Origin: Escherichia coli
GTDB taxonomy: Bacteria > Pseudomonadota > Gammaproteobacteria > Enterobacterales > Enterobacteriaceae
Assembly (NCBI RefSeq): GCF_050320075.1
Contig: NZ_CP190018.1
Strand: one strand, 5' to 3'
Length of the DNA: 64,000 nucleotides
Shown: positions 1 through 64,000 of the stretch, piece by piece
How the letters are laid out: the number at the start of each line of letters is the position of its first letter
How positions within the stretch are numbered: position 1 is the stretch's first letter
Translations under genes and position numbers: made by a program
The notes under the pieces: model-generated
Seen by the model: the letters and a program-made list of their open reading frames with translations, nothing else
Told to the model about the DNA's origin: nothing
Database searches by the model: none

Positions 1-408
1 GACAGAGAGCAGTTCGCTGACGCGGTTAATATTGGTAAAAGTCAATGTTGGGCTGGCCCGTTTTACAGGAATTAATGCCTGACCCAGCTGGTTTAATACC
101 ACTGCAGTTAATAGCATGACCAGACCAATAATCACGATACGTCGTCTGCCAGGGGCGTTTTCTTTCAGCCAGAAACTCAGCATCAACATTCCCATCGCCA
201 GCAGAGAACAACCGTCGAAAGCGCGATTGTTGGTCAATGCAACCAGCCACAAAAAGGCCTTACTTTCGACCAGTTTCTGATTAAAGAAATAAAAAATATC
301 CGCATCAATCGGCAACCAGAATCCATGATTAACGGGAATATACCAGGAAAGAAACAGCGCGAGGCCGACAATATTCAACAACACTATTTGCGGCAAATTT
401 TTAATCAT
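1..408 (-). CDS. lpxT: Lipid A 1-diphosphate synthase LpxT (YeiU), N-terminal part; 3' end lies beyond the window
   Basis: Reverse-strand translation from ATG at 406-408 reads MIKNLPQIVLLNIVGLALFLSWYIPVNHGFWLPID..., open to the window edge; synteny downstream of yeiR. Confidence 0.8.
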   Translation of the reverse strand, partial: MIKNLPQIVLLNIVGLALFLSWYIPVNHGFWLPIDADIFYFFNQKLVESKAFLWLVALTNNRAFDGCSLLAMGMLMLSFWLKENAPGRRRIVIIGLVMLLTAVVLNQLGQALIPVKRASPTLTFTNINRVSELLSV

Positions 409-446
409 ATTTTCTCTAATTATCTTACTGAAAAACGCAGGCAACC

Positions 447-1433
447 TTACGCGGTAGTCGCTAAACGAAGCTTCAACAGCGCGCTCTGCAAGGCATTCCA
501 GTCAGCTTCGCTGCTGGAAATCAGCTCAATACGACTGTCCGGTGGCGCAACGTTTTGCGTTTCAATGTGCAGGTCATCGCCCTGACGGTTGATTCGCACC
601 AGCCCTTCGGGAATACGCATCACGCCTTTGACGCGTTCCACCGGTGCAAGTCGCGCCCATTCCAGAATGCCAATGGTGTCGAATACCGTATCAGCGTCGA
701 ATATCCAGCCACAAGCCTGATGCCCTTGTCCGCTGTTCAGACTGCGACGCCAGCGTTGATGCTCTGGCAGGCTTAACGCTGCTAACCCTTTTTTCACGCT
801 ATGATGATGAGAATGTGCGGCGCTGGCGGGCAACTCGGCTAAATTGCGACGCGGCAAATCCAGAAGATGACCGTCAATTTTCCCATGCTCGCTGTGAATT
901 AATTGCCGATCGCCACCATTTTGCTGCCACCAGCGCTGTAGCGCTTGCTCACTTTCGGGCGTCGCACGGTCGGATTTATTGGCGACAATAATGTCTGCGG
1001 CAGCCAGCTGGTCACGGAAGTTTTCATTGCTGGCGCTTTTTTCGTCCAGCAGCAGGCGTGGATCGAGAATGCACAACGTGGCGCGCAGATCTATCCACGG
1101 TTCATAGACTGGTGCGGTTAAGAGATCGAGGATTTGTTTCGGATGGCCCAGCCCGGTCGGCTCTATCAACAAGCGGTCTGGTTTTCCCTGACGCAGTAAG
1201 GTATTCAATCCTACCTGCATGGGTAAACCATTAACGCAGCACATGCAGCCGCCGGGGATCTCTTTCAGCAATGCGCCGCTATCGGCGAGCAAAGCACCAT
1301 CAATTCCGACTTCCCCAAATTCATTAACCAGTACCGCCCATCTTTCGTTGGGATCTTTATGGGCTAACAGATGAAGAATCGACGTAGTTTTCCCGCTGCC
1401 GAGAAAACCGGTGATGAGGTTGGTCCTGGTCAC
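447..1433 (-). CDS. yeiR: COG0523-family zinc-binding GTPase YeiR
   Basis: 328-aa ORF; P-loop GFLGSGKTT and GGCMCC metal-binding motif; His-rich C-terminal region. Confidence 0.9.
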   Translation of the reverse strand: MTRTNLITGFLGSGKTTSILHLLAHKDPNERWAVLVNEFGEVGIDGALLADSGALLKEIPGGCMCCVNGLPMQVGLNTLLRQGKPDRLLIEPTGLGHPKQILDLLTAPVYEPWIDLRATLCILDPRLLLDEKSASNENFRDQLAAADIIVANKSDRATPESEQALQRWWQQNGGDRQLIHSEHGKIDGHLLDLPRRNLAELPASAAHSHHHSVKKGLAALSLPEHQRWRRSLNSGQGHQACGWIFDADTVFDTIGILEWARLAPVERVKGVMRIPEGLVRINRQGDDLHIETQNVAPPDSRIELISSSEADWNALQSALLKLRLATTA

Positions 1434-1550
1434 AACGGCTCCGCAATACTCTTAAAAGTTAACTGAGCGTTAATCCTGGCTAAAAAAGGCAGAAAAGAGA
1501 AGGGGGGAGCGGACGAAGGCGAGCTTCATCCGCTTTAACCGCAGAAATCG

Positions 1551-3017
1551 TTAAATTTTGAGGGTGTTTAATAGCGCCTGATGCGCGCCGAATTGTGCGA
1601 TTTGTTGCCAGGCTTGTTCGATAGCCTGCACAAAATGCGGGTTATCTGGCAGATCATCACCGAAAACTTCACGCAGGGAAAGCAGGGCGGTGACGCGTTG
1701 TTCACTGCTACTGCCCGCAACAAGTTCGCGAATTTTATCGCTAAGCGGATCGCGAACATCAATGGCATTTCCGGCATCATCAACGCCGCTGACGTAACGC
1801 ATCCAGCCTGCAACGCCTAATGCCAGCAACGACCAGTCCGTTTCGCGCGCCAGATGTATGCGAATACCTGCCAGCATACGTTGCGGTAATTTCTGGCTAC
1901 CATCCATTGCGATTTGCCAGGTCTTATGTTTCAGCGCCGGGTTAGCAAAACGTGCAATTAACTTATCCGCATATTGTGTTAAATCGACATCTTTAATTCG
2001 CAGTGTTGGCGCTTGCTCATCCAGCATTAATGTTCTGGCGGCATGGCGAAATGCGCGATCCTGCATGCAATCACTGATATGGGCGAATCCTGAGAGGTAA
2101 CCCAGATAAGCGAGAAAAGAGTGGCTGCCATTAAGCATACGCAGTTTCATCTCTTCCCATGGCAGGACATCATTCACCATTTGTACACCTGCGACTTCCC
2201 AGGCAGGACGCCCAGCGACGAAGTTATCTTCCACCACCCACTGGATAAACGGTTCGCAGCTAATCGCGCAGGGATCATTCACCCCCAGATGCTGGCTGAT
2301 TTCCGCTAGTGATTCGTCGGTTGCAGCCGGAACAATGCGGTCGACCATGGTTCCCGGAAAACTGACGTGTTCTTTTATCCACCCGGCGAGTTCTGGTGAA
2401 CGTTTTTCCGCCATCCCCAGCACCGCGTTTTTCACCACATGGCCATTGTCGGGAATATTGTCGCAGGAGAGTACGGTAAACGGTGCAAGGCCGCGTTCAC
2501 GGCGTCGTTTCAGTGCTTCGACGAGAATACCCGGCGCGGAGTGAGGTTCTTCAGGGTTTTGTAGATCGTGAATAATCCGCGGATTGCTGGTGTCGAGTGC
2601 ACCGGTGGCCGGGTCAATACAATAGCCTTTTTCGGTAATCGTCAGGGAAACAATTGCCACCTGTGGCTCGCAAAACTTCTCAATAATTGCCGCTAAGGAA
2701 TCCAGTTTTGCATTCAGGCATTCGTGAACGGCACCGACAATTATCGCCTGATTGCCGTCCGCCCCTTTCTCCAGCACGGTATATAAATGGTTCTGTGCGC
2801 GGAGCTGGCTCATCAGTTGATCGCCGCTGAACAAGCTGATTTCACAGATCCCCCAGTCGCCGCCCTGGGCATTCAGCACACGATCGGTCAGTAATGCCTG
2901 ATGTGCGCGGTGAAAGGCACCAAAGCCAAAATGAACGATACGTGATTGCAACTGCTGGCGATCGTAGCGTGGAGCGTGTACATGATGCGGGAGCGTAACG
3001 GAGGCGATTGTATTCAT
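1551..3017 (-). CDS. yeiQ: Mannitol dehydrogenase-family oxidoreductase YeiQ
   Basis: 491-aa ORF from a GTG at 3026; first ATG at 3017 gives 488 aa (MNTIASVTLPHH...); start choice uncertain. Confidence 0.85.
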   Translation of the reverse strand: MNTIASVTLPHHVHAPRYDRQQLQSRIVHFGFGAFHRAHQALLTDRVLNAQGGDWGICEISLFSGDQLMSQLRAQNHLYTVLEKGADGNQAIIVGAVHECLNAKLDSLAAIIEKFCEPQVAIVSLTITEKGYCIDPATGALDTSNPRIIHDLQNPEEPHSAPGILVEALKRRRERGLAPFTVLSCDNIPDNGHVVKNAVLGMAEKRSPELAGWIKEHVSFPGTMVDRIVPAATDESLAEISQHLGVNDPCAISCEPFIQWVVEDNFVAGRPAWEVAGVQMVNDVLPWEEMKLRMLNGSHSFLAYLGYLSGFAHISDCMQDRAFRHAARTLMLDEQAPTLRIKDVDLTQYADKLIARFANPALKHKTWQIAMDGSQKLPQRMLAGIRIHLARETDWSLLALGVAGWMRYVSGVDDAGNAIDVRDPLSDKIRELVAGSSSEQRVTALLSLREVFGDDLPDNPHFVQAIEQAWQQIAQFGAHQALLNTLKI

Positions 3018-3239
3018 AGGAGTCACGTCTTAGTAACGATTAATTAACAATGACAGTGTAAAGTTATATGACAGCAATTGAAATTGGTCTGGATTGTTAA
3101 TGCGATGAAGTGTGAGGGCGATCAATCAACGAGTGAATATTGCGGGCGTAAGGTGTTCAGGAAGCGCAAAATAGAAGATTGGTATAATAAATTAAAAAAG
3201 GGACAGCCTGAGCTATCCCTTTTCTGCATGCGGCTGAAG

Positions 3240-3812
3240 TTAGTCAGCACGCCCCATATAACGGCGTTCTTCGATATGGATACGAATTTTTTCGCCCGGG
3301 CTTAAGTATTCTGGTACCTGAATCACCAGACCAGTGCTCAATGTCGCCGGTTTGTTACGGGCGCTGGCAGATGCCCCTTTGATGCCAGGTGCGGTTTCAA
3401 CGATTTCCAGATCAACGGTCTGCGGCAGCTCAAGCGCCAGCAGTTGACCGTCCCAGGTCAGCACCTGCATGTCCGGCATGCCGCCCTCTGGCATAAACAG
3501 CAACTCTTCTTCAATCTGATCTTTGGTGAAGGTATACGGGGTATAGTCTTCTTTATCCATAAAGACATATTCGTTACCATCGACATAGGAGAAGTCAACG
3601 TAACGGCGGGTCAGAGTCACGGTGTCAACGATATCATCTCCTTTGAAACGCTCTTCTACTTTCAGCCCGGTACGGACATCAGAAAAACGCATTTTGTACA
3701 GCGTAGCGGCACCGCGGGCAGTGGGCGACTGAATATCAATGTCCTTAACCAGCAGCAGTTTGCCGTTGTAATTCAGTACCATACCTTTTTTAATTTCGTT
3801 CGCTCTTGGCAT
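3240..3812 (-). CDS. yeiP: Elongation factor P-like protein YeiP
   Basis: 190-aa protein from internal ATG at 3812 ([20 protein letters not shown]...), preceded by an AGGA RBS; the listed 275-aa ORF is an upstream in-frame extension. Confidence 0.9.
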
Positions 3813-3966
3813 CGAAAAATTCCTGTAGTCGAAAATGTCAAAAATATCGCGACAAAGTACTCGCGACGGGCCTTTCGGGCAAGTGGTATTCGCACTTTTG
3901 CTGGTGCAAAAAAGGTGGTACTGTGCGCGCTCATCAATCCGGTGGTTAACCTTAAGAGAACAACGT

Positions 3967-4221
3967 ATGGAATGCCGTCCGGGTTGCGGGGCGTGTTGCA
4001 CTGCCCCTTCAATTTCCAGCCCTATTCCCGGTATGCCAGATGGCAAGCCCGCCAATACGCCCTGCATTCAGCTTGATGAACAGCAACGCTGTAAAATTTT
4101 CACCTCGCCACTGCGACCGAAAGTTTGTGCGGGCTTACAAGCCAGCGCTGAAATGTGCGGTAACTCGCGTCAGCAGGCAATGACCTGGCTTATCGATCTG
4201 GAAATGCTGACCGCGCCTTAA
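3967..4221 (+). CDS. yeiW: Cysteine-cluster protein YeiW (UPF0153)
   Basis: 84-aa protein [22 protein letters not shown]... inside the 128-aa ORF; Cys-rich. Confidence 0.8.
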
Positions 4222-5399
4222 ACATCTTTAATCCGCAGTAAGCAAAACAGAGTGGCGATAATCATCACCATCGCAAACCAGAACACAGCGTGATAATTCC
4301 AGATCTCGGCGACGATGCCCGCCACTGATCCTGCGATGATCCAGCCCACGCGCGAAGTGTTGGTATAGAGCGTGGTGGCTGAACCTGCCTGACCGGGCAT
4401 CAAATCCTGAAAATAGAGCATCCCGATGCCGCCCAGAATGCCAATAAAAATAGCATTAAGCAGCTGCAAGCCCAACAGAATGACAGGTGAATGCGCCATC
4501 AGCATTCCTGCGTAAAAACAGACGCCACCCACGGCAGCAACGCGCATTAAGAAACGCTTACCCAAACGTTTGGCGAAATATCCGGCAATCAACATGGTCG
4601 GGATTTCCAGCCCGGCGGCGGTCCCCATCATCACACCGGCCAGTTTCTCGGGAAGATGCAGTTCGTTGATAATAAATAGCGGCATGTTGATGATGTACAG
4701 GCTGTTCGAGCCCCACATCAATGTACAAATGACAAACAGCAGCAGCGTATCGCGACGGTTACGGCGCGGCGCTTCAACCGTGCCGGTCGCCAGTGGAAGT
4801 TCTTTTTGCATCGACGGTAAAAACAGCCACACCATCACACCGCAAACAATAAACGCTACCGCTGCGCTCAGATACATTACCGTAAAGCTGAAACCCATCG
4901 CTAAGGCATAAGCCAGCGGCGGGCCAATGACCCATGCCAGTGAAACCTGAGCGCGTAAAAAAGAGCTGAACATCACCGCTTCACGTCCGGTTTTGTCAGC
5001 ATGTTCACGGGCGAGGGCAAACATTTGCGGGTTAGCAGTCGAGCCAAAGCTGCTAAGAAAGACGCCAACGAATAGCAAAACAAAGTAGTTGCGATTCCAG
5101 GCAAAAAGAGTGCAGGCCAGCACGCCTAACAGGCAGCAAAAGACAATCAGCGATTTGCGATCGCCGCGCTTATCAGAGCGCCCGGCGAGAAACTGACTTA
5201 CCAGAATCCCAATGACAGCGCTGCCGGTAAAGAAGAATCCCACCATCGCCGGGCGGGCATGTACTTCATCAGTAAGAAAAATACTGAGTGTCGGGGTTTG
5301 TAGAGCGCCCGCAATACCGGTGAGAAAGGCAACGATTAAAAACGCCATCGAGGTCAGGTCAAACGATTTCGCGCTGGAGACTGCGGGGGAGTTATGCAT
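4218..5399 (-). CDS. setB: Sugar efflux transporter SetB (MFS)
   Basis: 393-aa multi-TM ORF; synteny next to fruB. Confidence 0.9.
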
Positions 5400-5665
5400 G
5401 CTGGTCGATCACTGGAAGAGGAAGACGCGGAGTTTACGCTGCTTGTCAGAAAATAAACAGACAGCGAAATCAAAAGCGCCACGAATAATCAAAATGCCAT
5501 TTCACTGTTGCTGATTGGCTGCTGACGCTGCTGAAATGAAATTGCTGATAACGGATTTTCCCATCAGCAATTAGGAAAAATGACAAAAAATTGTGCAGCA
5601 CATCAAACTTTTGCTCATAACTTTACGGCTTTCCTTGCGTGCTGAAACAGAAGTATTATGCTTTC

Positions 5666-5680
5666 TTGAAACGTTTCAGC
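5666..5680. promoter_or_regulatory. Candidate Cra (FruR) operator, distal site in the fruB promoter region
   Basis: ttgaaacgtttcagc, near-perfect TGAAACGTTTCA palindrome; a TATTAT -10-like hexamer sits about 10 bp upstream. Confidence 0.55.
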
Positions 5681-5731
5681 GCGATCTTGTCTTTAACCCT
5701 AAGCCAGGTTGGCGCTTTTTTTCTCATAGAA

Positions 5732-5752
5732 GCTGAATCGTTTCAATTCAGC
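5732..5752. promoter_or_regulatory. Candidate Cra (FruR) operator, proximal site just upstream of the fruB RBS
   Basis: gctgaatcgtttcaattcagc palindrome followed by RBS agagaggag and ATG at 5767. Confidence 0.6.
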
Positions 5753-5766
5753 AAGAGAGGAGAACT

Positions 5767-6897
5767 ATGTTCCAGTTATCCGTACAGGACATCCATCCGG
5801 GCGAAAAGGCCGGAGACAAAGAAGAGGCGATTCGCCAGGTCGCTGCGGCGCTGGTGCAGGCCGGTAATGTAGCTGAAGGCTACGTCAATGGCATGCTGGC
5901 GCGCGAACAGCAAACCTCTACGTTCCTCGGCAATGGTATTGCTATTCCACACGGCACTACCGACACCCGCGATCAGGTGCTGAAAACCGGCGTTCAGGTA
6001 TTTCAGTTCCCGGAAGGCGTCACCTGGGGTGACGGCCAGGTAGCGTACGTGGCGATCGGTATTGCTGCCAGCTCGGATGAACATTTGGGCCTGCTACGCC
6101 AGCTGACCCACGTACTGAGCGATGATTCCGTTGCTGAACAACTGAAGTCAGCAACAACAGCAGAAGAACTTCGCGCATTGCTGATGGGCGAAAAGCAGAG
6201 TGAGCAGCTGAAGCTCGACAACGAAATGCTGACGCTGGATATCGTCGCCAGCGATCTGCTGACTCTTCAGGCGCTGAACGCTGCTCGTCTGAAAGAGGCG
6301 GGGGCAGTTGACGCCACTTTCGTCACCAAAGCCATCAATGAACAACCGCTGAACCTCGGACAGGGTATCTGGCTGAGCGATAGCGCCGAAGGCAATCTGC
6401 GTAGCGCGATTGCGGTAAGCCGTGCGGCAAATGCTTTTGATGTGGACGGCGAAACGGCAGCCATGCTGGTGAGTGTGGCGATGAATGACGATCAGCCCAT
6501 TGCGGTTCTAAAGCGTCTCGCTGATTTGTTACTCGACAATAAAGCTGACCGCTTGCTGAAAGCGGATGCGGCAACGTTGCTGGCGCTGCTGACCAGCGAT
6601 GATGCGCCGACCGACGACGTGTTAAGCGCGGAGTTTGTGGTGCGCAATGAACACGGCCTGCATGCTCGTCCAGGTACCATGCTGGTCAATACCATTAAAC
6701 AATTTAACAGTGATATTACCGTGACAAACCTTGATGGCACCGGCAAACCGGCAAACGGACGTAGTCTGATGAAAGTTGTGGCACTTGGCGTTAAGAAAGG
6801 TCATCGCCTACGCTTTACCGCCCAGGGTGCAGATGCTGAACAGGCGCTGAAAGCCATTGGCGACGCTATCGCTGCTGGTCTTGGGGAGGGCGCATAA
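5767..6897 (+). CDS. fruB: Fructose PTS multiphosphoryl transfer protein FruB (EIIA-FPr)
   Basis: 376-aa ORF; stop overlaps fruK start (TAATG). Confidence 0.93.
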
Positions 6898-7835
6898 TGA
6901 GCAGACGTGTTGCTACTATCACCCTTAATCCGGCTTATGACCTTGTTGGTTTCTGCCCGGAAATTGAACGCGGCGAAGTGAACCTGGTGAAAACCACCGG
7001 TCTGCATGCGGCGGGTAAAGGCATCAACGTGGCCAAAGTGTTAAAAGACCTGGGAATTGATGTCACTGTTGGCGGCTTCCTCGGTAAAGACAATCAGGAT
7101 GGTTTTCAGCAACTGTTCAGCGAGCTGGGCATTGCCAACCGTTTCCAGGTTGTACAGGGGCGCACCCGAATTAACGTTAAGCTGACGGAAAAAGACGGCG
7201 AAGTGACCGACTTCAACTTCTCGGGTTTTGAAGTCACTCCCGCCGACTGGGAACGCTTTGTGACTGATTCTCTGAGCTGTCTCGGTCAGTTCGATATGGT
7301 CTGTGTCAGCGGAAGCTTACCGTCAGGCGTCAGCCCGGAAGCGTTCACCGACTGGATGACTCGCCTGCGTAGTCAGTGTCCTTGCATTATCTTTGATAGT
7401 AGCCGTGAAGCGTTAGTAGCAGGTTTGAAAGCGGCACCGTGGCTGGTGAAACCTAACCGCCGCGAGCTGGAAATCTGGGCAGGCCGTAAACTGCCTGAAA
7501 TGAAAGATGTGATTGAAGCTGCACATGCGCTACGTGAACAAGGTATCGCGCATGTCGTTATTTCACTGGGTGCCGAAGGCGCGCTTTGGGTTAATGCCTC
7601 CGGCGAATGGATCGCCAAACCACCGTCAGTCGATGTCGTAAGCACCGTTGGCGCAGGGGATTCTATGGTTGGTGGCCTGATTTATGGCTTGCTGATGCGT
7701 GAATCCAGTGAACACACACTGCGTCTGGCGACAGCTGTTGCAGCCCTGGCGGTAAGTCAAAGCAATGTGGGTATTACCGATCGTCCGCAGTTGGCCGCAA
7801 TGATGGCGCGCGTCGACTTACAACCTTTTAACTGA
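6897..7835 (+). CDS. fruK: 1-phosphofructokinase FruK
   Basis: 312-aa ORF; PfkB-family GAGDSMVGG motif. Confidence 0.93.
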   Translation: MSRRVATITLNPAYDLVGFCPEIERGEVNLVKTTGLHAAGKGINVAKVLKDLGIDVTVGGFLGKDNQDGFQQLFSELGIANRFQVVQGRTRINVKLTEKDGEVTDFNFSGFEVTPADWERFVTDSLSCLGQFDMVCVSGSLPSGVSPEAFTDWMTRLRSQCPCIIFDSSREALVAGLKAAPWLVKPNRRELEIWAGRKLPEMKDVIEAAHALREQGIAHVVISLGAEGALWVNASGEWIAKPPSVDVVSTVGAGDSMVGGLIYGLLMRESSEHTLRLATAVAALAVSQSNVGITDRPQLAAMMARVDLQPFN

Positions 7836-7851
7836 CAGCAGGAGAGGCATA

Positions 7852-9543
7852 ATGAAAACGCTGCTGATTATTGACGCTAATCTCGGTCAGGCACGCGCCT
7901 ATATGGCGAAGACCCTGCTGGGCGCGGCGGCGCGAAAAGCAAAACTGGAAATCATCGACAATCCGAACGACGCTGAAATGGCGATTGTTCTCGGTGATTC
8001 CATCCCGAACGACAGCGCGCTGAACGGTAAAAATGTCTGGCTGGGCGATATTTCCCGGGCAGTTGCGCACCCTGAGCTGTTCCTGAGTGAAGCCAAAGGC
8101 CATGCGAAACCTTACACTGCGCCGGTCGCTGCGACAGCACCGGTTGCCGCCAGCGGTCCGAAACGCGTAGTTGCGGTGACTGCTTGCCCGACTGGCGTAG
8201 CACACACCTTTATGGCGGCTGAAGCCATTGAAACCGAAGCGAAAAAACGTGGCTGGTGGGTGAAAGTTGAAACCCGTGGTTCGGTTGGCGCGGGTAATGC
8301 AATCACCCCTGAAGAAGTAGCCGCAGCAGATCTGGTGATTGTGGCGGCAGATATTGAAGTGGATCTGGCGAAATTTGCTGGTAAACCGATGTATCGCACC
8401 TCTACCGGTCTGGCGCTGAAGAAAACCGCGCAGGAACTGGATAAAGCGGTTGCTGAAGCAACGCCGTATGAACCGGCGGGCAAAACTCAAACAGCGACCA
8501 CTGAAGGTAAGAAAGAGAGTGCAGGCGCTTACCGTCACTTGCTGACGGGCGTCTCTTACATGCTGCCGATGGTCGTTGCAGGTGGTCTGTGTATCGCGCT
8601 TTCTTTTGCTTTTGGTATCGAAGCGTTTAAAGAGCCGGGTACGTTGGCTGCGGCGCTGATGCAGATTGGTGGTGGTTCAGCCTTTGCGTTGATGGTGCCG
8701 GTACTGGCAGGTTATATTGCCTTTTCCATTGCCGATCGTCCGGGTCTCACGCCGGGTCTGATTGGCGGTATGCTGGCGGTCAGCACCGGTTCTGGCTTCA
8801 TTGGCGGTATTATTGCGGGCTTCCTGGCTGGTTACATTGCGAAGTTAATCAGTACGCAATTGAAACTGCCACAGAGTATGGAGGCGCTGAAACCGATTCT
8901 GATCATTCCGCTAATTTCCAGTCTGGTGGTCGGTCTGGCGATGATCTACCTGATCGGTAAACCGGTTGCTGGCATTCTCGAAGGGTTGACTCACTGGCTG
9001 CAGACCATGGGGACTGCGAATGCGGTTCTGCTGGGGGCGATCCTCGGTGGCATGATGTGTACTGACATGGGCGGTCCGGTAAACAAAGCAGCGTACGCGT
9101 TCGGTGTGGGTCTGCTGAGTACTCAAACCTATGGCCCGATGGCGGCGATTATGGCGGCAGGTATGGTGCCACCGCTGGCAATGGGCCTGGCAACAATGGT
9201 GGCGCGTCGTAAATTCGACAAAGCGCAGCAGGAAGGTGGCAAAGCCGCTCTGGTATTGGGACTGTGCTTCATTTCGGAAGGTGCAATTCCGTTTGCTGCC
9301 CGTGATCCGATGCGAGTGCTGCCGTGCTGTATCGTGGGTGGGGCGCTGACTGGCGCAATCTCAATGGCGATTGGTGCGAAACTGATGGCACCGCACGGTG
9401 GTCTGTTTGTTCTGCTGATCCCTGGCGCGATTACGCCGGTATTGGGTTACCTGGTAGCCATTATTGCCGGTACGCTGGTGGCGGGTCTGGCCTATGCCTT
9501 CCTGAAACGTCCGGAAGTGGACGCAGTAGCGAAAGCAGCGTAA
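7852..9543 (+). CDS. fruA: Fructose PTS EIIB'BC component FruA
   Basis: 563-aa ORF with a soluble N-terminal domain followed by a multi-TM domain. Confidence 0.93.
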   Translation: MKTLLIIDANLGQARAYMAKTLLGAAARKAKLEIIDNPNDAEMAIVLGDSIPNDSALNGKNVWLGDISRAVAHPELFLSEAKGHAKPYTAPVAATAPVAASGPKRVVAVTACPTGVAHTFMAAEAIETEAKKRGWWVKVETRGSVGAGNAITPEEVAAADLVIVAADIEVDLAKFAGKPMYRTSTGLALKKTAQELDKAVAEATPYEPAGKTQTATTEGKKESAGAYRHLLTGVSYMLPMVVAGGLCIALSFAFGIEAFKEPGTLAAALMQIGGGSAFALMVPVLAGYIAFSIADRPGLTPGLIGGMLAVSTGSGFIGGIIAGFLAGYIAKLISTQLKLPQSMEALKPILIIPLISSLVVGLAMIYLIGKPVAGILEGLTHWLQTMGTANAVLLGAILGGMMCTDMGGPVNKAAYAFGVGLLSTQTYGPMAAIMAAGMVPPLAMGLATMVARRKFDKAQQEGGKAALVLGLCFISEGAIPFAARDPMRVLPCCIVGGALTGAISMAIGAKLMAPHGGLFVLLIPGAITPVLGYLVAIIAGTLVAGLAYAFLKRPEVDAVAKAA

Positions 9544-9700
9544 TAAAAGGTGTGTTACAGGGCAGAAATTTCCTGCCCTGTAACATTTGATGCGCGCAAA
9601 GAGAATGACCGGTTTGTGAATGTAATTTTATGAATTTAAATGGTTTTATCTTTTAGTGGAAACCTGAAACTTTCATCAAACACTAAGGTTATTTCCTCAA

Positions 9701-9727
9701 GGGCAGATTAATTTCTGCCCTTTTTTA
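9701..9727 (+). terminator. Rho-independent terminator downstream of fruA
   Basis: gggcaga...tctgccc stem followed by a T7 run; a similar hairpin without a T-run lies at 9555-9584. Confidence 0.6.
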
Positions 9728-9810
9728 GTGTTCCTGTTCTGTGCATCCCGTCACAGGTGATGCTGCCAACTTACTGATTTAGTGTATGATGGTGTTTTTG
9801 AGGTGCTCCA

Positions 9811-10086
9811 GTGGCTTCTGTTTCTATCAGCTGTCCCTCCTGTTCAGCTACTGACGGGGTGGTGCGTAACGGCAAAAGCACCGCCGGACATCAGCGCTAT
9901 CTCTGCTCTCACTGCCGTAAAACATGGCAACTGCAGTTCACTTACACCGCTTCTCAACCCGGTACGCACCAGAAAATCATTGATATGGCCATGAATGGCG
10001 TTGGATGCCGGGCAACTGCCCGCATTATGGGCGTTGGCCTCAACACGATTTTCCGCCATTTAAAAAACTCAGGCCGCAGTCGGTAA
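9811..10086 (+). CDS. insA: IS1 InsA
   Basis: 91-aa [30 protein letters not shown]... Confidence 0.95.
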
Positions 10087-10508
10087 CCTCGCGCATACAG
10101 CCGGGCAGTGACGTCATCGTCTGCGCGGAAATGGACGAACAGTGGGGATACGTCGGGGCTAAATCGCGCCAGCGCTGGCTGTTTTACGCGTATGACAGGC
10201 TCCGGAAGACGGTTGTTGCGCACGTATTCGGTGAACGCACTATGGCGACGCTGGGGCGTCTTATGAGCCTGCTGTCACCCTTTGACGTGGTGATATGGAT
10301 GACGGATGGCTGGCCGCTGTATGAATCCCGCCTGAAGGGAAAGCTGCACGTAATCAGCAAGCGATATACGCAGCGAATTGAGCGGCATAACCTGAATCTG
10401 AGGCAGCACCTGGCACGGCTGGGACGGAAGTCGCTGTCGTTCTCAAAATCGGTGGAGCTGCATGACAAAGTCATCGGGCATTATCTGAACATAAAACACT
10501 ATCAATAA
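10005..10508 (+). CDS. insB: IS1 InsB (made as InsAB' by -1 frameshift at the A6C motif at 10063-10069)
   Basis: 167-aa ORF overlapping insA; AAAAAAC slippery site present. Confidence 0.93.
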
Positions 10509-10523
10509 GTTGGAGTCATTACC

Positions 10524-11391
10524 ACATCCGGCAATAGATTTATTAGGCATCACCATTGTGGCGGGTAATCAGACGCTTGATAAAACATTAATTAATGGCC
10601 TGAATGTTTGCCAGAAACTGGAGATTAATGTTCCGGTTTATGCGGGGATGCCACAGCCCATTATGCGTCAACAAATCGTTGCCGATAATATTCACGGTGA
10701 AACCGGACTGGATGGCCCGGTATTCGAGCCGCTGACCCGCCAGGCAGAAAGCACTCATGCGGTGAAATATATCATCGATACCCTGATGGCAAGCGATGGC
10801 GATATCACTCTGGTGCCGGTTGGTCCGCTTTCAAATATCGCGGTGGCAATGCGCATGCAGCCCGCAATCCTGCCGAAAATCCGTGAAATTGTGCTGATGG
10901 GCGGCGCTTACGGTACTGGCAACTTTACGCCATCCGCCGAGTTCAACATCTTTGCTGACCCGGAAGCCGCACGCGTGGTGTTCACCTCCGGCGTTCCGTT
11001 GGTGATGATGGGCCTCGATCTCACCAACCAGACCGTTTGCACCCCGGACGTGATTGCCCGGATGGAAAGGGCAGGCGGCCCTGCCGGAGAGCTGTTCAGC
11101 GACATCATGAACTTCACTCTCAAAACCCAGTTCGAAAACTATGGCCTGGCTGGCGGCCCGGTGCACGACGCCACCTGCATCGGTTATCTGATCAACCCTG
11201 ATGGCATTAAAACCCAGGATATGTACGTCGAAGTGGATGTTAACAGTGGCCCTTGCTATGGGCGTACCGTCTGCGACGAGCTGGGCGTTCTTGGCAAGCC
11301 AGCCAATACCAAAGTCGGCATCACTATTGATACCGACTGGTTCTGGGGCTTAGTCGAAGAGTGCGTGCGCGGCTACATCAAAACCCATTAA
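10524..11391 (+). pseudogene. rihB: rihB (ribonucleoside hydrolase 2), 5'-truncated by IS1; first ~24 codons and promoter missing
   Basis: Reading frame ...[20 protein letters not shown]... starts inside the gene directly at the IS1 right end; the listed ORF starts with a TTG inside IS1. Confidence 0.85.
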
Positions 11392-11490
11392 GTGTTGATA
11401 ACAAGCCGGGCCGGTATCGCAAGATGCAGGCCCGGCTATTTCTGATGGGCAGAAAGCCGTCGCCCAAAATGACATGAAGAGATAATAACT

Positions 11491-12741
11491 ATGGATGTCA
11501 TGAGAAGTGTTCTGGGAATGGTTGTATTGCTGGCAATTACGTTTTTGCTGTCAGTAAACAAGAAGAAGATCAGCCTGCGTACCGTTGGCGCGGCGTTAGT
11601 GTTACAGGTCGTGATTGGCGGCATTATGCTTTGGTTACCACCAGGGCGTTGGGTCGCAGAAAAAGTCGCTTTTGGCGTGCATAAAGTGATGGCGTACAGC
11701 GATGCAGGTAGCGCATTTATCTTTGGTTCTCTGGTCGGACCGAAAATGGATACCTTATTTGATGGCGCAGGATTTATCTTTGGTTTCAGGGTATTACCGG
11801 CAATTATCTTCGTTACAGCACTGGTGAGTATTCTCTACTACATCGGTGTGATGGGGATCTTAATTCGCATTCTCGGCGGTATCTTCCAGAAAGCATTAAA
11901 TATCAGCAAGATCGAGTCATTCGTCGCGGTCACTACCATTTTCCTCGGGCAAAACGAAATTCCGGCAATCGTCAAACCCTTTATCGATCGGCTGAATCGC
12001 AATGAATTATTTACAGCGATTTGTAGTGGCATGGCCTCGATTGCTGGTTCGACAATGATTGGTTACGCTGCACTGGGCGTGCCTGTGGAATATCTGCTGG
12101 CGGCATCGTTAATGGCGATCCCCGGCGGGATCTTGTTTGCCCGCCTGTTAAGCCCGGCTACCGAATCTTCGCAGGTTTCCTTTAATAACCTCTCTTTCAC
12201 CGAAACTCCGCCAAAAAGCTTTATCGAAGCAGCGGCGAGCGGTGCGATGACCGGACTGAAAATCGCCGCAGGTGTGGCGACAGTGGTGATGGCATTTGTT
12301 GCAATAATTGCGTTGATTAACGGTATTATCGGCGGCGTTGGCGGCTGGTTTGGTTTTGAACATGCCTCGCTGGAGTCCATTTTAGGTTACCTGTTGGCTC
12401 CACTGGCGTGGGTGATGGGGGTTGACTGGAGTGATGCGAATCTTGCCGGGAGTTTGATTGGACAGAAACTGGCGATTAATGAATTTGTCGCTTACCTCAA
12501 TTTCTCACCTTATCTGCAAACAGCTGGCACTCTGGATGCTAAAACCGTGGCGATTATTTCCTTCGCGTTGTGCGGTTTCGCTAACTTTGGTTCTATCGGG
12601 GTGGTGGTGGGGGCGTTTTCTGCGGTTGCGCCACACCGTGCGCCGGAAATCGCCCAGCTTGGTTTACGCGCGCTGGCGGCGGCGACACTTTCTAACCTGA
12701 TGAGTGCCACCATTGCAGGATTCTTTATTGGCTTAGCGTAG
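11491..12741 (+). CDS. nupX: Nucleoside permease NupX (YeiJ), CNT family
   Basis: 416-aa multi-TM ORF. Confidence 0.9.
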   Translation: MDVMRSVLGMVVLLAITFLLSVNKKKISLRTVGAALVLQVVIGGIMLWLPPGRWVAEKVAFGVHKVMAYSDAGSAFIFGSLVGPKMDTLFDGAGFIFGFRVLPAIIFVTALVSILYYIGVMGILIRILGGIFQKALNISKIESFVAVTTIFLGQNEIPAIVKPFIDRLNRNELFTAICSGMASIAGSTMIGYAALGVPVEYLLAASLMAIPGGILFARLLSPATESSQVSFNNLSFTETPPKSFIEAAASGAMTGLKIAAGVATVVMAFVAIIALINGIIGGVGGWFGFEHASLESILGYLLAPLAWVMGVDWSDANLAGSLIGQKLAINEFVAYLNFSPYLQTAGTLDAKTVAIISFALCGFANFGSIGVVVGAFSAVAPHRAPEIAQLGLRALAAATLSNLMSATIAGFFIGLA

Positions 12742-12796
12742 TGCGCGATTTATGAGCCGGATAAGACGCGGTCAAGCGTCGAATCCGGCAAGATTG

Positions 12797-13885
12797 TTAC
12801 ACCATCGGCACTAATGAAAGCGCGTTATCGGCAGACAGGGTAGGGTTGTTTAAGCTGCCGCTGGCGCGTGAAATTGCCGCGCAGGCCATCGCAAAACGGG
12901 CGCTGTCACGGAAATTGTTTCCTTCCAGAAAGCTATATACCAGGCCCGCCATAAAACCATCGTCAGCACCAAAACTGTCTACTGTCGTATGCGCTGGTGC
13001 GGTCAGCAAAAATTGTTCTCCATCCTTTTCGCTGCAATAAACTGACTCATCGGGCAAATAAACAAACAGTTGCTGAACGTCTTGCTGATGCAACGCATTC
13101 ACTGCGGTATTACGGTCAGCATCGCTGGTGATCGCCTGTCCCCATAAAATTTCCAGCTCCGGTAAAGTGGGTTTCAGGGTGTGAATATGCGCCAGCCAGT
13201 GTTTGATTTTGCCCGCTTTGAATTCTGAAACGGTATCGACAAACACCGGGATTTCATCAGCGAGGGTAAAGACCCACTCCAGCGCCTCGGCTGTCAGGTT
13301 GCAATCAGCCAGTACCACGCCCGCATGACGAAGTAAATCGCGCGACCCGTTCAGTAGTTGCGGTGTCAACTGTTCCAGCAGATGGGTATCGTTAATCGCC
13401 AGCACGGTTTGATCGTCTCGATTGGCAATTGCCAGATACGTCGATGTGCTTTGACCATGTAAACGAACGCAGCCGGAGACATTCACGCCGGCGCGGCGCG
13501 TTTCTTCCAGGAGCATTTCGCCATAAAAGTCATCGCCAATCACTGAAAGCAAATGGACGTCGCGGCCTAACAGCGCCAGATTGTGGGCGATATTGCGTCC
13601 AACGCCGCCTGCCGAGCAATGAATTGTACCGGGATGAGAAGCCGCTTGCGGGTAACGGATATCCGCCATCCCGCGAATATCCATATTGATTGTCCCCACC
13701 ACTACGCAGTATTCCTGCTCGGTGAGAATGTAACCTTTGCCTTTAATCCGACCTTTGCGCATTAAATCCATAATATGCGCCGCAACGCGCGAACGGCTGA
13801 TTTGCAGCATATCAGCAATTTCGTTCTGCTGAATCAGCGGGTTACGCCGTAAAATTGCAAGGATCTCCTTCTCCCGGTTGTTCAT
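12797..13885 (-). CDS. yeiI: HTH-containing PfkB-family sugar kinase YeiI
   Basis: 362-aa ORF; N-terminal HTH (ILAILRRNPLIQQNEIADMLQISRSRV) plus ribokinase-like domain. Confidence 0.88.
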   Translation of the reverse strand: MNNREKEILAILRRNPLIQQNEIADMLQISRSRVAAHIMDLMRKGRIKGKGYILTEQEYCVVVGTINMDIRGMADIRYPQAASHPGTIHCSAGGVGRNIAHNLALLGRDVHLLSVIGDDFYGEMLLEETRRAGVNVSGCVRLHGQSTSTYLAIANRDDQTVLAINDTHLLEQLTPQLLNGSRDLLRHAGVVLADCNLTAEALEWVFTLADEIPVFVDTVSEFKAGKIKHWLAHIHTLKPTLPELEILWGQAITSDADRNTAVNALHQQDVQQLFVYLPDESVYCSEKDGEQFLLTAPAHTTVDSFGADDGFMAGLVYSFLEGNNFRDSARFAMACAAISRASGSLNNPTLSADNALSLVPMV

Positions 13886-13887
13886 CT

Positions 13888-14745
13888 TCAGGCTACCGCT
13901 TTTTCAGTTTGTTGCGCTTTCAGCCAGGCGATCTCTTCTGCCCAGATATCCGGGTTGATGGTTTCAAGGATCAGCGGAATGCCGTCGAAACGGTCGTCCT
14001 GCATGATCCAGCGGAACGCATCATGACCGATATTGCCTTCACCGAGGCTATGATGGCGGTCAACGCGGCTGCCAAAGGTGCTTTTCGCATCGTTAAGGTG
14101 CATCCCGCGCAGATACTTAAAGCCGACAATACGGGCAAAATCCGCGAACGTTTTCTCGCATTCGGCTGGAGTACGCAAATCATACCCGGCAGCAAAAGCA
14201 TGGCAGGTATCAATGCAGACGCCGACGCGGGATTTATCTTCCACGCCGTCGATAATCGCCGCGAGATGTTCGAATTTAAACCCTAAGTTACTGCCCTGAC
14301 CGGCGGTGTTTTCAATCACCGCTGTCACACCTTGAGTTTTATCCAGCGCAATGTTGATGGATTCGGCAATACGCGCAAGGCAATCCTCTTCTGAAATCTG
14401 CATCAGATGGCTGCCAGGGTGGAAGTTGAGCAAAGAAAGCCCCAGCTGTTCGCAACGCTGCATTTCATCTATAAACGCATCGCGCGATTTTTCCAGAGCT
14501 TCAGCGACCGGATGTCCGAGGTTAATCAGATAACTGTCGTGGGGAAGAATTTGCGCCGATGTGTAGTGATATTTTTCACAGGCGGCTTTGAATTCATCGA
14601 TGGTTTGCGTCGTGAGCGGTGCGGCACGCCACTGACGTTGGTTTTTGGTGAACAAGGCAAACGCGGTTGCGTCGATTTCGGCGGCGCGAATTGCGGCATT
14701 TGCCAGACCGCCAGCAGCACTAACGTGCGCTCCAATGTATTTCAT
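13888..14745 (-). CDS. nfo: Endonuclease IV
   Basis: 285-aa [17 protein letters not shown]... Confidence 0.95.
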
Positions 14746-14818
14746 GCGAGGACTCCTGTTAAACCCGCTGGAGGAAAACGGTAATGATAGCGGGTTAACA
14801 GGAGCAAGATGTAGTGGT

Positions 14819-15868
14819 TTATGCGATGACGCTTTGAATCACATAGTTAATCGCACCACCACCAACAATCAGCCAGGCAAACAGTACCAGTGCCATCAGC
14901 AGAGGTTTCGCCCCGGCTTTTTTCAGCGCGCTGACGTGAGTGGTCAGACCCAGCGCCGCCATCGCCATTGCCAGCAGGAAGGTATCCAGCGTTACCAGCA
15001 TGTTCACCACGCTCTGCGGTAACAGGTGGAACGAGTTAAAGATGGCAACTACGATGAACAAGATGGCAAACCACGGAATAGTGATTTTGCTTTTCTCGCC
15101 GCTGTTCGCCCCAGACAGCTGTTTAACACGCGCCGCCAGCAGGATGAGGAACGGAGCCAGCATCATCACGCGCAGCATTTTGGAAATAACTGCTGCGTTT
15201 TCTGCATCCGGGCTGATGGCATGACCTGCCGCCACCACCTGCGCCACTTCGTGCACAGTAGAACCAATGTAGATACCGAAAGTTTCCGGACTAAACCATT
15301 GAGACATCAGCGGATATATCGCCGGGTAGAGGAAAATCGCGACGGTCCCGAAGATAACAACGGTCGCAACAGCCACGGTTACTTTACTGGCTTCCGCTTT
15401 CACTACCGGCTCAGTCGCCAGTACCGCGGCAGCACCACAAATACTGCTACCGGCACCGATCAACCAGCTGGTGTGCTTATCCAGACCAAACACTTTCTGC
15501 CCCAGGAAGCAAGCCAGCAGGAAGGTACTGGACAGCGTCAGCACGTCAATGATGATCCCACTGATACCGACATCGGCAATTTGCGAGAACGTCAGACGGA
15601 AGCCATAAAGAATGATACCCAGACGTAATAAATATTGCTTGGCAAACAGCACACCACCGTCACAGCTTTTCCAGATGTGCGGATAGATGGTGTTGCCTAA
15701 AACCATCCCCAACAAAATTGCGAGGGTGAGGGCACTAAACCCGGCACCCGCAACCGCGGGAATGGAACCACCCCACAGGGCGACCCCGGTGATAACTGCA
15801 CTCAGGGCTAACCCCGGAATAAAATGCCACAGTGTACGATGTTGTTTCTGTAAGGTGATATTCGTCAT
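14819..15868 (-). CDS. yeiH: UPF0324 inner membrane protein YeiH
   Basis: 349-aa multi-TM ORF, divergent from yeiE. Confidence 0.88.
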
Positions 15869-15966
15869 AACCCTCTCCTTTAACCGGGCATAAGGTTACG
15901 ACTAACTGGTTTAAAAATAAAATTGATTATATATTTATAATTAATCTTTATAAGTGGTAAGCGACT

Positions 15967-16848
15967 ATGCACATCACCCTCCGGCAGTTGGAAGTTTTTG
16001 CAGAAGTATTGAAAAGTGGATCAACCACCCAGGCGTCGGTGATGCTGGCGTTGTCGCAATCAGCAGTGAGCGCAGCCTTGACCGACCTGGAAGGGCAGCT
16101 TGGCGTTCAACTGTTTGATCGCGTGGGGAAAAGACTGGTAGTTAATGAACACGGGCGACTGCTCTATCCGCGCGCGTTGGCACTGCTTGAACAGGCGATC
16201 GAAATCGAACAACTGTTTCGCGAAGACAACGGTGCGATTCGTATCTATGCCAGTAGTACCATCGGTAACTACATTCTGCCTGCAGTTATCGCCCGTTATC
16301 GCCATGATTATCCGCAGTTGCCGATTGAACTTAGCGTTGGGAACAGCCAGGACGTGATGCAAGCGGTGCTGGATTTCCGCGTTGATATTGGCTTTATTGA
16401 AGGACCGTGCCACAGCACTGAAATCATCTCAGAACCGTGGCTGGAAGACGAGCTGGTGGTTTTCGCCGCGCCGACTTCACCATTGGCTCGTGGACCTGTC
16501 ACCTTAGAACAGCTGGCCGCTGCGCCGTGGATCCTGCGTGAACGCGGCTCCGGCACGCGGGAGATTGTCGATTATCTGTTGCTGTCACATTTACCGAAGT
16601 TTGAGATGGCGATGGAATTAGGTAACTCCGAGGCAATCAAACATGCGGTGCGTCATGGGTTGGGAATTAGTTGCCTGTCGCGGCGGGTGATTGAAGATCA
16701 ATTGCAGGCAGGCACATTAAGTGAAGTTGCGGTCCCTCTGCCGCGCCTGATGCGTACGTTGTGGCGTATACATCATCGGCAAAAACACCTTTCCAACGCG
16801 CTACGGCGCTTTCTGGACTATTGCGATCCCGCGAATGTACCGCGTTAA
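15967..16848 (+). CDS. yeiE: LysR-family transcriptional regulator YeiE
   Basis: 293-aa ORF with N-terminal LysR HTH ([21 protein letters not shown]). Confidence 0.9.
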
Positions 16849-17052
16849 GTTGCTGTACAAGAACATGCTGGTGCTGTGTCGATTTCGTGACGCAGCGCCC
16901 TCAGCATGCATTCGCCAGAAAAGAGATTGGCTGCTTTACTTATAATCCCTGGGCGATCATGAAGGTGTCTTATAACCGTGTATTTCTGCCGGAAGGATTG
17001 CCAATCGTCTGCTACAATCGCGCCTCATTTTTAAGATGGATAGCATTTTTGT

Positions 17053-18522
17053 ATGGGTTCCGAAACTAAAACTACAGAAGCGCCGGGCTTACGCCGTGAA
17101 TTAAAGGCGCGTCACCTGACGATGATTGCCATTGGCGGTTCCATCGGTACAGGTCTTTTTGTTGCCTCTGGCGCAACGATTTCTCAGGCAGGTCCGGGCG
17201 GGGCATTGCTCTCGTATATGTTGATTGGCCTGATGGTTTACTTCCTGATGACCAGTCTCGGTGAACTGGCTGCATATATGCCGGTTTCCGGTTCGTTTGC
17301 CACTTATGGTCAGAACTATGTTGAAGAAGGCTTTGGCTTCGCGCTGGGCTGGAACTACTGGTACAACTGGGCGGTGACTATCGCCGTTGACCTGGTTGCA
17401 GCTCAGCTGGTCATGAGCTGGTGGTTCCCGGATACACCGGGCTGGATCTGGAGTGCGCTGTTCCTCGGCGTTATCTTCCTGCTGAACTACATCTCAGTTC
17501 GCGGCTTTGGTGAAGCGGAATACTGGTTCTCACTGATCAAAGTCACGACAGTTATTGTCTTTATCATCGTTGGCGTGCTGATGATTATCGGTATCTTCAA
17601 AGGCGCGCAACCTGCGGGCTGGAGCAACTGGACAATCGGCGAAGCGCCGTTTGCTGGTGGTTTTGCGGCGATGATCGGCGTAGCTATGATTGTCGGCTTC
17701 TCTTTCCAGGGAACCGAGCTGATCGGTATTGCTGCAGGCGAGTCCGAAGATCCGGCGAAAAACATTCCACGCGCGGTACGTCAGGTGTTCTGGCGAATCC
17801 TGTTGTTCTATGTGTTCGCGATCCTGATTATCAGCCTGATTATTCCGTACACCGATCCGAGCCTGCTGCGTAACGATGTTAAAGACATCAGCGTCAGTCC
17901 GTTCACCCTGGTATTCCAGCACGCGGGTCTGCTCTCTGCGGCGGCGGTGATGAACGCAGTTATTCTGACGGCGGTGCTGTCAGCGGGTAACTCCGGTATG
18001 TATGCGTCTACTCGTATGCTGTACACCTTGGCGTGTGACGGTAAAGCGCCGCGCATTTTCGCTAAACTGTCGCGTGGTGGCGTGCCGCGTAATGCGCTGT
18101 ATGCGACGACGGTGATTGCCGGTCTGTGCTTCCTGACCTCCATGTTTGGCAACCAGACGGTATACCTGTGGCTGCTGAACACCTCCGGGATGACCGGTTT
18201 TATCGCCTGGCTGGGGATTGCCATTAGCCACTATCGCTTCCGTCGCGGTTACGTATTGCAGGGACACGACATTAACGATCTGCCGTACCGTTCAGGTTTC
18301 TTCCCATTGGGGCCGATCTTCGCATTCATTCTGTGTCTGATTATCACTTTGGGCCAGAACTACGAAGCGTTCCTTAAAGATACCATTGACTGGGGCGGCG
18401 TAGCGGCAACGTATATTGGTATCCCGCTGTTCCTGATTATTTGGTTCGGCTACAAGCTGATTAAAGGAACTCACTTCGTACGTTACAGCGAAATGAAGTT
18501 CCCGCAGAACGATAAGAAATAA
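17053..18522 (+). CDS. lysP: Lysine-specific permease LysP (APC family)
   Basis: 489-aa 12-TM ORF MGSETKTTEAPGLRRELKARHLTMIAIGGSIGTGLF... Confidence 0.93.
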   Translation: MGSETKTTEAPGLRRELKARHLTMIAIGGSIGTGLFVASGATISQAGPGGALLSYMLIGLMVYFLMTSLGELAAYMPVSGSFATYGQNYVEEGFGFALGWNYWYNWAVTIAVDLVAAQLVMSWWFPDTPGWIWSALFLGVIFLLNYISVRGFGEAEYWFSLIKVTTVIVFIIVGVLMIIGIFKGAQPAGWSNWTIGEAPFAGGFAAMIGVAMIVGFSFQGTELIGIAAGESEDPAKNIPRAVRQVFWRILLFYVFAILIISLIIPYTDPSLLRNDVKDISVSPFTLVFQHAGLLSAAAVMNAVILTAVLSAGNSGMYASTRMLYTLACDGKAPRIFAKLSRGGVPRNALYATTVIAGLCFLTSMFGNQTVYLWLLNTSGMTGFIAWLGIAISHYRFRRGYVLQGHDINDLPYRSGFFPLGPIFAFILCLIITLGQNYEAFLKDTIDWGGVAATYIGIPLFLIIWFGYKLIKGTHFVRYSEMKFPQNDKK

Positions 18523-18542
18523 GTTTCCTCCCTTCCTTGCTA

Positions 18543-18570
18543 AGCCCTCTCAACCGAGAGGGCTTTTTCA
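18543..18570 (+). terminator. Rho-independent terminator downstream of lysP
   Basis: agccctctc aacc gagagggct hairpin followed by TTTTT. Confidence 0.7.
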
Positions 18571-18616
18571 ATTCCATTTCCCTGACAAATCATGCGGATA
18601 TAAAATTTAACATTTG

Positions 18617-18648
18617 GATTGATAATTGTTATCGTTTGCATTATCGTT
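18617..18648. promoter_or_regulatory. Candidate Fur box(es) in the cirA promoter
   Basis: gattgataattgttatcgtttgcattatcg resembles the GATAATGATAATCATTATC iron box; cirA is a classical Fur target. Confidence 0.55.
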
Positions 18649-20193
18649 ACGCCGCAATCAAAAAAGGCTGACAAATCAGAGGCTGTTCCGGCTTTCTGGG
18701 ATGATCACCTGCATACAAATAAGTCCACCGCGATGCTGCCGTACGCAAGGGGACATGAAGAAGATGTGAGCGATAACCCATTTTATTTTCGTAGTTACCT
18801 CATGGAGATATGGAATGTTTAGGTTGAACCCTTTCGTACGGGTCGGGCTGTGTTTGTCCGCTATTTCTTGTGCATGGCCTGTGTTAGCGGTCGATGATGA
18901 TGGCGAAACGATGGTTGTCACTGCATCTTCCGTTGAGCAAAACCTTAAAGATGCACCCGCCAGTATCAGCGTCATTACCCAGGAAGACCTGCAGCGAAAA
19001 CCGGTACAGAATCTGAAGGATGTCCTCAAAGAAGTGCCTGGCGTACAACTGACGAACGAAGGGGATAACCGTAAGGGCGTTAGTATTCGTGGTCTGGGCA
19101 GCAGCTACACCCTGATTCTCGTCGACGGTAAACGCGTTAACTCCCGCAATGCCGTCTTCCGCCACAATGATTTCGATCTGAACTGGATCCCGGTCGATTC
19201 CATCGAACGTATTGAAGTGGTCCGTGGCCCGATGTCGTCGCTGTACGGTTCCGATGCGCTCGGCGGTGTAGTGAATATCATCACCAAAAAAATCGGTCAG
19301 AAATGGTCGGGTACCGTTACCGTCGATACCACCATTCAGGAACATCGCGATCGCGGTGATACCTATAACGGTCAGTTCTTTACCAGCGGACCATTAATTG
19401 ACGGCGTGCTGGGAATGAAAGCTTACGGCAGCCTGGCAAAACGTGAAAAGGATGACCCGCAAAACTCAACGACCACCGATACCGGAGAAACGCCGCGTAT
19501 TGAAGGATTCTCCAGCCGCGACGGCAATGTGGAATTTGCCTGGACACCGAATCAAAATCACGATTTTACTGCCGGATACGGTTTCGACCGTCAGGATCGT
19601 GATTCCGACTCGCTGGACAAAAACCGCCTGGAACGCCAGAACTACTCCGTCAGCCATAATGGGCGTTGGGATTACGGCACCAGCGAACTGAAATACTACG
19701 GTGAGAAAGTCGAGAACAAAAACCCTGGCAACAGCAGCCCGATAACTTCCGAAAGCAATACGGTCGACGGCAAATACACGTTGCCGCTGACGGCGATTAA
19801 TCAGTTTCTCACGGTTGGCGGTGAATGGCGTCACGACAAACTTAGCGATGCGGTGAACCTGACCGGGGGAACCAGTTCCAAAACGTCTGCCAGCCAGTAC
19901 GCGCTGTTTGTGGAAGATGAATGGCGGATCTTCGAGCCGCTGGCGCTGACGACCGGCGTACGTATGGACGATCATGAAACCTACGGTGAACACTGGAGTC
20001 CGCGTGCCTACCTGGTTTATAACGCCACCGACACCGTAACGGTGAAAGGGGGCTGGGCGACGGCATTTAAAGCACCTTCTCTGTTGCAACTTAGCCCTGA
20101 CTGGACGAGCAATTCCTGCCGTGGCGCATGTAAGATTGTGGGTAGCCCGGATCTGAAACCAGAAACCTGTACTGACCCCAAAAAGTTGGACAG

Positions 20194-21084
20194 TTAAACA
20201 CGAGGCATATAGGTCTGATTCCGATATTCAATTGGAGTCAGACCTTTTAATTTCAGGCTAATTCTTCTGCTGTTGTAGTATTCAATATATTCCGTAACAG
20301 CATCCTTCAGTTCGCTTATATTACTGAACTCATCAAGATAAAAACACTCCGACTTTAAGGTTCCAAAGAAACACTCCACCACAGCATTATCCAGACAATT
20401 GCCTTTTCTGGACATGCTTTGTTTAATACCATGTTCTTTAAGGATATTTTGATATCTTCTCATACGATACTGCCATCCCTGGTCAGAGTGCAGAACAGGA
20501 TGCTCGTGAGGATTAAGCTTTTTGAATGCCTGATCGAGCATATTCTCAACCATGTTCATCACTGGTCTTTCCGAAAGGCTGTAAGAAATAACTTCGTTGT
20601 TGAAGAGATCTATTACTGGAGACAAATACAGCTTGCGCCCATTGACTACAAATTCAGTAACATCGGTAACCCACTTCTCGTTTGGCCGCGTAGCCTTGAA
20701 ATCTCTTTGGAGAACATTAGGGGCGGTTTGCCCTACCTCTCCTCTGTAAGAGCGGTATCGCTTGACCTTAATCGCTGCTTTAAGTGAGAGGGTTCCCATC
20801 AGGCGCTGAACAGCTTTATGGTTAATCTGTTTCCCTTCTCGATGAAGAGACAGCGTTACCCTACGGTATCCGTATCGGCCTCTATTCTCGTGATAAATCT
20901 CACCAATACGCTTTTTAACGTCCGCATACTTGTCAGGCTTGCTGAGAGCCTTTAGATGGTAATAAAACGTACTGCGCGGTATCTCCGCAGCCCTGAGAAG
21001 CTCATCAAGAGGATAAAACTGCCTTAGCTCGTTGAGTACTTTTACTTTTTCGTGGGATGAGCTAAGGCTTTCAGCTTTTTTAGA
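20194..21084 (-). CDS. insK: IS150 OrfB (InsK) transposase catalytic part, expressed as OrfAB by -1 frameshift
   Basis: Frame open from the A AAA AAG slippery site near 21079-21085 to the stop at 20194; no own start codon in that frame upstream of 20799. Confidence 0.85.
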
Positions 21085-21563
21085 TACATAAGCCGCGTTT
21101 CAAGAAATCGAACTTGCCTTTCAAGATCCTCAATGCGTCGGTCTTTTGACAGCTCCAATGCTGATGCCGCTTTTTCTGGATCAACTGATATTGCAATGTT
21201 TCTTTTGGTGCCAATCTTGAGCGCGCGTAAACCAGCTTCTCCGCGCTCTTCATAGACCTTCAGCCACCTGGCTACAGAACCACTACCAGCAAGCATAAAG
21301 TGAGCAGCAGCCTGATTAAGGGACATGTGCTGCTCGATCACAGCTTTCACGACCTTAATACGCAACTCTGGATCAGCACTAACGCCTTTAGGTTTGGGAA
21401 TTAAACCTTTTTCTCCATGTTTTTCATAGAGGGCAACCCATGTCCTGACCTGGGTTCGGGGGACACCAAAACGTGCCGAGATGATCCTGTAACCATCATC
21501 AGTTGTGAAGTAGTGATTCACGACTTCAAGGCGCTTTTCAAAAGGGTATTTTGGCTTTGACAT
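21042..21563 (-). CDS. insJ: IS150 OrfA (InsJ)
   Basis: 173-aa MSKPKYPFEKRLEVVNHYF... ending ...[13 protein letters not shown]. Confidence 0.92.
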   Translation of the reverse strand: MSKPKYPFEKRLEVVNHYFTTDDGYRIISARFGVPRTQVRTWVALYEKHGEKGLIPKPKGVSADPELRIKVVKAVIEQHMSLNQAAAHFMLAGSGSVARWLKVYEERGEAGLRALKIGTKRNIAISVDPEKAASALELSKDRRIEDLERQVRFLETRLMYLKKLKALAHPTKK

Positions 21564-22271
21564 ATTAGGGGCTATTCCATTTCATCGTCCAACAAAATGG
21601 GTGCAGTACAACCAGCGAAAGTTGGGAACTGGGGCTTTACTACATGGGCGAAGACGGCTGGCTGGAAGGGGTAGAGTCCAGCGTTACCGTTTTCCGTAAC
21701 GATGTGAAAGATCGCATCAGCATCAGCCGTACGTCTGACGTCAATGCTGCACCGGGCTACCAAAACTTTGTTGGTTTTACAGCGAACGGTGTGCCGGTAT
21801 TTAGCTACTACAACGTTAACAAAGCTCGTATTCAGGGCGTGGAAACCGAACTGAAAATTCCGTTCAACGATGAATGGAAACTGTCGATCAACTACACCTA
21901 CAACGATGGTCGTGATGTCAGCAACGGCGAAAACAAACCGCTATCCGATCTGCCGTTCCATACTGCTAACGGTACGCTGGACTGGAAACCGCTGGCGCTG
22001 GAAGACTGGTCATTCTATGTTTCTGGTCACTATACCGGGCAGAAACGAGCCGACAGCGCGACGGCTAAAACACCGGGCGGTTATACCATCTGGAATACCG
22101 GCGCGGCCTGGCAGGTGACTAAAGACGTCAAACTGCGCGCAGGCGTGCTGAACCTTGGCGACAAGGATCTCAGTCGTGACGACTACAGCTATAACGAAGA
22201 CGGACGTCGTTACTTTATGGCAGTGGATTATCGCTTCTGATGAGAAGATGCCCGGCGAACCGGGCGGACTT

Positions 22272-23141
<870 letters not shown>

Positions 23142-23365
23142 TCATCATACCGTTTATTCAATGTGCTGTGAGTAACTTTCACTTCCGTATTTGCATAACG
23201 ATGTTTTAACATCTGCTGATGAAAGGCAGCGGCAATTACAATAATTATCGCTGTGAATACTGGATTATGTGCGCCGCCTCACGCACAATAATCAGGCTGT
23301 AAATCAGCTTAATAACTTTGCCCCCACGCAGGGCGGAGGCGTCACACCTGCAGGAGAAATCATAA

Positions 23366-24034
23366 ATGCCATCACTCAGTAAAGAAGCGGCCCTGGTTCA
23401 TGAAGCGTTAGTTGCGCGAGGACTGGAAACACCGCTGCGCCCGCCCGTGCATGAAATGGATAACGAAACGCGCAAAAGCCTTATTGCTGGTCATATGACC
23501 GAAATCATGCAGCTGCTGAATCTCGACCTGGCTGATGACAGTTTGATGGAAACGCCGCATCGCATCGCTAAAATGTATGTCGATGAAATTTTCTCCGGTC
23601 TGGATTACGCCAATTTCCCGAAAATCACCCTCATTGAAAACAAAATGAAGGTCGATGAAATGGTCACCGTGCGCGATATCACCCTGACCAGCACCTGTGA
23701 ACACCATTTTGTTACCATTGATGGCAAAGCGACGGTGGCTTATATCCCGAAAGATTCGGTGATCGGTCTGTCAAAAATTAACCGTATTGTGCAGTTCTTT
23801 GCCCAGCGTCCGCAGGTGCAGGAACGTCTGACCCAGCAAATTCTCATTGCGCTACAAACGCTGCTGGGCACCAATAACGTGGCTGTCTCTATCGACGCGG
23901 TGCATTACTGCGTGAAAGCGCGTGGCATCCGCGACGCAACCAGTGCCACAACAACGACCTCTCTTGGTGGATTGTTCAAATCCAGTCAGAATACGCGCCA
24001 CGAATTTCTGCGCGCTGTGCGTCATCACAACTGA
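23366..24034 (+). CDS. folE: GTP cyclohydrolase I
   Basis: 222-aa [27 protein letters not shown]... Confidence 0.95.
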
Positions 24035-24050
24035 TTAAAAGGCAGGAACC

Positions 24051-25208
24051 ATGGAGCGCAACGTCACGCTCGATTTTGTTCGCGGCGTCGCCATTCTGGG
24101 GATCCTGCTATTAAACATCAGCGCCTTTGGGCTACCAAAGGCGGCTTATCTCAATCCCGCCTGGTACGGCGCTATTATGCCGCAGGATGCATGGACCTGG
24201 GCATTTCTCGATCTCATCGGCCAGGTGAAATTCCTCACGCTTTTTGCGCTGCTGTTTGGTGCTGGCCTGCAAATGTTGCTGCCCCGTGGCAGACGCTGGA
24301 TCCAGTCGCGGTTAACGCTGTTAGTCTTGCTGGGCTTTATTCACGGTTTATTGTTCTGGGACGGCGATATTCTGCTGGCTTACGGGCTGGTGGGCTTAAT
24401 CTGCTGGCGGCTGGTGCGCGATGCGCCATCAGTAAAAAGCCTGTTTAATACAGGCGTCATGCTTTATCTGGTGGGGCTTGGCGTTTTGATGTTATTGGGG
24501 CTGATTTCCGACAGCCAGACCAGCCGCGCCTGGACGCCGGATGCATCGGCTATTTTGTATGAAAAATACTGGAAGCTTCACGGCGGCGTTGAAGCGATCA
24601 GTAATCGTGCCGACGGTGTTGGCAACAGTTTACTGGCACTGGGCGCACAGTATGGCTGGCAACTGGCAGGGATGATGCTCATTGGTGCGGCGCTGATGCG
24701 CAGCGGCTGGCTGAAAGGGCAGTTCAGCTTACGTCACTATCGTCGTACTGGTTTTGTGCTGGTGGCGATTGGGGTGACCATTAACCTTCCTGCCATCGCC
24801 CTGCAATGGCAGCTGGACTGGGCGTATCGCTGGTGTGCCTTCTTACTTCAAATGCCGCGGGAACTGAGTGCGCCGTTTCAGGCGATTGGCTATGCGTCGC
24901 TGTTTTATGGTTTCTGGCCGCAATTAAGCCGCTTTAAGCTGGTGCTTGCGATCGCCTGCGTCGGACGGATGGCGCTGACCAACTATCTATTGCAAACGCT
25001 GATTTGTACCACGCTTTTTTACCACCTCGGTTTGTTTATGCATTTTGACCGCCTGGAGCTGCTGGCGTTTGTTATTCCGGTATGGCTGGCGAATATCCTC
25101 TTCTCTGTTATCTGGCTGCGTTACTTCCGCCAGGGGCCGGTGGAATGGCTCTGGCGTCAGTTAACTTTGCGTGCTGCCGGACCGGCAATATCTAAAACAT
25201 CAAGATAA
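24051..25208 (+). CDS. yeiB: DUF418-family inner membrane protein YeiB
   Basis: 385-aa multi-TM ORF immediately after folE. Confidence 0.88.
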   Translation: MERNVTLDFVRGVAILGILLLNISAFGLPKAAYLNPAWYGAIMPQDAWTWAFLDLIGQVKFLTLFALLFGAGLQMLLPRGRRWIQSRLTLLVLLGFIHGLLFWDGDILLAYGLVGLICWRLVRDAPSVKSLFNTGVMLYLVGLGVLMLLGLISDSQTSRAWTPDASAILYEKYWKLHGGVEAISNRADGVGNSLLALGAQYGWQLAGMMLIGAALMRSGWLKGQFSLRHYRRTGFVLVAIGVTINLPAIALQWQLDWAYRWCAFLLQMPRELSAPFQAIGYASLFYGFWPQLSRFKLVLAIACVGRMALTNYLLQTLICTTLFYHLGLFMHFDRLELLAFVIPVWLANILFSVIWLRYFRQGPVEWLWRQLTLRAAGPAISKTSR

Positions 25209-25238
25209 CGATCTGGATCACATTCGTTAACAAAACGG

Positions 25239-25254
25239 CTGTAACCGTTTCCAT
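25239..25254. promoter_or_regulatory. Candidate GalR/GalS operator upstream of galS
   Basis: cTGtAAcCGtTTcCAt fits the gal operator pattern TGnAAnCGnTTnCA. Confidence 0.5.
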
Positions 25255-25257
25255 TGC

Positions 25258-25273
25258 TGTGACTCGATTCACG
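25258..25273. promoter_or_regulatory. Candidate CRP site upstream of galS
   Basis: tgtga ctcgat tcacg, near-consensus TGTGA-N6-TCACA. Confidence 0.45.
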
Positions 25274-25349
25274 AAGTCCTGTATTCAGTGCTGACAAAAT
25301 AGCCGCCAGCAAGCAGTCATTTACTGCAATCTCATAACAGGTAGTGAAT

Positions 25350-26390
25350 ATGATCACCATTCGTGATGTAGCGCGTCAGGCTGGCGTCTCTGTGGCAACG
25401 GTTTCCCGAGTGCTCAATAACAGTACGCTGGTCAGTGCCGACACGCGTGAAGCAGTAATGAAAGCCGTTAGTGAGCTGGATTATCGACCAAATGCCAATG
25501 CCCAGGCGCTGGCAACTCAGGTTAGCGACACCATTGGCGTGGTGGTGATGGACGTTTCTGATGCGTTTTTCGGCGCGCTGGTAAAAGCGGTGGATCTGGT
25601 CGCCCAGCAGCATCAGAAATACGTGCTAATCGGCAATAGCTATCATGAAGCGGAAAAAGAGCGTCACGCCATTGAGGTGTTAATTCGCCAGCGTTGTAAT
25701 GCATTGATTGTTCACTCAAAAGCATTGAGTGACGATGAACTGGCACAATTTATGGATAACATTCCCGGTATGGTGTTAATCAACCGCGTTGTGCCGGGGT
25801 ACGCCCATCGTTGCGTTTGCCTGGATAATCTCAGCGGTGCCCGAATGGCGACGCGCATGTTGCTGAATAACGGTCATCAACGTATTGGTTATCTTTCTTC
25901 CAGTCACGGCATTGAAGATGACGCCATGCGTAAAGCAGGCTGGATGAGTGCGTTGAAAGAGCAGGATATTATTCCGCCGGAAAGCTGGATTGGCACTGGC
26001 ACGCCGGACATGCCGGGCGGTGAGGCGGCGATGGTTGAACTGCTGGGGCGCAATCTACAACTTACCGCTGTATTTGCTTATAACGACAATATGGCCGCTG
26101 GCGCACTGACAGCATTAAAAGATAATGGCATTGCGATTCCGTTACATCTCTCAATCATCGGTTTCGATGATATTCCCATCGCCCGTTACACCGACCCGCA
26201 ATTAACGACTGTGCGTTATCCCATTGCTTCAATGGCGAAATTAGCCACCGAACTGGCCTTGCAGGGGGCAGCAGGCAATATTGATCCGCGTGCCAGCCAC
26301 TGTTTTATGCCGACGTTAGTGCGTCGCCATTCTGTCGCAACGCGCCAGAATGCGGCGGCGATCACTAACTCAACAAATCAGGCGATGTAA
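25350..26390 (+). CDS. galS: Galactose isorepressor GalS (LacI family)
   Basis: [24 protein letters not shown]... HTH; the listed ORF starts two codons upstream (MNM...). Confidence 0.92.
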
Positions 26391-26400
26391 CCGCTTTCAA
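26385..26400. promoter_or_regulatory. Candidate GalR/GalS operator of the mgl promoter, overlapping the galS stop codon
   Basis: aTGtAAcCGcTTtCAa fits TGnAAnCGnTTnCA; sits directly upstream of the CRP site. Confidence 0.55.
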
Positions 26401-26402
26401 TC

Positions 26403-26418
26403 TGTGAGTGATTTCACA
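26403..26418. promoter_or_regulatory. Candidate CRP site of the mgl promoter
   Basis: tgtga gtgatt tcaca, perfect TGTGA-N6-TCACA. Confidence 0.6.
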
Positions 26419-26669
26419 GTATCTTAACAATGTGATAGCTATGATTGCACCGTTTTAACGTTGTAACCCGTATGTAACAGTGAATAATCACTTTCACCGA
26501 GGTAATAGCGTCATAACAACAATTAAAGCCGTTTTCTGGAGCGTTACCGGGCATGGAAGAACGAATTTTAAAAAGTGAGCTTCGGCGTTCAGTAACACTT
26601 CATTAACTCTACTGCCCCGCCGAGCATTTATCTCAAGCACTACCCTGCATAAGAAAAACCGGAGATACC

Positions 26670-27668
26670 ATGAATAAGAAGGTGTTAACCCTGTCTGCTG
26701 TGATGGCCAGCATGTTATTCGGTGCCGCTGCACACGCTGCTGATACTCGCATTGGTGTAACAATCTATAAGTACGACGATAACTTTATGTCTGTAGTGCG
26801 CAAGGCTATTGAGCAAGATGCGAAAGCCGCGCCAGATGTTCAGCTGCTGATGAATGATTCTCAGAATGACCAGTCCAAGCAGAACGATCAGATCGACGTA
26901 TTGCTGGCGAAAGGGGTGAAGGCACTGGCAATCAACCTGGTTGACCCGGCAGCTGCGGGTACGGTGATTGAGAAAGCGCGTGGGCAAAACGTGCCGGTGG
27001 TTTTCTTCAACAAAGAACCGTCTCGTAAGGCGCTGGATAGCTACGACAAAGCCTACTACGTTGGCACTGACTCCAAAGAGTCCGGCATTATTCAGGGCGA
27101 TTTGATTGCTAAACACTGGGCGGCGAATCAGGGTTGGGATCTGAACAAAGACGGTCAGATTCAGTTCGTACTGCTGAAAGGTGAGCCGGGCCATCCGGAT
27201 GCAGAAGCACGTACCACTTACGTGATTAAAGAATTGAACGACAAAGGCATCAAAACTGAACAGTTACAGTTAGATACCGCTATGTGGGATACCGCTCAGG
27301 CGAAAGATAAGATGGACGCCTGGCTGTCTGGCCCGAACGCCAACAAAATCGAAGTGGTTATCGCCAACAACGATGCGATGGCAATGGGCGCGGTAGAAGC
27401 TCTGAAAGCACACAACAAGTCCAGCATTCCGGTGTTTGGCGTCGATGCGCTGCCAGAAGCGCTGGCGCTGGTGAAATCCGGTGCACTGGCGGGCACCGTA
27501 CTGAACGATGCTAACAACCAGGCTAAAGCGACCTTTGATTTGGCGAAAAACCTGGCCGATGGCAAAGGTGCGGCTGATGGCACCAACTGGAAAATCGACA
27601 ACAAAGTGGTCCGCGTACCTTATGTTGGCGTAGATAAAGACAACCTGGCTGAATTCAGCAAGAAATAA
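26670..27668 (+). CDS. mglB: Galactose/glucose-binding periplasmic protein MglB
   Basis: 332-aa ORF with signal peptide [23 protein letters not shown]. Confidence 0.95.
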
Positions 27669-27728
27669 GACTGATTGGGCGCAGTCGTTTACTGCGCCCT
27701 TATTGTATGGCCAACAAGGTAAAATTAT

Positions 27729-29249
27729 ATGGTCAGCTCAACGACTCCGTCTTCCGGGGAATACTTGTTGGAAATGAGCGGTATCAACAAGTCTTTTCCT
27801 GGTGTTAAGGCACTTGATAACGTTAATTTAAAAGTCCGGCCACATTCTATCCATGCATTAATGGGGGAAAACGGCGCAGGAAAATCAACATTATTAAAAT
27901 GCCTGTTTGGTATTTATCAAAAAGACTCCGGCACCATTTTATTCCAGGGTAAAGAGATCGATTTCCATTCTGCCAAAGAAGCGCTGGAAAATGGTATTTC
28001 GATGGTACACCAGGAGTTAAACCTGGTATTACAACGTTCGGTGATGGATAACATGTGGCTGGGGCGATATCCCACCAAAGGCATGTTTGTCGATCAGGAC
28101 AAAATGTACCGCGAAACCAAAGCGATTTTTGATGAACTGGATATTGATATCGATCCGCGTGCGCGCGTCGGCACATTATCCGTTTCGCAAATGCAGATGA
28201 TCGAAATCGCCAAAGCGTTTTCCTATAACGCGAAAATTGTGATTATGGATGAACCGACTTCTTCGTTAACCGAAAAAGAGGTCAATCATCTGTTCACTAT
28301 TATTCGTAAATTAAAAGAGCGCGGCTGCGGTATTGTTTATATCTCACATAAAATGGAAGAAATCTTCCAGTTATGTGATGAAGTTACCGTATTGCGCGAC
28401 GGTCAGTGGATCGCCACTGAACCGCTGGCAGGACTGACGATGGACAAGATCATCGCCATGATGGTTGGGCGTTCTCTTAACCAGCGTTTCCCTGACAAAG
28501 AAAACAAGCCGGGCGAAGTGATTCTTGAAGTGCGTAACCTGACGTCGCTGCGCCAGCCGTCGATTCGCGATGTCTCGTTTGATCTGCATAAAGGGGAGAT
28601 CCTCGGTATTGCCGGTCTGGTGGGGGCGAAACGTACCGATATTGTTGAGACGTTATTTGGTATTCGCGAGAAATCGGCTGGCACCATTACGTTGCACGGC
28701 AAAAAGATCAATAACCATAATGCCAACGAAGCCATAAACCACGGATTTGCACTGGTAACTGAAGAGCGCCGCTCAACGGGAATTTATGCCTATCTGGATA
28801 TCGGTTTTAACTCGTTAATTTCCAATATTCGCAACTACAAAAATAAAGTTGGTTTACTGGATAACTCGCGGATGAAAAGTGATACCCAGTGGGTGATTGA
28901 TTCGATGCGGGTAAAAACACCGGGGCATCGGACGCAAATTGGTTCGCTCTCCGGTGGTAATCAGCAAAAGGTGATTATTGGTCGCTGGCTGTTAACGCAA
29001 CCAGAAATATTAATGCTCGATGAACCGACGCGCGGTATTGATGTCGGGGCGAAGTTTGAGATCTATCAGTTAATTGCCGAGCTGGCGAAGAAAGGCAAGG
29101 GGATTATTATTATCTCCTCCGAAATGCCAGAGTTGTTAGGGATAACAGACCGTATTCTGGTCATGAGTAATGGTCTCGTTTCCGGAATTGTCGATACAAA
29201 AACAACAACGCAAAACGAAATTCTGCGTCTTGCGTCTTTGCACCTTTAA
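27729..29249 (+). CDS. mglA: Galactose ABC transporter ATPase MglA (two ABC domains)
   Basis: 506-aa ORF; Walker [10 protein letters not shown]. Confidence 0.95.
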
Positions 29250-29264
29250 GATTAGGGGCTTCCC

Positions 29265-30275
29265 ATGAGTGCGTTAAATAAGAAAAGTTTTCTTACTTAC
29301 CTGAAAGAGGGCGGTATTTACGTCGTTCTTTTAGTTTTGCTGGCAATTATTATTTTCCAGGATCCTACATTTTTAAGTCTGTTGAACTTAAGTAATATTC
29401 TCACCCAGTCATCGGTGCGTATTATTATCGCGCTTGGTGTGGCAGGGTTAATTGTCACCCAGGGGACCGACCTTTCTGCGGGGCGTCAAGTAGGGCTGGC
29501 GGCAGTGGTGGCAGCGACATTATTGCAGTCCATGGATAACGCCAACAAAGTGTTCCCGGAAATGGCGACGATGCCGATTGCGCTGGTTATTCTGATTGTC
29601 TGTGCCATTGGTGCGGTGATCGGTTTGATCAACGGTCTGATTATCGCCTATCTCAACGTGACGCCGTTCATTACCACGCTCGGCACGATGATCATCGTCT
29701 ATGGCATCAACTCGCTCTATTACGACTTTGTCGGGGCGTCGCCGATTTCTGGTTTCGACAGTGGCTTCTCTACCTTTGCTCAGGGCTTTGTCGCGCTGGG
29801 GAGTTTCCGTCTCTCTTACATCACCTTCTACGCGCTGATTGCGGTGGCGTTCGTCTGGGTGTTGTGGAACAAAACCCGCTTCGGCAAGAACATTTTTGCT
29901 ATCGGCGGTAACCCGGAAGCGGCAAAAGTTTCTGGTGTCAACGTCGGCCTGAACCTGCTGATGATCTACGCGTTGTCTGGTGTGTTCTATGCCTTCGGCG
30001 GGATGTTAGAAGCCGGACGTATCGGCTCTGCCACCAACAACCTCGGCTTTATGTATGAACTGGATGCTATCGCGGCGTGCGTGGTGGGCGGCGTATCGTT
30101 CAGCGGCGGTGTGGGGACGGTGATTGGCGTGGTGACCGGGGTAATTATTTTTACCGTCATCAACTATGGCCTGACGTACATCGGTGTAAACCCGTACTGG
30201 CAGTACATCATCAAAGGGGCGATTATTATCTTCGCCGTGGCGCTGGATTCACTGAAATACGCGCGTAAGAAGTGA
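29265..30275 (+). CDS. mglC: Galactose ABC transporter permease MglC
   Basis: 336-aa multi-TM ORF. Confidence 0.93.
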   Translation: MSALNKKSFLTYLKEGGIYVVLLVLLAIIIFQDPTFLSLLNLSNILTQSSVRIIIALGVAGLIVTQGTDLSAGRQVGLAAVVAATLLQSMDNANKVFPEMATMPIALVILIVCAIGAVIGLINGLIIAYLNVTPFITTLGTMIIVYGINSLYYDFVGASPISGFDSGFSTFAQGFVALGSFRLSYITFYALIAVAFVWVLWNKTRFGKNIFAIGGNPEAAKVSGVNVGLNLLMIYALSGVFYAFGGMLEAGRIGSATNNLGFMYELDAIAACVVGGVSFSGGVGTVIGVVTGVIIFTVINYGLTYIGVNPYWQYIIKGAIIIFAVALDSLKYARKK

Positions 30276-30290
30276 TGTGATTGTGGGTAT

Positions 30291-30340
30291 TGCCGGATGC
30301 GTCGCATCCGGCAATCGGTGCCAAATGCCGGATGCGTCGC
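30291..30340. repeat. REP (BIME) elements between mglC and preA
   Basis: gccggatgcgtcgcatccggc palindrome plus a second atgccggatgcgtcgc copy. Confidence 0.75.
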
Positions 30341-30345
30341 TGGTT

Positions 30346-31581
30346 TTACAATGTTACAGAGTGTTCTTTCTCTCCCTTCTTAAACTTCACTTCCCCAAGC
30401 TCAATACAACCCACCGGGCAGACGTGACCACAAAGCAGACAACCCACGCATTTCTCGGTATTACAATGCGGCGTGCGTGTTTTCTCGCTCCATTCCATCG
30501 CCTGGTGACCGCCGTCGTAACAGGAAATATAACAGCGTCCACAGCCAACACATTTATCGAGATTGATACGGGGATAGACAATATAACTGCGGTCTAAATC
30601 TTCCGCCGGAACAATATTGTTATTCGCCAGACCTACCATCTCCTGCAACGAATCAAATCCCTGATCGGCGAGATAATGCGACAACCCGCTCGCCATATCT
30701 TCCACTATCCGATACCCGTACTGCATAATGCCGGTGGTCACCTGTAACGTTGCTGCGCCGAGCAATAAAAACTCCGCCGCATCCTCCCAGGTTTCAATGC
30801 CGCCGATACCGCTGATCGGGAAATCGCGCAGCTCTGGATGGGTACGTATTTGCTGAATGAAGCGCAGGGCGATCGGTTTTACCGCTTTACCGGAATATCC
30901 GGAAATACTCGATTTACCGTTAACGATCGGCATACCGATTTTCTGATTAAGATCGATATTGGTGATGGATTTAACGGTGTTAATCGCCGCAATGCCATCT
31001 GCGCCGCCGCGCTTCGCCGCCAGCGCCACTTCGCACATATCACCGATATTCGGCGTCATCTTCGCCAGCATTGGCAGCGTGGAACCACGTTTTACTGCCC
31101 GACAATATTTTTCTACCAGCTCCGGGCTTTGCCCGACATCGCTACCCATCGCATGAGAAGTCATTTGCGGACAGGAGAAGTTACACTCGATCATATCCGC
31201 GCCAGCTTCTTGCACCAGACGCGCCAGCTCTTCCCATTGCTGCTCATTTTCGCCCATGATTGAAGCGATCAATACTTTGTCCGGGTAATCTTCTTTCAGC
31301 CGACGCAGGGCGGCCAGATTATCTTCCAACGGATGTTCAGCAATCTGCTCCATATTTTTGAAGCCGATAAAACCGGTATCTTCTTTCACCAGATGATCAA
31401 AACGCGGCGAGACTTCGTTGGCGATAAAAAAGCCGATCGTTTTAAACACCACGCCGCCCCAGCCAGTGTCGTAGGCTTTGGCACACATCTCATAGCAGTT
31501 GCCTACCGGCGAAGAAGAGAGGCAGAACGGGTTGGGAAACTTCACGCCGCAAAAAGTAATCGAAAGATCTTTCGTTAACAT
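30346..31581 (-). CDS. preA: NAD-dependent dihydropyrimidine dehydrogenase subunit PreA (YeiA)
   Basis: [19 protein letters not shown]...; C-terminal 4Fe-4S Cys clusters; listed ORF starts two codons upstream. Confidence 0.92.
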
Positions 31582-32813
31582 GAGCAAGCTCCCTCTAAAT
31601 AGTGATGAATCGCCTCGGCGGCTTCTTTCCCGGTTTTCACGGCATAGACCACGGTTTTGTCCCCCTCAACAATATCGCCAGCAGCAAAGACTTGCGGATC
31701 GCGGGTCTGGTAATTTTGTGTATTGATGGTGTTACGCTGCGGCTCTAACTCCGCAAAGGCATCCAGTCTGGCATGCTGACCGACGGCGAGAATAATTTTA
31801 TCTGCCGCCATCGTCAGTTCGCCCGGTAACCGTACATGCTTAAACGTGACTTTATTGCCTTCCACGGCTACTGGCGTGAATCCATCGATGATCGAAACGC
31901 CCAGCTCCCGAGCGCTGGCAAACTCTTTTTCGCTTGCCGGAAACTCATCTAACTCTTCACGCGCTACGCAAGTTACCGCCTGACAGCCGAGAACTTTCAG
32001 CGTGCTGGCTACGTCCATCGCGACATCACCGCCGCCGATAATTAATGCGCTTTGTGGAATGCTGATATCGCCTTGCGCCTGTCGTGCACGTTGCAAGAAG
32101 TCGACGGCAATCTCAACGTCGCTATGCTCAAACAGTGGTAGCCCCGAACCGCTCGATAACCCCACGGTGACCAGTACCGCGCGGTTTTCCGCTTTCAGCT
32201 GATCCAGGGTAAATGTGTTACCGATTTCGTTATTGCACTTAATGGTCACGCCCATTTTTTCAATACGGGCGATTTCTGCATCCAGTACTGATTGCGGTAA
32301 CCGGAATTGCGGAATGCCGTTACGCAACCAGCCACCGGGTTGTGCTTCTTTCTCATAGATCGTGACGTCATAACCCTGGTTTGTCAGCGTCACACTGGCC
32401 TGCAATCCGGCAGGACCTGCGCCAATAATGGCGACTTTGCCGAGCGTTTTAGTACCGGGCTGATAAATTTCCATCCCAGTTTGTTGTTCAAAATCAGTAA
32501 CAAAACGCTGTAAGCGACCGATATCAATGGGAGTATCAACACCGGCACGGGTACAACCGCTTTGGCATAATTTCTCCGTCGGGCACACTCTGGCACAAAC
32601 GGCACCGAGGGCATTATTTTCGCGAATTGTCTCGGCAGCGCCTTTAAAATTACGAAAGTAGATTGAGCGAATAAATTTCCCCGGATCGGTCTGTGCCGGG
32701 CAAGCCTGACTACAGGGGGCGTCATGGCATAATAAACAGCGAGAGGCTTCTTTAATCGCCAGTAACGGTGTAAAAGCCGGAGTGAGTTCATCCAGATAAT
32801 TTTGTTGCGGCAT
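31575..32813 (-). CDS. preT: NAD-dependent dihydropyrimidine dehydrogenase subunit PreT (YeiT)
   Basis: 412-aa ORF; Fe-S Cys motifs and FAD/NAD GAGPAG fold; overlaps preA start. Confidence 0.92.
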
Positions 32814-32874
32814 GTGATCTTCCTTAATGCTATGAGTAATTAAGGCGAACGCTAAATATACTCGTCATACTTCA

Positions 32875-33045
32875 AGTTGCATGTGCTGCGTCTGCGGGTT
32901 ATTCGGCCCATCCATGGGCCTCACCCCTTATGGGGCCGCTGCAGGCAGCGTTCAAATCCGCTCCATGCGGATTTGTCGCTCACCCCAGTCACTTACTTAT
33001 GTAAGCTCCTGGGGACTCTCTCACTTGTCGCCTTCCTGCAACTCG
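32875..33045. repeat. ERIC (IRU) intergenic repeat element
   Basis: Contains gctcaccccagtcacttacttatgtaagctcctggggac, the reverse complement of the ERIC core; boundaries approximate. Confidence 0.7.
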
Positions 33046-33293
33046 AATTATTTAGAGTATAAATATTGCGTGCTGATATTAAGGCTATGCGCGTGGGGAA
33101 ATTTAAACTGTGAAAGGATTCACAAATAGCTGTGGTTCAGAATGTTATATCCGCAGCTTATTGAGTGAAGTAATAATTATTCTCAATAATTAACAGAAAA
33201 GAGAAAATATTAACGATAGAAAATAAGATAAACAATCAGGTAATGGTGCCAACTTACTGATTTAGTGTATGATGGTGTTTTTGAGGTGCTCCC

Positions 33294-33569
33294 GTGGCTT
33301 CCATCTCCATCAGTTGTCCCTCCTGCTCAGCTACTGAAGGCGTGGTGCGTAACGGTAAAAGTACTGCCGGACATCAGCGCTATCTCTGCTCTCACTGCCG
33401 TAAAACATGGCAACTGCAGTTCACTTACACCGCTTCTCAACCCGGTACACACCAGAAAATCATTGATATGGCCATGAATGGTGTTGGATGCCGGGCAACC
33501 GCCCGCATTATGGGCGTTGGCCTCAACACGATTTTACGTCACTTAAAAAACTCAGGCCGCAGTCGGTAA
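33294..33569 (+). CDS. insA: IS1 InsA (variant)
   Basis: 91-aa [21 protein letters not shown]...; 3 substitutions relative to the copy at 9811. Confidence 0.95.
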
Positions 33570-33991
33570 CCTCGCGCATACAGCCGGGCAGTGATGTGAT
33601 TGTCTGCGCTGAAATGGACGAACAGTGGGGCTACGTCGGTGCTAAATCACGTCAGCGCTGGCTGTTTTACGCGTATGACAGGATACGGAGGACGGTTGTG
33701 GCGCACGTCTTCGGTGAACGCACTCTGGCCACACTGGAGCGTCTTCTGAGCCTGCTGTCGGCCTTTGAGGTCGTGGTATGGATGACGGATGGCTGGCCGC
33801 TGTATGAATCCCGCCTGAAGGGAAAGCTGCACGTAATCAGCAAGCGTTACACTCAGCGCATTGAGCGACATAACCTGAATCTGAGACAACATCTGGCAAG
33901 GCTGGGACGGAAGTCACTGTCGTTCTCAAAATCGGTGGAGCTGCATGACAAAGTCATCGGGCATTATCTGAACATAAAACACTATCAGTAA
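33488..33991 (+). CDS. insB: IS1 InsB (variant)
   Basis: 167-aa ORF; about 12 substitutions relative to the copy at 10005. Confidence 0.93.
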
Positions 33992-34001
33992 GTTGGAGTC
34001 A

Positions 34002-35982
<1,981 letters not shown>

Positions 35983-36111
35983 GGCGTTGCCTCATAATCA
36001 TGTAATGGGATAACAGTTTACGAACCCGTTGTGGCTTTATATGTGATCTGAATCTCATTAATTATGCAACGCGTGAAACATACATCAAAAATGCGCGACG
36101 CATCGCAAATT

Positions 36112-37238
<1,127 letters not shown>

Positions 37239-37440
37239 TTAATTCGTAAAACGTGCTACCGATCACATTAAGAAATCAGCGCTTATTTTTTCGCTCCCCG
37301 GCATTACGCAATGCGCAGCGAACTCAGGCATACATCAAGCATAGAGAGGGATTGCAGTTTGCAGCAATCCCTCTTTGCAGACCTTTAATCCGCTGACCAT
37401 AGGCGCTAACATAGCGCCTCATTTTTTTGCGGGTGATGAT

Positions 37441-38388
37441 ATGCGTGTGTTATTGGCACCGATGGAGGGAGTGCTTGACTCTCTGGTGCGTGAATTGCTG
37501 ACCGAAGTTAACGACTACGATCTGTGCATCACCGAGTTTGTCCGCGTGGTGGATCAACTGCTGCCGGTAAAAGTCTTTCATCGCATTTGCCCTGAGCTAC
37601 AAAACGCCAGCCGGACACCATCTGGTACGCTGGTGCGCGTGCAGTTGTTAGGTCAGTTCCCACAATGGCTGGCAGAGAACGCCGCCCGTGCGGTGGAGTT
37701 AGGTTCCTGGGGCGTGGATCTCAATTGCGGCTGCCCGTCGAAAACGGTTAACGGTAGCGGCGGCGGGGCGACGTTACTCAAAGATCCTGAACTCATCTAC
37801 CAGGGTGCAAAAGCGATGCGTGAAGCTGTACCGGCGCATTTGCCCGTCAGCGTGAAAGTGCGTCTGGGCTGGGACAGCGGTGAGAAGAAATTTGAAATCG
37901 CCGATGCGGTTCAACAGGCTGGCGCTACGGAGCTGGTGGTGCATGGGCGGACGAAAGAGCAGGGTTACCGCGCGGAGCATATTGACTGGCAGGCGATTGG
38001 CGATATTCGCCAGCGGCTGAATATTCCGGTGATTGCCAACGGTGAAATCTGGGACTGGCAGAGCGCGCAACAATGCATGGCGATCAGCGGCTGCGACGCA
38101 GTGATGATTGGTCGCGGGGCGCTCAATATTCCCAACCTGAGCCGGGTGGTAAAATATAACGAACCGCGAATGCCGTGGCCGGAGGTGGTTGCTTTGCTGC
38201 AAAAATATACCCGTCTGGAAAAGCAGGGCGATACCGGGTTATATCACGTTGCGCGGATTAAACAGTGGTTGAGTTATTTGCGTAAAGAATACGATGAAGC
38301 AACGGAATTATTTCAGCATGTTCGGGTGTTGAATAATTCCCCTGATATTGCAAGGGCTATTCAGGCAATTGATATCGAGAAACTCTAA
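37441..38388 (+). CDS. dusC: tRNA-dihydrouridine synthase C
   Basis: 315-aa protein from ATG at 37441 ([14 protein letters not shown]...); TIM-barrel Dus motifs. Confidence 0.92.
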
Positions 38389-38439
38389 AAAACCATAGTG
38401 ATGTTTTTTGACAATGTGTTAGCTCTTTATCAATAGGCC

Positions 38440-38700
38440 GCACGGTTGTTTGGTGGCGTCAAAATTGCCGAGGCGTTCCCTGAAGGCCGGGGCAGCCCAC
38501 ATGGATGTGGGCTGAGGGCGCGTTTTACAGGGATGTTACCTCGCGCCCGACCCGGTAGCCGTAAGGGATAAGCCGAGGGCACCGCGCAGCGGCGATTTTG
38601 TTCGCCAGAGCCCGGGGGTGCAGGGGGCGGCGGCGATTGGCCGCCCCCTGCGCGCTCCTTGCGCCAGTGATTATATGAAGCAATGCACATGACAGGAGCG
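38440..38700. other. GC-rich structured intergenic element of unknown function
   Basis: Visibly GC-rich; perfect 22-bp palindrome at 38493-38514 and a 12-bp stem / 8-nt loop hairpin at 38620-38651; the only ORF is a Pro/Gly/Arg-rich 86-aa frame. Confidence 0.4.
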
Positions 38701-38760
38701 CAACAGGATGAGAGACTGAAATATTCTCGTTATTTTCGGACCTGATGACATTAATTAATT

Positions 38761-38844
38761 TTAAAATATCATCTTAAATACGCCAGTCACCACCAGTAGC
38801 CCAATCAGGAAAATAATCAATACAGCCCAGAGTATAATTTTCAT
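38761..38844 (-). CDS. yohP: Small membrane protein YohP (27 aa)
   Basis: Reverse-strand ORF MKIILWAVLIIFLIGLLVVTGVFKMIF; below the ORF-track size cutoff. Confidence 0.8.
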   Translation of the reverse strand: MKIILWAVLIIFLIGLLVVTGVFKMIF

Positions 38845-39067
38845 TGGCGTTCCTTTATTTGTGAGTGCTGAATAAGTATAGGAAAAAACGAAGCCCTTTG
38901 CCGTTATCCATAAACGATTAAGATAAATCGGAAGATATCATTCACTTAGTGTATATTTTTCTGGATATGTCGTTTTATTGCCACTGATGTATTGCCACGC
39001 GAAACTAAAAAATATATCGCAACACACGGTAATCTCCGCGCACCTTTTCTTACCTGATTATTCCCCC

Positions 39068-40504
39068 ATGAATCGTGATTCCTTTTATCCAGCCATCGCC
39101 TGTTTTCCGCTGTTACTGATGCTGGCCGGGTGTGCGCCTATGCATGAAACCCGCCAGGCGTTAAGCCAGCAAACGCCCGCTGCACAAGTTGACACCGCAT
39201 TACCCACGGCGCTGAAAAATGGTTGGCCAGACAGCCAATGGTGGCTGGAGTATCACGATAATCAACTCACTTCCTTAATTAACAATGCACTACAGAACGC
39301 ACCGGATATGCAGGTGGCTGAACAGCGCATTCAGCTAGCTGAAGCCCAGGCGAAGGCAGTTGCCACTCAGGATGGTCCGCAGATCGACTTTTCGGCGGAT
39401 ATGGAGCGGCAAAAAATGTCGGCAGAAGGCTTAATGGGGCCGTTTGCTCTGAACGATCCGGCCGCAGGTACGACCGGCCCGTGGTACACCAACGGTACTT
39501 TTGGCTTAACGGCGGGCTGGCATCTCGATATCTGGGGAAAGAATCGGGCGGAGGTTACTGCCCGCCTGGGTACGGTTAAAGCACGGGCGGCGGAACGCGA
39601 GCAAACCCGCCAATTGCTGGCTGGCAGCGTAGCCCGCCTGTACTGGGAGTGGCAAACCCAGGCGGCGTTAAACACTGTCTTGCAGCAAATAGAAAAAGAG
39701 CAGAACACCATTATCGCGACCGATCGCCAGCTATATCAGAACGGGATTACTTCTTCAGTTGAAGGTGTGGAAACCGATATTAATGCCAGCAAAACCCGGC
39801 AGCAGCTCAACGATGTCGCGGGGAAAATGAAAATTATTGAGGCACGGTTAAGCGCACTTACAAATAACCAGACAAAGTCATTGAAGCTTAAACCGGTCGC
39901 GTTGCCGAAAGTGGCAAGCCAGCTTCCTGATGAACTGGGGTACTCCTTACTGGCCCGGCGGGCAGATTTGCAGGCGGCGCACTGGTACGTTGAGTCATCG
40001 CTAAGCACCATTGATGCGGCAAAAGCGGCATTTTATCCTGACATCAACCTGATGGCCTTCCTGCAACAGGATGCGTTGCACTTAAGCGATCTGTTCCGTC
40101 ATTCCGCGCAGCAAATGGGCGTTACGGCAGGCCTGACGCTACCCATTTTCGATAGTGGTCGTCTTAACGCCAATCTCGATATCGCAAAAGCCGAAAGCAA
40201 CTTGTCTATCGCCAGCTACAACAAAGCGGTGGTTGAAGCGGTGAATGACGTGGCGCGGGCAGCCAGTCAGGTTCAGACACTGGCGGAGAAAAACCAGCAT
40301 CAGGCGCAAATTGAGCGCGATGCCTTGCGTGTGGTAGGTCTTGCGCAGGCGCGCTTTAACGCGGGCATCATTGCGGGTTCCCGCGTCAGCGAAGCCAGAA
40401 TCCCCGCGCTGCGTGAGCGGGCCAATGGCCTGTTATTGCAAGGGCAGTGGCTGGATGCCTCCATTCAACTCACTGGTGCGTTGGGCGGGGGTTACAAACG
40501 CTGA
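39068..40504 (+). CDS. mdtQ: Outer membrane efflux lipoprotein MdtQ (OprM/NodT family), intact
   Basis: 478-aa protein from ATG at 39068; lipobox LLMLAGC; uninterrupted frame (listed ORF has a 30-codon upstream extension). Confidence 0.85.
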   Translation: MNRDSFYPAIACFPLLLMLAGCAPMHETRQALSQQTPAAQVDTALPTALKNGWPDSQWWLEYHDNQLTSLINNALQNAPDMQVAEQRIQLAEAQAKAVATQDGPQIDFSADMERQKMSAEGLMGPFALNDPAAGTTGPWYTNGTFGLTAGWHLDIWGKNRAEVTARLGTVKARAAEREQTRQLLAGSVARLYWEWQTQAALNTVLQQIEKEQNTIIATDRQLYQNGITSSVEGVETDINASKTRQQLNDVAGKMKIIEARLSALTNNQTKSLKLKPVALPKVASQLPDELGYSLLARRADLQAAHWYVESSLSTIDAAKAAFYPDINLMAFLQQDALHLSDLFRHSAQQMGVTAGLTLPIFDSGRLNANLDIAKAESNLSIASYNKAVVEAVNDVARAASQVQTLAEKNQHQAQIERDALRVVGLAQARFNAGIIAGSRVSEARIPALRERANGLLLQGQWLDASIQLTGALGGGYKR

Positions 40505-40556
40505 TGATATGCGCCTTCTATACTTAACGTTTATTCAGCGTTAAGTGGAGAACTCG

Positions 40557-41318
40557 ATGGCACAGGTTGCGATTATTACCGCCTCCGATTCGGGGATCGG
40601 CAAAGAGTGCGCGTTATTACTGGCGCAGCAGGGGTTTGATATTGGTATTACCTGGCACTCAGATGAAGAAGGGGCAAAAGATACCGCGCGTGAGGTAGTT
40701 AGCCACGGCGTACGTGCGGAGATCGTGCAGCTGGATCTCGGCAATCTACCAGAAGGGGCACTGGCGCTGGAGAAACTCATTCAACGGCTGGGGCGCATTG
40801 ATGTGCTGGTGAATAATGCGGGTGCAATGACCAAAGCGCCGTTTCTTGATATGGCTTTTGATGAGTGGCGCAAGATTTTTACCGTTGATGTCGATGGTGC
40901 ATTCTTATGCTCGCAAATTGCGGCTCGTCAGATGGTGAAACAAGGGCAGGGCGGTCGCATCATCAACATTACGTCGGTACATGAACATACGCCGCTGCCG
41001 GATGCCAGCGCCTACACAGCCGCTAAACATGCGCTCGGTGGGTTAACCAAAGCGATGGCGCTGGAGCTGGTCAGGCATAAGATTTTGGTGAACGCAGTCG
41101 CGCCTGGGGCGATCGCCACGCCAATGAATGGCATGGATGACAGCGACGTGAAGCCCGACGCGGAGCCTTCGATTCCCTTGCGGCGTTTTGGCGCAACGCA
41201 TGAGATTGCCAGCCTGGTGGTGTGGCTTTGTTCGGAGGGCGCAAATTACACCACCGGGCAGTCGTTGATAGTGGATGGCGGCTTTATGTTGGCGAATCCA
41301 CAGTTCAACCCAGAATAG
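40557..41318 (+). CDS. yohF: Short-chain dehydrogenase/reductase YohF
   Basis: 253-aa protein; TASDSGIGK Rossmann motif, YTAAK catalytic motif. Confidence 0.9.
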   Translation: MAQVAIITASDSGIGKECALLLAQQGFDIGITWHSDEEGAKDTAREVVSHGVRAEIVQLDLGNLPEGALALEKLIQRLGRIDVLVNNAGAMTKAPFLDMAFDEWRKIFTVDVDGAFLCSQIAARQMVKQGQGGRIINITSVHEHTPLPDASAYTAAKHALGGLTKAMALELVRHKILVNAVAPGAIATPMNGMDDSDVKPDAEPSIPLRRFGATHEIASLVVWLCSEGANYTTGQSLIVDGGFMLANPQFNPE

Positions 41319-41369
41319 CGCAGTGAGGTGCGTGGATATTTCATTGGGTAATATTTTGGTCGGCATGAA

Positions 41370-41466
41370 AAGACGCACAAGCGTCGTATCAGGCATGGTA
41401 CTCCGGATGTCGGATGCGGCGCGAACGCCTTATCCAGGGCAATGGTTTTACGCCTGATGATCCGGC
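41370..41466. repeat. REP/BIME cluster between yohF and yohD
   Basis: cggatgtcggatgcggcgcgaacgccttatccagg plus flanking REP-like half sites. Confidence 0.55.
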
Positions 41467-42026
41467 TTTTTCTTCCCGCGTCGTTTCAGCCACCAGCGCA
41501 CGCCCACCACCAGAACCACGACCAGAATCAACCAGACCCAGTGCTTCAAATGCTGGTCGAGATTGTGCAACCACGGCGCAATCACCTGACCACCAGCGTA
41601 ACCAATAGTGGTAAAAATCAACGCCCAGGCAAATGCGCCGAGAATATTCAGCGGCAGAAAGATTTTCGGCGGCAGCTGGCTGGCACCAATCAGCGTCGGG
41701 CCAATCACCCGAAAGCCATACATAAAGCGCGTACCAATGACAAACAGATACGGATGGCGTTGGATAAGTTTCTGCGCCCGCTCAATTTTATCCTGATGTT
41801 TCGAGAAACGGCGTAACAGCTTGCCGCCAAACCGCCGCCCGCACAGATAGAGCACCTGGTCGCCAATCATGCCGCCAAGCGCCACAGAAAGTACCACCAG
41901 CGGGAACTTTAATAGCCCCTGATGCGCCGCAACGCCTCCCAGCAAAGTCACGGTTTCACCTTCCGCCAGGCTACCGATCACCAGCGCGGCATAACCATAT
42001 TGTGAGATAAGTGTATTGAGATCCAT
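41448..42026 (-). CDS. yohD: DedA-family inner membrane protein YohD
   Basis: 192-aa protein from ATG at 42026 (MDLNTLISQYGYAALVIGSLAEGE...). Confidence 0.9.
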   Translation of the reverse strand: MDLNTLISQYGYAALVIGSLAEGETVTLLGGVAAHQGLLKFPLVVLSVALGGMIGDQVLYLCGRRFGGKLLRRFSKHQDKIERAQKLIQRHPYLFVIGTRFMYGFRVIGPTLIGASQLPPKIFLPLNILGAFAWALIFTTIGYAGGQVIAPWLHNLDQHLKHWVWLILVVVLVVGVRWWLKRRGKKKPDHQA

Positions 42027-42195
42027 AGGCCAGTCTGTCTCCCTTTGGTTGCCAGTAAGCATACACCCTGTGAATCATTCACGCTGAAAAAGGACGTTCA
42101 TCAGACAGTGAAAATTACATGGGCGAACAAAAAATAATCACAAGCTGACTTATACTTGAACTGTCAGGTTCATGAACTCACAACAAGGGGGCGGT

Positions 42196-42783
42196 ATGAG
42201 CCATGTCTGGGGACTGTTTTCCCATCCCGATCGTGAAATGCAGGTGATTAATCGCGAAAACGAAACGATTTCTCACCATTACACCCACCACGTTTTGCTG
42301 ATGGCGGCGATTCCGGTGATTTGCGCCTTCATTGGCACTACACAGATTGGCTGGAATTTTGGCGATGGCACTATCCTGAAGTTATCCTGGTTTACCGGAC
42401 TGGCGCTGGCTGTCTTGTTTTACGGCGTTATGCTGGCTGGGGTCGCGGTGATGGGGCGGGTCATCTGGTGGATGGCGCGTAATTATCCGCAGCGTCCGTC
42501 ACTTGCGCACTGCATGGTCTTCGCGGGCTACGTTGCAACTCCGCTGTTTTTAAGCGGTCTGGTGGCGCTTTATCCACTGGTCTGGTTGTGTGCGCTGGTC
42601 GGCACGGTGGCGCTGTTTTACACCGGCTACCTGCTTTACCTTGGTATTCCGAGCTTCCTGAATATCAACAAAGAGGAAGGCCTTAGCTTCTCTAGTTCGA
42701 CGCTGGCGATTGGCGTGCTGGTACTGGAAGTGCTGCTCGCCCTAACCGTTATACTATGGGGCTACGGTTATCGTTTGTTCTAG
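42196..42783 (+). CDS. yohC: Yip1-family inner membrane protein YohC
   Basis: 195-aa protein from ATG at 42196 (MSHVWGLFSHPDREMQ...). Confidence 0.88.
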   Translation: MSHVWGLFSHPDREMQVINRENETISHHYTHHVLLMAAIPVICAFIGTTQIGWNFGDGTILKLSWFTGLALAVLFYGVMLAGVAVMGRVIWWMARNYPQRPSLAHCMVFAGYVATPLFLSGLVALYPLVWLCALVGTVALFYTGYLLYLGIPSFLNINKEEGLSFSSSTLAIGVLVLEVLLALTVILWGYGYRLF

Positions 42784-42956
42784 AAAGTTCTTTGACGTTG
42801 CATTGCTGGCGTAAATGTCAGCAATGCAGCATTTCCTCACGATTCTCCTTTGACGATCGCACTTTTTGCTCGTTATGATGGCGTCGCTAGCCTCAGTAAA
42901 TCCTTACTCCGGCGGTGCGCAACCCGTGCGCGTGAACCACTATCTGAATGCTCATC

Positions 42957-43889
42957 ATGCCGAAATTTCGAGTTTCTTTATTTAGCCTGGCCCTGATGCT
43001 GGCTGTGCCTTTTGCACCGCAGGCCGTTGCGAAAACGGCAGCCGCTACCACCGCTTCACAACCGGAAATTGCCTCCGGTAGCGCGATGATTGTTGATCTG
43101 AATACCAACAAAGTGATCTATTCGAACCACCCGGATCTGGTGCGTCCGATTGCGTCTATCAGCAAATTAATGACCGCGATGGTTGTGCTGGATGCACGAC
43201 TGCCGCTGGATGAAAAACTAAAAGTGGATATCAGCCAGACGCCGGAGATGAAAGGGGTCTATTCGCGCGTACGACTGAATAGCGAAATCAGCCGTAAAGA
43301 TATGCTGTTGCTGGCGCTGATGTCTTCAGAAAACCGCGCGGCGGCAAGCCTTGCGCACCATTATCCCGGTGGTTACAAAGCCTTTATTAAGGCAATGAAT
43401 GCGAAAGCGAAATCGCTCGGAATGAACAACACGCGCTTTGTTGAACCTACCGGATTGTCGGTGCATAACGTTTCAACTGCCCGTGACTTAACCAAACTGC
43501 TCATTGCCAGCAAACAATATCCGTTGATCGGGCAGTTAAGTACTACCCGGGAAGATATGGCAACCTTCTCTAATCCGACGTATACGCTGCCGTTCCGCAA
43601 TACTAATCATCTGGTGTATCGCGATAACTGGAATATTCAGTTAACCAAAACCGGCTTTACCAATGCGGCGGGCCATTGTCTGGTGATGCGTACGGTTATC
43701 AATAATAAACCGGTGGCGCTGGTAGTGATGGACGCGTTTGGCAAATATACCCATTTTGCCGATGCCAGCCGCCTGCGTACCTGGATTGAAACCGGTAAAG
43801 TGATGCCTGTGCCGGCAGCAGCGTTGAGCTATAAAAAACAAAAAGCCGCCCAAATGGCGGCGGCGGGGCAGACGGCACAGAACGATTAA
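42957..43889 (+). CDS. pbpG: D-alanyl-D-alanine endopeptidase PBP7
   Basis: 310-aa protein with signal peptide; SISK active-site serine motif. Confidence 0.92.
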
Positions 43890-43926
43890 GTGAATTCGGA
43901 TGGCGATACTCTGCCATCCGTAATTT

Positions 43927-45642
43927 TTACTCCACTTCCTGCCAGTTTTTCCGTTTACTGGTTTTACCGATCCCCGGATTCATGCTGTTGGTCGGATCGT
44001 TCTCGCGATAGAACTTCTGCAACGTCTCCGGTGCTTTATACAAATGACCGACGTTATGCTCGGCAGGGTACTGCGCGCCGCGCTGCTGTAGCAGTTCCAG
44101 CATCTGTTCTTTTAACGCATGCACATCCACGCCTTTTTTCACTATGTAATCCTGATGGAAGACATAGCACATAAAATGGCCGTAATAGAGCTTGTGCACC
44201 AGCTGGCTGTCGATCTCCGGCGGTAAATGCTCATACCACTCGGTGTCGTTACGCCGCAGAGCGATATCCAACGCCAGAATGTCTTCGACTTCATCGGAAT
44301 GCACCGCCTGATAACGAATTGCTGCGCCCGCAGCGGCGAAACGGTGTAAAAACGCTTTGCTGCCTTCCTCCGGCGTACAGACAAAGAAATCGCCTTCGGC
44401 CTGTTTGAAATAATCCACCAGCCACGATTTGGCTTCGCCCACGCCATCGCCCGCCATTTTTAACAGCAGATGATGCTCGTATTTATCGCGCCAGTTTTTC
44501 ATGCGCGGCGGTAAATGGCTGGGGAACAGGTGACCGAATTTTTGCATCGCACGGTCAGTAAAATGCGGACGGAAGAATTTCACTTTCTCCAGCATCGCAT
44601 CGGTGCGTCCCTTGAGATTAAAGAAGAACGGCATCTTGTCGGTGCCTAACTTATCAATCATCAGGAAGGTGTCTTTGCCGTATTTTTCCGCAATATCGTA
44701 GATATCCCGGTGCATATATTCCCCGGCAACCGGCAGATTTTCGAAGTTAGCCAGAATATGACGGCGGATTTCGGTCAGCACTTCCGGCTGGTTGGTGCCG
44801 ATATAAAACACCTGCTGATTTTTTTCCGCTTCGAAGGTATCAAGACGTACTGCAAAGACCGCCAGCTTCCCGGCGCAACCAGAAGATTCAAATAACCGAT
44901 CAGGATCGGCGTTATAACGTGCGGGCGTGTCGGCTTCAATATCACGAACGCGGTGGACATAGTCATAATCGTGGGCGTGACGACCATCGTGACGCACATC
45001 GTCATCTTTGATGCGATCATCATCCAGCTTGCTAAGGATCTGCTCCGGCGTTTCGCCCAGATCAATCCCCAGATGGTTCACCAGCGTCAGTTTGCCGTCT
45101 TCATTTATACGCGCGAATAACGACATTTCGGTATACGCCGGGCCACGTTGCACCAGCGAGCCGCCGGAGTTGTTACAAATACCGCCGATGACCGATGCGC
45201 CTATACACGATGATCCAATCACTGAGTGCGGTTCGCGTCCCAGCGGTTTGAGGGCTTTTTCCAGCGAATAGAGCGTGGTGCCCGGATAGGCCAGCACCTG
45301 TTCGCCCTTGCCAAGAACGTGCAGCTTGTCGAGACGCAGGGTGCTGATGATAACGACATCGCGATCATAATCGTTACCGTTTGGCGTCGATCCTTCGGTC
45401 AGGCCTGTATTGGCGGCCTGCATCAGAATAATTTTGTCGGCGGTGACGCAGGCTTTCAGCACCCGCCACAATTCTAGTAGTGAGCCAGGGAAAACGACAG
45501 CCAGCGCGTCGCCCTGACCAGAACGGAAGCCCTTGCGATAGCGGGCCGTTTTTGCGGGATCGGTGAGCAGGTGTGAAGAACCCACCAGACGAGCAAGTTC
45601 ATTCAAAAAGGCTTTATTATCAGTTGTTGTCATGGAAGACAT
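43927..45642 (-). CDS. dld: FAD-dependent D-lactate dehydrogenase
   Basis: 571-aa protein from ATG at 45642 (MSSMTTTDNKAFLNELARLVG...). Confidence 0.93.
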   Translation of the reverse strand: MSSMTTTDNKAFLNELARLVGSSHLLTDPAKTARYRKGFRSGQGDALAVVFPGSLLELWRVLKACVTADKIILMQAANTGLTEGSTPNGNDYDRDVVIISTLRLDKLHVLGKGEQVLAYPGTTLYSLEKALKPLGREPHSVIGSSCIGASVIGGICNNSGGSLVQRGPAYTEMSLFARINEDGKLTLVNHLGIDLGETPEQILSKLDDDRIKDDDVRHDGRHAHDYDYVHRVRDIEADTPARYNADPDRLFESSGCAGKLAVFAVRLDTFEAEKNQQVFYIGTNQPEVLTEIRRHILANFENLPVAGEYMHRDIYDIAEKYGKDTFLMIDKLGTDKMPFFFNLKGRTDAMLEKVKFFRPHFTDRAMQKFGHLFPSHLPPRMKNWRDKYEHHLLLKMAGDGVGEAKSWLVDYFKQAEGDFFVCTPEEGSKAFLHRFAAAGAAIRYQAVHSDEVEDILALDIALRRNDTEWYEHLPPEIDSQLVHKLYYGHFMCYVFHQDYIVKKGVDVHALKEQMLELLQQRGAQYPAEHNVGHLYKAPETLQKFYRENDPTNSMNPGIGKTSKRKNWQEVE

Positions 45643-45837
45643 TTTCCACTCCTTGTGGTGGCGAAAAAATATCACAAACTAGAATAGCGCCTTGTATAAC
45701 AATTCAGCGAGTGAATATTTTGAAAATTCAGACAATAAACTGAGCATTCTTTTTCTCTCTCCATCATGCTTATGGCAAACTACGGTTTTTGCACCATTTT
45801 CGCTGCCACGTCGGGCAACAAAGGAAGAAAAATCCAT

Positions 45838-48135
45838 ATGAAATGGCTATGTTCAGTAGGAGTCGCGGTGAGTCTGGCCCTGCAGCCAGCACTGGCGGAT
45901 GATTTATTCGGCAACCATCCATTAACGCCCGAAGCGCGGGATGCGTTCGTCACCGAACTGCTTAAGAAAATGACAGTTGATGAGAAAATTGGTCAGCTGC
46001 GCTTAATCAGCGTCGGCCCGGATAACCCGAAAGAGGCGATCCGCGAGATGATCAAAGACGGTCAGGTTGGGGCGATTTTCAACACCGTAACCCGTCAGGA
46101 TATCCGCGCCATGCAGGATCAGGTGATGGAATTAAGCCGCCTGAAAATTCCTCTTTTCTTTGCTTACGACGTGCTGCACGGTCAGCGCACGGTGTTCCCG
46201 ATTAGCCTCGGTCTGGCCTCGTCTTTTAACCTCGATGCAGTGAAAACGGTCGGACGTGTCTCTGCTTATGAAGCGGCAGATGATGGCCTGAATATGACCT
46301 GGGCACCGATGGTCGATGTCTCGCGCGATCCGCGCTGGGGACGTGCTTCCGAAGGTTTTGGCGAAGATACGTATCTCACCTCAACAATGGGTAAAACCAT
46401 GGTGGAAGCGATGCAGGGTAAAAGCCCGGCAGATCGCTACTCGGTGATGACCAGCGTCAAACACTTTGCCGCATACGGCGCGGTAGAAGGCGGTAAAGAG
46501 TACAACACCGTCGATATGAGTCCGCAGCGCCTGTTTAATGATTATATGCCGCCGTACAAAGCGGGGCTGGACGCAGGCAGCGGCGCGGTGATGGTGGCGC
46601 TGAACTCGCTGAACGGCACGCCAGCCACCTCCGATTCCTGGCTGCTGAAAGATGTTCTGCGCGACCAGTGGGGCTTTAAAGGCATCACCGTTTCCGATCA
46701 CGGTGCAATCAAAGAGCTGATTAAACATGGCACGGCGACAGACCCGGAAGATGCGGTGCGCGTGGCGCTGAAATCCGGAATCAACATGAGCATGAGCGAC
46801 GAGTACTACTCGAAGTATCTGCCTGGGTTGATTAAATCCGGCAAAGTGACGATGGCAGAGCTGGACGATGCTGCCCGCCATGTACTGAACGTTAAATATG
46901 ATATGGGGTTGTTTAACGACCCATACAGCCATTTGGGGCCGAAAGAGTCTGACCCGGTGGATACCAATGCCGAAAGCCGCCTGCACCGTAAAGAAGCGCG
47001 TGAAGTGGCGCGCGAAAGCTTGGTGTTGCTGAAAAACCGTCTCGAAACGTTACCGCTGAAAAAATCGGCCACCATTGCGGTGGTTGGGCCACTGGCGGAC
47101 AGTAAACGTGACGTGATGGGCAGCTGGTCCGCAGCCGGTGTTGCCGATCAATCCGTGACCGTACTGACCGGGATTAAAAATGCCGTCGGTGAAAACGGTA
47201 AAGTGCTGTATGCCAAAGGGGCGAACGTTACCAGTGACAAAGGCATTATCGATTTCCTGAATCAGTATGAAGAAGCGGTCAAAGTCGATCCGCGTTCGCC
47301 GCAAGAGATGATTGATGAAGCGGTGCAGACGGCGAAACAATCTGATGTGGTGGTGGCTGTAGTCGGTGAAGCACAGGGGATGGCGCACGAAGCCTCCAGC
47401 CGGACCGATATCACTATTCCGCAAAGCCAACGTGACTTGATTGCGGCGCTGAAAGCCACCGGTAAACCGCTGGTGCTGGTGCTGATGAACGGGCGTCCGC
47501 TGGCGCTGGTGAAAGAAGATCAGCAGGCTGATGCGATTCTGGAAACCTGGTTTGCGGGGACTGAAGGCGGTAATGCAATTGCCGATGTATTGTTTGGCGA
47601 TTACAACCCGTCCGGCAAGCTGCCAATGTCCTTCCCGCGTTCTGTCGGGCAGATCCCGGTGTACTACAGCCATCTGAATACCGGTCGCCCGTATAATGCC
47701 GACAAGCCGAACAAATACACTTCGCGTTATTTTGATGAAGCTAACGGGGCGTTGTATCCGTTCGGCTATGGGCTGAGCTACACCACTTTCACCGTCTCTG
47801 ATGTGAAACTTTCTGCGCCGACCATGAAGCGTGACGGCAAAGTGACTGCCAGCGTGCAGGTGACGAACACCGGTAAGCGCGAGGGTGCCACGGTAGTGCA
47901 GATGTACTTGCAGGATGTGACGGCTTCCATGAGTCGCCCTGTGAAACAGCTGAAAGGCTTTGAGAAAATCACCCTGAAACCGGGCGAAACTCAGACTGTC
48001 AGCTTCCCGATCGATATTGAGGCGCTGAAGTTCTGGAATCAACAGATGAAATATGACGCCGAGCCTGGCAAGTTCAATGTCTTTATCGGCACTGATTCCG
48101 CACGCGTTAAGAAAGGCGAGTTTGAGTTGCTGTAA
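45838..48135 (+). CDS. bglX: Periplasmic beta-glucosidase BglX (GH3)
   Basis: 765-aa protein from ATG at 45838 with signal peptide MKWLCSVGVAVSLALQPALA; RBS aaggaaga. Confidence 0.93.
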   Translation: MKWLCSVGVAVSLALQPALADDLFGNHPLTPEARDAFVTELLKKMTVDEKIGQLRLISVGPDNPKEAIREMIKDGQVGAIFNTVTRQDIRAMQDQVMELSRLKIPLFFAYDVLHGQRTVFPISLGLASSFNLDAVKTVGRVSAYEAADDGLNMTWAPMVDVSRDPRWGRASEGFGEDTYLTSTMGKTMVEAMQGKSPADRYSVMTSVKHFAAYGAVEGGKEYNTVDMSPQRLFNDYMPPYKAGLDAGSGAVMVALNSLNGTPATSDSWLLKDVLRDQWGFKGITVSDHGAIKELIKHGTATDPEDAVRVALKSGINMSMSDEYYSKYLPGLIKSGKVTMAELDDAARHVLNVKYDMGLFNDPYSHLGPKESDPVDTNAESRLHRKEAREVARESLVLLKNRLETLPLKKSATIAVVGPLADSKRDVMGSWSAAGVADQSVTVLTGIKNAVGENGKVLYAKGANVTSDKGIIDFLNQYEEAVKVDPRSPQEMIDEAVQTAKQSDVVVAVVGEAQGMAHEASSRTDITIPQSQRDLIAALKATGKPLVLVLMNGRPLALVKEDQQADAILETWFAGTEGGNAIADVLFGDYNPSGKLPMSFPRSVGQIPVYYSHLNTGRPYNADKPNKYTSRYFDEANGALYPFGYGLSYTTFTVSDVKLSAPTMKRDGKVTASVQVTNTGKREGATVVQMYLQDVTASMSRPVKQLKGFEKITLKPGETQTVSFPIDIEALKFWNQQMKYDAEPGKFNVFIGTDSARVKKGEFELL

Positions 48136-48169
48136 TGCTTTAGTAAGGGCGCGACGTTTGCGCCCTTTG

Positions 48170-48203
48170 TAGGCCGGATAAGGCGCTCGCGCCGCATCCG
48201 GCA
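48170..48203. repeat. REP element downstream of bglX
   Basis: taggccggataaggcgctcgcgccgcatccggca; preceded by a gggcgcgacgtttgcgccc terminator-like hairpin. Confidence 0.7.
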
Positions 48204-48345
48204 GGAAACGCCGGACCGAATATGCCTCTTAAGTATTTATCTGATTCTGCAACTGAATCCTTCCGCTCAAGCTAACCCCGCCATTATCAACTATGCTTTT
48301 CTCTTAATTCGCTGAAAACAACAGTAAAAGAATGAGGAAAGCATC

Positions 48346-49263
48346 ATGCCACTCTTAAAGCTCTGGGCAGGTTCACTGGTTATGTTGGCAGCCGTGAGCC
48401 TGCCGCTACAGGCGGCTTCCCCCGTTAAAGTCGGTTCAAAAATCGATACCGAAGGTGCGCTACTCGGCAATATCATTTTGCAGGTGCTGGAAAGCCACGG
48501 CGTACCGACGGTGAATAAAGTGCAACTCGGAACGACTCCTGTGGTGCGCGGGGCGATTACTTCCGGTGAACTGGATATCTATCCGGAATATACCGGCAAT
48601 GGCGCTTTCTTCTTTAAAGATGAAAACGATGCAGCGTGGAAAAACGCGCAGCAAGGTTACGAGAAAGTCAAAAAGCTCGATTCGGAGCACAACAAGTTAA
48701 TCTGGCTGACGCCCGCGCCTGCAAATAACACCTGGACTATCGCCGTGCGTCAGGATGTGGCAGAGAAAAATAAACTCACTTCGCTTGCCGACCTGAGTCG
48801 TTATCTGCAAGAGGGCGGCACCTTCAAACTGGCAGCCTCGGCAGAGTTTATCGAACGCGCCGATGCGTTACCCGCGTTTGAAAAAGCCTATGGCTTTAAG
48901 CTCGGTCAGGATCAGTTGCTGTCACTGGCTGGTGGCGACACGGCGGTGACGATCAAAGCCGCTGCCCAGCAAATCTCTGGCGTTAATGCTGCAATGGCTT
49001 ACGGCACTGACGGCCCGGTAGCGGCGCTGGGGCTGCAAACCTTAAGCGATCCGCAAGGTGTGCAACCTATCTACGCGCCTGCACCAGTGGTGCGTGAGTC
49101 GGTGTTGAGGGAGTATCCGCAAATGGCACAGTGGCTACAGCCAGTCTTCGCCAGCCTCGATGCAAAAACATTGCAGCAACTGAATGCCAGCATTGCTGTG
49201 GAAGGACTGGATGCCAAAAAAGTGGCTGCCGACTACCTGAAACAAAAAGGGTGGACGAAGTAA
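48346..49263 (+). CDS. osmF: Glycine betaine-binding periplasmic protein OsmF (YehZ)
   Basis: 305-aa ORF with signal peptide; first gene of the osmF-yehYXW ABC operon. Confidence 0.92.
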   Translation: MPLLKLWAGSLVMLAAVSLPLQAASPVKVGSKIDTEGALLGNIILQVLESHGVPTVNKVQLGTTPVVRGAITSGELDIYPEYTGNGAFFFKDENDAAWKNAQQGYEKVKKLDSEHNKLIWLTPAPANNTWTIAVRQDVAEKNKLTSLADLSRYLQEGGTFKLAASAEFIERADALPAFEKAYGFKLGQDQLLSLAGGDTAVTIKAAAQQISGVNAAMAYGTDGPVAALGLQTLSDPQGVQPIYAPAPVVRESVLREYPQMAQWLQPVFASLDAKTLQQLNASIAVEGLDAKKVAADYLKQKGWTK

Positions 49264-49269
49264 TTTCCC

Positions 49270-50427
49270 GTGACTTATTTCCGTATTAATCCTGTTCTGG
49301 CGCTGCTGCTGTTGCTGACGGCAATCGCAGCGGCGCTGCCGTTTATCAGTTACGCGCCTAATCGTTTAGTTTCGGGTGAGGGGCGTCATCTCTGGCAGCT
49401 GTGGCCGCAAACGATCTGGATGCTGGTGGGCGTTGGTTGCGCCTGGCTGACGGCCTGTTTTATTCCCGGTAAAAAAGGCAGCATTTGTGCACTCATTCTG
49501 GCGCAATTCGTCTTCGTATTGCTGGTGTGGGGAGCTGGAAAGGCGGCGACCCAACTGGCGCAAAATGGCAGTGCGCTGGCGCGTACCAGCCTCGGCAGTG
49601 GTTTCTGGCTGGCTGCGGCGCTGGCATTGCTGGCCTGTAGCGATGCCATCCGCCGAATCTCCACGCATCCGCTGTGGCGCTGGTTGTTGCATATGCAGAT
49701 TGCCATTATTCCGCTGTGGTTGCTGTACTCCGGCACGCTTAACGATCTCTCACTAATGAAAGAATACGCCAACCGTCAGGATGTGTTTGACGACGCGCTG
49801 GCACAACATCTGACGTTGCTGTTTGGTGCGGTGCTGCCTGCGTTAGTGATTGGTGTGCCGTTGGGCATCTGGTGCTACTTTTCCACTGCTCGGCAGGGGG
49901 CAATTTTTTCTCTGCTCAATGTGATTCAGACCGTGCCTTCGGTGGCGCTCTTTGGCCTGTTGATTGCGCCGCTTGCCGCGCTGGTTACGGCCTTTCCGTG
50001 GCTGGGGACGCTCGGCATAGCAGGAACCGGAATGACACCCGCACTGATTGCGCTGGTGCTCTATGCCTTGCTGCCGCTGGTGCGCGGCGTGGTAGTCGGT
50101 TTGAACCAGATCCCGCGCGATGTGCTGGAAAGCGCCAGAGCGATGGGGATGAGCGGGGCGCAGCGTTTCCTGCATGTTCAGTTACCGCTGGCGTTACCGG
50201 TATTTCTGCGCAGCCTGCGGGTGGTGATGGTGCAAACTGTAGGTATGGCGGTGATTGCGGCGTTAATCGGCGCAGGCGGTTTTGGTGCGCTGGTTTTCCA
50301 GGGGCTGCTAAGCAGTGCCATTGATTTAGTGTTGCTGGGGGTGATCCCGGTAATTGTTCTGGCGGTGCTGATCGATGCGCTGTTCGATTTGCTTATCGCA
50401 CTGCTGAAGGTGAAACGTAATGATTGA
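49270..50427 (+). CDS. yehY: ABC transporter permease YehY
   Basis: 385-aa multi-TM ORF. Confidence 0.9.
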
Positions 50428-51346
50428 ATTTAGCCATGTCAGCAAACTGTTCGGCGCACAAAAAGCCGTTAACGATCTCAATCTCAATTTTCAGGAGGGG
50501 AGTTTTTCGGTGCTGATTGGTACATCAGGCTCCGGTAAATCCACCACCCTGAAAATGATTAACCGCCTGGTGGAGCATGACAGCGGCGTGATCCGCTTTG
50601 CCGGAGAAGAAATTCGCTCGCTGCCAGTGCTGGAGTTGCGCCGCCGGATGGGCTATGCCATTCAATCTATTGGCCTGTTTCCCCACTGGAGCGTGGCGCA
50701 AAATATTGCCACCGTGCCGCAATTACAAAAATGGTCGCGGGCGCGGATTGACGATCGTATCGACGAATTAATGGCGCTACTGGGGCTGGAGCCAAATTTG
50801 CGTGAGCGTTATCCGCATCAGCTTTCTGGCGGTCAGCAGCAACGTGTGGGAGTGGCGCGCGCACTGGCTGCCGATCCGCAAGTCTTACTGATGGATGAAC
50901 CTTTTGGCGCGCTGGACCCGGTAACGCGCGGCGCGTTGCAACAAGAGATGACGCGCATACACCGTTTGCTGGGGCGTACCATTGTGCTGGTCACTCATGA
51001 TATTGATGAGGCGCTACGACTGGCAGAACATCTGGTGTTGATGGATCACGGTGAAGTGGTGCAGCAGGGCAATCCGCTGACGATGCTGACTCGTCCGGCG
51101 AATGATTTTGTCCGCCAGTTTTTTGGGCATAGTGAACTGGGTGTCCGCCTGCTTTCGTTACGTAGCGTGGCGGATTACGTGCGTCGCGAAGAACGGGCAG
51201 AAGGTGAGGCGCTGGCAGAAGAGATGACTCTACGCGATGCGCTCTCCCTGTTTGTCGCGCGGGGATGCGAGGTGCTGCCGGTGGTGAACACGCAGGGCCA
51301 GCCTTGCGGCACGCTGCATTTTCAGGATCTGCTGGTGGAGGCGTAA
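50420..51346 (+). CDS. yehX: ABC transporter ATPase YehX
   Basis: 308-aa ORF; Walker [10 protein letters not shown], signature LSGGQQQR. Confidence 0.92.
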
Positions 51347-51350
51347 ACGT

Positions 51351-52082
51351 ATGAAGATGTTGCGCGATCCGCTGTTCTGGCTCATTGCTCTGTTTGTGGC
51401 GCTGATTTTCTGGCTGCCTTACAGCCAGCCGCTGTTTGCTGCCTTGTTCCCACAACTGCCACGACCCGTTTATCAGCAAGAAAGTTTTGCTGCTCTGGCA
51501 CTGGCTCATTTCTGGCTGGTGGGAATTTCGAGTTTGTTTGCGGTGATCATTGGCACTGGTGCAGGAATTATTGTTACTCGCCCGTGGGGCGCGGAATTTC
51601 GCCCACTGGTGGAAACTATTGCCGCCGTTGGACAGACTTTTCCGCCCGTCGCGGTGCTGGCGATTGCCGTTCCGGTGATTGGGTTTGGTCTGCAACCCGC
51701 GATTATCGCCTTGATCCTTTATGGTGTGCTGCCCGTCCTGCAGGCAACACTTGCCGGGCTGGGAGCGATTGATGCCAGCGTGACAGAAGTTGCGAAAGGT
51801 ATGGGAATGAGCCGTGGTCAGCGACTGCGTAAGGTCGAGCTACCGCTGGCGGCTCCGGTGATTCTGGCGGGCGTGCGAACTTCGGTGATTATCAACATTG
51901 GTACGGCGACGATCGCCTCAACGGTAGGGGCCAGCACGCTGGGTACGCCGATCATCATCGGGCTTAGCGGATTTAATACCGCGTATGTGATCCAGGGGGC
52001 GTTACTGGTGGCACTGGCGGCGATCATTGCAGACCGCCTGTTTGAAAGGCTGGTGCAGGCGCTTAGCCAGCACGCAAAATAA
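51351..52082 (+). CDS. yehW: ABC transporter permease YehW
   Basis: 243-aa multi-TM ORF. Confidence 0.9.
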
Positions 52083-52170
52083 AGGTATAACCTGCGAGCA
52101 TGACGCCACCAATTCCGCCTAACGCCATAAACAGGAACAGGGCGATGACCCCAATTTTAGCTATGCGCAT
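52063..52170 (-). CDS. yohO: Small membrane protein YohO (35 aa)
   Basis: Reverse-strand [38 protein letters not shown]; 3' end overlaps yehW 3' end by 20 nt on the opposite strand. Confidence 0.8.
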
Positions 52171-52229
52171 AATGCACTCCTTATGTTAACGAAAGGATTG
52201 TACAGTAAAGCGCATTTGTTAACGAATCA

Positions 52230-52961
52230 TTAAATGCCGAGTGGGAAAATATCATGGCCTTGTTCCTGCCAACTGGTGAGTTGCTGCTGTTGGGCGGAGG
52301 TTCGATTTTCACCGCACCACACCAGCAATGTACGGCCTTCGAACAGTTCAGGGCGTAGTTGATTGAGCGAGTGGGCGAGGACATCAATGCGCCATCCTTG
52401 TTGACTGGCAATCCAGCCCTCCAGCCACAGACGGGTGGTATCATGAATATTCCAGCCAACCACCAACGCATCTTTACCCTGTTTTTTACGTGCCGAAGCC
52501 AGGCAAATGGCGATGTAGTTGATCAGTACGCCGTCGAGGATCGCCAGCAGCGCCTGGAGAGTCGGTTGTTGGCACTGAAGTCGTCGGCGCAGAGGAATAA
52601 ACAGATGTGTGGTGAGCGTCTGGGCGGGGTAATCCTGACCGCGCTCTTTGATCCACGTTCGCAGGCTATGCAGATTGCCGCTTTGCAGGTAAGTCAGTAA
52701 TGTTTCTTGCTGATCGCGCCAGCCGTTCTGCACATCAACATTTTCATTACTGAGCAGCATTTTAACTTTGCTGACCTGCACGCCGTTGTCGATCCAGCGT
52801 TTGATCTCGCGGATCCGGTCAATATCGGCATCGTTGAACAGCCGATGGCCGCCGTCTGTCCGTTGCGGTTTCAGCAATCCGTAACGCCTCTGCCACGCGC
52901 GTAACGTGACAGGGTTAATATCACAAAGCAACGCCACTTCACCAATTGTGTAAAGCGCCAT
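52230..52961 (-). CDS. mlrA: MerR-family regulator MlrA (YehV)
   Basis: 243-aa ORF MALYTIGEVALLCDINPVTLRAWQRRYGLLKPQRTDGGHRLF... Confidence 0.93.
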   Translation of the reverse strand: MALYTIGEVALLCDINPVTLRAWQRRYGLLKPQRTDGGHRLFNDADIDRIREIKRWIDNGVQVSKVKMLLSNENVDVQNGWRDQQETLLTYLQSGNLHSLRTWIKERGQDYPAQTLTTHLFIPLRRRLQCQQPTLQALLAILDGVLINYIAICLASARKKQGKDALVVGWNIHDTTRLWLEGWIASQQGWRIDVLAHSLNQLRPELFEGRTLLVWCGENRTSAQQQQLTSWQEQGHDIFPLGI

Positions 52962-53182
52962 CGTCTCACCCTTGCTCGCGAGGTCCCGGTTTAACTTTAG
53001 ACGCAGTTTTGCGAACCAGGTAGTTTTGCCCGTTTTTTGTGCATCTATAGGGTGATTTTATTTTTGCCAGGCGATTTTGAGTGATCGTACTCACGAATTC
53101 TCATTTTTCTGCAAGAGTTCAAAGAAAGTTAAACGCAGGCAATGTATGTTACGCGTTTTAAAGGGAAGTGTGGTTTGCGGGT

Positions 53183-54868
53183 ATGTACGATTTTAATCTG
53201 GTGTTGCTGCTGCTTCAGCAGATGTGCGTTTTTTTAGTCATTGCGTGGTTAATGAGTAAAACGCCATTATTCATACCGTTAATGCAGGTCACGGTTCGTC
53301 TGCCGCATAAATTTCTCTGCTACATCGTCTTTTCCATCTTCTGCATCATGGGCACCTGGTTTGGGTTGCACATTGACGATTCTATTGCCAATACCCGTGC
53401 GATAGGCGCGGTAATGGGCGGCTTACTCGGCGGTCCGGTCGTCGGTGGGCTGGTTGGTCTGACCGGCGGGTTACATCGATATTCGATGGGGGGCATGACC
53501 GCGCTAAGTTGCATGATCTCGACCATCGTTGAAGGGTTGCTCGGCGGCCTGGTACACAGCATCCTGATCCGTCGCGGGCGCACTGATAAAGTCTTTAACC
53601 CCATTACCGCCGGTGCCGTCACGTTCGTCGCTGAAATGGTGCAAATGTTGATCATCCTGGCAATCGCCCGACCTTATGAAGATGCGGTGCGTCTGGTGAG
53701 TAATATTGCTGCGCCAATGATGGTCACCAATACCGTCGGCGCGGCGCTGTTTATGCGTATATTGCTCGATAAACGCGCGATGTTTGAAAAATACACTTCG
53801 GCTTTTTCTGCCACTGCGCTAAAAGTGGCTGCCTCGACGGAAGGCATTTTGCGCCAGGGGTTTAACGAAGTGAACAGCATGAAAGTGGCACAGGTGCTGT
53901 ATCAGGAGCTGGATATTGGTGCAGTCGCGATTACCGATCGAGAGAAATTGCTGGCCTTTACCGGAATTGGTGACGATCACCATTTACCCGGCAAACCGAT
54001 TTCTTCGACTTACACCTTAAAAGCGATTGAAACCGGTGAAGTGGTCTACGCTGATGGCAACGAAGTACCTTATCGTTGCTCTTTGCATCCGCAATGCAAA
54101 CTGGGGTCGACGCTGGTAATTCCGTTGCGTGGTGAAAATCAGCGGGTGATGGGTACCATCAAATTGTATGAAGCCAAAAACCGTTTATTCAGTTCAATCA
54201 ATCGCACGCTGGGTGAGGGGATTGCGCAACTGCTTTCGGCGCAGATCCTCGCCGGGCAATATGAGCGGCAAAAAGCGATGCTCACCCAGTCAGAGATCAA
54301 ACTGCTTCACGCCCAGGTGAACCCCCATTTTTTGTTTAATGCGCTTAACACCATTAAAGCGGTGATCCGCCGCGACAGCGAACAGGCCAGCCAGCTGGTG
54401 CAGTATCTTTCCACTTTTTTCCGCAAAAACTTAAAGCGGCCTTCGGAGTTTGTTACTCTCGCCGACGAAATTGAACATGTGAACGCTTATCTGCAAATTG
54501 AAAAGGCGCGCTTCCAGTCGCGGTTGCAGGTCAACATTGCTATTCCGCAAGAATTATCCCAGCAGCAATTGCCCGCGTTTACCCTGCAACCGATAGTGGA
54601 AAACGCTATTAAACATGGGACATCACAACTGCTGGATACAGGGCGAGTGGCAATCAGCGCCCGACGTGAGGGGCAACATTTGATGCTGGAGATCGAAGAC
54701 AACGCCGGTTTGTATCAACCGGTAACCAATGCCAGTGGGCTGGGGATGAATCTGGTGGATAAGCGTTTACGTGAACGGTTTGGCGATGACTATGGGATAA
54801 GCGTCGCCTGTGAGCCTGATAGTTACACCCGAATAACGTTACGACTACCATGGAGGGACGAGGCATGA
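53183..54868 (+). CDS. btsS: LytS-type sensor histidine kinase BtsS (YehU)
   Basis: 561-aa protein from ATG at 53183; membrane domain, GAF-like region, His-kinase motifs ([15 protein letters not shown]). Confidence 0.92.
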
Positions 54869-55584
54869 TTAAAGTCTTAATTGTCGATGATGAGCCGTTA
54901 GCACGGGAGAACCTGCGCGTATTTTTGCAGGAGCAGAGCGATATTGAAATCGTTGGAGAGTGTTCAAACGCCGTGGAAGGGATCGGCGCGGTGCATAAAC
55001 TGCGCCCGGATGTGCTGTTTCTTGATATCCAGATGCCGCGCATCAGTGGTCTGGAAATGGTGGGGATGCTCGACCCGGAACATCGTCCGTATATCGTTTT
55101 TCTCACCGCGTTTGATGAATACGCCATTAAAGCCTTTGAAGAACATGCTTTTGATTATCTGCTGAAGCCAATTGATGAAGCGCGACTGGAGAAAACGCTG
55201 GCGCGATTGCGTCTGGAGCGCAGCAAGCAGGATGTTTCGCTGTTACCGGAAAATCAACAGGCGCTGAAATTTATCCCTTGTACGGGGCATAGTCGGATTT
55301 ATTTGCTGCAAATGAAAGATGTAGCATTTGTCAGCAGTCGGATGAGCGGTGTCTACGTTACCAGTCACGAAGGGAAAGAGGGCTTTACCGAATTGACATT
55401 ACGTACCCTGGAGAGTCGTACACCACTACTACGCTGCCATCGTCAGTATCTGGTTAACCTCGCGCATTTACAGGAGATTCGTCTGGAAGATAACGGCCAG
55501 GCCGAGTTGATTTTGCGTAATGGCTTAACCGTGCCGGTCAGCCGTCGTTATCTGAAAAGCTTAAAAGAGGCGATTGGCCTGTAA
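54865..55584 (+). CDS. btsR: LytTR-family response regulator BtsR (YehT)
   Basis: 239-aa protein [16 protein letters not shown]...; ATGA overlap with btsS stop. Confidence 0.92.
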
Positions 55585-55630
55585 AAGACTGCTAAAATGG
55601 CTTTTTGCCTCATCAACACCTGAAGGCCTC

Positions 55631-56101
55631 ATGCTAAGTAACGATATTCTGCGCAGCGTGCGCTACATTTTGAAAGCCAATAATAATGACCTGGTGCGTA
55701 TTCTGGCGCTGGGTAATGTCGAAGCCACCACGGAACAGATCGCCGTCTGGCTACGTAAAGAAGACGAAGAGGGTTTTCAGCGTTGTCCGGACATTGTTTT
55801 GTCTTCCTTCCTCAATGGCCTGATTTATGAAAAACGCGGCAAGGATGAGTCTGCTCCGGCACTGGAGCCGGAACGTCGCATTAATAACAACATCGTGCTG
55901 AAAAAATTACGCATCGCGTTTTCGCTGAAGACCGATGACATTCTGGCGATCCTCACCGAACAGCAGTTCCGCGTTTCGATGCCGGAAATTACGGCGATGA
56001 TGCGTGCACCGGATCATAAAAACTTCCGCGAATGCGGCGATCAATTTTTACGTTATTTTCTGCGTGGACTGGCAGCGCGCCAGCATGTGAAGAAAAGCTA
56101 A
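55631..56101 (+). CDS. yehS: DUF1456 protein YehS
   Basis: 156-aa protein from ATG at 55631 (MLSNDILRSVRYILKANNNDL...). Confidence 0.88.
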   Translation: MLSNDILRSVRYILKANNNDLVRILALGNVEATTEQIAVWLRKEDEEGFQRCPDIVLSSFLNGLIYEKRGKDESAPALEPERRINNNIVLKKLRIAFSLKTDDILAILTEQQFRVSMPEITAMMRAPDHKNFRECGDQFLRYFLRGLAARQHVKKS

Positions 56102-56142
56102 GACGGGTATGGCGGCCATGCAAAAACATGGCCGCCGACAGA

Positions 56143-56604
56143 TTATTTCACTTCTTTAAAACCAGCGGCTTTCATCACCAGTTCCATTTGCGCCATAGTG
56201 ATACCTTTTTTGGCATCTTCAGCAGAAACGTTGATTCCTGAAATACCCTGCAGGGCTTTGAAATCCACTTTTTCCATATCGATAGTCACGTTTTCCTGCG
56301 CGTAGGTATCGGTATAGGTTAATTTTTCTTCAACACCCGCGATGTTTTTGTATTTGGCGCTTAACGGCTCAAGTGTCTTGGCAGCATCTTCTTTGGTGGT
56401 TGCACCAATGGAGGCAAATTGAATTTTGGTTTCAGAAGATTGCTTAAGCACCTTGTCACCTTTGTAGACATAGGTAATGGCAATTTCAGTACCGTTCAGA
56501 TTGGCGCTGAATTTTTTCGATTCTTCTTTGTCACCGCAGCCAGCAAGAGAGAAAACCAGAACAGATGCAACAACGAGGGAAAACAGCTTATTGAAAGCCT
56601 TCAT
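56143..56604 (-). CDS. yehR: Lipoprotein YehR (DUF1307)
   Basis: 153-aa protein from ATG at 56604; lipobox SLAGC. Confidence 0.88.
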   Translation of the reverse strand: MKAFNKLFSLVVASVLVFSLAGCGDKEESKKFSANLNGTEIAITYVYKGDKVLKQSSETKIQFASIGATTKEDAAKTLEPLSAKYKNIAGVEEKLTYTDTYAQENVTIDMEKVDFKALQGISGINVSAEDAKKGITMAQMELVMKAAGFKEVK

Positions 56605-56728
56605 GTAAAACTCCATTTTATTTAATCAAGAAACTGGTGACTCTCACCAGGAGCTATATAGGATATGCCTAATACCGTGACGTGAGCAGTCCGGAACTGG
56701 AGTAGAACTCTTAGTAAAAAGCACTATT

Positions 56729-58729
56729 TCATCCTTGTTGCTGAAGCATGGGGAATAATTGTTCGCAAAGTAAAACACCGTTATTCATTGCTTCTACCCG
56801 TGCCTCGCTTTCTGTATTACGAAATTGTGCCAACACATGTGCCAGCCGATAAAAAACCACCGCGGTGAGGTCATTCGCCAGCAACTCTGCCTGACCAATA
56901 GCACTCTGTTCCTGATAGCGCCAGCCGTTATGGAGCAGTTGAATAAGTAACGCCTGGCAGCGCATCAGCAACTGATGAGCGGTAGACGGCACAGGCAAAA
57001 CGCTGGCAGAAGGTAGCGGTGCCACAGGCGCAGTTTCTGCGTCCAGCGCCCAGGCGCGGGTTTTGGTCATCATTACCCGTGGTTCCAGTGTCAATTGCCC
57101 CTCTACAAAGCTGACAAAGCCAGAAACCAGACTCACGGGGTCGTCTGTTTGTTGCAAAAGCGCCGCCATGCGTTCAACGGCAAAAGGAGAACAGGCAGAT
57201 GCCGGAAGGGATAACGTCAGCAGATTATCTTCACCTTCGCCGCTGATTACCTGCGCGTCCAGCGTCTGGCGGCTGCTATCCCAACCGAGTGAAATACACT
57301 CAGCGACTGGCAGAATAAATAAGTTATCCACCTGATTAAGAGGCCGTATGCAGGCGGGGGGACGCTGGCGTAAATATTCACGCAAAGCCACAATGCCCGG
57401 CTGGCGCAACGGCGCACTCAACATTTGCCAGGCGTCTGGCGACAGTGGAACAACACTACTCAAGCGGTTGCGGGTAGCTAACAGCAGCTCGCCATCGGCA
57501 CTGCGTTTTGCTGCTTGTGAAACAATTTGCCCACCAGCCAGTGCGCCAGCCTGAAAACTAAACAGCCGACGCGTCGCTGCCGGTGAGTTTTCCTGTTCGC
57601 TTCTCGGCCAACTACGCGAAAGATGCAAAATACTGCCGGTGTCGGGATCGGTAAACCAGATGCGTAAACCATACTGCTCAATATCCTGCCAGCAACGCAT
57701 ACCTAAAGACACCAGCCGCAGATGATCAAGCTTTGCTTCTCCGGCAATGCCAGCGCCAACGACCGTGCGCCACGGCATGGGAGGAACTTCACCAACACTG
57801 TCGCGCCGGGCCATCTCTTGTGCACAATTTAATCGATTGTTTAATGCCGCAAGCTGACGTAAGCATTCTCCGGCATGATAGTGGCTGGCGCGGGCGTGGA
57901 AGGCATCAACGCTGGCGCGCAGTTGCCGTAGCGATTCACTCACCCAGCGCCAGTTGCAGCGTTCCGCCGCTTGCTGCGCGCGGCTGAAAGCAGCCTCGTA
58001 ATGAATAAGCGGCTGGCTGATGCCGCCAAGCCATAACGCCTGGCTTAATTGCTGAACATATTGACGACACGCGTCCCCCTCATCGTTGGCAAACGGATCG
58101 TCAGATGATGTGACGTGTTCGCTGCGCATCTGCCAGATTAAATGAGTAAATTCCGCTTGCTGCGCTTTGGCCTGGACAAAGGCCTGTACTGCCAGTACGA
58201 CATGTTCGCAAAGTGTTCCTTCAATACAATCACAGCGAGCGAAACGAATGCTGCTGCGGGAATAAAAACGTACATCGCTCATCGGTAAGCGGGCAGAGGG
58301 AATTTCGCTCGGCGTACAGAACAACTCAATGGTGATGCCTTTAGCGACCAGTGCCTGTGCGCGTTTGCGGGTGGCATCGGGCAGGGTAGCCAGTTCTTCC
58401 AGCCAGATTGCCGGATCCCACTCTTCTTCTTTTTCCGTAGTCTGGGTGGTGGCGCAAAGTCGCTGATAACTTAAAACCAGCATCACGCGATGGCGGCACA
58501 TGCCGCTGGCCCCGCAGCTGCACTGAGCCTCTTTCAGTGCCTGACCGTTCGCCAGCTGGGTACGGACACCGTCACTGAAGGTGGCGATTAAAGCGCCGTT
58601 CTCATGGCTGATCTCCGGGACGTTGCCATTTTCCAGTTCCTTAAGACTGCGCTTAACAAAACCGGCATTGCTTAACGCTGTCAGGGCCTGCGGTGTCAGT
58701 TCTAATAATTCCGGACGTAGTGAATTCAT
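56729..58729 (-). CDS. yehQ: SWIM zinc-finger protein YehQ
   Basis: ORF from ATG at 58729 (MNSLRPELLELTPQ...); two CxCx(n)CxH SWIM-type motifs (AQCSCGASGMCRHR, ARCDCIEGTLCEH); ATGA overlap with yehP stop. Confidence 0.85.
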   Translation of the reverse strand: MNSLRPELLELTPQALTALSNAGFVKRSLKELENGNVPEISHENGALIATFSDGVRTQLANGQALKEAQCSCGASGMCRHRVMLVLSYQRLCATTQTTEKEEEWDPAIWLEELATLPDATRKRAQALVAKGITIELFCTPSEIPSARLPMSDVRFYSRSSIRFARCDCIEGTLCEHVVLAVQAFVQAKAQQAEFTHLIWQMRSEHVTSSDDPFANDEGDACRQYVQQLSQALWLGGISQPLIHYEAAFSRAQQAAERCNWRWVSESLRQLRASVDAFHARASHYHAGECLRQLAALNNRLNCAQEMARRDSVGEVPPMPWRTVVGAGIAGEAKLDHLRLVSLGMRCWQDIEQYGLRIWFTDPDTGSILHLSRSWPRSEQENSPAATRRLFSFQAGALAGGQIVSQAAKRSADGELLLATRNRLSSVVPLSPDAWQMLSAPLRQPGIVALREYLRQRPPACIRPLNQVDNLFILPVAECISLGWDSSRQTLDAQVISGEGEDNLLTLSLPASACSPFAVERMAALLQQTDDPVSLVSGFVSFVEGQLTLEPRVMMTKTRAWALDAETAPVAPLPSASVLPVPSTAHQLLMRCQALLIQLLHNGWRYQEQSAIGQAELLANDLTAVVFYRLAHVLAQFRNTESEARVEAMNNGVLLCEQLFPMLQQQG

Positions 58730-59862
58730 GACTGAAGATTCTCCGCAAGCCATGATGCCAGCTCGCCCGGTGTCATGGCGGCTATTTGTGCGCCGACATT
58801 AACCAGCGCCTGGGCCGTATCGTGGTCATAGCAAGGTGTTGCGGTGCTATCGAGCGCCGCCAGTCCCAGCACTTTGATGCCGCTCTGGACACACTTTTTC
58901 ACCTGATGCGTCAGTAATGATGATGAACCCCCTTCGTAAAAATCGCTCACGAGGATAATGACGCTTTTCGCTGGTTGTTCAATAAGTTGCCGACCATATT
59001 CCATGGCACTGGCGATATTGGTTCCGCCGCCTAATTGCACTTTCATTAATAACTCTACCGGATCGGCAACGTCTGCCGTGAGATCAACCACGCTGGTGTC
59101 AAACGCCACCAGATGGGTACGAATACCGGGTAACTGCCATAAACAGGCCGCCATCACCGCTGAGTGGATCACCGAGTCAACCATCGATCCGCTTTGATCA
59201 ACCAGTAAGACCAGTTGCCATTGATCGCTATGGCGCTTAATGCGGCTGTTAAAGCGGGGGGATTCGATATACAACTTGCCGTGTTGCGGATGCCAGTGTT
59301 GCAGGTTGGCACGCAGCGTACTTTTGAAATCGAAATTACGCGCCAGTGGAATAAATGAGCGACGGCGGCGATCGCGGACACCAGAAAAAGCCTGGCGAAC
59401 TTCCTTTGCCAGTCGCGCCATAATCTCTTCAACAACCTGGCGCACTATCCGGCGAGCGGCAGCCAGCACTTCGGGATTCATCAGATGTTTGGTGTGCAAA
59501 ACGGCGCGTAGCAGGCTTTCAGAAGGCTGCATACGTTCCAGTACGTCGAGATTCGTCACCACATCTTCAATGCCATAGCGCAGCACGGCATCGCTTTCCA
59601 GCCGCTCGATCACCTGTTGCGGAAACAGCGTGTGAATACTGTTGATCCACTCAGGGGTGGTGAGATTTGAGCAACCTAATCCACCGGAGCGTTCACCACG
59701 CTGGAGCCGTTCAGGATCGCGCCCATACAGCCACTCCAGCGCGTGGTCTATCTGCCGGGCATTGTCATCCAGCCCACAAAGGGTCGTTTCTGCCGCTTCG
59801 CCAAGAATTAATCGCCAGCGTTGTAGCTCACGGGTGGTCAGAAGATCGTTCAGTTCAGACAT
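58726..59862 (-). CDS. yehP: von Willebrand factor A domain protein YehP
   Basis: 378-aa protein from ATG at 59862 (MSELNDLLTTRELQRW...); MIDAS motif DQSGS in LVLLVDQSGSM. Confidence 0.88.
   Translation of the reverse strand: MSELNDLLTTRELQRWRLILGEAAETTLCGLDDNARQIDHALEWLYGRDPERLQRGERSGGLGCSNLTTPEWINSIHTLFPQQVIERLESDAVLRYGIEDVVTNLDVLERMQPSESLLRAVLHTKHLMNPEVLAAARRIVRQVVEEIMARLAKEVRQAFSGVRDRRRRSFIPLARNFDFKSTLRANLQHWHPQHGKLYIESPRFNSRIKRHSDQWQLVLLVDQSGSMVDSVIHSAVMAACLWQLPGIRTHLVAFDTSVVDLTADVADPVELLMKVQLGGGTNIASAMEYGRQLIEQPAKSVIILVSDFYEGGSSSLLTHQVKKCVQSGIKVLGLAALDSTATPCYDHDTAQALVNVGAQIAAMTPGELASWLAENLQS

Positions 59863-64000: not shown

Follow-up and report, generated by a model that had tools for sequence, protein, structure and literature searches.

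The fruBKA operon is a textbook target of Cra (FruR) that makes and consumes fructose-1-phosphate, the inducer of this global regulator, and its regulatory region holds two operators for the repressor. We examined this locus in a stretch of 64,000 nucleotides of Escherichia coli DNA (hereafter, the window). We consider it very probable, at roughly 0.93, that the region is the fruBKA promoter-operator with two Cra operators, referred to here as O1 and O2, plus an intrinsic terminator encoded between them. Repression of fruBKA by Cra via O1 and O2 and induction by fructose-1-phosphate are established textbook knowledge, and the Cra sites serve here only as a check of annotation frame and strand; what is new is confined to a conserved terminator in the leader and to the constant spacing that separates it from the distal operator.

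Locus and comparative sample

The setB-fruB spacer of E. coli occupies positions 5400-5766 of the window, and a search of 5426 complete E. coli genomes found the region 5400-5770 once each, with 95-100% identity, in 5413 of them. The flanking genes and the features discussed below are collected in Table 1. Both PF00359 and PF00381 were present in FruB homologues, and a protein homologue search with FruB returned only near-identical E. coli and Salmonella proteins, with no distant lineages. Comparative loci were gathered, with one genome per species, by means of a degenerate pattern matching codons 1-10 of fruB; because the pattern addresses the fruB coding sequence, the sample is unbiased towards operators. 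The yield was 120 loci, nearly all of them labelled Enterobacteriaceae, and 116 leaders (about 115 species; L002-L121) had enough upstream sequence for analysis. Published coordinates were mapped by the relation genome = 2263495 + (5767 - window position), which was anchored on a Term-seq entry.

Table 1. Features of the setB-fruB spacer and its surroundings, in window coordinates.
Feature	Position	Strand	Remarks
setB	4218-5399	minus	Flanks the spacer on the left
CRP-like site TGTGCAGCACATCAAA	5592-5607		Common to the divergent setB and fruB promoters
-35 element TTGCGT	5635-5640	+	Conserved position; putative function
Isolated Cra half-site GCTGAAAC in the promoter spacer	5641-5648	+	Exact GCTGAAWC
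Overlapping -10 candidates TATTAT (5654-5659) and TATGCT (5657-5662)	5654-5662	+	Read from the sequence
Cra operator O1, promoter-proximal	5665-5680		CTTGAAACGTTTCAGC; equals the published operator; predicted to overlap the start at about A5670
Leader RNA hairpin, terminator stem-loop	5678-5716	+	Fold and covariation
T7 tract (5716-5722) and mapped RNA 3' end C5723	5716-5723	+	Term-seq
Cra operator O2, promoter-distal, 5' UTR	5732-5747		GCTGAATCGTTTCAAT; matches the published operator and the RegulonDB site
O2 outer arm ATTCAGC	5746-5752	+	Complementary to GCTGAAT 5732-5738; hairpin in the MFE fold
Shine-Dalgarno (SD) GAGAGGAG and fruB start codon	5755-5769	+	SD 5755-5762, ATG at 5767
fruB	5767-6897	+	ORF list; RefSeq annotation of another E. 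coli genome, same position
fruK	6897-7835	+	ORF list and RefSeq annotation of the identical region
fruA	7852-9543	+	ORF list and RefSeq annotation of the identical region
fruBKA regulated operon	5767-9543	+	

Two Cra operators in the fruB promoter region

The original prediction described a near-perfect palindrome at 5666-5680 and a second one immediately before the fruB ribosome-binding site, and read them as two sites of Cra repression. The first, TTGAAACGTTTCAGC, turned out to be better than was claimed, with a core TGAAACGTTTCA (5667-5678) that is a perfect 12-bp palindrome, and the second, GCTGAATCGTTTCAATTCAGC, was found at 5732-5752, ahead of the SD. The 16-bp Cra consensus has been quoted as GCTGAAnC/GnTTCAGC (PMC7897506). 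The O1 16-mer CTTGAAACGTTTCAGC agrees with this consensus (GCTGAAnCGnTTCAGC) at 14 of 16 positions, as does the O2 16-mer (5732-5747). Exact matches to TGAAWCGWTTCA in the 64-kb window numbered two, namely TGAAACGTTTCA in O1 and GCTGAATCGTTTCA (5732-5745) in O2, against 0.03 expected from shuffles, and none of 100 shuffles reached two. When one mismatch was permitted, four matches were found against 0.66 expected; the 16-mer consensus with up to three mismatches gave two against 1.22, and is not discriminating when used alone. O1 and O2 were also listed together by a repeat search, both as direct repeat D2 and as inverted repeat I1.

The identity of the two operators is supported by the literature. 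Two sites in the fru regulatory region of E. coli, O1 TGAAACGTTTCA and O2 TGAATCGTTTCA, have been reported to be bound cooperatively (PMC4050194, citing Ramseier et al. 1993), and the fruB proximal and distal sites have been given as TTCTTGAAACGTTTCAGC and GAGGCTGAATCGTTTCAA, respectively (PMC11157272 Table 1 and preprint, from Ramseier 1993). It should be kept in mind that site naming runs in opposite senses among these papers, as O1/O2 or as promoter-proximal/distal (PMC4050194, PMC11157272). Compared with the published operators of E. coli and Salmonella fruBKA (Ramseier et al. 1993; PMC4050194, PMC11157272; RegulonDB), the window has the same cores, TGAAACGTTTCA and TGAATCGTTTCA, in the same gene context; these cores sit within TTCTTGAAACGTTTCAGC and G(A/G)GGCTGAATCGTTTCAA, and the Cra-fruBp site of RegulonDB maps to 5729-5746, that is, onto O2. 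No difference of substance was seen; only position 5730 differs, which is A in the window and G in K-12 MG1655 (ATAGAAGC vs ATAGAGGC) and lies one base 5' of the O2 16-mer, yet within the 18-bp RegulonDB site. The strain behind the window is accordingly other than K-12. Comparison with known Cra sites, which had been suggested as a check, thus gave identical sequences for both operators, and repression of fruBKA by Cra through two sites is supported.

O2 resembles a perfect 16-mer plus five extra bases, GCTGAATCGTTTCA[ATTCA]GC, and its outer dyad is GCTGAAT-N7-ATTCAGC. In the MFE fold of the RNA, this dyad forms a hairpin of 7 bp, and the TTCAGC of its outer arm is highly conserved. The pairs of this arm with GCTGAAT never co-vary, and the outer dyad is therefore assignable to neither RNA nor DNA. 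A long-range pairing of O1 with O2 was proposed by RNAalifold and was rejected, as it involves invariant columns only, with no covariation, and similar palindromes always pair. It is very improbable that the palindromes are chance matches, sites of CRP or another LacI-family protein, or 5'-UTR RNA hairpins only: although the fold of the outer dyad, the RNAalifold pairing and the fact that the one-mismatch core matches elsewhere in the window are CRP-type sites would suit such a reading, chance would produce just 0.03 exact matches, no covariation at all was seen in the O1:O2 pairing or in the outer stem of O2, and published binding data already contradict it.

Conservation and spacing of the operators

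Both operators were found in the whole comparative sample, with GAAACGTTTCAG (O1) and GCTGAAWCGWTTCA (O2) in 116 of 116 enterobacterial leaders, and O1 GAAACGTTTCAGCG was invariant across 63 aligned leaders. The O2 core occurs as TGAAACGATTCA (67 leaders), as its reverse complement TGAATCGTTTCA (44 leaders) or as TGAATCGATTCA (5 leaders), and in none of the 116 does it take the O1 form TGAAACGTTTCA. The starts of the O1 and O2 cores are 66 or 67 bp apart in 113 of 116 leaders. A more distant locus, L231, whose FruB is 72% identical and which has a setB-like MFS neighbour, carries O1 CCTGAAACGTTTCAGC and O2 GCTGAAACGATTCCTT exactly 67 bp apart and lacks a T-run between them, which argues that operator spacing is constrained independently of the terminator.

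This strict spacing of 66-67 bp is consistent with the reported cooperative binding of Cra, and corresponds to about 6.3 helical turns, which is not a whole number. The arrangement recalls dual-operator repression by other members of the LacI/GalR family (lac O1/O2/O3 and gal OE/OI), with which it shares palindromic 16-mers, one operator at the promoter and one downstream, cooperativity (reported for Cra) and a strict inter-operator distance. Cra is not known to carry the tetramerisation helix of LacI. FruK has been proposed as a possible bridge of Cra dimers (PMC11157272).

Promoter elements and predicted transcription start

Upstream of O1, a CRP-like site has two mismatches to TGTGA-N6-TCACA; 27 such matches were found in the window against 24 expected, so the match is not significant alone. 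Across 115 upstream regions from enterobacteria, its TGTG and TCA hardly vary, and the fruBKA-setB spacer has been reported to contain a single CRP site, with fruB promoter activity being lower in a crp mutant (PMC3105977). Elsewhere in the window, two perfect CRP consensus sites were noted, TGTGAGTGATTTCACA at 26403-26418 and TGTGAAAGGATTCACA at 33109-33124; the latter, and a one-mismatch CRP-type site at 25258-25273, double as one-mismatch matches to the Cra core pattern.

The sequence CTTGC at 5634-5638, which covers part of the putative -35 element, does not vary between genera, and its distance to the O1 core downstream is 32 nt throughout. As for the -10 element, the original prediction pointed to TATTAT beside O1, and this sequence is present at 5654-5659, but its assignment as the -10 is doubtful, because it is Escherichia-specific and would leave a spacer of 13 bp to the -35 TTGC. 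The overlapping TATGCT, with 16 bp, fits better as the candidate -10. In most genera, nAnACT is found at 5658-5663 with a 17-bp spacer, where E. coli has ATGCTT. On the basis of the -10 spacing and by analogy with Vibrio cholerae, the transcription start is predicted to lie at about A5670, the sixth base of O1. Such a position would agree with the binding of FruR downstream of the fru start site that has been described for enteric bacteria, in which fructose-1-phosphate is the inducer (PMC7897506). No match to the fruB start was found in a Cappable-seq supplement, and a simple sigma-70 promoter scan returned nothing at the fruB -10 region. A simple terminator scan likewise missed the hairpin described below, which has an imperfect stem and a large loop; both omissions are explained by scan criteria that exclude weak -35/-10 pairs and imperfect long-loop hairpins.

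The promoter spacer further contains an isolated Cra half-site, whose right half is without a match and which Escherichia, Salmonella and Citrobacter retain, though as GCTGAAG only. It is possibly a weak or vestigial third site; we did not count it as a third operator, since it is unconserved outside this clade.

A conserved intrinsic terminator between the operators

The original prediction overlooked a terminator-like hairpin and T-run that fill the 51 bp between the two operators. The hairpin has an MFE of -14.2 kcal/mol, with two internal mismatches in the E. coli stem, and is followed directly by U7. In an alignment of 63 distinct leaders (A1), both sides were changed in six of nine stem pairs, and none of 500 shuffles reached the observed covariation; 88.9% of stem cells were paired, compared with 31-56% when the 3' partner was slid. 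Wobble cells in the stem were G.T in 96 cases and A.C in 10, and this excess argues that the hairpin has been selected on the fruB sense strand, i.e., in the RNA. Across 109 distinct leaders, the mean MFE was -15.5 kcal/mol with a mean z of -3.0, and 98 of them had at least five T in the 8 nt after the stem. The T-tract sequence TTTTTTCTCA is conserved. The fold of the whole 5' UTR, in comparison, was not significant (z -1.5).

The Term-seq data published by Adams et al. 2021 (PMC7815308, supplements 1 and 3) contain an RNA 3' end at MG1655 2263539(-). [quoted passage not shown] The reads at this position amounted to 218,310 in LB at OD 0.4 and 431,335 in a second condition (PMC7815308), although such counts reflect RNA stability besides termination efficiency. 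This 3' end was given a Rho score of 0.26 ('No') and an intrinsic-terminator score of 9.6, with a threshold of 3.0 (PMC7815308). It is entered three times in each of two supplementary files; its 'characterized element' column is empty, and fruB is absent from the main text (PMC7815308). By its fold, its compensatory changes and its Rho-insensitive 3' end, the hairpin with U7 qualifies as an intrinsic terminator, and we infer that it is the cause of the 3' end at C5723. It is strongly supported that transcription from the fruB promoter largely stops at this terminator and so yields a leader RNA of about 54 nt.

The element shares with other intrinsic terminators and attenuators of E. coli 5' UTRs (Adams et al. 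2021) the hairpin and U-tract, the Rho-independent 3' end and an abundant short RNA, and differs from them in that it lies between two repressor operators. A classical attenuator (riboswitch, leader peptide or antiterminator) was considered and rejected: the fruB leader, which contains no ATG, shows no sign of an antiterminator structure, a leader peptide or a ligand-binding element, and the stem begins only about 8 nt into the RNA. An Rfam search of the leader gave no family, returning only meaningless weak matches to eukaryotic families. No described fruB leader element was found in a literature search that covered mostly papers outside subscription journals, so that an earlier mention is possible; the conserved terminator between the operators is apparently uncharacterised.

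Fixed distance between the T-run and the distal operator

Of the 92 enterobacterial leaders with a run of at least four T, 86 have exactly 9 nt between the end of this run and the start of O2. The same geometry was found in L207, a fruR-fruB spacer resembling that of V. cholerae and recovered from a metagenome, in which T7 follows a hairpin of -15.6 kcal/mol and is separated by 9 nt from the distal operator. In L236, L239 and L240, a T-run lies 8 nt before a GCTGAA operator; the hairpin before the T-run is weak in L236 and L239 and absent in L240. No operator-terminator arrangement was found in L234, L238 or L241, and the terminator present in L241 probably belongs to the upstream gene. A terminator adjoining the distal operator is thus widespread, but not universal, as L231 is without a T-run.

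The V. cholerae locus allows a closer comparison. [quoted passage not shown] A 107-nt RNA from the V. cholerae fruB leader, IGR4, has been reported and left unexplained, with processing being suggested (PMC8088597); measured from the published start, IGR4 would end at the start of the T-run in L207. Thus, the V. cholerae fruB promoter (PMC7897506; PMC8088597) resembles that of E. coli in having an operator over the transcription start (at the sixth nucleotide of the operator, the E. coli start being a predicted one), a distal operator in the 5' UTR that comes after a hairpin, T7 and a gap of 9 nt, the production of a short leader RNA and an upstream CRP site. It differs in that a complete third operator sits between its -35 and -10 and mediates activation of transcription by FruR-fructose-1-phosphate; at the equivalent place E. 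coli has the half-site only, and Cra acts as a repressor. The E. coli half-site lies about 24 bp upstream of the centre of its O1, and O1 of V. cholerae fruB lies 22 bp upstream of its O2. Furthermore, the V. cholerae leader is 239 nt long, compared with about 97 nt in E. coli, and the divergent neighbour there is fruR.

An RNA such as IGR4 raises the possibility that the main role of the hairpin and U-tract is to produce a stable sRNA of about 54 nt, derived from the 5' UTR and with a function of its own (e.g., Hfq-binding), and that attenuation of fruBKA is a by-product. The very high 3'-end signal (218,310-431,335 reads) despite low flanking coverage, the terminator hairpin followed by 7 U and the V. 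cholerae analogue, the 107-nt IGR4 (PMC8088597), would all agree with such an sRNA. We nevertheless regard it as unlikely, as the RNA begins with no more than the transcribed half of O1, whose conservation is explained by Cra binding, the loop is unconserved, no target is known, and overexpression of IGR4 was without effect on Cra levels in V. cholerae (PMC8088597).

Proposed mechanism

For the region as a promoter-operator with an internal terminator, we propose that a CRP-assisted sigma-70 promoter, with -35 TTGCGT and a -10 within TATTATGCT, would start transcription at about A5670. As established in the literature, Cra, a dimer of the LacI/GalR family, binds both operators; at O1, over the predicted start site, it would block initiation or promoter escape, and O2 lies in the 5' UTR, 20 nt before the ATG. 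Fructose-1-phosphate lowers the affinity of Cra and thereby induces the operon. The hairpin and U7 probably end a large share of transcripts at C5723 and release the leader RNA of about 54 nt. Because U-tract and O2 are separated by a constant 9 nt, a polymerase at the U-tract would meet O2-bound Cra with its front edge. The front edge of an elongating polymerase is roughly 13-18 bp ahead of its active site. With the active site on the U-tract (5716-5723), the front edge would fall on the left half of O2, and O2-bound Cra may, hypothetically, be functionally coupled to termination.

This geometry leads to the tentative suggestion that O2 is chiefly a roadblock, at which bound Cra would hold the polymerase on the U-tract, at the moment when the hairpin has newly formed, and make a leaky terminator efficient, so that fructose-1-phosphate would relieve both the block at O1 and the attenuation. 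The distance of 9 nt in 86 of 92 leaders and its recurrence as 8-9 nt in L207, L236, L239 and L240 are consistent with such coupling, as is the abundance of the short leader RNA in LB and at least one further condition without added fructose; in V. cholerae, expression in glucose is slightly higher when O3, the distal operator, is mutated (PMC7897506). Other observations speak against a roadblock: C5723 is a normal position for an intrinsic 3' end, and the polymerase must enter O2, contrary to a tight roadblock; O1 and O2 occur in L231 without a T-run; and the literature ascribes the role of the second site to cooperative binding (PMC4050194). Further alternatives are that the terminator is a constitutive leak filter, that it shields O2-bound Cra from displacement by polymerase, or that the T-run serves instead as bent DNA, the last being suggested by L240, which has the T-run and its spacing without a hairpin.

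Whether the elements form a single operator-terminator-operator module, common to Enterobacteriaceae and Vibrio, in which roadblock-enforced termination would make a short leader RNA while the operon is off, is doubtful at present, although possible. If true, such a module could account for the IGR4 RNA of V. cholerae and for the puzzling role of the distal operator in that species. The present analysis draws attention to a short RNA already present in published data, apparently without prior discussion. Coupling of the terminator to O2 would give the second operator a concrete job, and with a leader terminator adjoining the distal operator, regulation would acquire a step after initiation, on top of what is always presented as simple operator repression.

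Follow-up and report, generated by a model that had tools for sequence, protein, structure and literature searches.

In the window, that is, the whole 64-kb stretch of Escherichia coli DNA that was analysed, the fructose operon fruBKA is joined to a truncated rihB by a single complete IS1, and 4,395 bp that are present at this place in K-12 are absent. The structure is that of an IS-associated deletion: the flanks are collinear with the reference on both sides of the element, and the missing segment is contiguous in the reference exactly between them. Since this structure is read exactly and is not a statistic, chance is not an issue. IS1 almost certainly caused the deletion, by whichever route. 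As to the route, the reading preferred here, with a probability of roughly 0.55, is that an IS1 first entered the spacer between fruA and psuK and then gave rise to an adjacent deletion toward rihB.

The breakpoints were placed by aligning the window to K-12 MG1655 (NC_000913.3, 2248000-2266000). The left flank matches K-12 up to 2259508 (ending in ...CATCCCGTCACA) and the right flank matches it from 2255112 (beginning with ACATCCGGC...), and the segment absent relative to K-12 is 2255113-2259507. Relative to Sanji, the nearest intact relative found, 4,392 bp are absent between the same two breakpoints. Of the 422-bp spacer between fruA and psuK, the 211 bp on the psuK side are missing; so are psuK, psuG, psuT, yeiL (the gene of a CRP/FNR-type regulator, deleted along with the psuK-psuG-psuT block), the yeiL-rihB spacer and 74 nt at the 5' end of rihB. 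The order in the window is fruBKA, IS1, rihB', nupX, yeiI, nfo and yeiH (Table 1), and the sequence directly 3' of the IS1 right end (ACATCCGGCAATAGATTTATTAGGC...) belongs to rihB and begins with the third base of codon 25. A preliminary description of this DNA, made from the letters of the window, had stated that psuK-psuG-psuT-yeiL are missing between fruA and rihB, had estimated the loss at about 4-5 kb with alignment to K-12 as the proposed check, and had let the IS1 right end meet rihB at about codon 25; that alignment agrees on the missing genes, gives 4,395 bp and puts the break inside codon 25.

TABLE 1. Features of the window around the fruA-rihB junction, followed by IS1 events of the same interval in other strains (K-12 coordinates refer to NC_000913.3).
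Feature	Position	Strand	Basis or remark
fruB	5767-6897		
fruK	6897-7835		
fruA (PTS fructose IIBC)	7852-9543	+	Intact, last gene before the junction; ORF list and RefSeq annotation of collinear YZLc1-3
Terminator-like hairpin and T-run 3' of fruA	9699-9728	+	Stem 9699-9722; sequence read
Left 9-bp flank CCCGTCACA	9747-9755		Last base is K-12 2259508, fruA-psuK spacer
IS1, complete	9756-10523	+	Sequence read directly
IS1 left end (IRL) GGTGATGCTGCCAACTTACTGAT	9756-9778		
insA	9811-10086	+	ORF list
insB' frame	10005-10508	+	ORF list
A6C frameshift motif TTAAAAAAC	10060-10068		Sequence read
IS1 right end (IRR) ...ATCAATAAGTTGGAGTCATTACC	10501-10523		
Chimeric ORF, from in-frame TTG in the IS1 right inverted repeat into rihB	10510-11391	+	Putative; ORF list
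Right 9-bp flank ACATCCGGC	10524-10532		First base is K-12 2255112, third base of rihB codon 25
rihB remnant, codons 26-313 and stop	10524-11391	+	Lacks first 74 nt, native start and promoter
nupX	11491-12741	+	Intact, next complete gene 3' of IS1; ORF list and alignment
Second IS1, internal control	33239-34006 (33230-34015 with duplications)	+	93% identical
Simple insertion, K_EC180			Target duplication CAAACACTA
Simple insertion, PigCaeca_1 / LR-06			Target duplication TGTGCATCC; 7 bp from window left junction
Simple insertion, VG1046-3E9			Target duplication AATTCCTCG; 9 bp from window left junction, other side
Simple insertion, CX21			Target duplication TTCAGGCAT
Simple insertion, J-8			Target duplication AAACATGCA
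Deletion, window type	K-12 2259508 to 2255112		
Deletion, EC23HZZ201	K-12 2259502 to 2255279		rihB spared
Deletion, HZ13	K-12 2259466 to 2255261		IS1 inverted, rihB spared
Deletion, CP61_Sichuan	K-12 2259403 to 2254906		
Deletion, EC05	K-12 2258322 to 2254779		
Deletion, 2017.06.04CC	K-12 2259347 to 2257880		
Deletion, A30	Spacer to psuG		From gene table, without exact coordinates
Deletion, AW1.7	psuK to yeiL		Annotated locus, without exact coordinates
Deletion, 8600	psuG to rihB		IS1 inverted; annotated locus, without exact coordinates

The element at the junction has every defining feature of IS1 bar the target duplication. It is 768 bp long, its terminal inverted repeats of about 23 bp are imperfect and of the GGTGATGCTGCCAACTTACTGAT type, and its insA and insB' frames are linked by a -1 frameshift at the A6C motif. 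RefSeq labels an identical sequence 'IS1-like element IS1B family transposase, programmed frameshift', and YZLc1-3 has a further IS1B copy with 100% identity to the one at the junction. An IS1 had previously been placed at 9729-10532; a complete IS1 does lie there, and that span also takes in flanking DNA, IS1 proper being 9756-10523. The 9-bp sequences on its two sides, CCCGTCACA and ACATCCGGC, are unrelated and do not form a target duplication such as surrounds a simple insertion, which bears out the earlier remark that the two flanks differ. A missing duplication is what a rearrangement after insertion would be expected to leave, and the identity of the element as IS1 is unaffected. By contrast, the second IS1 in the window carries a perfect 9-bp duplication, AAACAATCA, on both sides; simple IS1 insertions are therefore canonical in this genome, and the fruA-rihB copy is exceptional. 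Microhomology or a shortened duplication at the breakpoints was considered and rejected, for the only match between them is the trinucleotide ACA, and 3 nt are consistent with chance.

The genes to the left of the junction are unaffected by the rearrangement. The fruA gene of the window is 98.6% identical to that of K-12 and is followed by two hairpins, with a T-run after the second one, and 28-33 bp separate this terminator from the start of IS1. The hairpin and T-run had been recognised before, at 9701-9727 with IS1 28 bp further on, and both figures needed only a small correction. The fruBKA operon retains its full structure including the terminator, and nupX on the other side is intact as well. 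The latter gene is a paralogue of the deleted psuT (about 80% nucleotide and 89% amino-acid identity).

The fate of rihB is different. The first whole codon retained is His26 (HPAIDLLG...), the Pfam IU_nuc_hydro match on the remnant begins at model position 21 of 297, and RefSeq calls the remnant a pseudogene, 'incomplete; missing N-terminus', in both of the sister genomes introduced below. An N-terminal DXDXXXDD motif is the hallmark of active nucleoside hydrolases (PMC3608555). Intact RihB has this motif in the form DCDPGHDD, and the remnant, which starts from His26, does not. Thus, the remnant is probably dead, because the N-terminal Ca2+-binding DXDXXXDD motif is gone. It had been described as having neither promoter nor start codon; its own promoter and start are indeed lost, but an in-frame TTG at 10510 opens a chimeric ORF. 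The product of this ORF, if translated, should be inactive, as it would still be without the catalytic N-terminal motif. The intact gene has been reported to be physiologically silent in K-12 (PMC2898832).

The distribution of the missing segment among other genomes indicates that the lineage is not ancestrally without the psu genes and that the deletion is derived. When 5,426 complete E. coli genomes were searched with the 4,395-bp K-12 segment, with presence defined as at least 80% in one place, 5,386 genomes (99.3%) were found to contain it. At least two dozen genomes, among them Sanji, AR_0149, AR_0150 and Ecol_545, have rihB-nupX-yeiI alleles that are 99.9% identical to those of the window, and in Sanji, whose flanks are 99.94-99.97% identical to those of the window, the full psuK-psuG-psuT-yeiL-rihB set was seen on direct inspection. 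A rihB-nupX-yeiI query matched a second place, by cross-match of nupX to psuT, in all 23 near-identical genomes listed, and matched one place only in the two genomes that bear the junction. It is this combination of near-universal presence and retention in relatives with 99.9%-identical flanks that makes the loss a derived one. The preliminary description had named ancestral absence, and location of the genes elsewhere in the genome, as the findings that would overturn a deletion; the first is contradicted by the 5,386 genomes and the near-identical relatives that keep the segment, and the second was addressed with a query free of IS1, composed of 300 bp of the left flank, 300 bp of the right flank and the 3' 500 bp of K-12 psuG. 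This chimeric query matched three places in K-12-like genomes and a single place, the junction, on the chromosomes of YZLc1-3 and Ec-U3, on which no psuG is present elsewhere. Likewise, blastn and tblastn searches of the 64-kb window detected no psuK, psuG or yeiL elsewhere in it, and returned only paralogues, namely nupX for psuT and yeiI for psuK. The relocation search covered these two sister chromosomes and the 64-kb window; six plasmid records, without strain assignment, match the deleted segment. An earlier query composed of nupX-yeiI and K-12 psuGK was dropped, because psuT/nupX cross-matches bridged its pieces in 441 genomes.

Among the 5,426 complete genomes, both exact IS1 junctions occur only in YZLc1-3, from chicken faeces in China, and Ec-U3, from human urine in Burkina Faso. 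The window differs from YZLc1-3 by 2 SNPs over about 59 kb and represents a third, very close genome. The three genomes differ in the positions of other IS elements: the IS1 at 33239 is present in the window only and absent from YZLc1-3 and Ec-U3, an IS1 adjoining dusC is present in YZLc1-3 and not in the window, and cirA::IS150 is shared by the window and YZLc1-3 and is not found in Ec-U3. It follows that the deletion preceded those IS movements and was passed on vertically, at least three diverged strains having inherited the same junction. The exact IS1 junction may serve as a clean lineage marker, common to the isolates from a chicken in China and from human urine in Burkina Faso.

We infer the order of events and the transposition mechanism as follows. 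A copy of IS1B would first have inserted in the AT-rich fruA-psuK spacer (G+C content, 38%), which has been hit repeatedly by IS1 in other lineages of E. coli. The psuK-proximal end of this copy would then have attacked a second target within rihB codon 25 by intramolecular replicative transposition, the process known as 'adjacent deletion', and the intervening 4.4 kb (what remained of the spacer, psuK, psuG, psuT, yeiL and 74 nt at the 5' end of rihB) would have left the chromosome as a circle, taking along one of the two original 9-bp repeats. The outcome would be one intact IS1 with unrelated flanks. Several observations are consistent with this order. In other strains, a stretch of about 185 bp inside the spacer contains five different simple IS1 insertions, each with a 9-bp duplication, two of them close to the left junction of the window, at 7 bp and 9 bp. 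The spacer also contains the fruA-side end of at least five single-IS1 deletions of other strains (EC23HZZ201, HZ13, CP61_Sichuan and 2017.06.04CC, which were mapped, and A30, from its gene table). Moreover, the J-8 insertion and the CP61_Sichuan deletion provide a parallel case to the supposed precursor, in that the left junction of the deletion is the junction of the simple insertion, which fits a spacer insertion preceding a deletion. As for the precursor of the window allele itself, no IS1 at either breakpoint with a 9-bp duplication, and neither exact junction alone, was found in the 5,426 complete genomes, and the two precursor junctions, IS1 right end followed by CCCGTCACAAATTCC and GAAACATCCGGC followed by IS1 left end, had zero matches in metagenome contigs; the absence of a precursor from the collections searched is compatible with its having existed. 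The lean toward the spacer as the first site is weak: the right-hand ends of the deletions also cluster near the start of rihB (2255279, 2255261, 2255112 and 2254906), and the yeiL-rihB area, too, contains IS1 in other strains, so that the first insertion could equally have been on the rihB side.

IS copies without target duplications have been put down to adjacent deletion or to recombination between IS copies (PMC11708052), and the second of these is the next most probable route. The locus had initially been explained as an IS1-adjacent deletion rather than a simple insertion; it is not a simple insertion, but adjacent deletion and recombination between two IS1 copies are inseparable by sequence. 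It is possible, though we hold this only tentatively, that two IS1 copies in the same orientation, both with a 9-bp duplication of their own, were present in the spacer and in rihB codons 25-28, and that RecA-dependent recombination between them removed the 4.4 kb and one IS1, the survivor having its left flank from one copy and its right flank from the other. Such recombination, a recognised cause of missing duplications (PMC11708052), would yield the exact end product, a single complete IS1 whose two flanks are unrelated; other strains have IS1 in the regions of both ends, and the 22-26 places that match an IS1 end in these genomes would supply many donors. However, two independent insertions in the same orientation, 4.4 kb apart, are required beforehand, no IS1 pair flanks psuKGT-yeiL in the loci examined, and single-site intermediates are absent from the 5,426 genomes and the metagenome contigs. 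The retained IS1 shows no mosaic structure that would betray recombination, although identical parents would leave none; as the copy is identical to the common IS1B of the genome, this is uninformative either way.

The same lack of intermediates in the 5,426 genomes and the metagenome contigs would be expected if the deletion and the arrival of IS1 were one step, an arriving IS1 having joined its ends to two targets 4.4 kb apart, and in E. coli C an IS5 is reported to have arrived along with a large deletion and without a duplication (PMC11708052). Yet in the long-term evolution lines an IS copy was already at the site in each case of IS plus deletion (PMC11708052). An IS1 that hit the scar of an older, unrelated deletion should show a 9-bp duplication, which is not present here, and the breakpoints share no microhomology beyond the 3 nt ACA; readings of this kind are quite improbable. 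It is harder still to believe that nothing was deleted, with the genes never there, moved away, or lost from view by an assembly collapse between two IS1 copies. The own genome of the window does lie outside the set searched, as its IS content differs from that of both junction-bearing records, and the six plasmid records that match the segment carry no strain assignment. These points are set against the presence of the segment in 99.3% of complete E. coli genomes and in near-identical relatives, a rihB that is cut in mid-codon at the IS1 end, the finding of one and the same junction in three genomes, the window and two complete records (China and Burkina Faso), and the single psuG place on the sister chromosomes, with no copy in the window. 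An insertion in the spacer followed by an adjacent deletion toward rihB is retained as the preferred reading.

The interval has been visited by IS1 many times. At least nine other independent IS1 deletions and at least five simple IS1 insertions were found in it in other lineages, counts that derive from the top-ranked matches listed and from same-strand joins and carry no claim of a density above expectation. A chimeric-query search also returned EC291 as a putative similar allele. An apparent bias in IS1 orientation toward psuK was rejected as an ascertainment artefact: the search joins same-strand pieces only, and an inverted IS1 is not ranked together with its flanks; indeed, the inverted cases HZ13 and 8600 surfaced only with queries whose ranking did not need IS1. 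It is tempting to speculate that the repeated hits and deletions reflect selection to rewire or discard the salvage of pseudouridine and pyrimidine nucleosides, although we consider this unlikely. Upstream of psuK there are at least five independent simple IS1 insertions, and at least ten independent IS1 deletions take away parts of psuKGT-yeiL-rihB, mostly in IS1-rich E. coli of livestock or the human gut. A point mutation in the psuK promoter recurred during long-term stationary-phase evolution (PMC7858067), which fits selection acting on the psuK control region. The present list of separate IS1 events within the same 5 kb is mildly useful with regard to IS1 target choice and to how dispensable the psu operon is.

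PsuK and PsuG are the kinase and the glycosidase whose action on pseudouridine yields uracil plus ribose 5-phosphate (PMC9247573). Judging from its gene content, the strain would be without the pseudouridine kinase, glycosidase and transporter and without the YeiL regulator. The predicted phenotype is that the breakdown or salvage of pseudouridine should be impossible, with neither YeiL nor RihB present. The deletion is real but ordinary, a fresh instance of a thoroughly known process, and adds one more example of the IS-driven erosion of dispensable catabolic genes. A literature search found no description of the deletion or of these strains; what is already known is the RefSeq pseudogene label for the truncated rihB in YZLc1-3 and Ec-U3.

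Deletions promoted by IS1 in adjacent DNA were reportedly described in classic form by Reif and Saedler in 1975, next to IS1 in the gal region of E. coli. The window allele resembles those deletions in that an intact IS1 is kept while the adjacent DNA is removed in one direction as far as a new IS1 target, in that there is no 9-bp duplication, and in that the lost segment is contiguous in relatives. By contrast, the present case stems from a natural lineage and not from a selected laboratory mutant, and its mechanism is read back from the end product. The loss of rbs through IS150 is reportedly one example of a deletion between two IS copies during the long-term evolution of E. coli B. Deletions by homologous recombination between IS copies have been tracked in the lines of that experiment (PMC11708052). 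They share with the window allele a single IS with mixed flanks and the loss of a dispensable catabolic operon, whereas at fruA-rihB a second pre-existing IS copy is documented in none of the relatives.

The other IS1 alleles of the fruA-rihB interval belong to the same IS1 family and fall in the same 5 kb, most of the deletions begin in the fruA-psuK spacer, and the deletions remove some or all of psuK, psuG, psuT, yeiL and rihB. Each of them has breakpoints of its own, however, and in some the element is an IS1A or points the other way; rihB survives in EC23HZZ201 and HZ13 but is truncated in the window allele. Finally, in EH10-18-47 and some other genomes yeiL and rihB have been lost without any IS, via a psuT/nupX fusion. 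This fusion removes yeiL and rihB from the same neighbourhood as the IS1 deletion, but it arises by recombination between transporter paralogues of about 80% identity, involves no IS and keeps psuK and psuG. Loss by this separate path implies that the interval is dispensable and prone to rearrangement.

In the fruA-psuK spacer, a segment of about 185 bp holds five distinct simple insertions of IS1, each with a 9-bp duplication, in unrelated strains (loci L003 and L012-L015). In addition, the left junction is identical in J-8, which carries a simple IS1 insertion, and CP61_Sichuan, which carries an IS1 deletion, despite the different sequences of their IS1 elements (96.9 and 99.1% identity to the window copy, respectively). 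This pattern points to a preferred target site for IS1.

A second IS1 in the window lies in the preT-yeiS interval, at the yeiS 3' end, and is flanked by a perfect 9-bp duplication, AAACAATCA. It represents a different IS1 variant from the copy between fruA and rihB, because the two share only 93% identity. Its absence at this position in both genomes compared, YZLc1-3 and Ec-U3, marks it as a recent simple insertion in the window strain. YZLc1-3 contains an IS1B adjoining the 3' end of dusC, which is absent from the window and Ec-U3. The extra IS1 in the window and that in YZLc1-3 happen to offset each other, leaving the two 64-kb stretches equal in length.

Features discussed in the text and their coordinates
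Feature	Sequence	Position	Detail
fruA-psuK spacer insertions	K-12	2259403-2259586	
rihB'-nupX stretch	window	10524-12743	
cirA (catecholate siderophore/colicin receptor), IS150-split	window	~18815-22240	IS150 ~20168-21609
Second IS1 with 9-bp duplication	window	33230-34015	IS1 proper 33239-34006, 768 bp
dusC/yohP region	window	~37580-38360	
yehM and yehL	window	~59400-62800	
Lone NupC/NupG transporter gene, psuG-yeiI interval	EH10-18-47 (NZ_CP063499.1, locus L018)	4463-5713	

The IS150 interruption of cirA is common to the window and YZLc1-3, while the gene is intact in Ec-U3 and frameshifted in Sanji; cirA loss seems to be recurrent in this group. The near-identical YZLc1-3 record also shows further gene decay in the lineage, in that yehM (internal stop) and yehL (frameshift) are both annotated as pseudogenes.

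The rihB'-nupX stretch shows only 96.1% identity to K-12, compared with 98.5% for the neighboring DNA, and in genomes of the phylogroup-B2 type (CFT073 and Nissle) identity across psu-rihB falls to about 83-89%. On these identities, the E. coli core genome is locally divergent here, and possibly recombinant. EH10-18-47, E203449, CFSAN004176, and 11PC lack yeiL and rihB and share an arrangement, with no IS involved, in which one NupC/NupG transporter gene lies between psuG and yeiI; this gene is apparently a psuT/nupX hybrid generated by recombination between the approximately 80%-identical paralogs.

Follow-up and report, generated by a model that had tools for sequence, protein, structure and literature searches.

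CirA is one way into the cell for colicins Ia and Ib, several microcins and antibiotics of the catechol-siderophore type, cefiderocol among them, and resistant clinical isolates have repeatedly been reported to have lost it. Within the IS3 family, IS911 is known to insert beside sequences that resemble its own ends. For IS186, the target GGGG-N6/7-CCCC has been described (PMC5009759), and IS150 has hot spots beside the hok/sok and ldr toxin loci (trg/mokB, hokC/nhaA, insA-7/hokE, chaA/ldrC) in experimental evolution and mutation accumulation of E. coli B (PMC5289635, PMC5419217). Loss alleles of cirA, including frameshifts, truncations and IS or transposon insertions, have been found in cefiderocol-non-susceptible Enterobacterales (e.g., PMC10319620), and TnMB1860 was located in cirA of the ST131 strain p4A (PMC10591226). 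Nevertheless, in the literature on IS150 with cirA or colicin, and on cirA insertions with cefiderocol, we found no account of the hotspot presented here.

The window analyzed, a 64,000-nucleotide stretch of Escherichia coli DNA, carries lysP, cirA and yeiG in the same order as in MG1655, with cirA starting at position 18815 and interrupted by IS150. The 5' fragment (18815..20167, + strand; ORF reading, NF007478) covers codons 1-451, comprising the signal peptide, the plug and the first part of the barrel, while the 3' fragment (21614..22240, + strand) contains codons 452-659 and the stop in the same frame. The reading frame is broken after codon 451, which gives a 460-aa product ending in ...DLKPET+CTDPKKLDS* with a 9-residue tail derived from the IS. 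This truncated CirA is without approximately 208 C-terminal residues of the beta-barrel, and it scored 1011.8 bits (cut-off 745) against the NCBIfam CirA equivalog NF007478 over profile positions 1-452 of 663. In silico deletion of IS150 and one ACC restored an uninterrupted 659-aa ORF, which was 100% identical at the nucleotide level, over positions 1-1982 and in a single piece, to the intact cirA of other genomes, among them Ec-U3 and CFSAN061763. Compared with K-12, the restored protein has two substitutions (D95G, E465D) and a loop that is four residues shorter. It includes both the plug and the TonB_dep_Rec barrel domain (Pfam barrel at residues 221-632) and matches the solved structures 2HDF/2HDI, named 'Colicin I receptor', with E=0. 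Transposition of IS150 into cirA thus made a null allele: after codon 451, 1.4 kb of inverted IS cuts the last ~208 residues of the 22-strand barrel off from the rest of the ORF, and no other lesion was present in the gene. As it stands, the locus has no intact full-length ORF for the complete CirA barrel and is a pseudogene. The RefSeq record of strain YZLc1-3 likewise lists a cirA pseudogene, an IS150 transposase with programmed frameshift and a TonB-dependent receptor fragment as a second pseudogene, the 3' fragment being labeled 'TonB-dependent receptor domain-containing protein, missing N-terminus'. Taken alone, cirA::IS150 is an ordinary pseudogene that was annotated before.

The inserted element is a complete IS150 of 1443 bp (20168..21610, - strand), oriented opposite to cirA and annotated in RefSeq as 'IS3-like element IS150 family transposase, programmed frameshift'. 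It is flanked by a left (20165..20167, codon 451, Thr) and a right (21611..21613) copy of the target duplication ACC, both read on the + strand, so that the span 20165-21613 corresponds to IS150 plus both ACC copies. The termini TGTACTG...CAGTACA form imperfect inverted repeats of 31 nt that are 71% complementary, with IRR (TGTACTGACCCCAAAAAGTTGG...) at 20168..20198 and IRL (TGTACTGCACCCATTTTGTTGG...) at 21580..21610, both on the - strand. Length and TG...CA ends are those of IS150 (~1443 bp), and the 3-bp duplication agrees with the usual 3 bp, occasionally 4, as other copies had duplications of 3-4 bp. On the - strand, orfA (21042..21563, 173 aa, HTH) is open, and the identical protein is recorded with Pfam HTH_28; orfB (20194..21045, 283 aa) contains the DDE/rve catalytic domain (NCBIfam IS3 family transposase, 348.9 bits; Pfam rve in other copies). 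The two ORFs cover positions 1-89 and 92-369 of the NCBIfam transpos_IS3 profile, respectively, and a slippery heptamer A-AAA-AAG (21075..21081, - strand) is predicted to fuse them through a -1 frameshift; the RefSeq transposase feature consists of two joined pieces noted 'programmed frameshift'. Megablast matched annotated IS150 copies in thousands of genomes. The copy in cirA differs from the K-12-type copy at glyS-hokA at 4 of 1443 positions, and its orfB is a variant with G48 and V133 in place of the S48 and A133 of the common one.

These results bear out the initial annotation, which had proposed the simple insertion of a complete 1443-bp IS150 with a perfect ACC duplication at about codon 451 of an otherwise intact cirA, with flanks that join exactly in one frame. 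The same holds for its statement that the Fur-box promoter is intact. cirA is a Fur-regulated gene, and a Fur-box-like array (18615..18645, strand not assigned) with overlapping 13-14/19 matches to GATAATGATAATCATTATC was found in the lysP-cirA intergenic region, of which the promoter-proximal 192 nt, including the array, are identical to K-12. Comparison with related strains, which it had recommended for dating the event, revealed an empty site in the closest relative, Ec-U3, which matched with 100.0% identity over a span that is 1,446 bp shorter in the record than in the query. Identity of the flanks to this relative, whose site is empty, marks the insertion in the window as recent.

The initial annotation had treated cirA::IS150 as a one-off, a view that did not survive a census with cirA and IS150 queries in both orientations. 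IS150 was found within cirA in 15+1 of 5,426 complete E. coli genomes, and all 16 copies fall in a single 5-bp spot, AACCA, at cirA nt 1350-1354. The duplications are of three staggered types (AAC, ACC and CCA), with no other junction type among carriers. Orientation was the same in 15 of the 16 complete genomes and 11:1 by event when drafts were included. Taking complete, draft and Logan assemblies together, we examined 31 loci from nine upstream flank haplotype clusters, ST131 included; all of them lie within the same 5 bp of the 1,980-bp cirA, in 12 haplotype-by-position combinations. Four geometrically distinct alleles can be recognized, as one orientation occurs with each of AAC, ACC and CCA and the other with CCA, and the three positions yield different C-terminal tails of the truncated CirA. 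The IS150 variants of the carriers are 1-5 nt apart and their restored 12.5-kb loci represent distinct haplotypes, separated by 91-194 differences. Carriers came from chicken, cattle, water, stool, blood and urine, and the ST131-type allele was found in the USA, New Zealand, Switzerland, Egypt and Thailand. With four alleles and 12 combinations at the same or adjacent nucleotides, these assemblies show AACCA in cirA to be an IS150 hotspot, struck in repeated and independent events across unrelated E. coli lineages and almost always in one orientation. JGI metagenome contigs, scanned for all three positions with IS150 in both orientations, yielded no match to the cirA-IS150 junction.

IS150 at the hotspot accounts for approximately one third of the large cirA disruptions, and about 32 genomes have disruptions not due to IS150. 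Large splits affected the central kb of cirA in 32 of 5,425 genomes and its 5' kb in 16 of 5,425, while no split genome was found for the neighbor genes lysP and galS in the same census of 5,425. CirA loss thus appears to be tolerated or favored in nature, because other large disruptions are frequent in cirA and absent in these two neighbors, a pattern that fits selection or mere tolerance alike. The alternative that fares best is a purely mutational hotspot, whose cirA::IS150 alleles would be neutral or slightly deleterious passengers without adaptive value. The varied sources of the carriers, with no obvious common exposure, agree with it, as does the fact that mutation-accumulation lines, which experience minimal selection, also acquire IS150 at hok and ldr loci. 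Nonetheless, the ST131-type allele persists and spreads on several continents, cirA exceeds its neighbors in disruptions not due to IS150 as well, and Cir-dependent bacteriocins are common in enteric habitats. On balance we consider the passenger explanation rather unlikely.

Recurrence might also be only apparent, if a single ancestral cirA::IS150 allele had been spread by homologous recombination. Haplotypes C and D have nearly identical cirA genes (1 SNP) with different outer flanks, so that the ACC allele was perhaps transferred between them. Yet recombination cannot interconvert four geometrically distinct alleles, and the same insertion position was occupied by different IS150 variants (4-5 nt apart) and was found on cirA alleles with a difference only 15 bp away from the junction. 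Two different insertion positions also occurred inside one haplotype, in each of B, C and D. The spread of one allele is largely refuted and, as an account of the recurrence, very improbable. Equally small is the chance that IS150 inserts at random and that selection for CirA loss alone produced the recurrence: the other large disruptions, seen in cirA and not in lysP or galS, do fit selection on the gene, but selection for null alleles is indifferent to position and orientation, whereas every insertion (16/16 in complete genomes, and all 31 loci) lies in the 5 bp with an 11:1 bias, and the differing tails indicate that no particular product was selected. Finally, although one IS1 copy is placed differently in the window and in the RefSeq YZLc1-3 record, so that IS placement does vary between versions or isolates, an assembly artifact, with repeats leading to misplacement of an IS copy, has next to no likelihood, given the perfect 3-bp duplication with exact in-frame flanks, a cirA locus identical between window and RefSeq record over 14 kb, and the recurrence of the junction type across 16 independent complete genomes as well as over 30 draft or Logan contigs running from cirA into the IS end.

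The hotspot is centered in the dyad AGCCC-N15-AACCA-N15-TGGGGCT, with the left arm AGCCC at 20144..20148 and the right arm TGGGGCT at 21630..21636 (both + strand), each 15 nt from the hotspot. A tandem heptamer GAAACCA-GAAACC(A) occupies 20155..20167 (+ strand); its second copy ends in AACCA, the last A being position 21614. Among 13 other IS150 loci, which include iroN and hokA/B/E, the latter three being paralogous and not fully independent, RGGC occurred at +2 in nine (background 0.75%, P=5e-17) and GCCY was present 13-20 nt upstream of the duplication in seven (background 5.9%, P=3e-6). At these sites GCCY flanks the IRL end and RGGC the IRR end, and both motifs resemble the subterminal TGGGGTC/TGGGTGC of the IS150 ends. 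The REL606 hokC hot spots adjoin CGAGGCC and CGGGGCT; the LTEE IS papers give no target consensus for IS150. Within cirA +/-300 bp, the TGGGGCT arm was the best match of a PWM to the flank consensus from the other sites. The enriched GCCY/RGGC flanks suggest that target choice is directed by sequence. Unlike most other IS150 sites, however, cirA has no RGGC directly beside the duplication. Derived post hoc, the flank-motif rule is insufficient to predict sites and explains the hotspot only in part, because the PWM from the 13 sites, tried as a predictor, ranked the true positions only 114-1211 of 5,078, with its top match 15 nt off, and because the loose dyad rule was satisfied at four further places in cirA where no IS150 was seen. 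We also considered the 8-mer AAAGTTGG, shared by the right flank and IRR, as a case of end mimicry and rejected it, as, by a rough estimate, ~0.07 such matches would be expected by chance over the comparisons made, and other sites do not show it.

The most likely cause of the hotspot would be target capture by the IS150 transpososome according to sequence. Lying midway between AGCCC and TGGGGCT, motifs of a kind that resembles the subterminal sequence of IS150, the hotspot would draw insertion. A bolder version, which we advance tentatively and regard as possible but not probable, is that IS150 recognizes GCCY/RGGC as mimics of its own subterminal repeats, the near-perfect dyad of cirA making CirA loss a high-rate and predictable event in any IS150-carrying lineage, ST131 included. 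If true, this would be a built-in evolvability route by which resistance to colicins and microcins is reached, as well as a stepping stone toward resistance to cefiderocol, and such CirA loss may escape SNP-based short-read surveillance. Overall, we are confident that the window holds a recent cirA null allele caused by IS150 at a recurrent hotspot, probably through sequence-directed target capture, in a gene whose loss appears to be tolerated or favored.

As CirA is the receptor of the solved 'Colicin I receptor' structures, its loss should abolish killing by colicins Ia/Ib and by other Cir-dependent bacteriocins. Susceptibility to catechol-siderophore drugs should be lowered only in combination with other changes. 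In the E. coli strain ATCC 25922, knocking out cirA by itself reportedly brought no increase in the cefiderocol MIC, and effects of cirA were mainly seen together with NDM, PBP3 or other changes (PMC10319620). The hotspot would offer a predictable route to losing a receptor for colicins and siderophore-type antibiotics, because unrelated E. coli lineages have been struck many times, and independently, at this same 5-base spot. Since one common IS causes about a third of the large cirA disruptions and lands in the same 5 bp each time, IS150-carrying clones may reach CirA loss more readily, one junction k-mer (such as CCAGAAAC[-/C/CA]TGTACTG... or its counterpart for the opposite orientation) or PCR should suffice to screen for cirA::IS150, and short-read pipelines that call only SNPs and indels may overlook it. 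The site is also a compact natural substrate for studying IS150 target selection.

Compared with the cefiderocol-linked alleles, the same gene is affected and CirA is likewise truncated, but those alleles are heterogeneous in position and type, whereas here one element uses one 5-bp site. A second catecholate-siderophore receptor gene, iroN, is interrupted by IS150 with the duplication AAC in many E. coli genomes (locus L003), the element being oriented to the gene as it is in cirA. The position is not homologous, being ~30 codons upstream in the alignment, and the duplication directly adjoins TGGGGCT. A megablast match running 28 nt into the cirA flank had pointed to a homologous site, which was discarded when reading of the junction gave a different position and a fortuitous similarity. 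Locus L003 lacks the 5' part of iroN. As with IS186 and IS911, a G/C-rich, dyad-like flank motif resembling the subterminal TGGGGTC / TGGGTGC accompanies the IS150 insertion point, but it is shorter and more degenerate, its spacing varies (adjacent vs. ~15-17 nt) and it is not predictive alone. The closest parallel is provided by the hok/ldr hot spots, where the same element also produced identical insertions across independent lineages; in natural genomes hokA, hokB and hokE are occupied by IS150 as well and have the geometry AGCCCC-N15-18-duplication in common with cirA. However, the hok/ldr sites are intergenic with RGGC right after the duplication, while the cirA site lies in coding sequence at the center of a wider dyad, and the hok/ldr hot spots are known from one laboratory strain, whereas that of cirA is found in natural isolates of many lineages.

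The IS150 copy that splits cirA, an outer-membrane receptor gene, is complete (1443 bp; minus strand, 20168-21610), as judged by its sequence and imperfect 31-nt terminal repeats (20168-20198 and 21580-21610). It is flanked by a perfect ACC target duplication (20165-20167 and 21611-21613), as the initial annotation had claimed. Neither orfA (173 aa) nor orfB (283 aa) is interrupted; they match the NCBIfam IS3-family transposase model in its N-terminal and C-terminal part, respectively, and are accompanied by an A-AAA-AAG slippery heptamer (21075-21081); 4 of the 1443 positions differ from the K-12-type copy. The start of cirA is at 18815, and ACC is codon 451; after ...DLKPET the broken frame gains nine residues encoded by the IS and then stops (460 aa in total). 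Deleting IS150 and one ACC in silico restored a single open frame of 659 codons, so the previously proposed insertion codon and exact in-frame join both hold. The truncated CirA passes the curated CirA equivalog model and covers only profile positions 1-452 of 663; restored CirA contains the Plug and barrel domains and hits 2HDF/2HDI, the solved structure of the 'Colicin I receptor', at E=0. Compared with K-12, it carries D95G, E465D and a loop shorter by 4 residues, the corresponding segment being 12 bp shorter than K-12 FVGFETGANGRRIPV (21800-21830 region, codons ~506-513). This allele is widespread and intact elsewhere, with at least 99% identity over the central kb in 242 genomes. The 192 promoter-proximal nt, including a Fur-box-like array recognized by sequence match (18615-18645), are those of K-12, in line with the intact Fur-box promoter described earlier, at least at the sequence level. 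The top Fur-box consensus match of the whole window was found not at cirA but between yehL and yehK (63456-63474, 15/19, GATAATGAGATTTATAATC).

The cirA locus is identical to that of E. coli YZLc1-3 (chicken faeces, Yangzhou; NZ_CP123240.1), whose RefSeq entry already labels cirA a pseudogene interrupted by IS150. Of the other genomes, Ec-U3 comes closest: it is 100.0% identical over the 25-kb surroundings, which take up exactly 1,446 bp less in its record, and its cirA is the same as the restored sequence, aligning without a break over 1-1982, as expected from the simple insertion first proposed. Dated against relatives, as the initial annotation had advised, the insertion is thus recent and cirA otherwise undamaged, given this identity and the empty site. 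Elsewhere, the window and NZ_CP123240.1 are not identical, differing in IS1 placement and by one SNP at 7280, so that the window must represent a different version of the assembly or a sibling isolate. The window variant of IS1 (33240-34007) lies within the yeiS 3' end with a 9-bp duplication, AAACAATCA, and shares 93% identity with the IS1 copy at 9756-10523; NZ_CP123240.1 has instead an IS1 beside dusC (record-equivalent 37581-38350). The IS1 at 9756-10523 adjoins a 5'-truncated rihB and lacks a target duplication, suggesting that rihB may have been truncated through an IS1-associated deletion. Two more pseudogenes of the yehLMPQ cluster are annotated by RefSeq in the near-identical record (window ~59855-63222), namely yehM, with an internal stop, and the frameshifted yehL.

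An initial search revealed 15 genomes with IS150 inside cirA, their junctions defining three insertion points, one base apart, in a single orientation. The AAC duplication was carried by the ST131-type haplotype and VTB96816v, ACC by the window, XJW9B277, DETEC-E223 and G5, and CCA by AZ 191. A census of 5,426 complete genomes, in which restored cirA was concatenated with IS150 in each orientation to find the element at any cirA position, returned the same 15 and one opposite-orientation carrier (isolate 602, Madrid). As this reversed copy also lies at the hotspot (duplication CCA), 16/16 cirA-resident IS150 copies were inside the 5-bp AACCA (gene nt 1350-1354). An intact 1-kb query centred on the hotspot was split in 32 of 5,425 genomes, 16 of them at the hotspot, and the same type of query for the 5' kb of cirA was split in 16, whereas equivalent queries in lysP and galS were split in no genome. 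Hence, cirA is disrupted with unusual frequency, and IS150 at the hotspot accounts for about a third of its large disruptions. In strain U1 (NZ_CP041359.1, rows H41/H87 of the sequence searches), cirA aligns as two pieces with a record span ~35 bp longer than the query, pointing to a short inserted or duplicated stretch; this would break the frame and represent another independent lesion.

The insertions are independent events: the restored 12.5-kb loci are distinct haplotypes separated by 91-194 differences, with differences between cirA alleles found ≤15 bp from the junction. Moreover, the carrier IS150 copies differ from one another by up to 5 nt, and two insertion positions were seen inside one haplotype. 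A search for exact copies of the truncated proteins added draft and Logan contigs, bringing the set to 31 loci, which fall into 9 clusters by upstream haplotype. Haplotype and insertion position occur in 12 combinations, ACC being present in six clusters, AAC in four and CCA in two, with an orientation by event of 11:1. The four alleles are geometrically distinct, and their interconversion by recombination is impossible. The ST131-type carriers (loci L002, L008-L015) form two groups one SNP apart at position 778 of the cirA-resident IS150, and AZ 191, the sole CCA-type strain, has the SNP of one of these groups, a hint of several separate insertions within ST131.

The surroundings of the hotspot were compared with those of 13 further IS150 targets in public genomes (hokA, hokB/trg, hokE, chaA/ldr, iroN and eight more), all oriented with the left inverted repeat on the left. 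RGGC begins 2 nt past the duplication in 9/13 loci (background 0.75%, P=5e-17), and GCCY ends 13-20 nt ahead of it in 7/13 (background 5.9%, P=3e-6). The two published REL606 hokC hot spots (16,972 and 16,989; PMC5419217) adjoin CGAGGCC and CGGGGCT. In cirA, AGCCC-N15-AACCA-N15-TGGGGCT has the hotspot at its centre; read in the predominant orientation, AAAGCCCCA precedes the duplication by 15-17 nt, an arrangement shared with the hokA/B/E sites. With a matrix built from other IS150 sites, the top match in cirA plus 300 bp on either side of the gene was TGGGGCT, 15 nt off the hotspot (chance of such proximity roughly 0.016), and the true insertion positions themselves ranked poorly. The flank motifs, the dyad and their similarity to TGGGGTC/TGGGTGC within the IS150 ends point to sequence-directed target capture, by which IS150 would select its site in cirA. 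Such a rule is post hoc and insufficient, a loose dyad version being satisfied at four further cirA places, none with IS150.

The domain map indicates that the last third of the barrel, at its C-terminal end, is missing from truncated CirA, which is therefore not expected to work as a receptor, given what is established on outer-membrane barrel assembly. The C-terminal tails differ among the three insertion positions, thus no specific truncated product is favoured. Because CirA is the colicin Ia/Ib receptor, cirA::IS150 strains are predicted to resist both colicins. Any effect of cirA loss on cefiderocol in these strains would depend on context: deletion alone left the MIC unchanged in ATCC 25922, and effects appear when NDM, PBP3 or other alterations are also present (PMC10319620).

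Loss-of-function alleles of cirA are well known, and a lone cirA::IS150 insertion is ordinary and was annotated before. Neither the IS150 hotspot in cirA nor a flank consensus for IS150 turned up in the searchable literature. The iroN salmochelin receptor gene also carries IS150 in many E. coli genomes (rows H17-H40), with AAC directly abutting TGGGGCT; in E. coli AREA_499 (locus L003; IS150 at 4030-5472), iroN lacks its 5' part, with iroE and iroC pseudogenized as well. In natural genomes, IS150 lies repeatedly directly upstream of hokA, hokB and hokE and beside ldr toxins (L021-L023, L028, L038, L041, L043, L044, L047-L051), between the arms of the inverted repeat AGCCCCA...TGRGGCT. The loci coincide with the reported IS150 hot spots of laboratory evolution (trg/mokB, hokC, hokE, ldr; PMC5289635, PMC5419217), to which the recurrent 5-bp site in cirA, a clinically relevant receptor gene, is now added.

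Follow-up and report, generated by a model that had tools for sequence, protein, structure and literature searches.

The mgl operator and its adjacent CRP site at the 3′ end of galS in Escherichia coli

A sequence element at the end of galS, found in a stretch of 64,000 nucleotides of Escherichia coli DNA that was analysed as a whole and is here called the window, was identified with very high confidence as the known E. coli mglBAC promoter module, in which a gal-type operator lies directly upstream of a CRP site predicted to occupy a class II position. The mgl operator, its location at the end of galS and the adjacent CRP site have been known since the early 1990s, and the sites are routinely used for interpreting mutations that arise during evolution in chemostats; the original DNase footprint work on the mgl region is reportedly that of Hogg et al. 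in 1991 and of Weickert & Adhya in 1993. The comparative addition made here to this known element is that galS has its stop codon inside the operator only in the E. coli lineage and in one unrelated genome.

Operator and CRP site at the end of galS

The window was shown to carry the gene order folE-yeiB-galS-mglB-mglA-mglC of the E. coli chromosome, both by its sequence and by an identical annotated RefSeq record. According to this annotation and the list of ORFs, galS (25350–26390, plus strand) encodes the Gal isorepressor, a protein of 346 aa from the LacI/GalR family, and is followed on the same strand by mglB (26670–27668), mglA (27729–29249) and mglC (29265–30275), which form the regulated operon of an ABC transporter for galactose and glucose (26670–30275). 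The 601 bases surrounding the operator site were found in 5,425 of 5,426 complete E. coli genomes, and the 80 bases surrounding it are identical in K-12 MG1655 and W3110 derivatives, so that published results from K-12 are directly applicable to the window.

The mgl operator (O_mgl or mglO), a GalS/GalR site with the sequence ATGTAACCGCTTTCAA, spans positions 26385–26400 without strand assignment. Read directly in the window, this 16-mer (aTGtAAcCGcTTtCAa) contains the galS stop codon TAA at 26388–26390, and a gap of 2 bp (tc, 26401–26402) separates it from a CRP core, TGTGAGTGATTTCACA (TGTGAgtgattTCACA), that consists of a perfect TGTGA-gtgatt-TCACA at 26403–26418, likewise without strand. 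Both parts of what the earlier note had described, a gal-operator-like sequence across the galS stop and a perfect CRP site 2 bp away from it, are thus present. When the CRP site is taken at its full length of 22 bp (26400–26421), it overlaps the operator 16-mer by 1 bp, which agrees with a published remark that repressor and activator binding partially overlap at mglB (PMC2516365). Perfect TGTGA-N6-TCACA sequences occur twice in the 64-kb window compared to 0.06 expected, and a count of two was reached in none of 100 shuffles. In addition to this count, the CRP site is supported by its conservation and by an adaptive mutation at 26410 (see below), and the mglB CRP site is called confirmed in the Reg-Seq preprint. 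The other perfect copy in the window, TGTGAAAGGATTCACA at 33109–33124, was placed between yeiS and preT by aligning the gene order with that of an annotated E. coli record. It lies about 300 bp ahead of the start of preT, a minus-strand gene, and may be a CRP site for preTA.

The consensus of the gal operator is a 16-bp hyphenated dyad, GTGNAANC.GNTTNCAC, with a central CG, in which positions 3, 5, 9 and 15 are genetically essential (PMC5110547, for the positions quoting Weickert & Adhya 1993 and Adhya & Miller 1979). The mgl operator, written as ATGTAACC.GCTTTCAA, agrees with this consensus at 10 of the 12 specified positions, including the four essential ones and the central CG, and deviates at the outer positions 1 and 16. 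A degenerate gal-operator pattern with at most one mismatch found two sites in the window, the mgl operator and the operator of the galS promoter; this count by itself is not significant (0.62 expected; two or more in 13 of 100 shuffles). Together with the deviations at positions 1 and 16, it leaves room for a reading in which the 3′ end of galS resembles an operator by chance and the CRP site alone is real.

Since the degenerate pattern was by itself statistically uncompelling, a log-odds matrix was built from 16 published GalR sites inferred from ChIP (PMC5110547, Table 3), and three sites that lie in the window were left out. The mgl operator (26386–26400) ranked second among 127,972 scored positions with 16.7 bits, compared to 14.5–21.6 bits for the training sites, and it was placed between two known galS operators. 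The first rank was taken by the operator of the galS promoter (25240–25254; 21.5 bits) and the third by the internal galS operator (25392–25406; 15.3 bits), whereas the fourth-ranked position in the window scored 13.3 bits. A fortuitous resemblance to an operator is also contradicted by the near-invariance of the site in 80 species, in 76 of which it is non-coding, and by a GalR ChIP-chip peak and operator-constitutive mutations at this site, and its probability is practically negligible.

The two galS operators are features of their own. At the galS promoter (25239–25273, no strand), which was recognized by the pattern, the matrix and ChIP, the operator cTGTAACCGTTTCCAt (25239–25254) is followed after a 3-bp gap by the CRP site TGTGActcgatTCACg (25258–25273), and the site inferred there from GalR ChIP is ATGGAAACGGTTACA (PMC5110547). 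The internal operator, GTGGCAACGGTTTCCC (25392–25407, no strand), is located in the 5′ coding region of galS and corresponds to OI(galS) of the same study, where it also figures among the sites inferred from ChIP. Besides, a sequence elsewhere in the window, TTGTTATCGTTTGCAT (18626–18641), is identical to the GalR 3C site 'F13' of PMC5110547; it scored 13.0 bits with the GalR matrix and lies about 125 bp inside lysP, as judged from collinearity with the annotated record.

Published occupancy data and genetics place repressor binding at the same position. ChIP-chip of GalR in MG1655 gave a peak at 2240625 with a binding score of 9.5, an inferred site TTGAAAGCGGTTACA and an assignment to mglB (PMC5110547). 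This inferred site is the reverse complement of window positions 26386–26400; the protein in this experiment was GalR, not GalS. In glucose-limited chemostats, an operator mutation that sweeps the population was reported as G→T, 3 bp beyond the end of galS/mglD in the repressor binding site, and it results in semi-constitutive mglBAC transcription (PMC2763269). Similarly, the operator change C→A at MG1655 position 2,238,647 passed 90% in all three further chemostats, and a second adaptive mutation at 2,238,630 was assigned to the CRP activator site (PMC7863352). With the galS end at 2,238,650 set to window position 26390, the former maps to 26393, which is the G of the central CG and the critical operator position 9, and the latter to 26410, within the spacer of the CRP site; both bases are G on the window strand, matching the published C→A on the opposite strand. 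The GalR ChIP-chip site, the mutation of G26393 and the second rank in the matrix scan support the proposal of the earlier note that the mgl operator lies here and that galS terminates within it, and neither the published GalR ChIP-chip data nor the operator genetics place repressor binding at a different position, the observation named there as one that would speak against it.

The labelling of the mgl operator in the literature is inconsistent. Table 1 of PMC5110547 labels the 26385–26400 site 'OE (galS)', and this table as well as the in silico table list 2240618–2240633 under galS/b2151, yet the ChIP table of the same study gives mglB. Taken literally, the former label would make the site a distal operator that serves galS, not mgl, by looping to the galS promoter operators, which would also be in line with the 3C contacts reported among GalR operators (PMC5110547). 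A role in galS control instead of mgl control is very improbable: the galS promoter is 1.1 kb away, whereas the CRP site of mgl follows after 2 bp and the mgl start after about 60 bp, mutation of the site derepresses mglBAC (PMC2763269), and the 'OE (galS)' label is probably an automatic assignment to the overlapped gene. Looping may still be an additional role of the site. The 'O (mglB)' of Table 1 is a different sequence inside mglB (PMC5110547). This sequence, GTGCACCGGATTTCAC, is present in the window as its reverse complement GTGAAATCCGGTGCAC at 27471–27486 within the mglB coding region, and it has no central CG.

Position relative to the mglB promoter and leader

A TATGAT hexamer at 26441–26446 (plus strand), about 30 bp downstream of the CRP site, is at least 95% conserved in all six columns among 80 species and is the predicted −10 element of the mglB promoter. 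On this basis, the mglB transcription start is predicted near 26452–26454 (approximately 26453, ±2 bp). Counted from this predicted start, the centre of the CRP site (26410.5) lies at −41.5 to −43.5, or about −41.5 to −42.5 for a start near 26453, and the centre of the mgl operator (26392.5) at about −60.5 (±2 bp). The spacing between the predicted −10 hexamer and the centre of the CRP site fits a class II promoter, and we infer that the mglB CRP site occupies a class II position with respect to this start. One mutation at +30 of mglBp was reported to create a consensus −10 (PMC13228646), and an AATAAT at 26483–26488 fits this remark, which supports a start at about 26453.

The predicted 5′ untranslated leader of mglBAC extends over approximately 217 nt (26453–26669, plus strand; start ±2), compared to the 'about 250 bp' given in the literature (PMC3119520). 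A latent sigma-70-like promoter, TTGTAA-16-AATAAT, is present inside it (26461–26488); the change A→T at 26483 alone would yield TATAAT, matching the mutation near +30 reported to create a new start (PMC13228646; Reg-Seq preprint). A TGTAAC-N6-TGTAAC direct repeat was seen at 26462–26479. Further downstream, the leader contains strongly conserved blocks, GGAGCGTTACC...CACGGAAGA at about 26537–26565 and GTGAGCTTCGGCG..CAGTAAC at about 26572–26597. No Rfam match was obtained in the window between 25000 and 27000, and the mglB leader folded no better than shuffled sequences (z = −0.2). The GGA-rich motifs and the conservation of the leader suggest a post-transcriptional or protein-binding role. 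An ORF of 17 codons in the leader (26553–26606; MEERILKSELRRSVTLH) was considered as well; most other Enterobacteriaceae have ACG in place of this ATG, and a conserved leader peptide is therefore improbable.

Conservation of the module and origin of the stop codon overlap

The module was compared at 80 galS loci of Enterobacteriaceae, one per species, with 81–99% GalS identity, from genera including Escherichia, Citrobacter, Salmonella, Enterobacter, Klebsiella, Raoultella, Kosakonia, Kluyvera, Trabulsiella, Atlantibacter and Franconibacter. All 80 loci (82 of 82 sequences scanned) carried an operator, followed after exactly 2 bp by a TGTGA-N6-TCACA. Over the 82 sequences, the gap was shown to be invariant in length and variable in sequence (TC, TA, TT or TG), and variation of the operator across the 80 loci is limited to position 10 (C/T) and position 13 (T/C). 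In the column profile of the 80 species, columns of at least 95% identity make up the operator, the CRP half-sites and the TATGAT at 26441–26446, whereas the final galS codons upstream of the operator are poorly conserved. At the galS promoter, the 3-bp gap between operator and CRP site is likewise invariant (80/80 loci). Outside this set, Yersinia pestis has been reported to lack galS and to have an mglBAC regulatory region and promoter highly similar to those of E. coli (PMC3119520); that comparison refers to the whole mglBAC region, without mention of the operator-CRP module as such.

Within E. coli, the 34-mer formed by operator, gap and CRP core (26385–26418) was identical in 5,401 of 5,426 complete genomes, whereas the 80 bases around the operator were identical in just 3,507. 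Four sampled E. coli variants had changes only among the tail codons of galS and in the stretch from the CRP site to the −10 element. The chemostat allele G26393T was absent from all 5,426 genomes; about 24 of them had no exact copy of the 34-mer, and the allele was not among these.

The overlap with the stop codon showed a different distribution. In the window, the galS stop TAA (26388–26390, plus strand; sequence and ORF list) is supplied by the operator half-site TGTAAC. Counted by the first in-frame stop of galS, only 4 of the 80 loci have the stop inside the operator, and these belong to two E. coli representatives, Escherichia sp. MOD1-EC7003 and one unrelated Enterobacteriaceae genome. 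The remaining 76 loci encode a GalS of 340–341 aa (...ITN* or ...ITNL*) that ends 8–12 nt upstream of the operator. Comparison of the loci showed that the E. coli lineage carries a C-terminal extension of six codons, TCA ACA AAT CAG GCG ATG (STNQAM; 26370–26387, plus strand), and these tail codons vary even among E. coli. The TCA of E. coli replaces the stop (TGA or TAA) of most relatives; AAC-TGA is found in the nearest relatives, E. whittamii and Escherichia sp. E1V33, versus AAC-TCA in E. coli. From this comparison of loci it can be concluded that the ancestral galS stop (TGA after ...ITN) was lost by a single G→C change that turned TGA into TCA, and that the reading frame now continues through six extra codons until it meets the TAA of the operator half-site TGTAAC. 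The overlap of stop and operator is then a by-product of a lost stop and not a conserved design, and the constrained element is the regulatory module. The 'very compact arrangement' of the earlier note is thus a true description of the window sequence, but not of a design kept across the 80 loci.

No intrinsic terminator was detected on the plus strand in the interval that separates galS from mglB (26390–26670), which means that transcription of galS must cross the operator. A terminator-like hairpin on the minus strand (26394–26382) has a stem of 5 bp, has no minus-strand gene upstream and is part of the operator dyad, and it was regarded as a chance structure. GalS or GalR bound at O_mgl could conceivably act as a roadblock of the lacI/O3 type that stops RNA polymerase at the end of galS. 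Truncated non-stop galS mRNAs would then be formed, their product would be tmRNA-tagged and degraded, so that GalS would limit its own level, and mglBAC would be insulated from galS read-through as well. This would be a second autoregulatory loop of GalS, like that of LacI at lac O3, and the loss of the ancestral stop in E. coli would make every roadblocked galS transcript a non-stop message. The geometry of O_mgl would match that of lac, where the stop codon of lacI lies within O3, next to the CAP site, and where a repressor gene of the LacI/GalR family likewise ends in an operator of the neighbouring operon under its control. LacI at O3 has been described to roadblock lacI, and the shortened transcript leads to SsrA tagging and proteolysis (PMC3711431, citing Abo et al. 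2000). RNA polymerase halts some 15–20 nt ahead of a roadblock, so that a roadblock at O_mgl would act equally in species in which the galS stop is 8–12 nt upstream.

However, at the weak lac O3 a roadblock forms only if tetrameric LacI also holds O1 in a loop, whereas O_mgl is a lone operator, with the nearest other operators about 1 kb away (25239–25254 and 25392–25407). The presence of the overlap at only 4 of the 80 loci also makes selection for it unlikely, and galS is already autoregulated via its own promoter operators. With a lone O_mgl, separate operators for galS and an overlap that is not conserved, the roadblock was judged to be unlikely, and a literature search gave no report of a GalS roadblock on galS.

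Predicted repression and comparison with known systems

The preferred reading, in which the element is the operator-CRP module of the mglBAC promoter, agrees with the literature, according to which CRP activates and GalS/GalR repress mglBAC, GalR is bound at the site and mutations in the operator derepress the operon (PMC5110547, PMC2763269, PMC7863352). In vitro and without regulators, only galR and galETKM were transcribed and mglBAC was not (PMC4073488), which indicates that mglBAC needs cAMP-CRP. In the proposed mechanism, cAMP-CRP would be required for activation of the mglB promoter. When galactose is absent, the operator at about −60.5 would be occupied by GalR or by GalS, which is the main repressor of mgl, and CRP-dependent initiation would be blocked, and galactose would free the repressor from the operator; the repressor is described to block open-complex formation at mgl, as paraphrased in PMC7863352. 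A repressor dimer whose centre lies about 18 bp upstream of that of the CRP site may sterically hinder CRP, or it may cover the DNA upstream of CRP where the C-terminal domain of the RNA polymerase alpha subunit would dock. One of these two modes is most likely, since the sites touch and the 2-bp gap is fixed. As each promoter keeps its own exact spacing (2 bp at mgl, 3 bp at galS), the rigid arrangement, which was seen in each of the 80 species, speaks for a stereospecific interplay of repressor, CRP and RNA polymerase and not for mere proximity.

The element in the window is the same as E. coli mglBp with mglO and its CRP site; the published ChIP site and mutations map to it base for base. 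A closely similar arrangement is known from galE P1, where the CRP site is located at −41.5. GalR bound at OE (−60.5) represses galE P1 by occupying the DNA on which the alpha C-terminal domain docks. As at mgl, where class II is a prediction, OE of galE at −60.5 (PMC5110547) is found directly upstream of a class II CRP site and is bound by the same repressors, with a spacing between the centres of operator and CRP site of 19 bp compared to 18 bp at mgl. Unlike mgl, which has a single operator, galE possesses a second operator, OI (+53.5), repression through GalR/HU looping, and a second promoter, P2. The galS promoter shares layout and regulators with mgl, except that its gap is 3 bp instead of 2 bp and that galS has an extra internal operator. 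With regard to a repressor gene that ends in the operator of the adjacent operon, the closest analogue is lacI with O3 and the CAP site (PMC3711431 for the roadblock and SsrA tagging). The lac O3, however, is a weak auxiliary operator that loops to O1 at a class I CRP promoter (−61.5), whereas O_mgl is the sole primary operator of a promoter predicted to be of class II.

Follow-up and report, generated by a model that had tools for sequence, protein, structure and literature searches.

The DNA analysed here, referred to as the window, is a stretch of 64,000 nucleotides from Escherichia coli (GCF_050320075.1, NZ_CP190018.1), in which the genes cdd (35098-35982), sanA (34229-34948), yeiS, preT (31575-32813; 412 aa) and preA (30346-31587) follow each other on the minus strand in the direction of transcription. 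An IS1 element, a spacer and an ERIC element are located, in that order, between yeiS and preT. This arrangement was derived from the list of ORFs combined with the annotation of orthologous records, including that of K-12, the two sources also defining preT. The ERIC element occupies an intergenic position downstream of yeiS and upstream of preT, which share one strand, and is separated from the preT start codon by 43 nt (32814-32856, minus strand) containing the ribosome-binding sequence AAGGAAG and present in all alleles of the locus. It is thereby positioned 5' of preT, in the predicted leader region, and not at the end of preTA, a geometry that differs from the one implied by the first-pass annotation. 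Two further structures were observed in the neighbourhood. Between cdd and sanA, positions 35060-35097 resemble a REP-type palindrome and matched the Rfam family naRNA4 weakly (31.4 bits, threshold 59.5), while an imperfect hairpin at 33131-33159, just 3' of the normal yeiS stop codon and overlapping the approach to a CRP box, is represented by GCTGCGG...CCGCAGC in other strains, carries a G-to-A change in the window and could act as a weak yeiS terminator.

The ERIC element (synonymous with IRU) was shown to span 32857-33061, i.e. 205 bp including both flanking TA copies, with its bounds obtained from a full-length consensus alignment and its ends fixed by a comparison of empty, short and long alleles. 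In the orientation of Wilson and Sharp, the consensus lies on the minus strand, corresponding to the preT sense strand. The element is composed of a 127-bp ERIC/IRU and a 78-bp internal segment and therefore represents the long form of the family. The 127-nt E. coli consensus of Wilson and Sharp and a copy from Salmonella (both in PMC2759123, Table 1a) served as references for the alignment. Following removal of the 78-nt segment, 114 of 124 positions were identical to the E. coli consensus and 116 of 127 positions, aligned without gaps, to the Salmonella SeRU-1 copy, or ~91% identity to published consensus sequences. The ERIC2 primer sequence was matched at 22 of 22 positions (32977-32998, minus strand) and that of ERIC1R at 20 of 22 positions, with two mismatches (32999-33020, plus strand). 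Each site occurs once in the 64-kb window, indicative of a single ERIC copy, and neither was found in shuffled versions of the window. The presence of an ERIC is thus far beyond chance, which bears out the earlier assignment of a full ERIC/IRU repeat between yeiS and preT, including by the alignment to the ERIC consensus that had been proposed as its check. The interval originally given (32875-33238) requires correction, as it lacks the first 18 bp of the element and takes in 177 bp of non-ERIC spacer.

Terminal inverted repeats of 25 nt, 80% complementary to each other, were identified at 32857-32881 and 33037-33061, and the central core at 32977-33020, which carries both ERIC-PCR primer sites, forms the tip of the palindrome. 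The predicted fold of the long element, whether RNA or single-stranded DNA, is an extended imperfect hairpin from which four small hairpins branch off to one side. The predicted RNA fold of the minus (preT sense) strand amounts to -90.2 kcal/mol (z = -8.1) and that of the opposite strand to -85.8 kcal/mol (z = -8.0), while the short form folds better on the preT sense strand (-52.4 versus -42 kcal/mol). The element thus combines similarity to the consensus over its full length with an imperfect palindrome bounded by terminal inverted repeats, a TA duplication and dispersed copies, the latter found at a median of 6 places per E. coli genome with a 160-nt probe holding ~100 nt of ERIC. We know of no partner transposase for ERIC.

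Comparison of orthologous E. coli regions revealed three states at this exact site, namely an empty site, as in strain A30 (L003) and in K-12 (with a yeiS-preT spacer of 193 bp), a plain (short) ERIC, as in strain PEC011, and the 205-bp long form. The empty site of A30 reads CGCTAAA-TA-AATATTG, while filled sites exhibit TA on either side of the element (32857-32858 and 33060-33061). Relative to the empty site, the short and long forms are longer by 125 and 203 bp, respectively, and these differences fit duplication of the TA. The element was thus shown to have inserted at a TA dinucleotide and to have duplicated it, in line with the TA duplication described for ERICs in PMC3184786. Probe searches were performed on 5,426 complete E. 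coli genomes, 5,396 of which contain the locus. An ERIC of either form was present in 2,181 of these 5,396 genomes, and the long form in 231, so that ~60% of genomes with the locus are empty (K-12 included), 36% carry the short form and 4% the long form. The ERIC at this site is a dispensable presence/absence polymorphism of a mobile element and, since it is missing from ~60% of E. coli including K-12, any role it has must be modulatory and not essential.

To the left of the IS1, 4.2 kb (29000-33238) are 100% identical to the corresponding region of many strains, e.g. M217 and WCHEC005237, indicating that the window derives from that E. coli lineage with one extra IS1. Furthermore, Escherichia sp. 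MOD1-EC7003 (locus L116) was found to carry the same long ERIC at the same site (orthologous to 32814-33090), but there the palindrome tip has been deleted (32 bp) between direct repeats of TCACTT. Apart from this deletion, the ERIC and its immediate flanks (~280 bp) are identical between the window and L116, while the wider flanks are ~95% identical; such an identical patch could reflect recombination or constraint rather than neutrality. As the ERIC region matches L116 and the outer flanks match L002, our guess is that a patch was exchanged between alleles by recombination. The possibility that a clean deletion between direct repeats had converted the long allele into the short one was considered and discarded, as no endpoint pair, judged by eye, reproduces the short junction (GCG-T-TCGCTC, versus ...GATTTG-TCGCTC in the long form).

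In the interval from yeiS to the ERIC, 47 bp upstream of the latter in the preT sense, a perfect CRP box was identified (TGTGAAAGGATTCACA, 33109-33124). Two perfect CRP boxes occur in the window against 0.06 expected, and the half-sites of the box near preT are kept in K-12, where its 6-nt spacer differs. The second box (TGTGAGTGATTTCACA, 26403-26418) is, from gene order, inferred to lie upstream of mglB, a known CRP target. A candidate -10 hexamer of the preT promoter, AATATT (33062-33067, minus strand), is situated directly upstream of the ERIC, the two bases immediately following it being the target TA. This hexamer matches the consensus at four of six positions in the present haplotype and at five of six in K-12 (TATTAT). 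It starts 49.5 nt from the centre of the CRP box, which would place CRP at -61.5, the classical class I position, and the box and the hexamer (33067-33062) are thus consistent with a class I CRP promoter for preT. RegulonDB includes yeiT (= preT) among the targets of CRP, and yeiT was bound in Genomic SELEX as well (PMC3105977, Table 1). A promoter scan with its own thresholds returned no promoter-like site on the minus strand in 32814-33224, and no mapped preT transcription start site was found in literature searches. Intrinsic-terminator-like sites were likewise not detected on the minus strand from yeiS to preT; the ERIC hairpin lacks a T-run after it and did not score as a terminator.

From the placement of the candidate -10 hexamer, transcription of preTA would start within the first few bases of the ERIC, so that nearly the whole element would be carried as part of a 5' leader of ~240 nt, compared with ~40 nt in K-12. 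The spacing to the CRP box and the consensus-level match of the hexamer thus make it probable that the leader of preTA transcripts contains the ERIC as a long hairpin. A 286-nt leader is predicted to fold at -101.9 kcal/mol, with the ERIC as an independent domain. A hairpin of the native leader that would sequester the ribosome-binding site (CCUUAAU/AUUAAGG) was also considered and rejected, as it is weak and no better than shuffled sequences (z = +0.9).

The reading that we favour, and hold to be probable, is that the feature is one copy of ERIC (IRU) in its long form, a non-autonomous, MITE-like repeat that is mobile and tolerated at this site and whose influence on its surroundings would be a modest by-product. 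According to this reading, the ERIC would be present since it is mobile and tolerated, and not since preTA needs it. Its most likely effect would be a modest change in the processing or stability of preTA mRNA, as suggested by the RNase E site that is exposed in Yersinia ERICs; altered preTA levels can be put forward by analogy only. As summarised in PMC3184786 and PMC10969869, ERICs are TA-duplicating MITEs with RNase E-linked effects, and those of Yersinia are reported to alter the levels of co-transcribed mRNAs.

A stronger version of this idea, along the lines of the transcriptional or mRNA-stability element raised in the first-pass annotation, in which the ERIC is a selected regulatory RNA of preTA whose hairpin sets the half-life of the transcript, attenuates transcription or gates translation, appears unlikely. 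The very stable fold predicted in the preT sense and the better fold of the short form on that strand speak in its favour, yet there is no T-run after the hairpin and no terminator call. Location of the element between the CRP-dependent promoter region and the ribosome-binding site would suit a regulator, as would the reported changes in levels of mRNAs co-transcribed with Yersinia ERICs (PMC3184786, PMC10969869), but additional mobile elements have inserted into this leader in other strains, a sign of tolerance and not of tuning. Finally, the identity of the ERIC region in a divergent Escherichia lineage has to be set against its absence from ~60% of E. coli, among them K-12, in which PreTA activity has been characterised.

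The 78-nt segment that makes this ERIC a long form (~32897-32974, minus strand, bounds uncertain by 1-3 nt) is missing from the short allele at the same locus and lies after ERIC position ~40. Searches of the 5,426 complete E. coli genomes recovered it from 648, usually once, and it was encountered at four E. coli loci (preT-yeiS, topB-hsp70, yehL-yehK and pgi-adhE), at the same internal ERIC position in each case. A pattern scan covering one genome per species yielded at least 120 copies, from Yersinia, Serratia, Dickeya, Brenneria, Citrobacter, Buttiauxella, Budvicia, Leminorella, Symbiopectobacterium, Raoultella, Enterobacter, E. albertii, E. whittamii and one GC-rich MAG. Among the 120 matches listed, 104 are nested in an ERIC with the same relative orientation, for the most part at position ~40-45, three are in the opposite orientation to the ERIC, and 13 have no detectable ERIC arm. 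With its extra segment of ~70-80 bp at a fixed site and its well-folded structure, the long-form ERIC is, judging from these matches, a widespread subfamily.

Some of the copies deserve separate mention. Copies without ERIC arms (L048, 1435-1521; L049, 14359-14445; L020-L022; and L124, 2089-2175) originate from Serratia marcescens MSU97, Serratia sp. DD3 and a GC-rich 'Proteobacteria' MAG, and suggest that the segment may exist independently of ERIC. In the MAG loci L020 and L022, segments abut each other near contig ends; a search of L022 with TRF did not detect tandem segment arrays. In two Budvicia aquatica loci (L043 and L044), the segment is found in the other ERIC arm, past the central palindrome, in the same relative orientation and at approximately the mirror position in the ERIC stem. 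Above-threshold Rfam matches to other RNAs were also recorded in the collected loci, namely an OrzO-P antitoxin RNA near yehK in E. coli NC101 (L006, 703-776; 91.5 bits) and Ysr224 in Yersinia thracica (L030, 63-169; 102.6 bits).

The segment is predicted to fold into four short hairpins (-37.4 kcal/mol). In an alignment of 53 sequences, 96% of the cells at the hairpin positions are paired, decreasing to 30-42% when the partners are slid. Doubly changed cells numbered 53 versus 17.3 +/- 3.1 in shuffles, none of 500 of which reached the observed number. Because the search pattern had fixed part of the sequence, evidence is drawn from the free pairs only. Compensatory changes were also evident in a larger sequence set. 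Counts of G-U versus A-C, as an indication of the strand under selection, revealed no bias once one doubtful closing pair was excluded. On the preT sense strand, the segment aligns to the whole model of Rfam family RF02902 (AaHKsRNA22) at 28.6 bits, below the gathering threshold of 39.8 (E = 0.0015 in a 361-nt search). Homologous copies scored 42.2 (L018), 39.7 (L015) and 37.8 bits (L017), the two highest values being those of Serratia oryzae copies. Other Rfam searches of the region returned only sub-threshold matches, to AaHKsRNA22 and Ysr49, and a literature search for sequence strings of the segment gave no relevant match. A tRNA-like origin, suspected from a TTCAAATC motif, was abandoned as ARAGORN found nothing.

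These properties raise the possibility that the segment is the functional part, either as a conserved structured RNA or as a nested mobile module related to AaHKsRNA22, with the ERIC as its carrier, a proposal that we regard as doubtful. Conservation of the linkers and the compensatory changes in all four hairpins point to a selected structure, but given the lack of strand preference in G-U versus A-C such selection could act on DNA hairpins. The relationship to RF02902 extends over the full model and exceeds the threshold in one Serratia oryzae copy, with another just beneath it, whereas the window copy remains under the threshold. Although members of the AaHKsRNA family were detected by RNA-seq in a survey of Aggregatibacter, AaHKsRNA22 was assigned no function in that survey and many of its sRNAs are repeated sequences (PMC5909427). 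The matches without ERIC arm, including the copies in a GC-rich, non-enterobacterial MAG, would fit an independent module; conversely, a segment carried by only 648 of 5,426 E. coli genomes, usually once, is dispensable.

It is improbable that the main consequence of the insertion is a rewired preT promoter, in which the ERIC would supply a new discriminator and start region together with a new -10 element and would alter CRP dependence or promoter strength. The target TA does directly follow the candidate -10 hexamer, and the end of the ERIC contains TATACT, a five-of-six match to TATAAT, six bases further downstream. With TATACT as the -10 element, however, CRP would be centred at -67.5 and face the wrong side of the helix, while the old hexamer is unaltered by the insertion, and the proposal relies wholly on consensus matching.

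The IS1 (33239-34006, plus strand) measures 768 bp, possesses terminal inverted repeats and encodes insA (33294-33569) and the insB' frame (33488-33991), with the A6C frameshift motif. It is flanked by a 9-bp target duplication (AAACAATCA; 33230-33238 and 34007-34015), of which a single copy is found at the uninterrupted sites of L002, L003, K-12 and L116. The best E. coli matches to this IS1 are 99.9% identical copies located elsewhere in other genomes. Rather than being 'directly adjacent' to the ERIC in a gap tolerant of insertion, as had been supposed, the element lies 177 bp away from it (and 114 bp upstream of the CRP box), within the coding sequence of yeiS, 29 nt before the normal stop codon. 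Alignment with intact yeiS showed that the severed 3' end (33210-33238, minus strand) comprises the last six codons, part of the seventh and the stop codon. Truncated yeiS (34002-34226, minus strand) ends at a stop codon provided by IS1, and its product is reduced from 79 aa (ending MIVYLIFYR) to 74 aa (ending MIVW), the last six residues (YLIFYR) being replaced by a single W. The insertion would probably block read-through from sanA-yeiS, and it does not touch the preT promoter region. A promoter-like site at 33252-33225 (minus strand), in which a 16-nt spacer separates TTGGCA in the left end of IS1 from TATCTT in the flank, may constitute a hybrid promoter reading out of IS1 towards preT, as judged by its consensus match. 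The other IS1 of the window (9756-10523) is a different isoform, identical to the copy at 33239 at 714 of 768 positions; its flanks lack a direct repeat, which suggests a rearrangement or deletion beside it.

Insertions in other strains indicate that the sanA-yeiS-preT neighbourhood is partly an insertion-tolerant spot. In E. coli BS15R-A (L001), an independent IS1B (~605-1393) is present 20 bp from a short ERIC at the same locus, with an unusually long duplication of 21 bp (AAATATTGCGTGCTGATATTA) instead of the usual 9 bp. In L130, an IS1B has inserted in sanA in a strain without an ERIC here. In E. coli HCP30S3_I2 (L129, 206-318), a 113-bp element with IS5-like inverted ends (GGAAGGTGCGAATAAGT...) and a CTAA duplication is located 3 bp from a short ERIC, between the ERIC and preT. 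The notion of an insertion-tolerant neighbourhood, raised in the first-pass annotation, consequently stands as far as these strains are concerned, but does not hold for the IS1 of the window, which disrupted yeiS.

A mechanistic link between the two elements, such as attraction of IS1 by the ERIC structure or joint movement, is considered very improbable. Three independent IS1 insertions in the sanA-yeiS-preT area of different strains, one of them 20 bp from an ERIC, might be taken in its favour, yet the L130 insertion occurred in a strain without the ERIC, and in the window the elements are 177 bp apart, the spacer between them having a G+C content of 31%. IS1 usually prefers AT-rich DNA as its target, and nothing suggests that the ERIC itself attracted it. 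Moreover, the comparison with strains lacking this IS1, likewise proposed at the outset, revealed the long ERIC without IS1 in 231 complete genomes, while the IS1 junction was absent from all complete E. coli genomes searched. Together with L116, these data show the two insertions to be independent events, the IS1 being the unrelated, later one. Lastly, the proposal that an ORF running through the ERIC (32881-33129, plus strand, 82 aa) encodes a peptide can safely be rejected since, although the frame stays open across the 78-nt segment (26 codons) and PMC2759123 discusses ORFs borne by ERICs, it is antisense to the surrounding operon and is not kept in other copies, being interrupted or without start codon in the long ERICs of other genera and disrupted in both L116 (by the 32-bp deletion) and L007 (by a stop codon).

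As an ERIC copy, the element thus matters little, and ERICs, their TA-targeted insertion, strain polymorphism and internal insertions have already been published. For annotation, the corrections to be made are the boundaries of the ERIC, the disruption of yeiS by IS1 and the recognition of K-12 as the empty allele. Two modest new points emerge, the first being that the insertion lies directly after the likely CRP-dependent -10 of preT and the second that the internal segment, widely and strongly conserved, forms a structure with covariation and is related to a family of sRNAs in Rfam. Since the conversion of 5-fluorouracil to dihydrofluorouracil is carried out by PreTA, whose operon is subject to transcriptional regulation (bioRxiv 10.1101/820084), the three-allele leader polymorphism is a candidate source of strain differences in this activity. 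There is a small chance that the locus is of wider importance, either because the leader ERIC, present in ~40% of E. coli, alters expression of this 5-fluorouracil-inactivating enzyme or because the 78-nt segment functions in its own right as a conserved RNA or DNA module. In the former case, an insertion polymorphism that is common in the species would determine, at the level of strains, how gut E. coli metabolises drugs; in the latter, the module would be common to Enterobacterales and, distantly, Pasteurellaceae (AaHKsRNA22), and would occur outside ERICs as well.

In comparison with known systems, the IS1 of the window shares with other IS1 insertion sequences its length of ~768 bp, terminal inverted repeats, the insA/insB' A6C motif and a 9-bp duplication. 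The ERIC does not differ in any essential way from the ERIC/IRU family (Hulton 1991; Wilson and Sharp 2006), with which it shares the 127-nt consensus, imperfect palindrome, terminal inverted repeats, TA duplication, position between genes of one transcriptional direction and variable presence among E. coli strains; the window copy has the 78-nt segment, and K-12 is empty here. PMC10969869 cites Wilson and Sharp for 14 additional ERICs in non-K-12 strains. The segment shares the four-hairpin layout and the linkers GAACG, GAG and CGA with RF02902 (AaHKsRNA22) of Aggregatibacter actinomycetemcomitans, from which it differs in being nested in an ERIC instead of standing alone and in belonging to a different host family. 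ERICs with internal insertions were reportedly described in 1997 by Sharp and by Cromie, Collins and Leach, and the window copy resembles these in having an extra, well-folded ~70-80 bp at a fixed internal site. With the Yersinia ERICs of De Gregorio et al. (2005), it shares the family, the TA duplication and, as predicted for the window copy, co-transcription with flanking genes as a hairpin. Those elements are said to lie next to stop codons and to affect the stability of the upstream transcript through an RNase E site, whereas the window copy is situated in a predicted 5' leader, 43 nt before the start codon of preT.

Follow-up and report, generated by a model that had tools for sequence, protein, structure and literature searches.

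The G+C-rich element between dusC and yohP in this Escherichia coli DNA is the TRIP1c repeat, also known as RRS-dusC; it has already been described and is not new. Taken as a whole, it is very probable that the element is TRIP1c/RRS-dusC, that it acts through the published mechanism of gap formation during replication and that it carries a hairpin fold kept by selection. The original prediction had offered three options for the block, namely another repeat family, a structured non-coding RNA or the remnant of an insertion, and had stated that a match with any known family of repeats would speak against it. The first of these options was right, in that the element is a dispersed repeat of the TRIP1 family, and the same match refutes its novelty.

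Identity and setting of the repeat

The window, by which we mean the whole 64-kb stretch of DNA that was analyzed, is from E. coli, and its positions 38000-39100 are 100% identical to K-12 MG1655 records. The dusC-yohP spacer is 372 bp long and A+T-rich at both ends (30-32% G+C), and the G+C-rich block that had been noticed in it was borne out, with 64.8% G+C in 38440-38700 versus 51.7% in the whole window. The natural unit, 38432-38704 (64.1% G+C), is slightly wider than the block as it was originally drawn. The locus contains the following features:

37441..38388, + strand: dusC (yohI), the upstream flank, with the start as in the K-12 annotation
38430..38690, - strand: 86-aa Pro/Gly/Arg-rich open reading frame, a G+C-rich artefact and no gene
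38432..38704, + strand: TRIP1c repeat, 273 bp, equal to K-12 NC_000913.3 2229394-2229122 on the complementary strand
38446..38669, + strand: core of RRS-dusC, the segment that Pham et al. removed and gave as "281 to 58 bp downstream of dusC" (PMC11194060)
38761..38844, - strand: yohP, the downstream flank, a small membrane protein gene

Rudd was the first to describe, in 1999, the TRIP1 repeats, of which K-12 has three (Li et al. 2024, PMC10888264), and TRIP1c is placed at NC_000913.3 2229122-2229394, 43-44 bp past yohI, now dusC (PMC10888264). We took the TRIP1c coordinates from that paper and mapped them onto the window via the dusC stop (window 38388 = K-12 2229438). The element starts at 38432, at the published spacing from this stop, and yohP and mdtQ (yohG) lie downstream. 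Since 2023 the pair formed by TRIP1a and TRIP1c has been described under the name of "Replication Risk Sequences", as RRS-lysO and RRS-dusC (PMC10287960, PMC11194060), and a further RRS paper is a 2026 preprint (10.64898/2026.06.16.732529, Pham et al.).

A family HMM matched the window at 38449-38720, and the K-12 locus gave an identical 356-nt extract with the identical HMM score of 250.6. The G+C content of the unit fits the published TRIP1 range of 62-65%, and that of the RRS-dusC core is 67%. The inverted partner was found in the K-12 aqpZ-lysO spacer, where a complete copy (E 1.5e-77) runs opposite to both aqpZ and lysO. In sequence, position, length (273 bp, with a 222-bp core), G+C content, G-quadruplex (G4) motif and inverted partner, the element here agrees with TRIP1/RRS, and we saw no difference in the element itself.

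The absence of a credible gene, as originally proposed, was upheld. No Pfam family was identified for either the 86-aa or the 41-aa open reading frame of the element, and the 86-aa frame is not kept among copies, which differ by indels that are not multiples of three, 1-nt indels among them. A small 3'-end open reading frame (ATG after AGGAG, ~38695-38722, encoding MRD*) was rejected as a conserved gene, given that these tiny frames are variable among the E. coli copies and are missing from most of the Klebsiella and Citrobacter copies.

Gap formation, strand and fold

TRIP1a/RRS-lysO and TRIP1c/RRS-dusC are near-identical and inverted, ~650 kb either side of dif. RecA and SSB peaks on the lagging strand were reported at both RRS loci and were gone after deletion (PMC10287960, PMC11194060). 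The RRS papers, including PMC11194060, also report that Pol I, II and IV are blocked by RRS in vitro and that Pol III is impeded in vivo, that RRS are active at ectopic sites, and that genome-wide supercoiling is altered when both RRS are removed or inverted. The double deletion was recovered only with a 200-kb amplification, and the pair is described as conditionally essential (PMC11194060). Almost every encounter of a purified replisome with the element produced a gap when the G4 strand served as lagging-strand template (RRS papers, the 2026 preprint among them), and a weaker block, at ~66% of encounters, was reported for the complementary strand (RRS papers). A G4-forming motif, GGGGGTGCAGGGGGCGGCGG, is given for one of the RRS strands (PMC11194060), and it is found in the window as follows:

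38614..38633, + strand: G-quadruplex-forming motif GGGGGTGCAGGGGGCGGCGG, a single exact match, with none on the - strand

In the mechanism that the published experiments support, unwinding of the element by the fork allows the G-rich strand, which is the + strand of the window and the lagging-strand template, to fold. The fold stalls the lagging-strand polymerase and re-priming occurs downstream, so that a single-stranded gap of up to ~2 kb is left behind, onto which SSB and RecA are loaded. The strand assignment was examined indirectly, by GC skew, which was positive on the + strand of the window in seven of eight blocks of 8 kb. A positive skew marks the + strand as leading-strand sequence and thus as the lagging-strand template, in agreement with the publication. 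We infer that K-12 position 2.229 Mb is in the left replichore, which fits this assignment.

According to Pham et al. (RRS papers), the only other programmed gap-forming sequence is the pilE G4 in Neisseria gonorrhoeae, where the gaps induced by this G-quadruplex serve antigenic variation of the pilin. Both act during replication through a folded G-rich strand. By its description, however, the pilE G4 is short, requires a dedicated sRNA transcript and drives recombination, whereas the RRS is a repeat of ~270 bp with several helices.

The predicted fold of the element consists of the following parts, all on the + strand:

38460..38600, + strand: helix P1, with arms 38460-38475 and 38585-38600, enclosing two GGA-loop hairpins
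38493..38514, + strand: hairpin P2, with loop CAUGGAUG at 38500-38507
38516..38548, + strand: hairpin P3, with outer stem GGGCGCG/CGCGCCC, an inner stem and loop ACAGGGAUGU (38527-38536)
38528-38535, + strand: segment CAGGGAUG of the P3 loop
38620..38651, + strand: hairpin P4, with a 12-bp G+C stem and an 8-nt loop, overlapping the G4 motif
38652..38701, + strand: helix P5, in which GCGCUCCU (38652-38659) pairs with AGGAGCGC (38694-38701) and a variable loop lies between

Two of these parts had been noticed before. The hairpin at 38620-38651 was exact in both its 12-bp stem and its 8-nt loop. The "perfect 22-bp palindrome" at 38493-38514 was correct as regards its 10-nt arms, which are 100% complementary, but the GG at its center is not palindromic (its reverse complement is CC), and the sequence is therefore a hairpin with the loop UGGA/CAUGGAUG and not a perfect palindrome. 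The stability of the fold was compared with dinucleotide shuffles of the whole unit. As RNA, the minimum free energy was -143.8 kcal/mol (z -4.80), and none of 200 shuffles was as good; as DNA, it was -79.9 kcal/mol (z -5.92) for the + strand versus -73.7 kcal/mol for the - strand. The greater stability of the + strand as DNA is in line with the weaker block that was reported for the complementary strand.

In order to follow the fold across copies, 41 non-redundant sequences from five genera were aligned, comprising E. coli copies and homologues from Klebsiella, Citrobacter, Enterobacter and Pseudocitrobacter. The RNAalifold consensus had 51 pairs in 10 helices, with compensatory changes in 25 of the 51. 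Across the 41 sequences, 98.9% of the paired cells could pair, versus 37-46% when the partners were slid by 1-3 columns; the same slid controls had only 3-6 pairs changed on both sides, against 25, and covariation scores of 0.05-0.09, against 0.414. Compensatory changes were present in P1 (consensus helices 1-2, 7 of 13 pairs), P4 (consensus helix 9, 6 of 9 pairs across genera) and P5 (consensus helix 10, 3 of 7 pairs), the last of which reads GCGCUCC/GGAGCGC and is replaced by CGUUCAC/GUGAACG in Citrobacter and Enterobacter. In P2, five of the eight stem pairs covary and the loop CAUGGAUG is unchanged in all 41 sequences, and in P3 an inner A-U pair is G-C in 16 of the 41, with GGA present in the loop of all copies. 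Covariation throughout the alignment indicates that a single-stranded fold is under selection across the whole element. Based on these alignments, the fold that appears to be maintained across the Enterobacteriaceae is that of P1 around the two GGA-loop hairpins, followed by a small hairpin, P4 and P5.

The P4 hairpin overlaps the G4 motif. Its arms vary together among copies, as GCAGGGGGC/GCCCCCUGC, GUAAAGGGCG/CGCCCUUUAC and GUCAGGGAGGC/GCCUCCCUGAC. Covariation of this kind is what selection on a hairpin predicts, whereas a G4 alone would leave the C-rich arm unconstrained. The roadblock may thus owe as much to the hairpin fold as to the G4, or more. The unchanging P2 loop CAUGGAUG is unexplained by a pure roadblock, and a variant in which the stem is kept and the loop is changed from CAUGGAUG to CAUCCAUG is proposed. 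It is important to note that the alignment pairs nearly as well when read on the opposite strand (97.5% versus 98.9%), and consequently covariation does not separate RNA from single-stranded DNA, or one strand from the other. G-U cells outnumbered A-C cells by 39 to 11, which is a weak preference for the + strand. In the available text of the published RRS/TRIP1 papers we did not find this comparative layer, which comprises the covarying fold, the GGA loops and the likeness to TwoAYGGAY that is discussed below, and selection on the G4-overlapping hairpin was likewise not found there.

Distribution and natural alleles

A search for other genomic copies and a comparison of the same interval in other E. 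coli genomes had been suggested with the original prediction, and both were run. Of 5426 complete E. coli genomes, 5425 had the element by blastn, at a total of 18,850 places (median 3 per genome, range 1-10). The other E. coli loci include the aqpZ-lysO and alx-sstT spacers. The aqpZ-lysO partner copy is outside the 64-kb window, within which no further copies of the element were found. Related copies were also present in Klebsiella, Citrobacter, Enterobacter and Pseudocitrobacter. At least 6-13 are carried by Klebsiella pneumoniae, two of them in tandem 437 bp apart, and most of the copies in Citrobacter are in head-to-head pairs of two sub-families, ~70 bp apart. The copy number in Klebsiella and the pairs in Citrobacter fit poorly with a single pair at the borders of Ter. 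Matches in three metagenome-assembled genomes labelled Desulfacinum, Sporobacter and "Proteobacteria" were Klebsiella/E. coli-type sequences, and these were treated as contamination or chimeras rather than as evidence of a wider distribution.

The K-12-type dusC-yohP spacer was present in 3313 of the 5426 complete E. coli genomes, and ~39% have another spacer allele. Nearly all of the genomes without the K-12 type matched the flanking genes only (65-66% of the query, spanning 1119 bp), from which it follows that the spacer itself differs in those genomes and is of about equal length. In four genomes in which the second dusC-yohP allele was checked (AZ162, an O157 strain, SF-166 and YZ3E2001), the element was inverted, in agreement with the tally by Li et al. 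of 2952 copies in forward and 2789 in reverse orientation (PMC10888264). The aqpZ-lysO copy of O157 is co-oriented with its neighboring genes and that of K-12 is opposite to them, so that, with the dusC-yohP result, both of the O157 copies are inverted relative to K-12. These natural inversions mean that the G4's presence in the lagging-strand template is not constant for the species E. coli. A simple invertible switch was considered and rejected, based on the logic that the two orientations carry different flanking spacer sequence, which indicates allele replacement and not site-specific inversion. Copies with internal deletions of the core, in which the GGA hairpins are removed, were found in ST131 EC958, in MS20677 and in one plasmid-borne copy. 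This variation among populations does not contradict the published experiments, and the natural inverted alleles of O157 and many other strains are ready material for the question of orientation in vivo.

Several of these observations could also be accommodated by a selfish, non-autonomous element of the MITE type that spreads among intergenic sites and whose effect on replication is incidental: the varying number of places per E. coli genome and the presence of at least five E. coli loci, the multiple Klebsiella copies with their tandem pair, the Citrobacter head-to-head pairs, the occurrence of both orientations at the same spacer, and the internal deletions, which suggest that single copies are dispensable. 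We consider such an element very unlikely. Alignments of the ends had neither conserved terminal inverted repeats nor target-site duplications, and between filled and empty alleles the whole spacer was replaced, with no clean insertion, so that the proposed remnant of an insertion is also unsupported. Each sequence type is reported to be at one fixed locus (PMC10888264). No copy was identified in the phage collection, and the 34 records with a match in the plasmid collection were all typed as non-mobilizable; several of these are chromosome-sized, and the three that were inspected had ordinary chromosomal genes. That the fold is under strong purifying selection in several genera, and that the pair is conditionally essential, points instead to a function for the host. 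An action in cis on the mRNAs of neighboring genes, as a 3'-end stabilizer or terminator-like structure for the upstream transporter or enzyme gene in the manner of REP/BIME, appears more improbable still. Every E. coli locus is 38-96 bp past a stop codon and the hairpins are very stable on both strands, as such a role would suggest, yet a terminator-like site (a stem with a T-run) was not found, the element is found facing either way with respect to the upstream gene, and the conserved loops and multi-helix architecture exceed the needs of a 3' stabilizer. The reading as TRIP1c/RRS-dusC, with its published mechanism and a selected fold, accordingly remains the one that we prefer.

Likeness to TwoAYGGAY and its meaning

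A search of Rfam had also been suggested, and its sole plausible family was TwoAYGGAY (RF01731), at a score below the gathering threshold. The full-length match covered 38446-38597 of the + strand (30.9 bits, E-value 0.031), and other copies from E. coli scored 30.6 and 33.1 bits, but all of these forward scores (31-33 bits) are below the gathering score of 43. Copies from Klebsiella, Citrobacter and Enterobacter had no match to RF01731 at E<1. In the search of all Rfam families at E up to 10, matches to AgvB, mir-1304 and snoRNA families were far below their gathering scores and were treated as chance.

TwoAYGGAY (Weinberg et al. 2010, PMC2864571) and the element share a long P1 stem that closes two GGA-loop hairpins. 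Both are multi-copy per genome, as judged by the Psychromonas seeds, which come from several loci. By eye, the Psychromonas and viral-contig members continue with a 12-13-bp hairpin, whose loop is 8 nt, followed by a small hairpin, like P4-P5 of TRIP1. The range of TwoAYGGAY includes gut Clostridia, Psychromonas and sites adjoining mutS in viral or prophage-like contigs, the last of which we take to be from Pseudomonas. Loop 1 (AUGGAU) fits AYGGAY in all 41 sequences; loop 2, which reads AGGGAU, AGGGAC or AAGGAC, departs from it with a purine at position 2. By nhmmer, the element was not detectably similar in primary sequence to the Psychromonas TwoAYGGAY seeds. TwoAYGGAY is classed among RNAs whose function is unknown, whereas the RRS has a demonstrated activity at the level of DNA.

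For a reciprocal test, viral-contig loci were fetched by a pattern from the Rfam consensus that already held CATGGATG. Ten of the 16 fetched loci that were scanned were bona fide TwoAYGGAY matches, with 52-59 bits, above the gathering score. A covariance model built from enterobacterial core copies only was then run against all 17 fetched loci, and it matched bona fide members at the same sites with E-values of 4.5e-5 to 2.4e-4, which are rough values from a short calibration. The matches covered the two-hairpin core only (model positions 39-105), in loci that had been preselected by a pattern with the loop CATGGATG. As the fetch pattern already contained the loop sequence, we regard the reciprocal match as supportive rather than decisive.

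This likeness raises the question of whether the element is, or is also, a structured small RNA gene of the TwoAYGGAY type, in which case a protein such as CsrA would be bound by the GGA loops and loss of the RNA could account for part of the RRS deletion phenotypes. The CsrA SELEX consensus is RUACARGGAUGU, which the loops ACAUGGAUGU and ACAGGGAUGU resemble. CsrB and CsrC have many more GGA sites, and the element, with only two or three, has fewer than these sRNAs. The sRNAs of the CsrB/CsrC type (Rfam clan CL00106, which holds TwoAYGGAY) present GGA in hairpin loops, as does the element, in which the two are 28 nt apart, and TwoAYGGAY has been proposed as a CsrA binder (PMC4333381). The invariance of the loop sequence while the stems covary, and the excess of G-U over A-C cells on the + strand, are also what an RNA would lead one to expect, but the nearly equal pairing on the other strand and the varying orientation of the element relative to the neighboring genes are not. 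Unlike a CsrB/CsrC-type sRNA, the element, in the four copies that were scanned (the window, K-12 lysO, Citrobacter and Enterobacter), had neither a sigma-70-like promoter nor an intrinsic terminator where one would be expected, and no paper reporting a transcript or CsrA binding at the locus was found in the literature. In addition, the effect at the level of DNA is reproduced by a purified replisome, according to the RRS papers. Based on this evidence, the RNA or CsrA reading is a minority rival that we think unlikely, and the DNA-level reading of the element as RRS-dusC is retained.

A related proposal is that TRIP1/RRS and TwoAYGGAY form one class, of which the hairpin fold and the loops, rather than the G4, would be the functional core. 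We put this forward tentatively, as a possibility that is more doubtful than probable. The link to TwoAYGGAY is possibly new, and it is the sole angle of this analysis of which that can be said. If selection keeps the hairpin fold and the invariant GGA loops, and not the G4, then the published mechanism needs refining. If the two families are one class, then programmed gap-forming DNA folds may extend well beyond the enterobacteria and TwoAYGGAY may be no RNA at all; alternatively, the GGA loops would mean that RRS also works via a bound protein or a transcript. Should the TwoAYGGAY link hold, a testable function would be gained for an orphan motif, one frequently seen in human gut metagenomes.

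Copies in Klebsiella and Citrobacter

The element is multi-copy in Klebsiella pneumoniae: a sequence pattern matched at least six sites, and blast located 13 places in a single chromosome. Six copies are distributed along the ATCC 13883 scaffold, and a tandem pair was identified in a further fetched locus; several of the K. pneumoniae copies adjoin REP-like sequences.

K. pneumoniae copies (L-numbers are fetched loci, in their own coordinates)
L034-L039: copies in the ATCC 13883 scaffold, at 0.83, 1.07, 1.14, 1.38, 2.18 and 4.24 Mb
L005 1047-1333 and 1484-1770: tandem pair, 437 bp apart

In Citrobacter the copies are arranged as divergent head-to-head pairs (L018 6730-7349, L048 7039-7650 and most other Citrobacter loci). 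The second member of the pair, on the opposite strand, belongs to an Enterobacter-like sub-family, and a conserved A+T-rich spacer of ~70 bp lies between the two.

Klebsiella-type or E. coli-type TRIP1 copies were also present on three MAG contigs labeled Desulfacinum (L012), 'Proteobacteria bacterium' (L020) and Sporobacter termitidis (L041). These appear to have arisen by contamination or by chimeric assembly at the repeat; in L020 the final ~45 nt of dusC are fused to unrelated sequence, together with a second TRIP1 copy that is truncated. Chromosome-size records are filed as plasmids in PLSDB (CP125156.1, 5.37 Mb; NZ_CP134663.1, 4.90 Mb; NZ_CP141089.1; NZ_OL790696.1), and the apparent plasmid matches for the element are therefore inflated.

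TwoAYGGAY loci beside mutS

Bona fide motifs of the Rfam family TwoAYGGAY, scoring 55-59 bits, were identified in nine loci (L060, L061, L065-L067, L068, L069, L070 and L073) on contigs which we take to be from Pseudomonas. The layout of L068 is repeated in the other eight: the motif adjoins mutS, with a C4 antisense RNA ~0.7-0.9 kb away, at the margin of prophage or tailocin-like contigs.

Features of L068
1-2628: mutS
2832-2951 (-): TwoAYGGAY
3654-3740: C4 antisense RNA

Downstream of the mutS-linked motifs lie a hairpin whose loop is 8 nt long and CGCCGTCAGGGCGG, which likewise occurs 3' of the Psychromonas seed copies of TwoAYGGAY.

Internal and 3'-end variation

Natural internal deletions, bounded by short direct repeats, were found in three copies. 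Most of the element core was lost in MS20677 and L002; in EC958 both GGA-loop hairpins are gone and the P4/G4 region is retained.

Internal deletions
L056 701-1114: ST131 EC958
L055 613-932: MS20677
L002 3001-3127

In two strains (H65, NZ_CM180508.1; H103, NZ_CP182182.1) an IS1 transposase is annotated inside the dusC-yohP stretch matching window 38000-39100.

The 3' end of the element (window 38695-38722) carries AGGAGCGCAACAGG-ATG, with which a 3-codon ORF (MRD*) opens. The same place in other E. coli copies holds differing ORFs, the shortest of 2 codons and the longest of at least 13, and most Klebsiella and Citrobacter copies have no ORF at the corresponding 3' place.

Where some strains have TRIP1d, the K-12 alx-sstT spacer (L057 608-1005) carries CCCTCTCCC...GGGAGAGGG repeats, presumably of the Box C type. 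The difference at this site is a swap of the entire spacer cassette and not a simple insertion (compare L059 608-1222).

Orientation at dusC-yohP and aqpZ-lysO

Another allele of the dusC-yohP spacer is present in approximately 39% of complete E. coli genomes. The orientation of the element within it was checked in four genomes (loci L077, L078, L079 and L001); it was inverted in all four, and the flanking spacer sequence differs too. The lysO copy of O157, too, has the opposite orientation to that of K-12 (aqpZ-lysO spacer, L003 versus L054), so that in this lineage the leading-strand template would carry the G-rich strand of both replication risk sequences.

Follow-up and report, generated by a model that had tools for sequence, protein, structure and literature searches.

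The mdtQ (yohG) gene of this Escherichia coli genome is best read as an ordinary wild-type allele, encoding a fourth outer-membrane factor (OMF) of the species after TolC, CusC, and MdtP. We assign this reading a probability of roughly 0.9. The gene lies within a stretch of 64,000 nucleotides that was analysed as a whole and is referred to below as the window. That mdtQ is intact here is a correct but ordinary finding, as the gene, its family, and its pseudogene status in K-12 are already part of public annotation.

Reading frame and lipoprotein signal

The gene and its export signal occupy the following positions.

39068..40504, plus strand: coding sequence of mdtQ (yohG), 478 amino acids and a TGA stop, an intact OMF lipoprotein gene
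39068..39133, plus strand: lipoprotein signal peptide, residues 1-22, identified by a PS51257-type pattern match

A first-pass annotation of the sequence had described an intact frame of 478 residues. This description holds, with the frame running from ATG 39068 to TGA 40502-40504 without a break (1437 nt, or 478 codons and the stop). Over 1701 nt (38900-40600), the window matches the independent complete assembly of E. coli YZLc1-3 at 100%, which argues against a local assembly error. The YZLc1-3 copy is annotated as intact mdtQ (WP_001078139.1). The window protein is identical to this entry of other E. coli strains, within the annotated MdtQ (YohG) proteins of E. coli, Shigella, and Salmonella.

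The position of the start codon is supported by comparison across genera. A mechanical list of open reading frames extends the frame upstream to TTG 38978, a start that was rejected as coding. In an upstream alignment of three genera, Salmonella and Citrobacter carry a 2-nt indel just 5' of the ATG. This indel breaks the TTG extension, so that ATG 39068 emerges as the conserved start. Two minus-strand open reading frames antisense to mdtQ (39367-39711 and 39736-40011) were taken as chance occurrences.

The N-terminus reads MNRDSFYPAIACFPLLLMLAGC followed by APM, with the cleavage mark placed before APM. The lipobox consists of L19-A20-G21-C22, with the Cys22 codon at 39131-39133 and Ala as the +2 residue. 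The string LLMLAGC, singled out as a lipobox by the first-pass annotation, corresponds to residues 16-22, and CFPLLLMLAGC satisfies the PROSITE PS51257-type lipobox regular expression, with Arg3 in the n-region. Cys22 is invariant across an alignment of 81 homologs at 26-94% identity. Following the established biology of OMF lipoproteins, the MdtQ precursor would be exported by Sec and diacylated at Cys22, after which signal peptidase II would cleave it and N-acylation would follow (Lgt, LspA, and Lnt). With Ala instead of Asp at +2, the mature protein would be expected to be sent to the outer membrane by the Lol system.

Family placement and the pump partner

Profile comparisons identify the protein as MdtQ. 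The NCBIfam equivalog model NF008524 scored 1024.4 bits against a cutoff of 650 and aligned over residues 1-478 of 478. TIGR01845 (NodT) gave 274 bits against a cutoff of 210, covering model positions 4-460 of 460, and two tandem repeats of Pfam OEP (PF02321) were matched at E = 1.7e-30. Orthologues at 80-94% identity carry the name MdtQ in E. albertii, Salmonella, and Citrobacter. The next best model was that of MdtP (NF007390), whose score of 356 bits falls below the equivalog cutoff of 597 and hence marks MdtP as a paralogue. Models of RND-linked OMFs did not reach their cutoffs (AdeK, 122 against 900; AdeC, 75 against 975; CusC family, 97 against 598), and the TolC family model gave 54 bits.

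In a sequence search of the PDB, VceC (1yc9) was the best match (E = 1e-39, residues 51-477), followed by OprM (E = 1e-23), CmeC, SilC, CusC, OprN, and MtrE. A confident AlphaFold2 model (pLDDT 87, pTM 0.82), computed from 81 aligned sequences, predicts a TolC-type protomer. The predicted beta-strands span residues 105-116, 139-153, 325-336, and 348-357, and the predicted long helices span 158-224, 230-265, 359-431, and 437-471. VceC was also the top Foldseek match of this model (TM 0.75/0.87), ahead of CmeC, CusC, OprM (TM 0.73-0.77), OprN, SilC, MtrE, and TolC, with a probability of 1.00 for VceC, CmeC, CusC, OprM, and TolC. By analogy with these channels, MdtQ would assemble into a trimer with a 12-stranded beta-barrel and a long alpha-helical periplasmic tunnel. 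The tip of the tunnel would dock tip-to-tip on the hairpin of a periplasmic adaptor, allowing an inner-membrane transporter to expel substrates across the outer membrane.

Several characterized systems offer points of comparison. MdtP (YjcP), the OMF of the E. coli mdtNOP (sdsRQP) operon, is a NodT-type lipoprotein like MdtQ. Its operon, ytcA-mdtNOP, has the same YtcA-MFP-FUSC-OMF layout as some relatives of MdtQ at 36-42% identity. VceC of Vibrio cholerae, the OMF of the MFS-type tripartite pump VceCAB, is the closest solved structure by both sequence and predicted fold. Identity between VceC and MdtQ is nevertheless ~25%, and the VceC gene shares an operon with those of its adaptor and MFS pump, whereas mdtQ stands alone. 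OprM (1wp1), CusC (3pik), and TolC (1ek9) have the trimeric OMF fold in common, which for MdtQ is a predicted one. All three lie considerably further from MdtQ (OprM 87 bits, CusC 80 bits, and TolC 54 bits by its family model) and serve RND or ABC systems. OprM and CusC are N-terminally lipidated, whereas TolC is not a lipoprotein.

In contrast to mdtP, mdtQ is adjoined by no adaptor or pump gene in E. coli, and the same applies in Salmonella and Citrobacter; any partner must thus be encoded elsewhere. Indications of its type were sought in the gene neighbourhoods of relatives, drawn from a library clustered at 50% identity. This library provided eight loci, two of which (P0126 and P0132) lie on short contigs and are uninformative. 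Two relatives, P0127 (42% identity) and P0129 (37%), belong to YtcA-MFP-FUSC-OMF operons with an MFP of the AaeA type, and two others, P0125 (42%) and P0130 (36%), have a FUSC gene directly upstream. P0131 (39%) has an MFS gene on one side and an EmrA-type adaptor gene on the other. P0121 (60%) is an orphan with an SDR gene downstream, as in E. coli. Among the six informative neighbourhoods, FUSC genes therefore adjoin in four, an MFS gene with an EmrA-type adaptor gene in one, and an RND gene in none.

Taken together, the next-best score of the MdtP model, the RND-linked scores far under their cutoffs, and the FUSC and MFS neighbourhoods led us to place MdtQ in an MdtP/VceC-like branch of OMFs. 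The earlier label "OprM/NodT" is hence appropriate in its second half, given the TIGR01845 score. Its first half amounts to a loose analogy at the superfamily level, since the closest proteins are MdtP and VceC. As the closest non-orphan relatives sit in FUSC or MFS operons and MdtP and VceC are the nearest named proteins, the most likely partners of MdtQ may be AaeA/EmrA-type adaptors with FUSC or MFS transporters (e.g., MdtNO, AaeAB, EmrAB, or EmrKY) and not RND pumps. This suggestion is weak, because the sample is small, a literature search found no paper linking AaeAB and MdtQ, and deletion of aaeB has a clear phenotype in MG1655 (PMC11481567). In that strain mdtQ is broken, which indicates that AaeAB does not need MdtQ.

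A more specific proposal, which we advance tentatively and consider rather doubtful, is that in wild E. coli MdtQ acts as the exit duct of at least one pump that has an AaeA/EmrA-type adaptor but no channel of its own (for example, AaeAB or EmrAB/EmrKY), and that this function has been overlooked because of K-12. If so, the role would have been missed because efflux genetics in E. coli has been carried out almost entirely in K-12, where a one-base deletion has removed MdtQ. In that background, TolC or transport across the inner membrane only would cover for it.

OMFs can be promiscuous, and MdtQ belongs to the same superfamily and predicted fold as OprM, as the PDB and Foldseek matches illustrate. 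It could accordingly be imagined as an OprM-like channel for RND pumps (AcrAB, AcrEF, MdtABC, and others), acting as an alternative to TolC. We regard this option as quite unlikely in view of the low scores of the AdeK, AdeC, and CusC family models, the absence of RND genes from the six informative neighbourhoods, and the preference for MdtP and VceC, the latter of which serves an MFS pump.

Conservation and expression signals

The following features flank the coding sequence.

38761..38844, minus strand: yohP, a 27-aa small membrane protein, divergent upstream neighbour, transferred from annotated loci
38986..39012, plus strand: non-coding block GATGTATTGCCACGCGAAACTAAAAAA, 56-82 nt 5' of the ATG, from the three-genus alignment
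39043..39067, plus strand: C-rich translation-initiation region CCTTTTCTTACCTGATTATTCCCCC before the ATG, read from the sequence
40521..40547, plus strand: 11-bp hairpin in the 52-nt mdtQ-yohF spacer, RNA fold -21.8 kcal/mol, z = -1.8 (weak)
40557..41318, plus strand: yohF, an SDR-family oxidoreductase, downstream neighbour, annotated in YZLc1-3 and K-12

K-12, YZLc1-3, and Salmonella share the gene order dusC-yohP-mdtQ-yohF-yohD-yohC-pbpG with the window, and Salmonella also retains the divergent yohP/mdtQ arrangement. In Citrobacter, yohF does not adjoin mdtQ, and an obligatory mdtQ-yohF unit is therefore unlikely. Co-transcription of the two genes in E. coli is possible, as a terminator scan found no terminator between them. 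The intergenic hairpin stands directly 5' of the yohF ribosome-binding site (GGAG) and is not a typical intrinsic terminator because it has no T-run. An Rfam scan of 38300-40700 returned a single TwoAYGGAY match in the dusC-yohP spacer (30.9 bits, under the gathering score of 43), which was treated as chance or REP-like.

Upstream of the gene, the 27-nt block at 38986-39012 hardly varies between E. coli, Salmonella, and Citrobacter; it may represent a promoter or operator element. A simple scan detected no consensus sigma-70 promoter at this block or near mdtQ. The only plus-strand site that it reported lies at 38745-38772, ~300 nt upstream and within the yohP region. No Shine-Dalgarno sequence precedes the ATG in E. 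coli, nor in Salmonella (…CACCTCCATG) or Citrobacter (…TATCTCCATG). Were MdtQ the exit duct proposed above, the conserved block and the start codon lacking a Shine-Dalgarno sequence would reflect tight, condition-specific control. A 2025 review describes the mdtQ promoter as unconfirmed and notes that the gene, though annotated as a pseudogene, is a conserved part of the E. coli core genome (PMC11762307). In Klebsiella, the YohG orthologue was detected in the outer-membrane proteome (PMC4404324), so at least one orthologue is made.

Among 5426 complete E. coli genomes, all but three (5423) contain the mdtQ region. Seven divergent alleles, at 97.2-99.2% identity, all encode 478 amino acids. Their dN/dS against the window allele ranges from 0.03 to 0.11, the average across all pairs is 0.08, and segregating sites are distributed as 15/9/60 over the three codon positions. 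Both the ratios and the codon-position pattern show strong purifying selection on mdtQ in E. coli. The gene had been called a potentially functional channel of the NodT family, and this wording gains support from the family scores, the predicted fold, and the purifying selection.

Damaged or altered copies do occur. Strain ETEC1730 has a frameshifted copy, strain A8 carries a copy whose 3' end is altered, and a 435-aa form of the protein results from an in-frame deletion of 43 residues. Independent truncations are described in Salmonella Typhi and Paratyphi A (PMC9241588). The gene can be dispensed with in the laboratory, and sporadic losses occur in nature; examples are K-12, ETEC1730, the 43-aa deletion, Typhi, and Paratyphi A.

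Such observations might suggest that the mdtQ frame is open but cryptic, in other words a poorly expressed relic with no working partner that is in the course of being lost, with K-12 further along. Neither a Shine-Dalgarno sequence nor a consensus promoter was recognized, the gene is an orphan with no adjoining adaptor or pump, K-12 grows normally without MdtQ, and inactivation has occurred independently in K-12, ETEC1730, Typhi, and Paratyphi A. Despite these points, we judge a cryptic state highly improbable, because the pattern of conservation is unlike that of a decaying gene. The gene is retained in nearly all complete genomes, the seven divergent alleles are intact with a dN/dS of ~0.08, and orthologues at 80-94% identity persist in three other genera. 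Conservation extends across genera to the non-coding block upstream, and the Klebsiella orthologue has been seen by outer-membrane proteomics.

The K-12 pseudogene and the strain background

The difference between the wild-type allele of the window and its K-12 counterpart is confined to one short run of bases.

39215..39219, plus strand: A5 homopolymer in codons 50-51 (AAA AAT); alignment with MG1655 b2139 gives A4 in K-12, a frameshift

The MG1655 annotation lists mdtQ (b2139) as a pseudogene of 1436 nt, and a K-12-type copy in strain PG20180172 is flagged as "frameshifted" by RefSeq. Alignment with b2139, which the first-pass annotation had proposed as a check, yields exactly four differences, namely one A indel and three synonymous third-position changes (39676, 40375, and 40492). 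K-12 does not carry the intact sequence, having lost one A. The frameshifted K-12 pseudogene named by the annotation is accordingly confirmed by both the b2139 annotation and the change from A5 to A4. The K-12 frame comes to an end after 69 residues. The frame downstream of it lacks a signal peptide and offers no start codon ahead of the position corresponding to Met81. Hence, the channel cannot be made by K-12. Judged from this comparison, the window allele would in effect be the ancestor of the K-12 pseudogene, that is, the K-12 allele before the frameshift. The near-identity of the two alleles apart from the A indel implies that the K-12 frameshift is very recent.

Frequencies across the species identify K-12 as the exception. 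An 84-nt probe for the K-12 A4 allele matched exactly in 355 of 5411 genomes, a figure that counts the exact K-12 A4 context only. Four sampled exact matches (ER1709, an MG1655 evolution clone, a CV601 derivative, and a "Laboratory" isolate) were all laboratory strains. Among sampled rows in which the probe did not match exactly, all 56 span one extra base, corresponding to A5. Intact mdtQ is therefore the norm of the species, with A5 in about 93% of complete E. coli genomes.

Around the gene, the window resembles K-12 closely. Positions 34000-50500 (~16.5 kb) are ~99.9% identical to K-12, and 38388-41318 contain only four differences, the A indel among them. Identity to MG1655 is 98.1-98.7% over 1-32800 and 95-97% over 50500-64000, so that the mdtQ locus sits in a K-12-like mosaic block. 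Relative to MG1655, the window also carries an IS150 (1.44 kb) inside cirA and an extra IS1 between preT and yeiS, and has lost psuKGT-yeiL through a 4.4-kb deletion. The cirA::IS150 junction is common to only 15 complete genomes, YZLc1-3 included. The divergence of the flanks, the two insertions, and the deletion indicate that the window derives from a natural, non-K-12 lineage. An intact copy had been taken as a sign of a non-K-12 background. The background is indeed non-K-12, as these insertions, the deletion, and flanks at 95-98.7% identity attest, but intactness itself does not distinguish it when ~93% of genomes have A5.

That the apparent intactness is a homopolymer-length assembly error over a true K-12 A4 sequence has a probability close to nil. 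In favour of such an error, a single base in an A-run is all that separates the frame from that of K-12, and the 16 kb around it are ~99.9% K-12-like. Against it, the rest of the window is clearly non-K-12 (IS150 in cirA, the extra IS1, the 4.4-kb deletion, and flanks at 95-98%), an independent assembly with the same rare cirA::IS150 junction matches the 1701-nt region base for base, and A5 predominates among complete genomes.

The wild-type status of mdtQ in the window has consequences for how the gene is studied. K-12 is atypical at this locus, and phenotypes ascribed to "mdtQ/yohG null mutants" in K-12 backgrounds need caution. Work on the function of MdtQ and its pump partner needs non-K-12 strains, or a K-12 strain in which the one missing A has been restored. 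For such work, the neighbourhood survey offers a modest, testable pointer, in which a FUSC or MFS system with an AaeA/EmrA-type adaptor would be a likelier partner than an RND pump.

Mosaic identity to K-12 around mdtQ

Identity to the K-12 reference (MG1655) changes along the window. Over the 16.5 kb surrounding mdtQ (34000-50500), it reaches about 99.9%, while upstream of this block it lies at 98.1-98.7% and from 50500 onward, on the yehW-yehL side, at 95-97%. This mosaic pattern suggests that 34000-50500 is a recombination block in common with the K-12 lineage.

The region upstream of mdtQ contains two elements found in E. coli, Salmonella, and Citrobacter. A non-coding block, GATGTATTGCCACGCGAAACTAAAAAA (38986-39012), is near-invariant in these three taxa, and a C-rich stretch precedes the mdtQ start codon (39043-39067). 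This stretch lacks a Shine-Dalgarno sequence in all three. The region may represent an unrecognised regulatory site. Further upstream, the GC-rich, REP-like dusC-yohP spacer (38446-38597, + strand) gave a match to the Rfam TwoAYGGAY RNA at 30.9 bits (E = 0.029), below the gathering score of 43 bits for this family. The match is probably due to chance.

Insertions and gene loss relative to K-12

Several structural differences from K-12 were identified elsewhere in the window, including two insertion sequences and one multigene replacement.

Features that differ from K-12 (window coordinates)
18815-22240, + strand: cirA, encoding the receptor for catecholate siderophores and colicins Ia/Ib, interrupted by an insertion
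about 20168-21609: IS150 element (IS3 family) inside cirA, from comparison with K-12
21563-21042, - strand: OrfA of IS150
20799-20194, - strand: OrfB of IS150
about 33239-34006: IS1 copy between preT and yeiS, not in K-12
33294-33569: InsA of this IS1
33488-33991: InsB of this IS1
9755-10524: replacement sequence of about 770 nt at the site of the missing yeiL-psuT-psuG-psuK

Comparison with K-12 shows that IS150 splits cirA. Of 5426 complete E. coli genomes, only 15 have this junction, among them the independent assembly YZLc1-3, XJW9B277, DETEC-E223, G5, and certain ST131 isolates. CirA loss has been linked to resistance to colicins and to lowered cefiderocol susceptibility; hence, the cirA disruption may be of greater phenotypic relevance than mdtQ.

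At the preT-yeiS IS1, the alignment reveals a 9-bp overlap of K-12 coordinates, consistent with target duplication. About 200 nt at 32852-33072 are likewise absent from K-12. Conversely, the window lacks yeiL-psuT-psuG-psuK, which span about 4.4 kb in K-12 (MG1655 2255186-2259508).

Natural variants and null phenotypes of mdtQ

Other E. coli strains carry altered forms of mdtQ. In ETEC1730 the gene is a frameshifted pseudogene, and strain A8 has a 1476-nt variant whose 3' end is changed. A 435-aa E. coli protein, seen on 43 contigs, lacks residues 243-285 through an in-frame deletion.

Susceptibility phenotypes of mdtQ (yohG) null mutants are quoted in the literature (PMC11762307, PMC9241588) for puromycin, acriflavine, and tetraphenylarsonium, and go back to a 2001 study. 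If the strain used there was K-12, the null phenotype calls for another explanation, since mdtQ is already frameshifted in that background.
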